Translations under genes and position numbers: made by a program | Source of the DNA: Oscillospiraceae bacterium | Lineage (GTDB): Bacteria > Bacillota > Clostridia > Oscillospirales > Acutalibacteraceae | Assembly: GCA_910574995.1 (NCBI GenBank) | Contig: CAJTCS010000006.1 | Span: forward strand, 81,979 to 105,978 | Length of the DNA stretch: 24,000 nt | Direction: 5' to 3' | Part shown: positions 1-24,000 of the stretch, piece by piece | How the letters are laid out: each line of letters opens with the position of its first letter | Position numbering within the stretch: position 1 is the first letter of the stretch | Notes under the pieces: model-generated | Seen by the model: only the letters and a program-made list of their open reading frames with translations | Database searches by the model: none | Told to the model about the DNA's origin: nothing

Positions 1-1
1 T

Positions 2-715
2 ACCGGGAAGGGGACGCCAGTGGACATTCCCCAGGCTGCCCGCTACTTTGAGAAAGCGGCAAGGCTGGGAAATGTAGATGCCCAATACACCCTGGGCAGA
101 CTGCTCCTGCGGGGAGAAGGATTGCAGAAGGATGCACCCGCTGGTGTGTTCTGGCTGGGGCAGGCGGCGAAGAAAGGGCATTTACTAGCACCATATCTGC
201 TGGGCAAAACCCTGTTACTGGGCGCTGACGTGCCGCGTGACGCAGACAGGGCGTTAATACTGTTAGAAAAGGCCATTGAGCAGGGCCATATCCGTGCGGC
301 AGCTTTTCTTGGCAAGGCGTATATGCAGGGGGAACTGCTGCCGCGTGATGTCGAAAAAGGGCTGACCCTGTTGGAGTCCGCAGCCCAGGCCGGGGACGCT
401 AACGCCGAATATCAGTTGGGAAAACTGTTCCTGTATGGTAAGGTGGTGGCACAGGATCAGGCGCGGGCTATCGCCTATCTGACATCGGCGGCAGAGCATG
501 GTAATGCCTACGCGGCGCAGCTTTTGCAGAGGTTCTATGAGAAGAATAATTGGGCTGTGACTGCCAGCGTCATGTCCCTTTTACAGCAGGCAGCACGCAT
601 TTTTGAAGGTAAGCTGCAGGAATACTACACCCCGCAGATGGGCCGGACTGACCGCAAACTGCTCAGTAAGATTGCGGAAAAGAAGCTGGCCCAGGGGCAG
701 AAATTGGGAGGGTAA
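2..715 (+). CDS. Sel1-like (SLR/TPR-family) repeat protein, 5' end truncated by window edge
   Basis: The frame is open from nt 2 (TGKGTPVDIPQAARYFEKAA...), so the GTG at 20 is probably internal. A ~36-aa Sel1 signature recurs, e.g. AARYFEKAARLGNVDAQYTLGRLLLRGEGLQKD, GVFWLGQAAKKGHLLAPYLLGKTLLLGADVPRD, AIAYLTSAAEHGNAYAAQLL. Stop TAA at 713-715. Confidence 0.85.
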   Translation, partial: TGKGTPVDIPQAARYFEKAARLGNVDAQYTLGRLLLRGEGLQKDAPAGVFWLGQAAKKGHLLAPYLLGKTLLLGADVPRDADRALILLEKAIEQGHIRAAAFLGKAYMQGELLPRDVEKGLTLLESAAQAGDANAEYQLGKLFLYGKVVAQDQARAIAYLTSAAEHGNAYAAQLLQRFYEKNNWAVTASVMSLLQQAARIFEGKLQEYYTPQMGRTDRKLLSKIAEKKLAQGQKLGG

Positions 716-728
716 ATGCCATCATTCC

Positions 729-1187
729 TCACCGTCTCTTTTTGCGTTTCTTCCATACGCCAGCCAGGATATCTTTCAGCACCAGCATGGAATCCAATTC
801 ATTATAACCATATTGTTTTTCTAAATTTTCCATCAGCCCACACAGTGCCGCTGCATAGGGCCGCACATCGACCTCGCCCTGGTAGGTGGCCAGGATGGGG
901 TATTTCTTGCTCCACGCCTTTGTCCAATCGACTTTTTCGGTGACAGAATCAGGTACCCGGTCAATGGCCTCTTGGATATCTATGAGATCAAGGTCAAAAT
1001 CAACCAGTTCATCTAATGTCATCCCATACAGGCTTGCCAGCCTTTTAGACTGGCGTATATCGGGCAGCGTTTCATCTAACTCCCACTTAGAAATGGTCTG
1101 CCGGCTCACACCTAATTTTTCCGCAACTTCTTCCTGGGACAGCCCGCGTTTTTTCCGGGCCTGAAATAAGCTGTTACCTAAATTCAT
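729..1187 (-). CDS. XRE (Cro/C1) family helix-turn-helix transcriptional regulator
   Basis: The N-terminus LSQEEVAEKLGVSRQTISKWELDETLPDIRQSKRLASLYGMTLDELV is a classic HTH_3 pattern. A purine-rich RBS (AAAGGGGATAAGAGG) sits directly upstream of the ATG at 1187. Confidence 0.85.
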   Translation of the reverse strand: MNLGNSLFQARKKRGLSQEEVAEKLGVSRQTISKWELDETLPDIRQSKRLASLYGMTLDELVDFDLDLIDIQEAIDRVPDSVTEKVDWTKAWSKKYPILATYQGEVDVRPYAAALCGLMENLEKQYGYNELDSMLVLKDILAGVWKKRKKRR

Positions 1188-1294
1188 CCTCTTATCCCCT
1201 TTGCTTTTTCTTCATTATAAGCGATGGAAGGATAAAAATCCACCAGCGGATGTTGGCAATTCCGCCCTTACATTTAACATACGGAGGGATCATC

Positions 1295-2239
1295 ATGACC
1301 GCAAAAGACCGCTATCAGGCAGGTCGTACCGATCTGGTGTACTGGCTGCGTTCCCATGGTGAGGCGCTGAAGAAATCAGGCAGCGAGTGGGAATGGAAAT
1401 ACCATGACGAGCGCGTTACCATCCGGGGGCACCTCTGGTTCGACCAGTACACCCAGGTGGGCGGCGATGCCGTGAAGTTTTTGCAATACTTTTATGGATA
1501 CTCCGAGGAAGATGCTGTTGCCTCCCATCTGGGCTGTGCCGTCAGCGAACTGGCAAAGGGCCAGCCCCACAGTTATACCAAAAGTATAACCGCCCCGCCG
1601 CGGGAAACTAAAATCGAATTGCAGCCGCCTGCCGCAAACAAGAGTATGCGGCGGGTTTTTGCTTACCTGTGCCAGACCAGAGGCATTTCTTCGGAAGTGG
1701 TATCTGCTTTCGCCCACGCCCATCTGCTCTATGAGAGTGCCGATAAGCACAACGCCGTATTCGTGGGCCGGGACGGGCAGGGAAAACCCCGGCACATCCA
1801 TATGCGGGGGACGCTGACAGGCTCCGGGTTCCGGCAGACGCTGGCGGGGAGTGAGAAAGCCTACAGTTTCAATTATGCGGGGACGGGGCGGCTACTTTAT
1901 GTGTTTGAAGCGCCCATAGACCTTCTGTCTTATATCTCGCTGCACCCAGAGGGCTGGCAGGAGAATTCCTATGTGGCGCTGTGCGGTGTGGGGATTTCCC
2001 CCATCGAGCGGCTTCTGGATGAGGTGACGCAGTTGGAGGAAGTCACCCTGTGCCTGGACAACGACCAAGCCGGGCATGACGCGGCGGTGAGGATCGCCAA
2101 GCAATTGCTGGATGGGTGGGAGGTAACAGTCACGGCCCACTTCCCGGGTTATAAGGACTGGAACGAAGAACTGCAGGCCAGCAGAGGGATGATACAGGAA
2201 GAAGAAAATGGCATACAGATGGCCGGGCTGGCCATGTAA
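1295..2239 (+). CDS. DUF3991-like / Toprim domain protein (conjugative-element DNA-processing, primase-like)
   Basis: GGAGGG lies 6 nt upstream of ATG 1295; the longer ORF start at 1250 has no RBS. C-terminal Toprim motifs are LYVFEAPIDLLSY (acidic E) and LCLDNDQAGHDAA (DxD). The gene sits beside the coupling protein, as in Firmicute ICEs. Confidence 0.75.
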   Translation: MTAKDRYQAGRTDLVYWLRSHGEALKKSGSEWEWKYHDERVTIRGHLWFDQYTQVGGDAVKFLQYFYGYSEEDAVASHLGCAVSELAKGQPHSYTKSITAPPRETKIELQPPAANKSMRRVFAYLCQTRGISSEVVSAFAHAHLLYESADKHNAVFVGRDGQGKPRHIHMRGTLTGSGFRQTLAGSEKAYSFNYAGTGRLLYVFEAPIDLLSYISLHPEGWQENSYVALCGVGISPIERLLDEVTQLEEVTLCLDNDQAGHDAAVRIAKQLLDGWEVTVTAHFPGYKDWNEELQASRGMIQEEENGIQMAGLAM

Positions 2240-2243
2240 AATT

Positions 2244-2972
2244 TCAGTGACCGGAGGGTTTGCGGTTTAGGGCTTCGTGCTCGGAACCCAGGTCGGCGCG
2301 GATGAGTTTGACAAGCACAATACCCATGGGAACCAGGGTGATCCAGATGGCCTTTTCCGCCATGACAGCGCAGAGGGAAGTCAGCAGGGCTGCGCCCACA
2401 AAGAAGCAGGCTGCCATCCCCAGATGAATAAGCCCACGGCGAAGGGCTGTGCTGTCTTTTTTGCGCAGCGCCTTGGCAAAGCCCACCCCCACCTGCCGGA
2501 TATGGTTGGTACAGAAAGTGGTGGCCATGGGGATGCCTTCGGCCTGACGGAAGGTGTTGTACTGCATGGACGCTAGAAAATTTATAATGACCTGGACGAT
2601 CTGATGGGGCGCAGTCAGCGGGACAAAGCCCAGAAGGAACAGCACCGCTGTCTCTACTATTATAAGATATGTATCCCAGCGGAGGAAGCCCAGCTTTTTA
2701 ACCGGCGACGGCAGGATCTCCGATACAAACGCCCCCAGCAGGTAAGCGGCAAAAGGGATCAGATAGTACAGCCCGCCTGCCCAATCGCCTTTGCCAAAGG
2801 ACATGCCCATGACGAGGATATTGGCCGTCTGGGCGTTGCAGAACACCCCGCCCCGCAGGAGGTAGGTGTAGGCCCCCATCATCCCGGCGCTGGCCATGAG
2901 CAGGGCGTAAACCATCTTTTGTTCGCAGACAAGATACCCGTTCGGCTTTTGATTTTTTCCCAAATGGAACAC
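2244..2972 (-). CDS. YoaK/DUF1275 family integral membrane protein
   Basis: ALLMASAGMMGAYTYLLRGGVFCNAQTANILVMGMSFGKGDW matches the DUF1275 N-terminal signature (GG..DAYTY..RGGVFAN.QTGN). The protein has multiple hydrophobic helices. The start is uncertain: the ATG at 3068 would overlap the divergent T4CP gene, GTG 2972 has AAAGGA upstream, and ATG 2915 is also possible. Confidence 0.7.
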   Translation of the reverse strand: MFHLGKNQKPNGYLVCEQKMVYALLMASAGMMGAYTYLLRGGVFCNAQTANILVMGMSFGKGDWAGGLYYLIPFAAYLLGAFVSEILPSPVKKLGFLRWDTYLIIVETAVLFLLGFVPLTAPHQIVQVIINFLASMQYNTFRQAEGIPMATTFCTNHIRQVGVGFAKALRKKDSTALRRGLIHLGMAACFFVGAALLTSLCAVMAEKAIWITLVPMGIVLVKLIRADLGSEHEALNRKPSGH

Positions 2973-3046
2973 GCCCCGTCCTTTGATTTCCTTTCCATTA
3001 TAAAAGGTTTTGAAAAGAAAGACAAGCAGAGAAAGGTGTGGATACA

Positions 3047-4813
3047 ATGCCGCAAAATGTAGGAACATTGATTTTAACCGCCGGGCTTATGTTCGGAATC
3101 CTGGCCGGGATCACTGCTCTGGCCAACCACTACTCGCTGAACATTAAAGCAAAAACCGTGGGCAACGGCCAACACGGCACGGCCCGATGGGCCACCCAGA
3201 GTGAGATTGCCCGCACTTATGTCAAGGTAGATTTCACCCCGCAGCTCTGGCGAAAGGGGAAGAATCTGCCCACAGAGCAGGGCATCGTGGTGGGGTGCAA
3301 GTCGGGCAAAACAGGCACAACGGCGCTGGTGGATACGGGCGACGTCCACGCTGTTATGATTGGCGCCGCAGGCGTGGGAAAGACTGCCTTTTGGCTGTAC
3401 CCATGCATTGAATATGCCCTGGCGACAGGGATATCCTTTCTAAATAGCGACACCAAGGGGGACGTTTTTCGGAATTACGCTGGCATTGCCAAGGAGAAAT
3501 ATGGGTACCAGGTTTCCGTCCTGGACTTGCGAAACCCCACCAGAAGCGATGGCTTCAACCTGCTGCACTTAGTGAATAAATACACAGACTTATTCAAAGA
3601 AACAAAAACCCTGGCCCATAAAGCCAAGGCGGAAAAATATGCCAAAATCATTGCCAAGACCATCATCATGGCCGGGGAGGGGAATGCGAATTTCGGGCAG
3701 AATCAGTTTTTTTACGACGCGGCAGAAGGGCTGCTCACCTCTGTGATCCTGTTGTCCGCTGAGTTCTGCAGGCCGGAAGAAAGGCACATTGTCTCCATCT
3801 TCAAGCTGATCCAGGAACTGCTGGCCCCCAGCAAGGTCAAAGGAAAAACACTGTTCCACATCCTCATGGACGCCCTGCCGCCAGAGCACAAAGCCAGGTG
3901 GTTTGCGGGGGCTGCGCTGTCGACCGGCGAGCAGTCCATGTCATCCGTTATGTCAACCGCCCTCTCAAAGCTAAACGCGTTTTTAGACTCCGAATTGGAG
4001 CAGCTTCTGTGCTTTGGGACAGCTATAGACGCGGAAATTTTCTGTAAGGAGAAGTCCGCCATCTTCCTGGTCATGCCAGAGGAAGATCCTAATAAATTCT
4101 TCATGGTATCCCTGGTGATCCAACAATTGTACCGGGAGATCCTCTCCGTGGCGGATGAGAACGGAGGGAAATTGCATAACAGAACTATATTTTTCGCAGA
4201 CGAGTTTGGCACTTTGCCTAAAATTGAATCCGCAGAAATGATGTTTTCTGCCTCCCGCTCCCGCCGCCTGAGCATCGTGCCTATCATCCAATCCCTGGCC
4301 CAGCTTGAAAAAAATTACGGCAAGGAGGGCGCGGAAATTATCGTAGATAATACACAGTTAACAATTTTTGGAGGCTTTGCCCCCAACAGCGAGACAGCCC
4401 AGGCCATGAGCAAATCCCTGGGGAGCCGCACTGTGCTGTCTGGTTCTGTAAATCGCGGGAAGAACGACCCCAGCCAGTCCCTGCAGATGATGGAGCGTCC
4501 TCTCATGACACCAGACGAGCTGAAGTCCATGCCCAAGGGCGAGTTTATCGTCATGAAAACGGGAGCCTATCCCATGAAGGTCAAACTAAAATTGTTCTTC
4601 AAGTGGGGCATCACCTTCGGGGAGCCGTACCAGGTGCCGGAGCATGGGGATCGGCAGGTGCGGTATGCCAGCCGGGAGAAGCTGATGCAGGCCATCCGGG
4701 GGAAATATCCGCCGCCCAAACGGGAAACTGCGGCAGAGCAGGAACCGCCAGCGCAGGCGAAGATAAAGCTGGAATGGGACGATGGGAAGGCGGGAGATCA
4801 TGGGAAAGCTTGA
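3047..4813 (+). CDS. Type IV secretion coupling protein (VirD4/TraG-like T4CP ATPase)
   Basis: An N-terminal TM segment (LILTAGLMFGILAGITALA) is followed by GNGQHGTARWATQSEI, Walker A GAAGVGKT, a Walker-B-like IFFADEFGTLPKI, and the C-terminal motif ERPLMTPDELKSMPKGEFIV typical of Firmicute T4CPs. RBS GAAAGGTG lies 8 nt before ATG 3047. Confidence 0.9.
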   Translation: MPQNVGTLILTAGLMFGILAGITALANHYSLNIKAKTVGNGQHGTARWATQSEIARTYVKVDFTPQLWRKGKNLPTEQGIVVGCKSGKTGTTALVDTGDVHAVMIGAAGVGKTAFWLYPCIEYALATGISFLNSDTKGDVFRNYAGIAKEKYGYQVSVLDLRNPTRSDGFNLLHLVNKYTDLFKETKTLAHKAKAEKYAKIIAKTIIMAGEGNANFGQNQFFYDAAEGLLTSVILLSAEFCRPEERHIVSIFKLIQELLAPSKVKGKTLFHILMDALPPEHKARWFAGAALSTGEQSMSSVMSTALSKLNAFLDSELEQLLCFGTAIDAEIFCKEKSAIFLVMPEEDPNKFFMVSLVIQQLYREILSVADENGGKLHNRTIFFADEFGTLPKIESAEMMFSASRSRRLSIVPIIQSLAQLEKNYGKEGAEIIVDNTQLTIFGGFAPNSETAQAMSKSLGSRTVLSGSVNRGKNDPSQSLQMMERPLMTPDELKSMPKGEFIVMKTGAYPMKVKLKLFFKWGITFGEPYQVPEHGDRQVRYASREKLMQAIRGKYPPPKRETAAEQEPPAQAKIKLEWDDGKAGDHGKA

Positions 4814-5072
4814 ATACTTGTACAGAAGCGGGCTACCCAGCCGAGCTATTACCGTTTACCTTTATTTGGCGGACCGGGCCGGGCAGGAGGATTCCTGTTT
4901 TCCCTCTGTGCCGACAATAGCCCGCCACACGGGCCTCTCGGAGAGGACGGTGCAGCGGGCTATCCTGGATTTGAAAAAGGGCGGCTTCCTTCACGTCAGG
5001 GGGCGGCAGCGGAGGAACGGTGCGGATTCCTCTAATCTGTATACCTTAACAAATGTGGAAACAGAATGGTGA
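4800..5072 (+). CDS. Small winged-helix/HTH DNA-binding protein, translationally coupled to the T4CP gene
   Basis: ATG 4800 overlaps the T4CP stop at 4811-4813, with GGCGGGAG upstream. YLYLADRAGQEDSCFPSVPTIARHTGLSERTVQRAILDLKKGGFL is a typical wHTH found next to T4CP genes in Clostridial ICEs. Confidence 0.7.
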   Translation: MGKLEYLYRSGLPSRAITVYLYLADRAGQEDSCFPSVPTIARHTGLSERTVQRAILDLKKGGFLHVRGRQRRNGADSSNLYTLTNVETEW

Positions 5073-5268
5073 CATTTTCAAAAACCACTCACAAGGGGCT
5101 ACTCTCGCCATTCCCTGTCACCGGGATGGTGTCATGGTGACGGGGGAATGTGAACCTCCCAGGTTAATATGAGCAGAGAAGAAAAAATCCTACATGGTGG
5201 GATAAGTTTTCAACATTGGGCGGTGGGCGCTTTTTTCTTTTCTGCTTTAAGTGGATAAACAGAAGCTC

Positions 5269-5817
5269 TCACTCCTGCACTGCTTGTATCATAGATTCCA
5301 ACAGATTCAGTACAAACCTCTGCTTTTCAGGCGGCAGTGCGGCAATCTGGCTCTGGAGCATACTGGCTTTTTGTGGTGCGGCGAAATCCAAATTGTCCAT
5401 AAAGGCTGTGTCGGCAGACATGCCGAGGGCGTTTAATATCTTTAGGCACGTCTCCAGCTTTGGTATCTTCCCGCCATTTTCAATCAGCCCTAAATAGGCA
5501 GAGGTCACGCCTACACGTTTTGCAAGTGCTGGGCGCTCCATGCCCTGCGCTTCCCGAAACTGCCTGACCCGCTGGCCAAATCTTTTAAGCTGCAAAGAGT
5601 CTTTCTGTGCCGGGACTGTTTCATAGGAAGTACGACCCACAAGGAAATCAATCGTCACCCCAAAGAAATCAGCAAGCAGGGCAAGGGTTTCGATATCCGG
5701 TTCCGTCGATTCCTGTTCATAGGAGAAAACCCGCCTTGCAGTCAGCCCGGTTAAGGACGCCAGTTTTTCCTGGGAAAGCTTCTGGCTTTCCCGCAGCATC
5801 CGCAAATTTTTCACCAT
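5269..5817 (-). CDS. XRE family regulator with two tandem HTH domains
   Basis: There are two Cro/C1-like units: LSQEKLASLTGLTARRVFSYEQESTEPDIETLALLADFFGVTIDFLVG and RPALAKRVGVTSAYLGLIENGGKIPKLETCLKILNALGMS. Confidence 0.8.
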   Translation of the reverse strand: MVKNLRMLRESQKLSQEKLASLTGLTARRVFSYEQESTEPDIETLALLADFFGVTIDFLVGRTSYETVPAQKDSLQLKRFGQRVRQFREAQGMERPALAKRVGVTSAYLGLIENGGKIPKLETCLKILNALGMSADTAFMDNLDFAAPQKASMLQSQIAALPPEKQRFVLNLLESMIQAVQE

Positions 5818-5955
5818 AGAATATCCGCCATCCCGTCACCAGAATCTTACTATTTCAGTATAGCAGTTGGAGAAGAAAAGAAAAACAACAAAATTTGTGT
5901 AAAAAATGCTATTGACACTACTCTATTAGTGGTTTATTATTATAACCATAGAGCC

Positions 5956-6267
5956 TTATTTTTCCTCCTGCCGGATTTCTCGAAGCAAGGCAAGAATCGC
6001 CTCCCTGGCTCTGGAATTACGCAGGCAGGAAAGTTCTGATACCATCCTATCTCCAGCCTTATCCCATGGCTCCCGGACATTCGTGCGTCCTATGAGATAA
6101 TCAACAGAGACATCAAAATAATCCGCAATCCGTATCAGTGTAGAGAACTTAGGTTCATTGATTCCTGCTTCGTATTGCTGGTAGGTAGACTGCGGAATGC
6201 CTAATTCGCCCGCCATCTCAAGCTGGCTGAAGCCTTTTTCATGTCTGAGATGTTTGAGGTTTTGCAC
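5956..6267 (-). CDS. XRE family HTH transcriptional regulator
   Basis: FSQLEMAGELGIPQSTYQQYEAGINEPKFSTLIRIADYFDVSVDYLIGR. A strong RBS (AGGAGGGG) lies upstream of ATG 6267. Confidence 0.85.
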   Translation of the reverse strand: MQNLKHLRHEKGFSQLEMAGELGIPQSTYQQYEAGINEPKFSTLIRIADYFDVSVDYLIGRTNVREPWDKAGDRMVSELSCLRNSRAREAILALLREIRQEEK

Positions 6268-6405
6268 ATTTACCCCTCCTGTACGATGCTATCTATACGA
6301 TATGTATTGTACAGATATTTTAAGCGGTTTTCAAACTGAAATAAAGGATATAACCTTATTTAAGGATATTGACAAAAATAATGCAGAGAGGGGATGTGGT
6401 AGGGC

Positions 6406-6933
6406 ATGACGATGGATGAGATTTGTTGTTATGAATTGGCCTATCAGATTCGCCTTTACCTTGATATATGCAGAATAAGTGAATCGCAATTTGCCGAAGC
6501 TGTCTCCATCCCTTGCAAAGATATCACCCATTTTTTGATACATCAACAACCGGATCTGTCTATAGCTCAGATTTCCCAAATCTGCGATATGTTACACATT
6601 TCTTTGGATTCATTGGTTAGAGGGCCTGTTGAAGAAAGAAATTTCAGCATTCTTTTAAAGAAATGCGCTTTGGTGGGAAAGTGGAAAGGTACAGTTTTTT
6701 ATGATGCCTGCCTTTTCTTTCTGAAACGGTGGCAGAGAAAAAACATCTCTTCTGCCTGTTTGGATCGCTATACACAGTGGTTCATCTATTTCTGCTCAAC
6801 AGATGAAACCTCCGTATATAGCAATGAGTGTGCCTTCCGGGCTGTCCCATCCACTGTCTGCTTCACCAGAAAAATTTCAGAAAAGAAAGCGGAAAAGCTA
6901 AAACAGATCATAGAGGATTCCAAGAAAAAATGA
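6406..6933 (+). CDS. Hypothetical protein with degenerate XRE-like HTH N-terminus; its stop overlaps the start of the M56 gene
   Basis: ISESQFAEAVSIPCKDITHFLIHQQPDLSIAQISQICDMLHISLDSLV resembles an HTH_3 domain. The gene is AT-rich relative to its neighbours. Its TGA at 6931-6933 overlaps ATG 6930 of the next gene (ATGA). Confidence 0.5.
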   Translation: MTMDEICCYELAYQIRLYLDICRISESQFAEAVSIPCKDITHFLIHQQPDLSIAQISQICDMLHISLDSLVRGPVEERNFSILLKKCALVGKWKGTVFYDACLFFLKRWQRKNISSACLDRYTQWFIYFCSTDETSVYSNECAFRAVPSTVCFTRKISEKKAEKLKQIIEDSKKK

Positions 6934-8021
6934 CCGTCACGATCCATTCCATCCTTAACAGCGCGCTGTGGGGCCTGTTGCTTTCCTTGGCCTTGTCGCT
7001 GTTGAGCCGAAACAAACACTTCCTCTGCCGGTTGGGGACGGCGCCTCTCACCATTCTGGCTATCGTCTGCCTGGTTCGCTGCTGTATACCTGTGGAGTTC
7101 CACGCTACCCAGGAAGTGGGGACAGCGGCACTCAATCGTCTGCACCAGCTTATCGGCGGGGCGGCGGGCTCGCTTCTCCCGGAACCATGGCTTTTTAGGC
7201 TATGGTCTGTTGGAGCCATCGCGGGGGCTGTTCTGTGGGTGCCCGGGTACACATACAGGCTTCTTGCAGCCCACAAGCTGCCAGGCTCACAAGATAACCG
7301 CATAGAAAAATTCCGTTTTCAGCACAATATCCCCAGCCTGCGTGTATCCATATCAACAAATGTATCTACTCCCTGTGTTATAGGGATTTGGCGGGGGACT
7401 ATCCTGCTCCCCGACACTACCTACACGGCAAAACAGCTAGAATTGATTTTACAGCACGAATACTCCCATATCCGGCACCATGACGGCCTGCGGGATCTCC
7501 TGCTCCGGGTGCTCTGCACCATCTTCTGGTGGAATCCGGGTGTCCACATCTGCCGGGTTGTTATCACGCGTCTCTGCGACCACCGCTGTGACAGGGAGGT
7601 TTTGGACGTAGCCCGCCCCAGCGCCAAACGCTATTATTGCAGGACACTCCTGGCTTTCGCCAGCAGCCGGCCCGGCTCCTCCGGACAGCTTGCCGCGTCC
7701 TCCTTGAAAAGCCGGTTTTATTTGATTTTATACAGCACAGGCAAACAAAGAAGGGCCTGGGCGGCTCTGGTTATTCTGTTGGTTGTCACACTGTGGCTGC
7801 TCAGTTACCTGGTAATTTTCCAGCCCGCCTATCAGCCTGAAAGCCTCGACTATACAGATTTCGCACTTGAAAGCGGCACCATTACCCTGCGCAATGACGG
7901 GCGTTATGTCCTCGAAGCCGAACAGGGGGAAGTGCAGCTTACTCGTGAAACCGCACAAGCCATGCTTGCGGACGGGTTCCGCATGGAAATAAATCAAATG
8001 ATGGAGGTGCCATATCAATGA
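6930..8021 (+). CDS. M56 family (BlaR1/MecR1-like) membrane metalloprotease / signal transducer
   Basis: The HExxH zinc motif sits in LQHEYSHIRHHDGL, followed by WWNP, as in peptidase M56. There are N-terminal TM helices and a late TM (AWAALVILLVVTLWLLSYLVIF) before a short C-terminal ectodomain. The start is set at ATG 6930, because the ORF-track start at 6828 lies inside the previous gene. Confidence 0.8.
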   Translation: MTVTIHSILNSALWGLLLSLALSLLSRNKHFLCRLGTAPLTILAIVCLVRCCIPVEFHATQEVGTAALNRLHQLIGGAAGSLLPEPWLFRLWSVGAIAGAVLWVPGYTYRLLAAHKLPGSQDNRIEKFRFQHNIPSLRVSISTNVSTPCVIGIWRGTILLPDTTYTAKQLELILQHEYSHIRHHDGLRDLLLRVLCTIFWWNPGVHICRVVITRLCDHRCDREVLDVARPSAKRYYCRTLLAFASSRPGSSGQLAASSLKSRFYLILYSTGKQRRAWAALVILLVVTLWLLSYLVIFQPAYQPESLDYTDFALESGTITLRNDGRYVLEAEQGEVQLTRETAQAMLADGFRMEINQMMEVPYQ

Positions 8022-8281
8022 AAAATTGGAGGAAAGTGGTTGCCGGTACTTGCGCCAGCCTTTTGATGGCTGCCGCCTTATGTACGGCAGCCCAGGCCGC
8101 AGATACGCCGCAGCAGCGCACGGAAACTATCCGGGTGGCCGACAGCGGTATCCAGCCCTATGCTGACGTGATCGTAACCAAATACCGCATGTATGAGGGG
8201 AAGCTTCAAAAGCGCCGCTGGAATGAGACGCGGGGCTATTGGGTCGATCCGTATTGGATCACCATTGGGACTACATCCTGA
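8018..8281 (+). CDS. Small secreted protein (signal peptide), translationally coupled to the M56 gene
   Basis: ATG 8018 overlaps the M56 stop (ATGA). Signal peptide MKNWRKVVAGTCASLLMAAALCTAAQA/AD. A terminator follows. Confidence 0.6.
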   Translation: MKNWRKVVAGTCASLLMAAALCTAAQAADTPQQRTETIRVADSGIQPYADVIVTKYRMYEGKLQKRRWNETRGYWVDPYWITIGTTS

Positions 8282-8304
8282 AAAGACTGCTCAGGATATG
8301 GAAA

Positions 8305-8347
8305 GGCGGCTTTGCATTTGGGAAGCCCAGAGCAAAGCCGCTTTTTT
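8305..8347 (+). terminator. Rho-independent terminator of the M56 operon
   Basis: GGCGGCTTTGC (8305-8315) pairs with GCAAAGCCGC (8332-8341), followed by TTTTTT (8342-8347). Confidence 0.8.
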
Positions 8348-8418
8348 ATAAGTTAACCAGTGAAAATATTTGACCATAAGTTTCTCAAAAAATCACCACA
8401 ACGATGGAGGGACAGAGA

Positions 8419-8793
8419 ATGAAGAACCTGTATTCCGAGGGTTTTCAGGACAGTTTACAGAAAACCCTCCGCAACGTCAGGCTGGCCTGCGGTTTCAGCC
8501 AGAATGAGGTTGCGGAAGTATTAAAGGTAAGCCGCTCTACTTACACATACTATGAAAATGGCAAGATCATCCCAGATGTGCAGGCCCTCCGCATATTGGC
8601 AGAATTTTACGGCATCTCCGCCGTTGTGTTCATGTTCCCGGAAAAATATGCCGGCATGGACGTGTGCCGCCTTAAAAGCAAGATACAGAAACACCCTTTG
8701 CCAGATCCCCAGCGGTTCGGGGAGCTTACCCCGGAAGAAAAAAGCGTGGTAAAGGCATACCGGATAATGAAAGAGAGCACAGCCCATGGGTAA
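8419..8793 (+). CDS. XRE family HTH transcriptional regulator
   Basis: GGAGGG lies 7 nt before ATG 8419. FSQNEVAEVLKVSRSTYTYYENGKIIPDVQALRILAEFYGIS. Confidence 0.8.
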   Translation: MKNLYSEGFQDSLQKTLRNVRLACGFSQNEVAEVLKVSRSTYTYYENGKIIPDVQALRILAEFYGISAVVFMFPEKYAGMDVCRLKSKIQKHPLPDPQRFGELTPEEKSVVKAYRIMKESTAHG

Positions 8794-9184
8794 ATCAAAC
8801 TTGGAAAATATTCAAATAACTGTCATGAAAAAGACGGCAAGGGATTTGCGTAAGATCGCAAAGGAAACAGGGCTTACTATGGGTGAAGCAGTAGACCGGC
8901 TGACAGAAAGGATGACTACTACAGACCCGGAAATTGCCAAAATTCTCATACAGGAGGACTTGGTCATCATACCTGTAAAATTGAGCCGGGAACAGCGCGA
9001 GGATGTGTTTAAAGAGATTGCAAAGAGCCTCTTAATGACGTTTGACCCCGACACCATGGTCGATCTGGTAGAGCAGGCAAAGGTAGAACAGCAAGAGCAA
9101 TTGGATGAACTGTCGTCCATGTCCGATGGAGATCTTTTCCAAATGCTAGATAGCTATCGTGAGATGACAGAGTTCGACAACTGA
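8786..9184 (+). CDS. Hypothetical acidic protein, possible ribbon-helix-helix-like N-terminus
   Basis: ATG 8786 overlaps the stop of the XRE gene (ATGGGTAA). TARDLRKIAKETGLTMGEAVDRLTERM is RHH-like and the C-terminal half is strongly acidic. ATG 8825 is an alternative start. Confidence 0.5.
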   Translation: MGKSNLENIQITVMKKTARDLRKIAKETGLTMGEAVDRLTERMTTTDPEIAKILIQEDLVIIPVKLSREQREDVFKEIAKSLLMTFDPDTMVDLVEQAKVEQQEQLDELSSMSDGDLFQMLDSYREMTEFDN

Positions 9185-9224
9185 TCACGCATCCCATACA
9201 CAATCCGTCAGAAAGGGGGCCACT

Positions 9225-10043
9225 GTGGAAATCTACACATCAGCAGAGGGACAAAAACCCCTTGGGAGCATACAGGATGTTGAGGCCGCACTCAGCCAGT
9301 TTTCCATCAAAAAGAACTACAGAGGGTATCCCTATTTAGTCGAAGCCGTCAGCCGGGCCGCAGGGGCCTTCCCCCAGCGGCTGTCACTGGAAGAACTTTG
9401 CGCCCAGATCGCTGAAGCGAGGGGGGCGCCCCCAAAAACAGTCAGCCAGGACTTAAGGCGCATGGCCAAAAGCGTCTGGGACAGAAGCGCCAATTTTACC
9501 GTATATGAGCGCATCACAGGGTACAAGTTGCTGACGCGGCCTGAGCCGCTGGAATTCATATACAGTATGGCGGAGCATCTGCAGGTCACGAAAAACCACA
9601 GGATAGGGGTAAAACACATGCTGCAATTTGTAGACGGCAGGTTCCACGCACACGGCGTTTCCTTCACCCTGCCAAACGGGTTCTACCTTCACGATGAGAT
9701 ATTCCACCCGTTCAGCCTGTGCTGCCTTTCCCCCAATCAGAGGGTATACATTACGGTTGAGATCGCCCCAGACGGCAGGGAAGTTTTGTCGGCCCTGCAA
9801 GCCCTTTTTGAAGAGAACCCCAGCCTGCATCCTACTTCCGTTGTACAGCCGATTACAGTAAATGAGACAAGGGGATATGATGTCCTCTACGATTGCGACA
9901 ATATCAGCTACTACCAGGCCCGGCTCCGGTTCGCCAGGGGGCAGATCGTCACCTGCATCGCCCAATGTGAACAGGGTTCCCAAGGAAACCTCAAGAAGAA
10001 CCCCTCTGTACAGGCCCTGCTGCAGACGATCCGGGCAGAATAA
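9225..10043 (+). CDS. Spo0A_C-like DNA-binding domain fused to an uncharacterised ~140-aa domain (paralog of 10857-11288)
   Basis: GTG start with AAGGGGG upstream. The N-terminus YRGYPYLVEAVSRAA...LEELCAQIAEARGAPPKTVSQDLRRMAKSVW...RPEPLEFIYSMAEHL parallels the Spo0A C-terminal domain (IKGYLYLREAI...VERAIRHAIEVAW...PTNSEFIAMVADKL). The C-terminal half aligns with the next-but-two ORF. Confidence 0.7.
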   Translation: MEIYTSAEGQKPLGSIQDVEAALSQFSIKKNYRGYPYLVEAVSRAAGAFPQRLSLEELCAQIAEARGAPPKTVSQDLRRMAKSVWDRSANFTVYERITGYKLLTRPEPLEFIYSMAEHLQVTKNHRIGVKHMLQFVDGRFHAHGVSFTLPNGFYLHDEIFHPFSLCCLSPNQRVYITVEIAPDGREVLSALQALFEENPSLHPTSVVQPITVNETRGYDVLYDCDNISYYQARLRFARGQIVTCIAQCEQGSQGNLKKNPSVQALLQTIRAE

Positions 10044-10076
10044 AAAAGAGCGCCACAGGGACGCTCACAAACAGTT

Positions 10077-10262
10077 TTAGTTATTACCTTGTGCGGACGC
10101 AGTATCCATATTGGCCAAAGCATATTCTATCATTTGATTTATCAACTCATTCCTGCTGATACCAAACGCGGCCGCTTTTTGGTCAACTTCCAGTAAGGTA
10201 TCAACCGATATGCGCATAGAGATAACTTCCTTTTCCGGCTTCTTCGGAACAAATTTCGGCAT
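10077..10262 (-). CDS. Ribbon-helix-helix (CopG/Arc-like) DNA-binding protein
   Basis: ISMRISVDTLLEVDQKAAAFGISRNELINQMIEYAL follows the beta-strand/helix/helix RHH pattern. AGGGAGGA lies 9 nt upstream of ATG 10262, whereas the GTG at 10271 abuts the RBS. Confidence 0.7.
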   Translation of the reverse strand: MPKFVPKKPEKEVISMRISVDTLLEVDQKAAAFGISRNELINQMIEYALANMDTASAQGNN

Positions 10263-10278
10263 GATACCCACTCCTCCC

Positions 10279-10308
10279 TTGACAAAATTATATCCTATTT
10301 GCTATAGT
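10279..10308 (+). promoter_or_regulatory. Sigma-70/SigA-type promoter for the SLOG gene, overlapping the divergent RHH gene RBS
   Basis: TTGACA (10279-10284), an 18-nt spacer, then TATAGT (10303-10308). The leader carries TAAAATAGA twice and the palindrome TATGTA-N8-TACATA, which are possible operators. Confidence 0.6.
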
Positions 10309-10366
10309 ATGGATATATTCTAAAATAGATATGTAAAATAGAATACATACCAAGTGAGGGAGAAAA

Positions 10367-10843
10367 ATGCGGGAAAAGACCTGCTGCTTCACCGGCCACC
10401 GCAACATACCGCCAGAAGAAGTAGAGGGCATCCGGCAAAAGCTGGAAGCGACCATCCTGGAACTGTACAGCCAGGGCGTCATTTATTACGGGGCCGGGGG
10501 CGCGCTGGGCTTCGATACCCTTGCAGCCGAAGCAGTCCTGCACTTACGGGATAATGGCTGTCCCAACCTGCGGCTGATTTTAGTGCTGCCCTGCCCGGAT
10601 CAGACCAGGGGCTGGAAAGCAGAAAACATAGCGCGGTATGAGGAAATTAAGGGAAGGGCAGACAAAATCGTGTACACCAGCCAAGCCTATACCCCCGGCT
10701 GTATGCACAAGCGCAACCGCCACCTGGTGGACAACAGCAGCGTGTGCGTCTGCTACCTGACCCAGAACCGGGGCGGCACGGCCTATACAGCAGGTTACGC
10801 AGAAGAACACAGGCTCCATGTGATAAACATCGCAAAGATGTAG
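10367..10843 (+). CDS. SLOG superfamily protein, DUF1273 / YpsA-like
   Basis: The N-terminus KTCCFTGHRNIP...LYSQGVIYYGAGGALGFDTLAAEAVLHLR matches the DUF1273 signature (F.GHR......G...F..GGA.G.D...AE.VL.L). RBS GAGGGAG lies 7 nt before the ATG. Confidence 0.75.
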   Translation: MREKTCCFTGHRNIPPEEVEGIRQKLEATILELYSQGVIYYGAGGALGFDTLAAEAVLHLRDNGCPNLRLILVLPCPDQTRGWKAENIARYEEIKGRADKIVYTSQAYTPGCMHKRNRHLVDNSSVCVCYLTQNRGGTAYTAGYAEEHRLHVINIAKM

Positions 10844-10856
10844 AAAGAGGGGGCGT

Positions 10857-11288
10857 ATGTTACAATTTAAAGACGGCAAGTTCCATGCTTATGGCCTATC
10901 CTTTGCCCTGCCGGATGGGTTCTATTTAGATAGTGATCCTGACACGCCCTATGAATACGGGCTGTGCTGCTGCTCACCTGACGAAACAATATATTATGGC
11001 ATCTATGTGGACTGTGAGCATGAGGATCTCCGGGAGGGAATAGAGTTGCTTTTTGAGCCGGGAAGCGGTATGTACCAGACATCCGAAATAAGACCTGTTG
11101 TGTTAAACGGGCTGGCTGGCTTCGAGGTTACTTCCTATGACAGGGAATGCGATTACTATGAAACCCACCTTCAGGCATCGGAAGGCCCTGTGCTTATCTT
11201 TCATGCCCACTGTGAAAAGGGCCGGCTCGCGGACATAAAACATCACCCGGATACGCAAGCTGTCCTGCAGGCCATATCGGCGGATTGA
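10857..11288 (+). CDS. Hypothetical protein; stand-alone copy of the unknown domain fused to the Spo0A_C-like protein
   Basis: RBS AGAGGGGG lies before ATG 10857. MLQFKDGKFHAYGLSFALPDGFYL...CCCSP...HPDTQAVLQAISAD aligns along its full length with MLQFVDGRFHAHGVSFTLPNGFYL...CCLSP...NPSVQALLQTIRAE from 9618-10043. Confidence 0.7.
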   Translation: MLQFKDGKFHAYGLSFALPDGFYLDSDPDTPYEYGLCCCSPDETIYYGIYVDCEHEDLREGIELLFEPGSGMYQTSEIRPVVLNGLAGFEVTSYDRECDYYETHLQASEGPVLIFHAHCEKGRLADIKHHPDTQAVLQAISAD

Positions 11289-11308
11289 TGTGCCAGCACA
11301 GATCAGCA

Positions 11309-11337
11309 TTGCAAATCTACTGCAAAAATATTATACT
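11309..11337 (+). promoter_or_regulatory. Candidate SigA-type promoter upstream of the nuclease-RT gene
   Basis: TTGCAA (11309-11314), a 17-nt spacer, then TATACT (11332-11337). Confidence 0.55.
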
Positions 11338-11378
11338 GAAAGCCAGGAATGCAAGCTAGAACCGTATTTCTGGCTTTC
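11338..11378 (+). other. 9-bp stem hairpin between promoter and nuclease-RT start
   Basis: GAAAGCCAG (11338-11346) pairs with CTGGCTTTC (11370-11378) around a 23-nt loop. The left arm abuts the -10 box, so the TSS may fall inside it. Either the promoter call or the RNA-hairpin interpretation may therefore be wrong. Confidence 0.4.
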
Positions 11379-11405
11379 AGTATATCCCGAAAGGGTGGGA
11401 GTCCC

Positions 11406-14291
11406 GTGAAAATCGTAAGCTGGAACGTCAACGGTCTGCTGGCCTGCATGGAGAAAGGCGGCTTTTTCCCCATTGCCCGTATGCAGCCGGACATCGTGTG
11501 CTGCCAGGAGGTTAAGACCCACCAGCAGCCGGAGGTGCTGCCCGGATATCACCACTACTGGAACCCCAGCCAGCGCCACGGCTACGCCGGAATGCTTACC
11601 ATGTGCCAGCAGGAACCGCTCTCTGTCCGCAGGGGGCTGGGCGTCCCTGAGTTGGACATGGAGGGGCGGCTTCTAACTTTGGAATTCCCCTCCTTTTTCC
11701 TCCTGAACGCCTACTTCCCCAATTCACAGGACGGGCCGCACCGCCGCGCATACCGGGGCGCGTGGGATGCGGCCTTTTTTGATTTTGTGCGGAGGCTGGA
11801 ACAGGAAAAACCCGTGGTGATCTGCGGCGATTTCAACGTGACCCGTTCGACAATAGACGTTTTCCCCGGCAATACCCGGCTTATGGAAGCAGAAGCCGGG
11901 TACATGTCAGAGGAACGGGCGGCGCTGGAAAAGCTGCTGGCAAGCGGGTTTGTGGACGTTTACCGGCATATAAACCCGGAACAGGCCGGGGCTTACACCT
12001 GGTGGAGCCACCGCTTCCACAAGCGGGACAGGGACGACGGCTGGCGGCTGGATTACTTCCTGGTATCCCGGAAAATCAGCCGGAAAATCGGCGCTGTTGC
12101 CCATCACGCGGAAATCCTGGGGTCCGATCATTGCCCTGTGGGGCTGGACATACACCTTTCCTGGCAAAGCACACTGCCATATCAAAAGGGGCAGGTACGG
12201 CAGAAGCGCCCGAAAATTGACTTCCCGGACGAGTACCTGGCCGAGCTATGGGAGCAAACGGATTGGGACGCCGCAGAGGAAGCCCTGGCAAACCTTCAGC
12301 GGGAACTGGCCCAGGCCGCTTCCCACAGGGACATGGAGAAAATCACGGCGCTGCAAAAACGGCTGGTACGGCTGCCCGTATGCAAATTCCTGGCTGTGCG
12401 CAGGGTGTGCGCCGGAAACTCCGGGCCGGGGCTGGACGGGGTAAAGTGGAAAACCGCCGCCGACAAGGCACGGGCCGCGCTTCTGCTCAATTCCGATGGC
12501 TACCGGGCACAGCCCCTGCGGAATATCAAGGTACATTCAAAGTCTACAGGCCGCGACCGCATGATGGGCCTGCCCACCTTTTTCGACCGGGCCATGCAGG
12601 TACTCTACGGCTTCTCCCTCCTCCCTGTGCTGGAAGCCTGGGCAGAGAAAAAGTCCTTTGCGTTCCGGGAGGGGCGTTCCATGCAGGACTGCCATGCCTA
12701 TATCCTGCAAGCCCTGCAAGGCCGGGACGCGCCGGGGCTGGTGCTGCTGGCAGATGTGCAGGCGTACTATTCCCACATCCAGCACGGCTGGCTGCTGGAA
12801 AATGTGCCCATGGACAAGAAGGTGCTGGGGGAATTCCTGCGGGCCGGGTATGTGTTCGCCGGGGAACTGTTCCCGGAAGAAGAAGCGGGGTTGTCCCTGG
12901 GTTCCAATATCTCTCCAGCCCTTGGGAACTTTGTGCTGGATGGTTTACAATCCTATATTTATAAACAGCTCTATGGCACAGGGCCGATAGACTATCCAAA
13001 CGGTTCCCTCGTCCGCTTTGCCGATGACCTCCTGATAACCGTCCGGACAGGGCAGGACGCAAAGGACATCCAGGCCATCGTCGAAGATTTCCTCCGGCAG
13101 CGCGGGCTTATGCTCTCTGGGAAGAAAACAAAGGTTGTTCCCGTGTATGACGGCTTTACTTTCATGTCCCACCACTACCAAAAGAGGGACGGTTGGGTTT
13201 ACACCGCCCCGTCCCGTTCTGCCATTGACCGATGCAAGCAGGGGCTTCATGAGCTGATAACCACCCACAAGCGTTCCCAAAGGGAATTGATAGAATCCGT
13301 CAACCGCAAGCTCACCGGCTGGGCCACCCACCACCGCTACACAGACGCACAGGCGGCGTTTGTGGAAATAGATGGGTATGTGGACAAGCTGCTGCACCAG
13401 TCGGCCTACTCCAAGCACCCCCGCATGGCCCCCAAAAAGGTAGACAGCCGGTATTGGTTCCAGACCCCGGCAGGGGCCAGCTATTATGCCCTGCCAAACA
13501 GCCGCCACATCCATGTGAAGCACCTGTCCGACGTGCCTATAGTAGAAGCCTATGAAAAGCTGGATATGCGCAAAAACCCCTATGTGGACAGGGAATACTT
13601 CCGGCAGCGCCATGACAGGCAGGCCATCGAAAAAATGACAGGGAAATACCGCACGGTCTGGAAGCGCCAGGAAGGGCGGTGCTATTACTGCGGCAGGCCC
13701 ATCCTGCCCGGCCAGCCCCGGCCAGTGGTGCCGGTTGACTTGGAACAAGGGCCGCTGGTTTCCAACCTCGCGTACATCCATACCGCTTGTAAAGCCAACG
13801 AATTGCAGGTACGGGATGTGCTGGGGGACGTAACCGTATACAGCCCCAGGGAGCTGCTGGAAGCTGTGCCGGAAGTTGAAACGGCTGGCTTGCCGGAACC
13901 AAGCCGTAAAACAAAAGGCCCCATTGGCGCGGGCTGGATACATATGCCGCTAAAGCAATGGTTTGCAAAACAGACGGCGGCATCTATCACATTGACCTTT
14001 GCGGAACTGGAAAAAATCGACCATCGACCCCTGGCCCCCTCTGCCCGGAACAGCCGGGCCAACTGGTACACCCGGCCCGACAAGAACGCCATGGCCGAGG
14101 CATGGGTGACAGAGGGGTATAAGATTTTCCGGTTGAGCCTGGAAAAAGAAAAGGTGACGTTCCATCGTGTCCTGGAGGGGGCGTCCCATGTGAAGCTGCC
14201 AGGGTGGCTTAAAGAAGGAAAGATACCGGATGGAGCTGCGGCAGAGATAGAAGGGTTTTTGGCGTATATCAAGGGGAAATACGGGCTTTGA
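11406..14291 (+). CDS. Fusion protein: ExoIII/APE-type EEP nuclease + group-II-intron-like reverse transcriptase with maturase/thumb + Cys/His knuckle + unknown C-terminal domain
   Basis: GTG 11406 lies after GGGTGGGAG and gives VKIVSWNVNG, the usual ExoIII N-terminus; ATG 11349 gives the longest ORF. EEP motifs: SWNVNG, CQEVK (E at 11508), GDFNV (11826-11840), WRLDYFLVS, GSDHCPV (12120-12140). RT motifs: NSGPGLDGV (12420-12443), LLADVQAYYSHI, SNISPALGNFVL, VRFADDLLI (FADD at 13017-13028), SGKKTKV, DGFTFMSH. Thumb/X domain: LTGWATHHRY (13311-13340). CYYCG...HTAC spans 13680-13790. Confidence 0.85.
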   Translation: MKIVSWNVNGLLACMEKGGFFPIARMQPDIVCCQEVKTHQQPEVLPGYHHYWNPSQRHGYAGMLTMCQQEPLSVRRGLGVPELDMEGRLLTLEFPSFFLLNAYFPNSQDGPHRRAYRGAWDAAFFDFVRRLEQEKPVVICGDFNVTRSTIDVFPGNTRLMEAEAGYMSEERAALEKLLASGFVDVYRHINPEQAGAYTWWSHRFHKRDRDDGWRLDYFLVSRKISRKIGAVAHHAEILGSDHCPVGLDIHLSWQSTLPYQKGQVRQKRPKIDFPDEYLAELWEQTDWDAAEEALANLQRELAQAASHRDMEKITALQKRLVRLPVCKFLAVRRVCAGNSGPGLDGVKWKTAADKARAALLLNSDGYRAQPLRNIKVHSKSTGRDRMMGLPTFFDRAMQVLYGFSLLPVLEAWAEKKSFAFREGRSMQDCHAYILQALQGRDAPGLVLLADVQAYYSHIQHGWLLENVPMDKKVLGEFLRAGYVFAGELFPEEEAGLSLGSNISPALGNFVLDGLQSYIYKQLYGTGPIDYPNGSLVRFADDLLITVRTGQDAKDIQAIVEDFLRQRGLMLSGKKTKVVPVYDGFTFMSHHYQKRDGWVYTAPSRSAIDRCKQGLHELITTHKRSQRELIESVNRKLTGWATHHRYTDAQAAFVEIDGYVDKLLHQSAYSKHPRMAPKKVDSRYWFQTPAGASYYALPNSRHIHVKHLSDVPIVEAYEKLDMRKNPYVDREYFRQRHDRQAIEKMTGKYRTVWKRQEGRCYYCGRPILPGQPRPVVPVDLEQGPLVSNLAYIHTACKANELQVRDVLGDVTVYSPRELLEAVPEVETAGLPEPSRKTKGPIGAGWIHMPLKQWFAKQTAASITLTFAELEKIDHRPLAPSARNSRANWYTRPDKNAMAEAWVTEGYKIFRLSLEKEKVTFHRVLEGASHVKLPGWLKEGKIPDGAAAEIEGFLAYIKGKYGL

Positions 14292-14307
14292 ATCTGGGTG
14301 GATTTCT

Positions 14308-14335
14308 GCATTACTATATTTCTATATAGTAATGC
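14308..14335 (+). terminator. Perfect 12-bp hairpin after the nuclease-RT gene (terminator-like, weak U tract)
   Basis: GCATTACTATAT (14308-14319), loop TTCT, ATATAGTAATGC (14324-14335), followed only by GGTTTAAAAG. Confidence 0.45.
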
Positions 14336-14528
14336 GGTTTAAAAGCCGTTACATGTATTCCCCATACAATATAAGCCGGTTCTTATATGTAGGAATTTCA
14401 CAAAACAGAGAGAGCGTTCCCGTTGGTATTTTGGCTGGATTGGATATGGATACCCCGCCGAAATCTTGGTAATATGTAGAGAGCAAAGGATAAAGAAAGG
14501 GGGAGCCTCACTGGATACATTTACAAAC

Positions 14529-16664
<2,136 letters not shown>

Positions 16665-16665
<1 letters not shown>

Positions 16666-16698
16666 TGGCTATCAAAAGGTGTACTTTTTGATAGCCAC
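16665..16698. repeat. Palindromic site (13-bp perfect arms) at the recombinase stop codon; candidate left recombination site and/or terminator
   Basis: GTGGCTATCAAAA (16665-16677), GGTGTACT, TTTTGATAGCCAC (16686-16698), then TTTTTC. The reverse complement of 16665-16692 matches 16807-16834 at 25/28 positions. Confidence 0.6.
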
Positions 16699-16710
16699 TT
16701 TTTCATCTGT

Positions 16711-16739
16711 AGAATACCACATTTTCCCTGAAAATGCAA
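16711..16739 (-). promoter_or_regulatory. Candidate extended -10 promoter inside the IR-bounded segment, currently pointing toward the recombinase gene
   Basis: The minus strand reads TTGCAT (16739-16734), a 17-nt spacer ending in TGg, then TATTCT (16716-16711). A small hairpin (TTGCCG TTA CGGCAA) that reads hairpin plus T-run on the minus strand lies upstream of it. Confidence 0.45.
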
Positions 16740-16806
16740 GAGCTGGAGTATGATTGATGAACTATTTCACAAAAAATTTTTGCCGTTACGGCAAAGGCAG
16801 GGCTGA

Positions 16807-16834
16807 ATCAAAAAGTACACAACTTGATAGCCAC
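16807..16834. repeat. Right copy of the recombinase-adjacent repeat, inverted relative to 16665-16692
   Basis: ATCAAAAAGTACACAACTTGATAGCCAC compared with the reverse complement of the left site, ATCAAAAAGTACACCTTTTGATAGCCAC. The 3 mismatches are clustered. Confidence 0.6.
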
Positions 16835-16856
16835 CCGGATGAAGGAGGTGTTGGCT

Positions 16857-17222
16857 GTGGCGGAGGCTGCGCAGCGCATGGATTTACTTGCAGAATATGA
16901 GGAGCTTTTGCGCTATTGCCCTATGCTCACCACAGACCCGGAAACCGTGCAGGGGCTGGATTTTTACACGCTGCAAGTGCTGTCCACCGCTGCCCGGGGA
17001 AACTGCCGCCAGCGCAAGGAGCTGCAGAAAAAGGGCATCGCCCAGGCCAAGGCCCAGGGAGTGCAGTTTGGCAGGCCCAAGGCCGCTGTGCCAAAGAATT
17101 TCAAGAGAATAGTCGAGGCTTGGCACATGGGCGAGATTTCCCGCCTGGAGGCTATCCGACAGAGCGGCTTGACCTCCGCCACCTTTTACCGCTATTTGAA
17201 AAAGCTGCGGGAACAAGGCTAG
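16857..17222 (+). CDS. Resolvase C-terminal HTH-domain-only protein (recombinase remnant or stand-alone HTH_7-like regulator)
   Basis: RKELQKKGIAQAKAQGVQFGRPKAAVPKNFKRIVEAWHMGEISRLEAIRQSGLTSATFYRYLKKL parallels the recombinase tail [64 protein letters not shown]. There is no catalytic Ser domain. GAAGGAGG at 16841-16848 favours GTG 16857. The ORF-track TTG 16824 lies in the repeat, and ATG 16878 is also possible. Confidence 0.55.
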   Translation: MAEAAQRMDLLAEYEELLRYCPMLTTDPETVQGLDFYTLQVLSTAARGNCRQRKELQKKGIAQAKAQGVQFGRPKAAVPKNFKRIVEAWHMGEISRLEAIRQSGLTSATFYRYLKKLREQG

Positions 17223-17343
17223 TGCTTATGCGCGGGACGTAAAGGCCATGCGCTTTACATAAGCAAATTCGAGAGGAAGGAGACAGATAACTGAACGTTT
17301 ACAACCGAGACCGACCAATTCATTTTAGGAGGTATGAAATCAA

Positions 17344-19941
17344 ATGAGCAAGAAAATTTTAGCGGCCCTGCTTGCTGTTATGATGGTGCTGTCTTTGGTG
17401 CCCATGACGGCTTTGGCGGCAGAGGAACCGGATGTTATCCGTGCGCCTTTGGGAGATACCACCAATAAATATCCGTCGAATTTACTTAATATTGACGGAT
17501 ATGAAGTTGCGTATGAGGAAGACTCAACCATTACCGAAGAAGATGTTACGGCCTATAAGGTTGCCGTGACACACCCCGCCCTGCTGAAACATTCCAATAA
17601 TGCAAACCCGCAGGTTTCTGGCCTTTGGGTAGGCATTGGTGTCAAAATCACTACGCCAGGTGAGGGCGAAGGAAAAGACGGGACTGGAAGCTCGTATTTT
17701 GCCTTTGTGACCGACAAGACAGACTTTTCTGAAATTGCAGGAGTATTCAAAGAAAAGGACTGGGCAGGTCAAGGCGTTGCGGGCTATTCCGAGTATGGCT
17801 GGCGTGCACATGAGAATGGCTATGTATTCCAGTGGTATAACCTTGCCGATACAACAAAATATGAAGGCAAGACCCCCTATCTGGTGGAGCGCAACCCCCA
17901 GGAAAACGGCGGCTATACCTACAAAGCATACAAGCTTGATTTCGATGTGACAGAGGGCCATCTCGTAAAATATGAGGCCCCCCTTACTGGCAGCCTGTCT
18001 GTTGAGGCCAATGGTCAAAAAGTTAGCGCTGCGGGCACTCCCGTTGCAAAGGGCACAGAATTGACCATCACCGCAACACCGGAAGAGTATTTTAAGATCA
18101 AAGCGGTCAAGGCCGGAGAGACGGAGTTGGAAGCGGCGGCTGACGGCACTTATAAGACTACCGTGAACGCGGACGTAACCATTTCCGTTGAGTTCGAGAC
18201 AGACTCAGAAGCCACCGGTATGGTTGGCGCCCCGGCAGTACAGGATGTGCCTGATACCATTACGGGTGACAACGCTACTTTGGCTAATAGTGTAAAAACG
18301 GAACTGGCAAAATCGGACGCTGTAACTTTTGACAACACTGTTATGCAGGCCGCCGCCGCTAAAGAGGCTGCAAAGTCTAAGGAGACCGGCGCAACAGGCC
18401 TGACTGCGCTGCAAGCCAGCGGCATTACAAACAGCGAAGTGACGAATGTCGATACTGCAGAGGGTGTAAACATTGCGGTACTCACTTACATGGATATTTC
18501 TATCACGGATGCAGTCAGTGAGAATGGAACTACCGGTTCTGTTACGCTGGATATCCAGCCGAGGGCTAAAACAATTGCAACTGTGAAGAACCTTGAATCC
18601 GAAGCAAATAGCATTGTCATACTGGACGAAGAGAAAACCAATGTTGCCACAGCTAACACTGTTGAACTCAGCGATGAGGAAATCACCATCGATAGCCCTA
18701 CGGATGTGAGTTTAACATTGCCTGCCGGGTTCCTGAGTAATGGAACCTATACGGTAGAACACAAAAAGACTACGGGCCAGAATTACTACTATGATGGCAC
18801 AGTGACCAGTAACATGCTTTCTTTCACAAGCCAGCACGGGTTCAGCGAATTCACTATACCTTCTGCCACGACCCCGGTTGCCGAAGTAAACGGCACAAAG
18901 TTTGCAACCCTTGAAGATGCCATTGCCAATGTCAACGGCGGGACTATTGTATTGTTGGCGGACAATTTGCCCGCCACTGTCAATACTGCTATGACATTTA
19001 CTGTCAAGAGCAAGGACGGGGAAACCTTTACAGCTGCTATTACTGCTGGTTCTTCTGTAAAAATGTCAACTGTAGACAATGGAGATGGCAGTATAACATA
19101 CACCTTTACTTCCAAGGGTAGCGGCTCCACTGGCGGTTCCAGCGGCGGCTCCTCCGGCACCAGCGGCAACATTACGGTCACCAAGCCCGCTAACGGCACC
19201 GTGACCACCACCCCCAGCAGCGCCAAAGAAGGCGACAAGGTAACTGTGACCGTCAAGACCGACGCGCCCTACTACATCGTGACCGGCATCACCGTCAAGG
19301 GCGAAAACGGCAACGTTGTTGCCACCAAGAACGCCGACGGCACCTACAGCTTCACCATGCCCAAGGGCAGCGTGAGCGTGAGCGCCACAATCAGCCATAT
19401 TTACAACCTGTTCAAAGACGTACCCACCGACATTGCCGAGTACGGCACAGCCATCAAGTGGGCTGTAGAAAAGGGCATCACCCTGGGCACCGACACAGTT
19501 GCCTACAGCACCTTCAGCCCCTACAACCCCTGCACCCGCGCCCAGATGGTCGTGTTCCTCTACCGCGCGGCGGGCAGCCCCACTGTGACCGGCACAAACG
19601 CCTTTACCGACGTTCCCAACGATGCCGAGATCCAGAAGGCTGTCCAGTGGGCCGTAAGCAAGGGCATCACCAAGGGCACCAGCGACACGACCTTTGACCC
19701 CTACGCCCCCTGCACCCGCGGCCAGATGGTGACCTTCCTGCACCGCAACCACAGCGAGCCTGCGGCCACCGGCAGCAACAATTTTGCCGATGTGCCCGCC
19801 GACGCTTTCTACAAGACTGCTGTGCAGTGGGCAGTAAACGAGGGCATCACCAACGGCACCGGTGATACTACCTTTGCCCCCAACGATGCCTGCACCCGCG
19901 TGCAGATGGTGACTTTCCTGTATCGGGATATGGGGAAGTAA
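17344..19941 (+). CDS. Large secreted cell-surface protein with three C-terminal SLH (S-layer homology) domains
   Basis: TAGGAGG RBS. Signal peptide MSKKILAALLAVMMVLSLVPMTALAAE. Gly/Ser linker GSGSTGGSSGGSSGTSG at about 19117-19167. Three SLH units: FKDVP...AIKWAVEKGITLG...CTRAQMVVFLYR, FTDVP...AVQWAVSKGITKG...CTRGQMVTFLHR, FADVP...AVQWAVNEGITNG...CTRVQMVTFLYR. Confidence 0.9.
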   Translation: MSKKILAALLAVMMVLSLVPMTALAAEEPDVIRAPLGDTTNKYPSNLLNIDGYEVAYEEDSTITEEDVTAYKVAVTHPALLKHSNNANPQVSGLWVGIGVKITTPGEGEGKDGTGSSYFAFVTDKTDFSEIAGVFKEKDWAGQGVAGYSEYGWRAHENGYVFQWYNLADTTKYEGKTPYLVERNPQENGGYTYKAYKLDFDVTEGHLVKYEAPLTGSLSVEANGQKVSAAGTPVAKGTELTITATPEEYFKIKAVKAGETELEAAADGTYKTTVNADVTISVEFETDSEATGMVGAPAVQDVPDTITGDNATLANSVKTELAKSDAVTFDNTVMQAAAAKEAAKSKETGATGLTALQASGITNSEVTNVDTAEGVNIAVLTYMDISITDAVSENGTTGSVTLDIQPRAKTIATVKNLESEANSIVILDEEKTNVATANTVELSDEEITIDSPTDVSLTLPAGFLSNGTYTVEHKKTTGQNYYYDGTVTSNMLSFTSQHGFSEFTIPSATTPVAEVNGTKFATLEDAIANVNGGTIVLLADNLPATVNTAMTFTVKSKDGETFTAAITAGSSVKMSTVDNGDGSITYTFTSKGSGSTGGSSGGSSGTSGNITVTKPANGTVTTTPSSAKEGDKVTVTVKTDAPYYIVTGITVKGENGNVVATKNADGTYSFTMPKGSVSVSATISHIYNLFKDVPTDIAEYGTAIKWAVEKGITLGTDTVAYSTFSPYNPCTRAQMVVFLYRAAGSPTVTGTNAFTDVPNDAEIQKAVQWAVSKGITKGTSDTTFDPYAPCTRGQMVTFLHRNHSEPAATGSNNFADVPADAFYKTAVQWAVNEGITNGTGDTTFAPNDACTRVQMVTFLYRDMGK

Positions 19942-19986
19942 GCCAAATTTGACATGAGTACAAGAAATCACATATCTATCTAAAAG

Positions 19987-20018
19987 AGGAAGGGCAGCGC
20001 ATAAGCGCTACCCTTCCT
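19987..20018. terminator. Bidirectional terminator hairpin between convergent genes
   Basis: AGGAAGGGCAGCGC (19987-20000), loop ATAA, GCGCTACCCTTCCT (20005-20018). One mismatch in a 14-bp GC-rich stem. Confidence 0.65.
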
Positions 20019-20270
20019 TCATGTCCTCATCAGCACAAACCACCGGCCGCTGTCCTCAAATAAATGCGTTTCCTTGCCTTTTACCACAACCGTGTACTGC
20101 TTGGCGATTTCATGGGTAGTATGGTCTTTTGTCAGCCCCACCCGCTTCACTTCCTCTATGTCGAACTCACCTACCAGGGGGATGTGGATCGTCCGGGGCC
20201 GCACTTCCCCGTCCACATAATGGGTGGCTAAAACCTCAACGTATTGTTTCCGTCTGCTCTCCGTTAGCAT
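20019..20270 (-). CDS. Hypothetical small protein (83 aa)
   Basis: ATG 20270 has GGGGA 7 nt upstream. No motif I recognise. Its 5' end overlaps the upstream ORF by 35 nt. Confidence 0.5.
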   Translation of the reverse strand: MLTESRRKQYVEVLATHYVDGEVRPRTIHIPLVGEFDIEEVKRVGLTKDHTTHEIAKQYTVVVKGKETHLFEDSGRWFVLMRT

Positions 20271-20571
20271 GGCTGAAATCCCCCTGCAAATCGTAAATGT
20301 CCGTAAAAGGGATGAACGTGCCCGACAGCACCAGGGCCTGGGCCAGCTCGTCCACTTCCTCTACTATGTCCGTTTCCGTCACATACTCGCCTATCTCATA
20401 GTCCCCGATGGCTTTCCGCAGGCAGAAGTAGGTGACTGTCACCCTGTCCCCCGCGCTGATCTGGCACAGCCTGCGTTCCAAGACCTCCTGCATATCCTCC
20501 GACAGCCACGCCCTCTCTATGAGGGCGTTTTCTTTTTCCTTTGTCAGAACGGCGATATCGAAACCTCTCAA
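20236..20571 (-). CDS. Hypothetical protein, loosely YolD-like; start unclear
   Basis: DRVTVTYF...G.Y..G.V...D.....L.L.G.FIPFTDIYDLQGD resembles the YolD-like pattern (V.hTYh...G......G.h..hD....L.h.....I.F.DI.Dh). This is by-eye resemblance only. The TTG start at 20571 has no convincing RBS. Confidence 0.4.
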   Translation of the reverse strand: MRGFDIAVLTKEKENALIERAWLSEDMQEVLERRLCQISAGDRVTVTYFCLRKAIGDYEIGEYVTETDIVEEVDELAQALVLSGTFIPFTDIYDLQGDFSHANGEQTETIR

Positions 20572-20729
20572 TGCTGATTATCCGCAAAAAAAGTTATCAT
20601 GAAACCCGCAGAATGGCATAGAAAACCTATCTCCTCCAGTTAAGATTTTCTGATAACATAATCAAACTTTTTCTAGGTAGTTTACCAGAGACGAATTTAT
20701 CAGTTATATTTTTAGACTCTCTAAACCTA

Positions 20730-20758
20730 TTGCAAAATCGTATAATTCATGATATATT
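20730..20758 (+). promoter_or_regulatory. Candidate SigA-type promoter of the SIR2-NTPase gene
   Basis: TTGCAA (20730-20735), a 17-nt spacer, then TATATT (20753-20758), within a ~200-bp AT-rich intergenic region. Confidence 0.55.
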
Positions 20759-20771
20759 GGTAAAAAGGTAA

Positions 20772-23700
20772 ATGGAGGGGTCTATTTTGTTATATTCTTT
20801 TGAAGAAATCATGGCGTACCATCCGGATAACATAAATGTATATAATGAAATCAAGCGGTCTTTATCCAAGCTGGTTCCCTTTGTCGGGGCCGGGCTGACC
20901 CAGTTTGCTTACTGTTCATGGTCTAAGGCACTTAAGGCTCTTGCCCAAAAACTGACAAATACGAAGAATAAGCAGGAAGTAGATGCACTGATTAAGGAAG
21001 AACACTATATGGACGCAGCCCAAAAGCTGGAGGAGCTGCGGACGCCGGCAAACCTTGCCCATGACATAGTCGGCCTCTTTTCAGGGGACAAGCTGGACGC
21101 CAAACGGGAGCAGCTCCGAAAAGAGCCAATCGCCCTGTTACCCTTTCTGTTTCCTGGACTTGTGTTGACCACAAATTTTGATGAAACGTTGGAAACCATA
21201 TACAGGGAATGCGGGCATCCCTTTGACTGTCCTCTTTTCCCAGGCCACCCGGAACTGCTCAGTGGACTGCTTCGCGAAGATGGAACCAGTGGCCTGCTGA
21301 AGCTTCATGGCTCCATAACTGGCGGGCTAGTTGAATACAGCAAAATTGTGTTTACAAAAGAACAGTATGACAGGCACTATGGAATAGGTAGCCCTTTAGT
21401 AGAAGAATTAAAATTCTGCTTTAAAAATAGGATGATGCTCTTCTTAGGGTGTAGCCTCAAGGATGACCGCACCATGGAACTGCTGCAGGAGATAATCAAA
21501 CCTGGCTGCTATTACTACACGATTATCAACTGTAAAAGGGCCGAGCGGGATGAAAAAATTAAGCAGTTAGGTGAGAGGCACATCCGGGCTATCGTATATG
21601 AAAACAACCGCCATGAAGCAGTCCGAGTGATACTGGAACACCTGCTGGAAGAAACCAACCCTGACGCTTATCATGCGCTCCCGGTTCATGTAGGAGCGTT
21701 AAAGTCCATCAATATGTCGGAACGATTCTCCTACAAAGCGGAAATCATCCCCTTTACAGGCCGAAAACGGGAACTGGAAGAACTCCAGGCGTTTCTGGGG
21801 GAGCCGGATATTGCGTTCCGATGGTGGGCGGTTACAGGGCCGGGCGGGGCAGGAAAAAGCCGGCTGGCCTATGAGCTTAAAAAGCAAGCTTCTTTAGACT
21901 GGGACGTGCGGTATCTGGGAACGGAGGATTATGAGGACTTGCCCCGGCTGACGGAAAACCTTTCAGGGAAAACACTGCTGGTTGCGGACTACGTGCAGGA
22001 ACACGCAAGGGCTATTGGAAAATGGATGGCCCTTCTCAGGGAATATCCCCGCAGCCTTCCTATCCGGGTTCTGCTAGTGGAGCGGAACACGGGGGAGAAG
22101 CTAGACGGGTTTGGATGGACGGAGCAGCTATATGAGGACGTCCGCCACACAAAAGAATTGCGGGATGCCTGCTTTCGTGAATCATTCCTGGCACTGCAGT
22201 CCCTGCCGGACGAAGATCTGTTGGATGTCATGGGAGATTACGCTCTGGCTGTCAGACCGGGCACCAGCCTGCCTGACAGCCAGAAACAGGCCCTGCTCCA
22301 AAAGCTTAAAACCATAGACCCGGAACTGTGCCGCCCGCTGTATGCCCTGTTTTTGACGGATGCGTATATAAATGGGCAGAATCCGGAGCGGTGGGATAGG
22401 AATGACGTTTTGAATTACATAAAGGAGCGGGAGGAAAGACGGCTGAAATTCAATATAAAGCAGGTGCTGGGGGGAATAGATAAGAAGCTTTGGAATGCCT
22501 GCCTGTGGCTACAGTACACGGCAACCGTGCTTCAGAATGCTTCCTTACAGGATTTGAAGCTGCTTTGCCCCGAAGCCTGGGTGGTTATTGAAATGAAAGA
22601 GGAAACCGTAGGTTCTGCTGATTCCCCAGAGGATATGCTGGAGCAGATAGGGCTTGCGGCAAATGGGCAGGTGCCGGCCCTGCGCCCGGATTTGATAGGG
22701 GAATACGCAGTGTACACCTGGTTGCTGGAGCACCCGGAGAAAAGCCAGGACTTCCTTACGGCTGTATGGGAAAAGCCTTTACCTGCGACTGTGTTTTTTG
22801 AGATGCTAATTAGTGACTATGGCTATTTATTAAACGAAAGCCCAAAACACTGGGAACTTCTTCTGTCAGAGTATGTTCCCATATCAGAGGAAGCAGCATT
22901 ATGGTATGCATGCCTTTTGGCAAATTCTACAGCTTTTTGCAGCATAGTGGAGGAAAGTAAACGGCAGACAGAAATACTGGAAGCGATTGCGCATAACTAC
23001 CCTAAAAATATGGCTATTGTGGAGGCTCTTGCCAGGGGCCTAGTCAATTTGAGTTGTGATCAGGATGAACAGAGGGCTTTGGAAACTGTAAAACGTCTGG
23101 AACGCCTTACAGATAAATATCCCGGCGTACAGGATATTGCGACAGAGTTCGCCACGGGCCTGTTCAATTTGAGTTGTGATCAGGATGAACAGAGGGCTTT
23201 GGAAACTGTAAAACGTCTGGAACGCCTTACAGATGAATATCCCAGCGTACAGGATATTGCGACAGAGTTCGCCAAGGGTCTGGTCAATTTGAGTTGTGAT
23301 CAGGATGAACAGAGGGCTTTGGAAGCTGTAAAACGTCTGGAACGCCTTACAGATGAATATCCCGGCGTACAGGATATTGCGACAGAATTCGCCAATGGTC
23401 TGGTCAATTTGAGTTGTGATCAGGATGAACAGGGAGTTTTGGAAACTGTAAACCGTCTGGAACGCCTTACAGATGAATATCCCGGTGTGCAGGATATTGC
23501 GATAGAGTTCGCCAAGGGCCTGTTCAATTTGAGCTGTATTCAGGATGGAGAGGGGGTTTCTGAAACTGTAAAACGTTTGGAACGCCTTACAGATGAATAT
23601 CCCGGCGTGCTGGATATCGCGATTGAGTTCGCCAAGGGCCTGTTCAATTTGAGCAGGAAACAGGATAAGCAAGGGGTCTCTGAAACTGTAAAACACTTGG

Positions 23701-24000
23701 AATGCCTTATAAAAAGGCATCCTGGCGTGCAGGATATTGCGATAGCGTTTGCCAAGGGCCTGGCCAATTTGAGCTGTATTCAGGATGAACAGGGAGCCTC
23801 TGAAGCTGTAAACCGTCTGGAACGCCTTACAGGTGAATATCCCGGCGTGCAGGGTATTGCGATAGCGTTCGCCAGGGGCCTGTTCAATTTGAGCTGTATT
23901 CAGGATGAACAGGGAACCTCTGAAACTGTAAACCGTCTGGAACGCCTTACAGGTGAATATCCCGGCGTGCAGGATATTGCGATAGAGTTCACCAGGGGCC
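20772..24000 (+). CDS. SIR2-like domain + P-loop STAND-like NTPase + 40-aa helical tandem repeats (Avs/NLR-like candidate antiphage protein), 3' end beyond window
   Basis: This ORF is absent from the ORF track because it has no stop in the window. I translated it by hand from ATG 20772, which directly follows an in-frame TAA, to nt 24000 with no stop. TTG 20787 lies 6 nt after GGAGGGG and is an alternative start. SIR2_2-like: LVPFVGAGLTQFA, LVLTTNFDETLE, LLKLHGSI, MLFLGCSLKDDR. NTPase: FTGRKRELEEL, Walker A VTGPGGAGKSRLA, Walker B TLLVADYV, RVLLVERN, LRPDLIGEYAVY. Repeats run from about 22920. Confidence 0.85.
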   Translation, partial: MEGSILLYSFEEIMAYHPDNINVYNEIKRSLSKLVPFVGAGLTQFAYCSWSKALKALAQKLTNTKNKQEVDALIKEEHYMDAAQKLEELRTPANLAHDIVGLFSGDKLDAKREQLRKEPIALLPFLFPGLVLTTNFDETLETIYRECGHPFDCPLFPGHPELLSGLLREDGTSGLLKLHGSITGGLVEYSKIVFTKEQYDRHYGIGSPLVEELKFCFKNRMMLFLGCSLKDDRTMELLQEIIKPGCYYYTIINCKRAERDEKIKQLGERHIRAIVYENNRHEAVRVILEHLLEETNPDAYHALPVHVGALKSINMSERFSYKAEIIPFTGRKRELEELQAFLGEPDIAFRWWAVTGPGGAGKSRLAYELKKQASLDWDVRYLGTEDYEDLPRLTENLSGKTLLVADYVQEHARAIGKWMALLREYPRSLPIRVLLVERNTGEKLDGFGWTEQLYEDVRHTKELRDACFRESFLALQSLPDEDLLDVMGDYALAVRPGTSLPDSQKQALLQKLKTIDPELCRPLYALFLTDAYINGQNPERWDRNDVLNYIKEREERRLKFNIKQVLGGIDKKLWNACLWLQYTATVLQNASLQDLKLLCPEAWVVIEMKEETVGSADSPEDMLEQIGLAANGQVPALRPDLIGEYAVYTWLLEHPEKSQDFLTAVWEKPLPATVFFEMLISDYGYLLNESPKHWELLLSEYVPISEEAALWYACLLANSTAFCSIVEESKRQTEILEAIAHNYPKNMAIVEALARGLVNLSCDQDEQRALETVKRLERLTDKYPGVQDIATEFATGLFNLSCDQDEQRALETVKRLERLTDEYPSVQDIATEFAKGLVNLSCDQDEQRALEAVKRLERLTDEYPGVQDIATEFANGLVNLSCDQDEQGVLETVNRLERLTDEYPGVQDIAIEFAKGLFNLSCIQDGEGVSETVKRLERLTDEYPGVLDIAIEFAKGLFNLSRKQDKQGVSETVKHLECLIKRHPGVQDIAIAFAKGLANLSCIQDEQGASEAVNRLERLTGEYPGVQGIAIAFARGLFNLSCIQDEQGTSETVNRLERLTGEYPGVQDIAIEFTRG
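23040..24000 (+). repeat. Tandem 120-bp coding repeats, 8 full copies in the window and continuing past the edge
   Basis: Units start at 23040, 23160, 23280, 23400, 23520, 23640, 23760 and 23880. Unit 1 and unit 2 differ at 6 of 120 nt by hand alignment. Consensus: L(V/F)NLSC(D/I)QDEQ..(L/S)E(T/A)V(K/N)RLERLT(D/G)EYPGVQDIA(T/I)EFA.G. A degenerate unit lies at 22920-23039. Confidence 0.95.

Follow-up and report, generated by a model that had tools for sequence, protein, structure and literature searches.

What does a gut-Clostridia conjugative element do with a protein that joins an AP endonuclease to a group II intron-type reverse transcriptase (RT)? In the 24-kb window, by which we mean the whole stretch of DNA that was analyzed, an uninterrupted mechanical open reading frame (ORF) of 980 aa runs from an ATG at 11349 to 14291 (+ strand, as are all features given below), and residue numbers count from this ATG. 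The likeliest start of the coding sequence is a GTG at 11406 (11406..14291, 961 aa), as a sequence-only reading of the same DNA had assumed. All 24 aligned homologues begin at ORF residue 20 with 'MKIxSWNVNG', GGGTGGGAG precedes this GTG, and the predicted structure gives residues 1-16 a pLDDT of 26; thus, GTG 11406 is likely the true start. The upstream signal includes a Shine-Dalgarno-like AAGGGTGGGAG (11391..11401) that lies 4 nt 5' of the GTG, and no comparable signal was found at the upstream ATG 11349. The gene had also been credited with a promoter-like signal of its own. Such hexamers are present (TTGCAA-17-TATACT, 11309..11337, 9/12 matches), but they are weak, and the five promoter-like sites in the region do not exceed chance (3.4 +/- 1.6 expected after shuffling). 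An AT-rich perfect hairpin (14302..14340; dG -21.6, z = -4.9) begins 11 nt past the stop codon. A strong hairpin occurs 3' of the gene in only 3 of 18 related loci, with unrelated sequences, and the one in the window is probably a local terminator or a putative binding site and not a family feature; an Rfam match to mir-92 in the hairpin region was at chance level.

Residues 20-268 (11406..12152) form an AP endonuclease/3'-5' exonuclease domain of the ExoIII/ExoA/APE1 type. Pfam Exo_endo_phos matches residues 23-261 (E = 5.6e-22), and the NCBIfam equivalog model xth (TIGR00633), with a cutoff of 99 bits, reaches 245. The domain aligns without gaps to XthA and ExoA (E about 1e-70, 42-43% identity) and end to end, with no loop deletions, to APE1 (E = 1e-55), and its predicted structure has TM-scores of about 0.9 to all three; most of it is modeled at a pLDDT of about 90, with three stretches falling to 70-83. 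Seven residues (N26, E54, D161, N163, D235, D260, and H261) are invariant in 25 sequences sharing 38-89% identity. The PF14529 'Endonuclease-reverse transcriptase' model reached 17 bits, below its cutoff of 27. These comparisons mark the nuclease as an ExoA/Xth/APE1 enzyme of the repair type, not an L1-EN-like one. The predicted disordered linker that follows (residues 272-289, 12162..12215; pLDDT <50) varies in length within the family (alignment columns 300-345 are unconserved) and is the point at which the gene is split in sister lineages.

The RT half consists of RVT_N, the N-terminal extension/RT0 of group II-type RTs (residues 301-377, 12249..12479; Pfam E = 2.3e-15), the RT fingers and palm (RVT_1, residues 398-605, 12540..13163; E = 5e-20), and the thumb/maturase domain (X, GIIM; residues 627-703, 13227..13457; E = 2.7e-11). 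Together with Exo_endo_phos, all exceed their Pfam gathering scores. Pfam and TIGR00633 thereby bear out the sequence-only reading, which had described a single ORF encoding a complete ExoIII/APE nuclease and a group II-type RT with a maturase-type thumb; every motif string that it quoted was found in the translation. The RT catalytic residues are D469 and F-A-D-D 557-560; D469, A558, D559, D560, and K593 are invariant in the 25 sequences (38-89% identity), and residue 557 is F or Y. The RT half matches T.el4h, the RT of a group IIB intron, with E = 3e-74 and a TM-score of 0.87-0.90, and it is 35% identical to, and collinear with, a bona fide intron-encoded protein (IEP) over 537 aa, across the GIIM domain and through the En region. 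The D region and a degenerate En (HNH) module occupy residues 705-815 (13461..13793). The zinc ligands of this module (C778-x2-C781 ... H811-x2-C814) are kept and invariant in the 25 sequences, none of which has a conserved His at either HNH catalytic position; the IEP segment 'CYFCG..DVHHKI..NLAYVHRYCHQAHH' aligns to 'CYYCG..PV-VPVD..NLAYIHTACKANE' of the window. On this evidence, the HNH nuclease of the fusion RT is inactivated, and the zinc scaffold alone is retained. In the RT tree, the family is monophyletic with respect to IEPs. A long stem sets it apart from them, as do the scores, which are at least 370 bits for the family and at most 280 bits for IEPs. The TIGR04416 score of the fusion, 207 bits, lies below the cutoff of 300. 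As far as sequence comparison can tell, the RT descends from an En-containing group II intron protein and does without the intron RNA.

A second predicted disordered linker (residues 817-855, 13797..13913; pLDDT <50) leads to a C-terminal domain (CTD) with an alpha/beta fold, DUF7662 (residues 856-980, 13914..14288). Its Pfam model, PF24698, was matched by 18 of 18 family members (best E = 5.8e-14), and its core is mostly modeled at pLDDT 81-93, with low confidence for residues 943-951 and the C-terminal ~20 residues. The domain is possibly winged-helix-like, a fold assignment that is tentative because the structural matches to wHTH are only weak (probability at most 0.35).

More than 300 protein clusters from ENA, NCBI, JGI, and Logan share the architecture of the fusion at 98% coverage, and about 60 clusters at 50% identity span the RT and CTD end to end. 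A closed chromosome (L005) carries the fusion, and RefSeq lists it as WP_217957900.1; one member is labeled in RefSeq merely as "exodeoxyribonuclease III". Frameshifted copies of the fusion are found at L007 and L012. The two halves also occur as separate genes: in 10 of 10 RT-only forms examined, an Exo_endo_phos gene lies upstream and overlaps the RT gene, by 4 nt in most pairs (L004, L011, L092/L093, L094, L097, L175, L177, and L178) and by a few bases more in L010 and L013. Fused forms interleave with split forms in the RT tree. The RT is obligately partnered with an ExoA/Xth/APE1 nuclease, either fused to it or encoded upstream and translationally coupled. We could not find this widespread nuclease-RT family described in the searchable literature, and retron, DRT, and Abi HMMs scored far under their cutoffs, in agreement with the earlier suggestion that it belongs to no characterized prokaryotic RT class. 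The most informative features, namely the inactivated HNH remnant, DUF7662, and the split two-gene forms, were absent from that first reading.

An RNA partner is lacking. Rfam found no intron domain in the 24-kb window at E<=1, nor, at each family's gathering threshold, in 139 kb of DNA from the loci of eight relatives; in the positive control for this search the control locus gave RF00029 at 71 bits. Nor does the gene come with an ncRNA or with DGR, retron, or CRISPR features. Intergenic spaces at related loci are short and unconserved, and the 3' flanks of 18 loci bear no relation to one another, with no shared 3' UTR. Between the window and its nearest relative, L002, DNA homology sets in at the start codon (11407) and runs to 27 nt past the stop; thus, no UTR moves with the ORF.

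The placement of the gene among ICE cargo was confirmed: the family lies in cargo regions of Clostridial ICEs/IMEs, amid genes for a T4SS coupling protein, DUF3991-Toprim, relaxase, recombinases, and a ParM-like protein, and where it lies with respect to the transfer genes differs from locus to locus. The commonest neighbor, and a candidate partner, is a YpsA/SLOG-family gene (10367..10843; PF06908, E = 2.2e-15), which lies directly upstream on the same strand at eight loci (the window, L001, L012, L095, L096, L098, and L099/L101) and downstream of the pair in L003, but which most loci lack; this SLOG protein is DprA-related, with a weak DNA_processg_A match. A gene for a 478-aa NYN-domain protein (14466..15902; NYN E = 3.3e-5) is recurrent, in variable position: the window protein is 53.5% identical to that encoded at 4357-5769 of L092, upstream of the split pair, and in L081 a shorter NYN gene adjoins the fusion. 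Y-family polymerase cassettes occur near the family in six loci (L001, L003, L012, L081, L092, and L097), and other repair-flavored neighbors include LexA-like S24 and ImmA-like M78 peptidases, RecD2, YqaJ, and a beta-clamp-like gene. The same cargo regions carry defence-island-type genes (BREX, MmeI RM, PemK, WYL, AAA_14, and DUF4143).

Such surroundings suit more than one function. The main rival to a role in repair is an anti-phage/anti-MGE defence module, which we consider somewhat unlikely. On infection, this effector, made of one polypeptide or encoded by two genes and possibly controlled by the adjacent YpsA/SLOG nucleotide sensor, would synthesize DNA, break down the DNA of invader or host via its ExoIII domain, or do both. 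On the one hand, the gene is a self-contained cassette, its homology with the nearest relative stopping at the ORF ends, and it sits in variable cargo together with the defence-island-type genes. The SLOG superfamily has been linked to nucleotide-signalling conflict systems (PMC6459960), intron-less prokaryotic RTs characterized so far are mostly defence-associated (PMC8632793), and a defence function has been reported for a group II-like PrimPol-RT fusion (PMC12439943). On the other hand, PADLOC gave generic RT models only and no specific model (UG/DRT at most 48 bits), NCBIfam Drt and retron models, whose cutoffs are 200-390 bits, did not exceed 21 bits, and no conserved ncRNA or extra effector accompanies the gene. 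Moreover, the fusion carries a housekeeping-type repair nuclease in unmodified form, the Y-family polymerase and LexA-like neighbors suggest DNA-damage functions, and YpsA is missing from most loci.

A factor that helps the ICE to establish itself in a new host is improbable. Working on the single strand as it enters or on the fresh duplex, it might repair DNA left abasic or nicked by glycosylase- or nuclease-based host barriers or, alternatively, aid complementary-strand synthesis from RNA primers. The exclusively ICE/IME-like context and the DprA-related SLOG neighbor are consistent with this, as is the failure to find the fusion in GenBank phages or PLSDB plasmids. However, the proposal is entirely inferential: no oriT, leading-region position, or early promoter was established at any locus, and the gene does not keep its place relative to the transfer genes. 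ExoIII-family enzymes also prefer duplex DNA.

The domain order invites comparison with human LINE-1 ORF2p, which likewise carries an N-terminal EEP/APE-family nuclease, an RT, a Cys/His zinc motif, and a CTD in one polypeptide. LINE-type elements and group II introns share RT ancestry, and early non-LTR elements had an RLE nuclease that was replaced by an APE-type one, which parallels the exchange of HNH for ExoIII here. The likeness noted in the sequence-only reading holds for the order of domains and stops there: the nuclease is an ExoA/APE1 orthologue, the RT belongs to the intron clade and is nearest T.el4h, two-gene forms exist, and ORF2p was not among the best 50 structural matches of the fusion protein. 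We consider it highly improbable that the gene is an autonomous LINE-like retroelement, whose APE-type domain would nick the target while the RT copies its own mRNA by target-primed reverse transcription (TPRT), the nick-and-prime role raised earlier. Both active sites are conserved, and the neighborhood differs between relatives, as such an element would allow. Yet retrotransposition is disfavored because there is no RNA partner, no shared UTR, and, among the matches listed, only one locus in each of 18 fusion-bearing genomes, with no poly(A), multicopy, or truncated copies. The context of near-identical copies is fixed (23 of 24 contigs for P0016; for P0004, every contig examined has the same core neighborhood), synteny between L012 and the window extends about 6 kb upstream, and the split forms are hard to square with cis-preferential TPRT. 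The resemblance to ORF2p is best read as convergence.

It is barely plausible that the protein serves a group II intron RNA in trans, with ExoIII replacing HNH for bottom-strand cleavage in retrohoming. Like D/En IEPs (T.el4h, PDB 6me0/8fli; ltrA-type), it retains RVT_N, RT0-7, thumb/X, D, and the CxxC...HxxC order, with 31-35% identity and collinearity, and retrohoming would indeed need another nuclease in place of the dead HNH. Unlike them, it has no surrounding intron RNA (no domain V/VI or D1-D4 in the window or the 139 kb), forms a separate clade, scores below the TIGR04416 cutoff, and adds the ExoIII domain and DUF7662, the latter not an intron feature. As for an assembly or gene-calling artefact joining a housekeeping xth gene to an adjacent intron ORF, its probability is negligible: beyond the a priori possibility and the two frameshifted copies nothing speaks for it, the same junction recurs in the >300 clusters from four sources, in the closed chromosome, and in RefSeq, the split forms keep the two genes in the same order, the stop codon of one overlapping the start codon of the next, and chimeric assembly is excluded because the architecture is conserved across independent assemblies, an argument from conservation and not from reads.

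Nuclease-polymerase fusions are familiar from repair: LigD combines a phosphoesterase, a polymerase, and a ligase, and Bacillus PolX combines PolX with a PHP AP-endonuclease/3'-exonuclease. Our fusion similarly tethers a 3'-end-cleaning or AP-incising nuclease to a potentially gap-filling polymerase, although the folds (RT plus EEP enzyme) are unrelated, there is no ligase, and the gene is encoded by mobile elements. The explanation that we favor, at a little under even confidence, is a domesticated, intron-less group II RT coupled to an AP endonuclease/3'-exonuclease and acting in the repair of element or host DNA or in tolerance of damage to it. Several observations count against a repair role: repair-type neighbors occur at only about a third of loci and in variable positions, the same cargo holds the defence-island-type genes, and the commonest neighbor, YpsA/SLOG, fits defence at least as well. 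In addition, ExoIII-type 3'-5' resection yields 5' overhangs, which differ from the classic intermediate of microhomology-mediated end joining (MMEJ).

Two group II-related RTs offer comparisons. G2L4 of Pseudomonas aeruginosa is likewise a free-standing group II-derived RT without a ribozyme and is reported to repair double-strand breaks through MMEJ (10.1101/2022.03.14.484287; PMC11761039). G2L4 has YIDD, no D/En domains, and no fused nuclease and is confined to Proteobacteria, whereas our family, from Bacillota MGEs, has [F/Y]ADD, keeps D, the full thumb, and a dead En, and is always paired with ExoIII. Its RT is much closer to true IEPs, and G2L4 was not among the best 60 of 64 PDB sequence matches. 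These differences point to independent domestication and make the analogy loose. PPRT (DRT7/UG10) also fuses a group II-like RT to a second DNA enzyme and a long CTD, and it has been reported both in defence and in contributing to the oxidative DNA damage response (PMC12439943); its partner is PrimPol, its RT clade is different, and UG/DRT HMMs are weak on our fusion.

In the repair or damage-tolerance explanation, an intron RT would have lost its intron RNA and its own HNH activity and gained a host-type ExoA/Xth/APE1 nuclease and DUF7662, and the fusion travels on Clostridial integrative/conjugative elements as a cargo gene that is complete in itself. The nuclease would incise at an abasic site or nick, or trim a blocked or mismatched 3' end, to leave a clean 3'-OH; handed this end, the tethered RT would prime from it and extend on a DNA or RNA template, while the D region, the zinc module, and DUF7662 may hold the nucleic acid. 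The role of the family is probably repair or damage tolerance, which could take the form of gap filling after AP incision or of end cleaning and extension during end joining, loosely analogous to the part reported for G2L4.

The nuclease-RT fusion is encoded by a single uninterrupted ORF on the forward strand of the window (11349..14291, 980 aa), and residues are numbered here along this translation. We rejected the ATG at 11349 as the start codon. All 24 aligned homologues begin at the equivalent of residue 20, with the motif MKIxSWNVNG; a Shine-Dalgarno sequence, GGGTGGGAG, precedes the GTG at 11406 that corresponds to this residue; residues 1-16 of the long ORF are predicted to be disordered (pLDDT 26); and DNA similarity to the nearest relative begins at 11407. 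The likely gene is therefore 11406-14291 (961 aa), in agreement with the sequence-only reading. That reading also credited the gene with a promoter-like signal, which is present at 11309-11337 but does not rise above chance expectation. The three domains it had expected, Exo_endo_phos (PF03372; residues 23-261, E=5.6e-22), RVT_1 (residues 398-605) and GIIM (residues 627-703), all exceed their Pfam gathering scores, as does RVT_N (residues 301-377). Nuclease and RT are separated by a disordered linker (residues 272-289, pLDDT <50), which varies in length across the family. A second disordered linker (residues 817-855) precedes DUF7662 (residues 867-939), a Pfam domain that is borderline when the full protein is scanned and passes when the C-terminus is scanned alone. 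DUF7662 was found by Pfam in 18 of 18 family members, and its core in the fusion is predicted mostly at pLDDT 81-93. Sequence comparison of this region with the PDB gave no match, Foldseek against the PDB returned only winged-helix DNA binders at non-significant scores (probability <=0.35), and a profile search with the C-terminal domain returned mostly fragments of the same family. A role for DUF7662 in nucleic-acid binding is only a guess.

Profile scores and catalytic residues assign the nuclease half to the Xth/ExoA/APE1 family of the EEP superfamily. Among NCBIfam models, the exodeoxyribonuclease III equivalog TIGR00633 matched the N-terminus of the fusion with 245 bits (cutoff 99), and TIGR00195 matched the nuclease domain with 226 bits (cutoff 182.55). 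The domain aligns without gaps to H. pylori XthA and B. subtilis ExoA (E ~1e-70; 42-43% identity in structural alignment) and to zebrafish and human APE1 (E ~1e-55 to 1e-60), with a structural TM-score of ~0.9 to XthA, ExoA and APE1. Its ExoIII catalytic residues (N26, E54, D161, N163, D235, D260 and H261) are invariant in an alignment of 25 family sequences. By family, it is thus predicted to be a repair-type AP endonuclease/3'-exonuclease. A trimmed, L1-EN-like nickase was rejected as its identity on the basis of the gap-free alignments and of the low score of PF14529, termed "Endonuclease-reverse transcriptase" (17 bits vs a cutoff of 27).

The best match of the RT half is the T.el4h group IIB intron protein (E=3e-74, TM 0.87-0.90), with far lower scores for GsI-IIC and RT-Cas1. 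With ltrA of Aneurinibacillus, a bona fide intron-encoded protein (IEP), it shares 35% identity in a collinear alignment of 537 residues, and the HNH nuclease (En) region is part of the aligned stretch. Residues D469, A558, D559, D560 and K593 of the RT are invariant in the 25-sequence alignment, and position 557 is either F or Y. In the En region, the ltrA intron protein reads CYFCG...DVHHKI...NLAYVHRYCHQAHH, whereas the window protein reads CYYCG...PV-VPVD...NLAYIHTACKANE. The zinc ligands C778, C781, H811 and C814 are invariant in the same alignment, and a conserved histidine is found at neither of the catalytic HNH positions in any of the 25 sequences. The loss of these histidines beside intact zinc ligands argues that the ancestral HNH nuclease has been inactivated and that only its zinc scaffold survives. 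By descent, the RT is an intron-less group II-like enzyme. It belongs with the G2L proteins in the broad sense, being nearest to group II IEPs without an intron RNA.

That RNA was searched for directly. In the 24-kb window there was no match to RF00029 or to D1-D4 at Rfam E<=1, and at Rfam gathering thresholds none was found in 139 kb around eight relatives; in a genuine intron used as a positive control (L091), RF00029 scored 71 bits 28 nt after the IEP and a D1-D4 match lay upstream. The protein contains RT0-7 and the X/thumb region. A mobile group II intron was rejected on the missing ribozyme, the replaced catalytic histidines and the score of the RT part against TIGR04416, the group II intron RT equivalog (207 bits vs a cutoff of 300). 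That the protein serves an intron RNA in trans seems extremely unlikely.

The remaining classes of prokaryotic RTs fit no better. Two papers (PMC4244168, PMC11761039) describe G2L4 as proteobacterial, with a YIDD active-site motif and no D or En domains; the nuclease-RT family has FADD or YADD, a D region, an En remnant and Bacillota hosts. The retron model NF038233 scored 21 bits (cutoff 235), and neither suitable repeats nor an Rfam match was found. A diversity-generating retroelement was rejected since no direct repeat longer than 37 nt is present in 7000-19000 and no template/variable repeat pair was found. For a CRISPR-associated RT, there is no CRISPR array in the window and no Cas domain among the annotated neighbours, and the PADLOC match to Cas1_IIIb is confined to the RT part of that model. 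The Abi/UG defence RTs (DRT1-10, AbiA/K/P2) were rejected as well: the best UG model, UG4, scored 48 bits, and the NCBIfam Drt2 and Drt3a models scored <=19 bits against cutoffs of 200-390. The sequence-only reading had placed the fusion outside all characterised prokaryotic RT classes, and there it stays.

The same fusion was sought in other genomes and proved to represent a widespread family. A search of 5.8 billion proteins yielded >300 clusters that match at E<=1e-10. Nearly all of the best 120 have 98% query coverage and an identical Pfam set, with identity down to 37%, and they come from ENA, NCBI, JGI and Logan assemblies; with the architecture recurring in assemblies from four sources, the chance that it is an assembly or gene-calling artefact is negligible. 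HMMER, run exhaustively over 1.84 billion representatives, found ~60 clusters at 50% identity that span the RT and C-terminus end to end; matches below ~370 bits are ordinary 550-600-aa intron proteins that end at query residue ~524. Hosts among the genome matches listed are Lachnospiraceae, Oscillospiraceae, Anaerovoracaceae and Selenomonadaceae, together with the closed chromosome of Bengtsoniella intestinalis and one Muribaculaceae MAG, in which the fusion is on a short contig. The closest of these matches is "Bacterium D16-76" (88%).

About one third of the family consists of ~690-aa proteins without the nuclease. Every such form examined (L004, L010, L011, L013, L092/L093, L094, L097, L175, L177 and L178) has a 238-266-aa Exo_endo_phos gene immediately upstream, and the two genes overlap by 4 nt in most pairs and by a few bases more in L010 and L013. 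A neighbour-joining tree of RT portions, computed without bootstrap, shows the family as monophyletic and set apart from intron proteins by a long stem, with fused and split forms intermingled many times. The pairing of nuclease and RT thus appears to be obligate, whether fused or split. Repeated fusion and fission at a disordered, variable linker is strong evidence that the two activities cooperate. In two relatives, the gene is split into two out-of-frame ORFs away from the domain linker (L007 3521-6481 and L012 10001-11909); such broken copies are pseudogenes or products of faulty assembly.

In eukaryotes, LINE-type elements probably arose when an APE-type nuclease took the place of an older one. 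The sequence-only reading proposed a LINE-ORF2-like architecture for the fusion. On the one hand, the domain order is indeed that of APE-type non-LTR elements, with an APE-family nuclease N-terminal to an RT in one ORF. On the other hand, neither LINE hallmarks nor clade relationships bear the comparison out: sister lineages of the fusion encode nuclease and RT as two genes, its best structural matches are an intron RT and repair APEs, and ORF2p is absent from the top 50 structural matches. The analogy is therefore superficial, limited to domain order, and the parallel is most simply explained by convergence.

Nor does the gene behave, in the loci compared, as a proliferating retroelement with the conserved UTRs, 3' tail, multiple and 5'-truncated copies and target-site duplications that mark a LINE. 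Homology with the nearest relative (L002) covers 11407-14318 at 88.6% DNA identity and so takes in the coding sequence and just 27 nt beyond it; outside these limits the flanks are unrelated. The intergenic spaces beside the gene are 30-200 nt long and unconserved, and no 3' flank or UTR is shared across 18 loci. A strong 3' hairpin is present in three of the 18, with unrelated sequences, so the window hairpin at 14302-14340 is probably a local terminator. Among the genomes listed, each fusion-bearing genome has one locus. The surroundings of near-identical copies are constant (in 23 of 24 contigs for the homologue P0016, and with the same core for the homologue P0004), and synteny between L012 and the window extends over ~6 kb upstream of the fusion. 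ORF-limited homology, single loci and fixed contexts point to a cargo gene that is reshuffled by recombination among related elements, unlike a proliferating LINE-like unit. The nick-and-prime retrotransposition suggested by the sequence-only reading did not withstand these observations, and we regard it as very unlikely.

The window is part of a Bacillota conjugative element, and the fusion sits among its cargo, as had been read from the sequence: a DUF3991-Toprim protein (1250-2239), a T4SS coupling protein (3038-4813), a serine resolvase (15946-16665) and many HTH regulators are encoded there. Relatives adjoin genes for T4SS hydrolases, a relaxase, ParM-like and ParB-like proteins, and tyrosine and serine recombinases. 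In IMG/VR, seven contigs have the full-length pair, in the fused or the split two-gene form; the two that were examined, L097 with a split and L099 with a fused pair, proved to be elements with a relaxase or recombinase rather than phages. PLSDB plasmids and GenBank phages contain no fusion, only ordinary intron RTs or stand-alone Xth genes.

Several other features of these elements deserve mention. Bacillota conjugative elements typically carry adhesin-like cargo, which the window exemplifies with an 865-aa SLH surface protein that has InlB-type B-repeats (17344-19941) and an internal 180-nt repeat (19588-19920); in L087, the fusion is flanked by giant SpaA-type adhesins. Downstream of the serine resolvase gene, a second gene (16824-17222) partially duplicates the C-terminal HTH part of the resolvase (48% identity over 84 aa). 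The two genes are separated by a 28-nt inverted repeat with 89% complementarity, one arm of which (16665-16692) reaches into the final base of the resolvase ORF and the other (16807-16834) into the beginning of the duplicate; it may serve as a res or recombination site or be the scar of a rearrangement. In window 6406-8021, the gene for a BlaR1-type M56 peptidase and the preceding 175-aa ORF are 59% and 29% identical to their counterparts in L012 and seem to be part of a shared backbone of the element lineage. Just upstream of the fusion, a 143-aa protein (10857-11288) is paralogous, with 37% identity over 146 aa, to the C-terminal half of a 272-aa protein (9225-10043) whose N-terminal half matches Spo0A_C; the domain common to both has no Pfam match and recurs in L012. 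At the end of the window, a tandem array with a 120-nt unit (23031-24000, 8.1 copies, 87% matches) continues past the window boundary and overlaps a 226-aa ORF on the reverse strand (23040-23720) with no Pfam family.

Some genes are found repeatedly beside the pair. In eight loci, whose RT portions are 35-63% identical to that of the window, a YpsA/SLOG gene immediately precedes it in the same orientation; in L003, such a gene is downstream of the pair. A Y-family polymerase cassette is found within 8 kb in six loci, sometimes with LexA-like S24 and ImmA-like M78 peptidases. An NYN-domain protein is another recurring neighbour, and that of the window (14466-15902) is 53.5% identical to one in L092. 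RM, BREX and PemK genes are also found near relatives; in L081, an ICE carrying P0004, a pemK cis-regulatory RNA (RF02913, 55.5 bits) is located at 16753-16833, just upstream of the PemK toxin gene. A protein with Sigma70_r4 and RNA_pol_A_CTD domains adjoins the pair in two distant loci (L001 10877-12053 and L094 3824-4468) and may be a dedicated transcription factor. The window has no match to an IMS polymerase; an 83-aa ORF on its reverse strand (20019-20270) shares 59% identity with the last, small gene of the Y-family polymerase cassette in L012 (L012 3612-3863) and may be what is left of a translesion cassette that has since disappeared.

In this family, both active sites are conserved, nuclease and RT are joined by a flexible tether or coupled in translation, the HNH domain is dead, no RNA partner was found, and the genes reside on ICEs. 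From these properties, a mechanism can be proposed in which the nuclease would create or clean a DNA 3'-OH, by incision at an AP site or nick or by removal of 3' blocks or mismatches, the RT would extend this end on a DNA or RNA template, and the D, zinc and DUF7662 modules would hold the substrate. Its closest functional analogues would be the repair fusions of a nuclease with a polymerase. We tentatively favor, at somewhat less than even odds, a role in repairing the DNA of the element or the host or in tolerating damage to it, because the nuclease is an unmodified repair-type enzyme, Y-family polymerase and LexA-like genes are neighbours, and a repair function has been reported (10.1101/2022.03.14.484287, PMC11761039) for the free-standing group II-like RT G2L4. 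A further precedent is a PrimPol-RT fusion with a reported role in the damage response (PMC12439943).

The main rival to repair is a defence or conflict effector, which the cassette-like behaviour of the gene, the defence-island genes near relatives and the SLOG partner (PMC6459960) would suit; against this, the fusion matches no specific defence-RT model, and we consider such a role possible but the less likely of the two. More doubtful is lesion- or nick-primed reverse transcription, in which the AP endonuclease would open an abasic site or nick and the tethered RT would write the sequence of an RNA into the break, with transcripts of the damaged locus or of the element as possible templates. 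If true, this would be a prokaryotic, independently evolved counterpart of the target-primed reverse transcription of LINE ORF2p, and the exchange of an older nuclease for an APE-type enzyme, as in eukaryotic non-LTR elements, would have a bacterial parallel. A role in establishment of the element in recipient cells is unlikely.

An ExoIII-RT fusion in prokaryotes is undescribed in the openly searchable full-text literature, the main surveys of prokaryotic RTs included. In public annotation, the RT family is hidden, as RefSeq names a member, the 962-aa fusion WP_217957900.1 of Acutalibacter muris (P0004 cluster), only "exodeoxyribonuclease III", a name assigned by PGAP. Judged from sequence and predicted structure, we have a new clade and a new architecture of domesticated group II-like RTs, whose function is unproven. 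The known prokaryotic RTs thereby gain a sizeable clade, with ~60 clusters at 50% identity and hundreds at 90%, which offers a natural experiment in retroelement evolution, where an IEP appears to have lost its ribozyme and HNH site, recruited an APE-family nuclease and been repeatedly fused and split. Retroelement specialists should be surprised by a bacterial APE-RT pairing that is conserved and retains a fossil HNH domain. Whether an intron-type RT can use an APE-made nick for target-primed synthesis can be tested directly in gut species available in culture, Acutalibacter muris among them, and if incision at AP sites or nicks is coupled to templated synthesis, the protein would be a compact, single-polypeptide "nick-and-write" enzyme of interest for genome-writing tools. 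For the gut microbiome, the family points to a function in DNA repair or damage tolerance, or in conflict, that is carried on conjugative elements beside Y-family polymerase cassettes and SLOG proteins.

Follow-up and report, generated by a model that had tools for sequence, protein, structure and literature searches.

The last part of the window (the whole stretch of 24,000 nucleotides analysed here) raises the question of whether one long open reading frame encodes a complete antiphage sensor, in which a SIR2 effector, a STAND ATPase and a repeat domain are carried by a single protein. To our knowledge, SIR2-STAND immunity has been worked out so far only for proteobacterial Avs5. Phage defence is poorly charted in gut Clostridia, and genetics is hard in these bacteria. 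The analyses described below make a single-gene antiphage sensor a credible reading of this sequence, and suggest that the same effector-switch-sensor logic would operate here with a STAND part of another lineage (nSTAND5-type), in a family that occurs mainly in gut Clostridia.

The open reading frame and its upstream region

The frame follows an in-frame TAA at 20769 and stays open from 20772 through the end of the window (1076 codons, + strand), as reported in the first-pass annotation made on this DNA. The probability of such a run is about 4e-23. The gene had been described as missed by the ORF track; it is indeed unlisted, but only because ORFs running off the window end are omitted. The window matches the public contig exactly (13214 nt identical). 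In this source contig, the complete gene encodes a protein of 1162 amino acids and ends 275 nt past the window, with its stop codon at window-equivalent 24273-24275, and the coding sequence within the window (20787..24000, + strand) corresponds to residues 1-1071 of the 1162. The identical 1162-residue product is found on two contigs. This full-length product on record and the exact match between window and contig rule out a pseudogene or a truncation. The first-pass annotation had proposed to recover the frame beyond nt 24000, and had named an interrupted frame and a failure of HMMs for the SIR2 or STAND parts as observations that would count against it; the gene ends normally, and the HMM results given below support the SIR2 part in the protein itself and the STAND part in its homologues.

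The start codon is probably the TTG at 20787 rather than the ATG at 20772, judged by a ribosome-binding site, GGAGGGG (20774..20780, + strand, read from the sequence), located 6 nt upstream of the TTG, by the start given in the public record and by the match to the N-termini of homologues. The ATG overlaps this ribosome-binding site.

The gene was also thought to have its own promoter. A promoter-like site, TTGCAA-17-TG-TATATT with an extended -10 (20730..20758, + strand), does precede the start codon by 29 nt, but as a match to the consensus only, the three such sites found being no significant excess over the 1.7±1.3 expected from shuffled sequence. The AT-rich gap upstream of the gene, estimated earlier at 200 bp, measures 215 nt with 32% GC, while the lower GC content ascribed to the gene amounts to a modest difference (48.8% versus 52.8% upstream). 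No regulatory RNA was found in this AT-rich leader, its sole match being sub-threshold (22 bits versus 51) and falling on a terminator-like hairpin that belongs to the minus-strand gene upstream.

The SIR2 domain and the central NTPase

Residues 1-296 (20787..21674, + strand) match the Pfam family SIR2_2 (PF13289) with 70 bits, well above the gathering cutoff of 24.5 (E 3e-19), in line with the SIR2_2-type N-terminus recognized in the first-pass annotation. All the motifs that it quoted, here and in the NTPase, are present. In the SIR2 domain these are, on the + strand, PFVGAG (the GAG motif, residues 31-36; 20877-20894), TTNFD (with Asn130 and Asp132; 21168-21182), KLHGS (the HG motif with His174; 21300-21314) and FLGCSL (21441-21458). 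The predicted catalytic residues Asn130 and His174, as well as Asp132, are invariant in a set of 66 homologous sequences with identities down to approximately 33-37%. Sequence-profile matches of this part include Avs5, which is the best (E 8e-15), FAM118B and ThsA, and the best PADLOC matches are LmuA (7e-14) and ThsA (1e-9). The nearest relatives are thus the Avs5, ThsA and FAM118B NADases of the SIR2_2 type and not the canonical sirtuins (PF02146). ThsA from Thoeris and the SIR2-type LmuA from Lamassu have the SIR2 catalytic motifs in common with our protein. ThsA requires a SLOG domain and its TIR partner ThsB, and LmuA requires LmuB and LmuC; we found neither a SLOG domain in the protein nor ThsB, LmuB or LmuC as a conserved neighbour.

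These relationships point to an NADase. An immune sensor relying on another SIR2 chemistry, that is ADP-ribosylation of a phage or host macromolecule or synthesis of a signalling nucleotide instead of bulk NAD+ depletion, would fit the fact that hydrolases and transferases are inseparable by sequence, and ATP influences the NADase activity of EfAvs5 in a complex, partly inhibitory manner, which shows that SIR2-STAND enzymology is not uniform (PMC11897194). We nevertheless regard it as very unlikely, since all the characterised defence SIR2_2 proteins (ThsA, DSR1/2, SIR2-HerA, SPARSA and Avs5) deplete NAD+ according to the papers cited in PMC12931631, and since no conserved downstream effector gene that might receive a signal was found. 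NAD+ depletion is therefore the activity that we favour for this domain.

The SIR2 domain is joined by a linker (residues 297-325; 21675..21761, + strand), modelled with lower confidence (pLDDT ~62-81), to a NOD module with nucleotide-binding, helical and winged-helix-like parts (residues 326-700; 21762..22886, + strand). This module contains, on the same strand, a Walker A motif GPGGAGKS (Lys357; 21837-21860), a Walker B motif LLVADY (Asp401; 21975-21992) and the NOD motifs LLVERN (Arg433; 22071-22088), RPLYA (GxP-like; 22329-22346) and LRPDLIGEY (22680-22706). G354, G356, K357, D401, R433 and P517 are invariant throughout the 66 homologues. A model of the NOD only (pLDDT 91.5) gave as top Foldseek matches the plant NB-ARC proteins NRC3, NRC4, NRC1 and NRC2, followed by MalT, EfAvs5, ZAR1, Roq1 and Apaf-1. 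The AAA+ proteins Orc1/Cdc6, RuvB and RFC score similarly, so that the fold alone is compatible with a generic AAA+ protein. At the profile level, nSTAND_NTPase5 (PF25199) and AAA_16 are the best NTPase matches and both stay below their Pfam cutoffs in the window protein (25.2 bits versus 34 for nSTAND_NTPase5). However, nSTAND_NTPase5 exceeds its cutoff in homologues at 49-52% identity (36.3 and 34.3 bits) and reaches 38.5 and 40 bits in more distant relatives. No match to nSTAND3 (PF20720) was obtained in the window protein at E≤1. The STAND-like NTPase proposed earlier is thus supported by the fold, the conserved motifs and the nSTAND_NTPase5 matches of homologues taken together.

The full-length model (pLDDT 89.7) finds as best PDB matches EfAvs5, itself a SIR2-STAND protein, SAMD9, an AVAST5 filament, DSR2 and a STAND-TPR protein. 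None of the whole-protein models of PADLOC or NCBIfam recognizes the protein. It shares with Avs5 (EfAvs5 and PaAvs5) a single-gene organization and the order SIR2_2 (with GAG and TTNxD), STAND NOD and C-terminal helical-repeat sensor, and Avs5 is its best whole-protein structural match (9jap, 9nc9). In contrast, the sequences can be aligned in the SIR2 part only (9nah aligned over residues 26-227), and the NTPase is of the nSTAND5 type whereas that of PaAvs5 is annotated as nSTAND3 (PMC12931631). Our protein is also longer (1162 residues versus ~770-830), it carries ten regular near-identical 40-residue units in place of the irregular TPR, Sel1 or PPR domain of Avs5, and it comes from gut Clostridia instead of Proteobacteria. 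Membership of Avs5 was rejected, the NCBIfam model NF041814 (cutoff 1000) and the PADLOC Avs5 model giving 12 and 13 bits, in the SIR2 region only. The Avs5-type logic put forward in the first-pass annotation holds for domain order, but not for family: judged by its sequence, the protein resembles Avs5 in its logic alone and is built on a different ATPase lineage.

The NOD also has a relative in a Streptomyces system composed of trypco2 and a trypsin-nSTAND5-TPR protein. The two NODs are homologous (29% identity over 158 residues, E 1e-12) and share the FxGR, Walker A, LLVxDY, RVLLxxR and PDxxGEY motifs, and the Streptomyces protein also has C-terminal repeats, of the TPR type. The heads of the other nSTAND_NTPase5 proteins are different (SMEK_N, an unknown domain, or a trypsin-like protease accompanied by trypco2 as partner gene), and their repeats are classical TPR_10/TPR_12 units. 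Effectors have been swapped within this family of NODs, which occur with trypsin (beside trypco2) or SMEK_N instead of SIR2. Finally, DSR1 and DSR2 resemble our protein by an N-terminal SIR2 NADase, a long C-terminal helical-repeat sensor, which in DSR binds a phage structural protein, and a strong structural match, but they have no NTPase between effector and sensor, where a complete NOD is found here.

The C-terminal repeat array

The NOD is followed by a degenerate helical hairpin that caps the N-terminal side of a solenoid (residues 701-738; 22887..23000, + strand) and then by an array of 40-residue (120-nt) helix-turn-helix repeats, of which 8.3 units lie within the window (23001..24000, + strand). 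In the complete protein, ten in-register units span residues 739-1138, and the array reaches window-equivalent 24200 before a 24-residue C-terminal cap. The repeat array announced in the first-pass annotation was recovered by Tandem Repeats Finder (23031-24000, period 120 nt, 8.1 copies, 87% matches) and in the structural model, where each unit forms two 17-residue helices. The TPR_6 profile sums to 29.8 bits (cutoff 26.3) with no single stretch significant, and the unit of 40 residues differs from the 34 of a TPR. The best sequence-profile matches of the repeats are designed helical repeat proteins, and these 40-residue units may offer a natural engineering scaffold.

Among the eight internal units, DNA identity is 83-96% for seven and 72-80% for the sixth unit, and each unit in the window is distinct from all the others. 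The number of repeats varies from ~2 to 28 among homologues. Outside the array, three alleles of homologues (P0005, P0006 and P0007) share 99.7-99.9% identity; within it, the difference amounts to exactly one or three units. All three come from short-read assemblies, in which repeats may collapse, and the deletion junctions between them fall within identical sequence. Such junctions, the high identity of the units, the metagenome-type short-read assembly from which the window comes and the many homologues whose contigs of 3-5 kb stop within or close to the gene would all be expected if the gene were real and its array partly an assembly artefact, with a wrong number or order of units and a technical origin of the allelic polymorphism. 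This explanation is extremely unlikely in our view: the identical product occurs on two contigs, all the window units differ and can consequently be ordered by reads of at least 150 nt, the frame is intact with zero indels over the ten units, and a homologue with ~28 divergent units is present in the genome of an isolate.

With the array taken as genuine, its organization recalls the HET-E/D-type NLRs of fungi and those of actinobacteria and cyanobacteria, which are also STAND proteins with highly identical C-terminal repeats whose number varies between alleles. Their repeats share 80-90% identity with one another, with unit numbers that differ among alleles, and classical NLR architectures were rare in Firmicutes in the survey of Dyrka et al. 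(10.1101/2020.01.06.895854, PMC4986451). The present protein differs from HET-E/D-type NLRs by its unit of 40 residues (versus TPR-like repeats of 42 residues), its SIR2 effector, its nSTAND5 NOD (versus NACHT or NB-ARC) and its gut Firmicute host. Eleven positions of the unit (8, 9, 12, 15, 20, 25-27, 29, 31 and 38) are variable. Positive selection is not demonstrated in the repeats, dN/dS among units being 0.49 overall, and the excess of pN over pS at these 11 variable positions is a post hoc observation that does not amount to a test. We tentatively propose, while holding it to be the less probable case, that the near-identical units form a fast-evolving receptor whose specificity changes by unequal recombination, as whole units are gained, lost and shuffled, with substitutions concentrated on one helical face at the variable positions listed above. 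Fungal NLRs with high internal conservation would then have a bacterial counterpart, equipped with a SIR2 NADase, in gut Clostridia. If so, the diversification of a bacterial NLR sensor would be directly visible in gut metagenome time series. Regular near-identical repeats with a polymorphic unit number make this family a tractable case for how bacterial NLR sensors gain specificities.

Proposed function and genomic setting

From the architecture, we infer with a probability of about 0.7 that the protein is a stand-alone NLR-like immune sensor, with a SIR2 NADase that would be activated by a trigger and act most likely by abortive infection. This mechanism has been published for the SIR2-STAND architecture, of which the characterised proteins respond to phage proteins (PMC11897194, PMC12931631). 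At rest, the protein would be an autoinhibited nucleotide-bound monomer. The C-terminal solenoid of 40-residue hairpins would bind the trigger, most likely a protein from a phage or another mobile element, and the predicted site is a concave face made up of helix-A positions 8, 12 and 15. This binding would free the nSTAND5-type NOD for ATP binding and oligomerisation. The oligomer would assemble the SIR2 domains for NAD+ hydrolysis via Asn130 and His174, and the loss of NAD+ would arrest the infected cell and block phage spread. Specificity would be seated in the repeat array and altered by gain, loss or divergence of whole units.

A stand-alone protein agrees with the neighbourhood. When the flanking ORFs of 21 loci were compared all against all, no common partner gene emerged, and a multi-gene system was rejected on this ground; the top clusters apparently shared by these loci consist of the gene itself together with antisense shadow ORFs within its sequence. 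Two small minus-strand ORFs located upstream (20019-20571) were discarded as partners, as they belong to no Pfam or PADLOC family and are not conserved next to homologues.

As a whole, the genomic-context evidence for defence is mixed. The window copy is flanked by conjugation genes (a TraG/VirD4 coupling protein and a DUF3991-Toprim protein) and by three tyrosine recombinases, and other copies adjoin a serine recombinase or an rve integrase. Such surroundings suggest that the same machine could be aimed at, or serve, mobile elements, either as a cargo excluding competing plasmids or ICEs or as an addiction-type module stabilising its carrier. This is unlikely, as many homologues have chromosomal housekeeping genes around them and lack mobile genes nearby, and as the phage proteins mentioned above are what characterised SIR2-STAND proteins respond to.

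Several of the more than 400 homologues are located amid housekeeping genes and not in defence islands: directly downstream of hrcA-grpE-dnaK-dnaJ (the dnaK operon) or of groES-groEL, or next to an NAD synthase or NAPRTase gene. Together with the existence of non-immune regulators among STAND clades, such as MalT, a fold match here, these neighbours are what a non-immune signalling protein might show. Its repeats would recognise a client protein or a ligand of the cell, and its SIR2 domain would be a regulated deacylase or ADP-ribosyltransferase with host targets, for instance in NAD homeostasis or under stress. Adjacency to chaperone or NAD genes was however set aside as a functional clue, being limited to single loci and not recurrent across the 21. 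The SIR2_2 type of the domain, with the NADases as nearest relatives, also argues against such a protein, as do effector swapping, patchy distribution, variable location and repeat-number polymorphism, which are typical of conflict systems, and we consider it distinctly unlikely. The immune sensor hence remains the preferred reading and, if its function is confirmed, would be an additional system for defence catalogues.

Among the ten neighbouring window ORFs scanned, none matched a known defence model, and the EEP-RT neighbour gave generic RT/DRT-type matches only. No phage-borne copies were found, and plasmid matches cover single domains only. A scan of JGI metagenomes returned no closer alleles, and a literature search on nSTAND5 or on the SIR2-STAND-repeat family in Lachnospiraceae found nothing in the papers that could be searched. 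Members of this family, which are absent from the PADLOC 2023 models and labelled only 'SIR2 family protein' by NCBI, occur mainly in gut Clostridia (Lachnospiraceae and Oscillospiraceae).

Reading frame and integrity of the gene

The gene under study encodes a SIR2-STAND-repeat protein of 1162 aa, probably starts at 20787 on the plus strand and runs past the window end. As claimed in the first-pass annotation, its frame is free of stops from 20772, directly after an in-frame TAA at 20769, to the window end (1076 codons), which has a probability of ~4e-23 in a sequence of ~50% GC. The gene was said to have been missed by the ORF track, and it is indeed absent from the ORF list, for the sole reason that ORFs running off the source are not reported. 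The homology search retrieved an identical protein (P0001, 1162 aa) from assembly GCA_910576355.1, on contig CAJTIG010000002.1 (487 kb), which shows 0 mismatches with the window over 13214 nt. On that contig, the gene reaches a normal stop 275 nt past the window end; the ORF is therefore intact, which rules out the pseudogene that the first-pass annotation had wanted checked.

The recorded start is TTG 20787, with GGAGGGG 6 nt upstream, and the N-termini of homologues begin at the equivalent residue. ATG 20772, which overlaps this ribosome-binding site, is an unlikely start. The AT-rich gap of about 200 bp described before the gene measures 215 nt at 32% GC, and the GC content of the gene is lower than that of the rest of the window (48.8% vs 52.8%), as had been noticed. 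For the proposed own promoter, a consensus match (TTGCAA-17-TG-TATATT) is found at 20730-20758, but such promoter-like matches are not enriched over shuffled sequence.

SIR2 and NTPase domains

All quoted motifs are present where they had been placed. The N-terminus matches SIR2_2 in Pfam at 70 bits (cutoff 24.5), confirming its assignment to this type, and Asn130 and Asp132 (TTNFD) and His174 (HG) are invariant in homologues down to ~33-37% identity; the corresponding residues of Avs5, ThsA and DSR2 have demonstrated catalytic roles (PMC12931631). A profile of 66 homologues searched against solved structures matched the SIR2 domain of Avs5 (E 8e-15), human FAM118B (4e-14), ThsA (5e-10) and KomC, and the best PADLOC matches of the protein are SIR2-type LmuA and ThsA.

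The central part scores under the Pfam cutoffs for AAA_16 (26 bits) and nSTAND_NTPase5 (25 bits). Despite this, a STAND NOD (nucleotide-binding, helical and winged-helix-like module) is supported by its motifs, the HMM matches of homologues and its predicted fold, so that the earlier STAND-type assignment is retained on these grounds and not on the protein's own HMM scores. Walker A G354, G356 and K357, Walker B D401, R433 after the strand next to Walker B, and R516/P517 of an RPLYA motif resembling the STAND GxP motif are all invariant among homologues. Two homologues 49-52% identical to the protein pass the 34-bit nSTAND_NTPase5 cutoff (P0057, 36.3 bits; P0054, 34.3 bits), and more distant relatives reach 38.5 and 40 bits. 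Modelled with AlphaFold, residues 310-735 (pLDDT 91.5) match the NB-ARC of NRC1-4, ZAR1 and Roq1 as well as MalT, EfAvs5, SAMD9 and Apaf-1, with AAA+ Orc1/Cdc6, RuvB and RFC scoring alongside. For the full-length model (pLDDT 89.7), the top solved match is EfAvs5, itself a SIR2-STAND protein, followed by SAMD9, the AVAST5 filament, DSR2 and an archaeal STAND-TPR protein.

Searched by itself, the NOD finds 2425 relatives (E<=1e-3) in a set of cluster representatives at 50% identity. At the N-terminus these carry SIR2, trypsin (next to a trypco2 gene), SMEK_N, an unknown domain of ~170-230 residues or hardly any head, and at the C-terminus many have repeats of the classical TPR_10/TPR_12 kind. 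A modular exchange of effectors and sensors such as this is what characterises NLR-like conflict systems (PMC12803255, PMC8195603). An independent SIR2_2 - NB-ARC - TPR protein of 1119 aa, encoded on Bacillus wiedmannii plasmid ppl277 (L090 3953-7312), shares the three-part logic, with a STAND of yet another clade.

The Avs5-type logic proposed earlier holds as a working plan, but the protein is outside the Avs5 family: Avs5 HMMs score 12-13 bits, in the SIR2 region only, and its NTPase belongs to a different clade from that of PaAvs5, reported as nSTAND3. It also differs from DSR1/2, which lack a NOD, and from ThsA and LmuA, which need partner domains or genes that it does not have. NCBI labels family members only as 'SIR2 family protein', and no mention of nSTAND5 or of this family was found in the literature searched. 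The architecture will not surprise specialists.

Repeat array and proposed mechanism

The predicted C-terminal repeats were recovered by Tandem Repeats Finder at 23031-24000 (period 120 nt, 8.1 copies, 87% matches) and correspond to ten 40-residue units in perfect register (residues 739-1138), capped by a degenerate N-terminal element and a 24-residue C-terminal one. Each unit forms two 17-residue helices in the structure model. Units 2-5 and 7-9 (7/8 internal) share 83-96% DNA identity, the sixth (72-80%) and both terminal units being more diverged. Differences between units cluster at positions 8, 9, 12, 15, 20, 25-27, 29, 31 and 38; overall dN/dS among units is 0.49, and pN>pS at the variable positions is descriptive only, since these were picked after seeing the data.

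The array starts at ~residue 740 across the family, with ~2 to 14 units per homologue in the aligned set and internal identity from very low up to ~0.87. The longest array seen is that of Bacterium D16-36, a mouse-gut isolate (L006 1179-6875; ~1900 aa, ~28 divergent 40-aa units). Over the first 700 residues, three homologues (P0005, P0006, P0007) share 99.7-99.9% identity; their C-termini are identical, and what sets them apart is exactly one or three units, lost in register. Several other close allele pairs differ in length by 40, 80 or 120 residues; all these differences rest on short-read assemblies, so repeat collapse is a possible cause. High-identity repeats are known in fungal and some actinobacterial and cyanobacterial NLRs (10.1101/2020.01.06.895854). 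In the present case they are joined to a SIR2 head, and the host is a gut Firmicute. Of all features of the protein, this regular and polymorphic repeat sensor most deserves further attention.

A 226-aa antisense ORF (23040-23720, minus strand) lies wholly within the array, and similar ones recur in homologues because the repeats have no stops on the opposite strand; rather than a gene, it is most likely a shadow ORF.

EfAvs5 and PaAvs5 assemble in an ATP-dependent manner when triggered by a phage protein, with activation of SIR2 and hydrolysis of NAD+ (PMC11897194, PMC12931631). For the present protein, the analysis itself shows the anatomy, the conservation of residues, the fold and the modularity. 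By analogy, we infer activity, oligomerisation, trigger and phenotype in a model that is the best supported for this protein: at rest it would be an autoinhibited monomer; binding of a trigger to the repeat solenoid would make the NOD oligomerise, after which NAD+ hydrolysis by the SIR2 domains would abort infection.

Distribution and genomic neighbourhood

Full-length relatives occur in gut Clostridia-type genomes, for example Lachnospiraceae, Oscillospiraceae, Eubacterium plexicaudatum ASF492, mouse-gut isolates D16-36 and MGBC MAGs. Their neighbours vary from locus to locus, and among the compared homologue loci a common flanking gene family is seen in no more than three closely related genomes, from which we class the family as a single-gene system.

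The copy in the window lies within mobile DNA. Upstream, a DUF3991-Toprim protein (1250-2239, plus strand) and a TraG/VirD4-type type IV coupling protein (3038-4813, plus strand) make the left part of the window look like a conjugative element, and further neighbours include an EEP-RT protein, a NYN-domain protein and a resolvase. Cargo-like plus-strand genes encode a Sel1-repeat protein (20-715), a BlaR1-type M56 peptidase (6828-8021) and an 865-aa SLH-domain surface protein with InlB-type B-repeats (17344-19941). Three consecutive overlapping tyrosine recombinases (403, 319 and 346 aa; L001 13753-16948) lie outside the window, ~260 nt downstream of the gene, and presumably resemble a recombinase-in-trio element. 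None of the 10 neighbouring window ORFs scanned matched a PADLOC model. Other homologues sit among housekeeping genes, so the evidence for defence from context is mixed.

Divergent from the gene lie two small overlapping minus-strand ORFs of 83 and 111 aa (20019-20270 and 20236-20571), for which neither Pfam nor PADLOC has a matching family. A strong terminator-like hairpin at 20018-19987 scores weakly in Rfam as Termite-leu (22 bits vs 51).

The EEP-RT protein (980 aa; 11349-14291, plus strand) carries an N-terminal APE-like Exo_endo_phos nuclease domain (E 5.6e-22), then RVT_N, RVT_1, GIIM (a group-II-intron maturase domain) and a ~270 aa tail. With the nuclease ahead of the RT, this bacterial protein has a LINE-like domain order. 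A search of the window with Rfam detects no RNA of a group II intron, and in PADLOC the protein gives only generic RT/DRT-type matches. Its gene is flanked on the plus strand by those of a YpsA/SLOG-family protein (10367-10843), a 143-aa orphan (10857-11288) and a 478-aa NYN protein (14466-15902; nuclease domain at 24.9 bits, just over cutoff), all three unmatched by PADLOC models; together they may form an uncharacterised conflict-type cluster.

Though not recurrent in 21 loci, adjacency to chaperone or NAD genes is curious for an NAD-consuming sensor: in single cases, homologues lie directly downstream of hrcA-grpE-dnaK-dnaJ (L088 8001-11321), directly downstream of groES-groEL with NAD synthase alongside (L087 8001-11132), and downstream of NAPRTase (L086 8001-11666).
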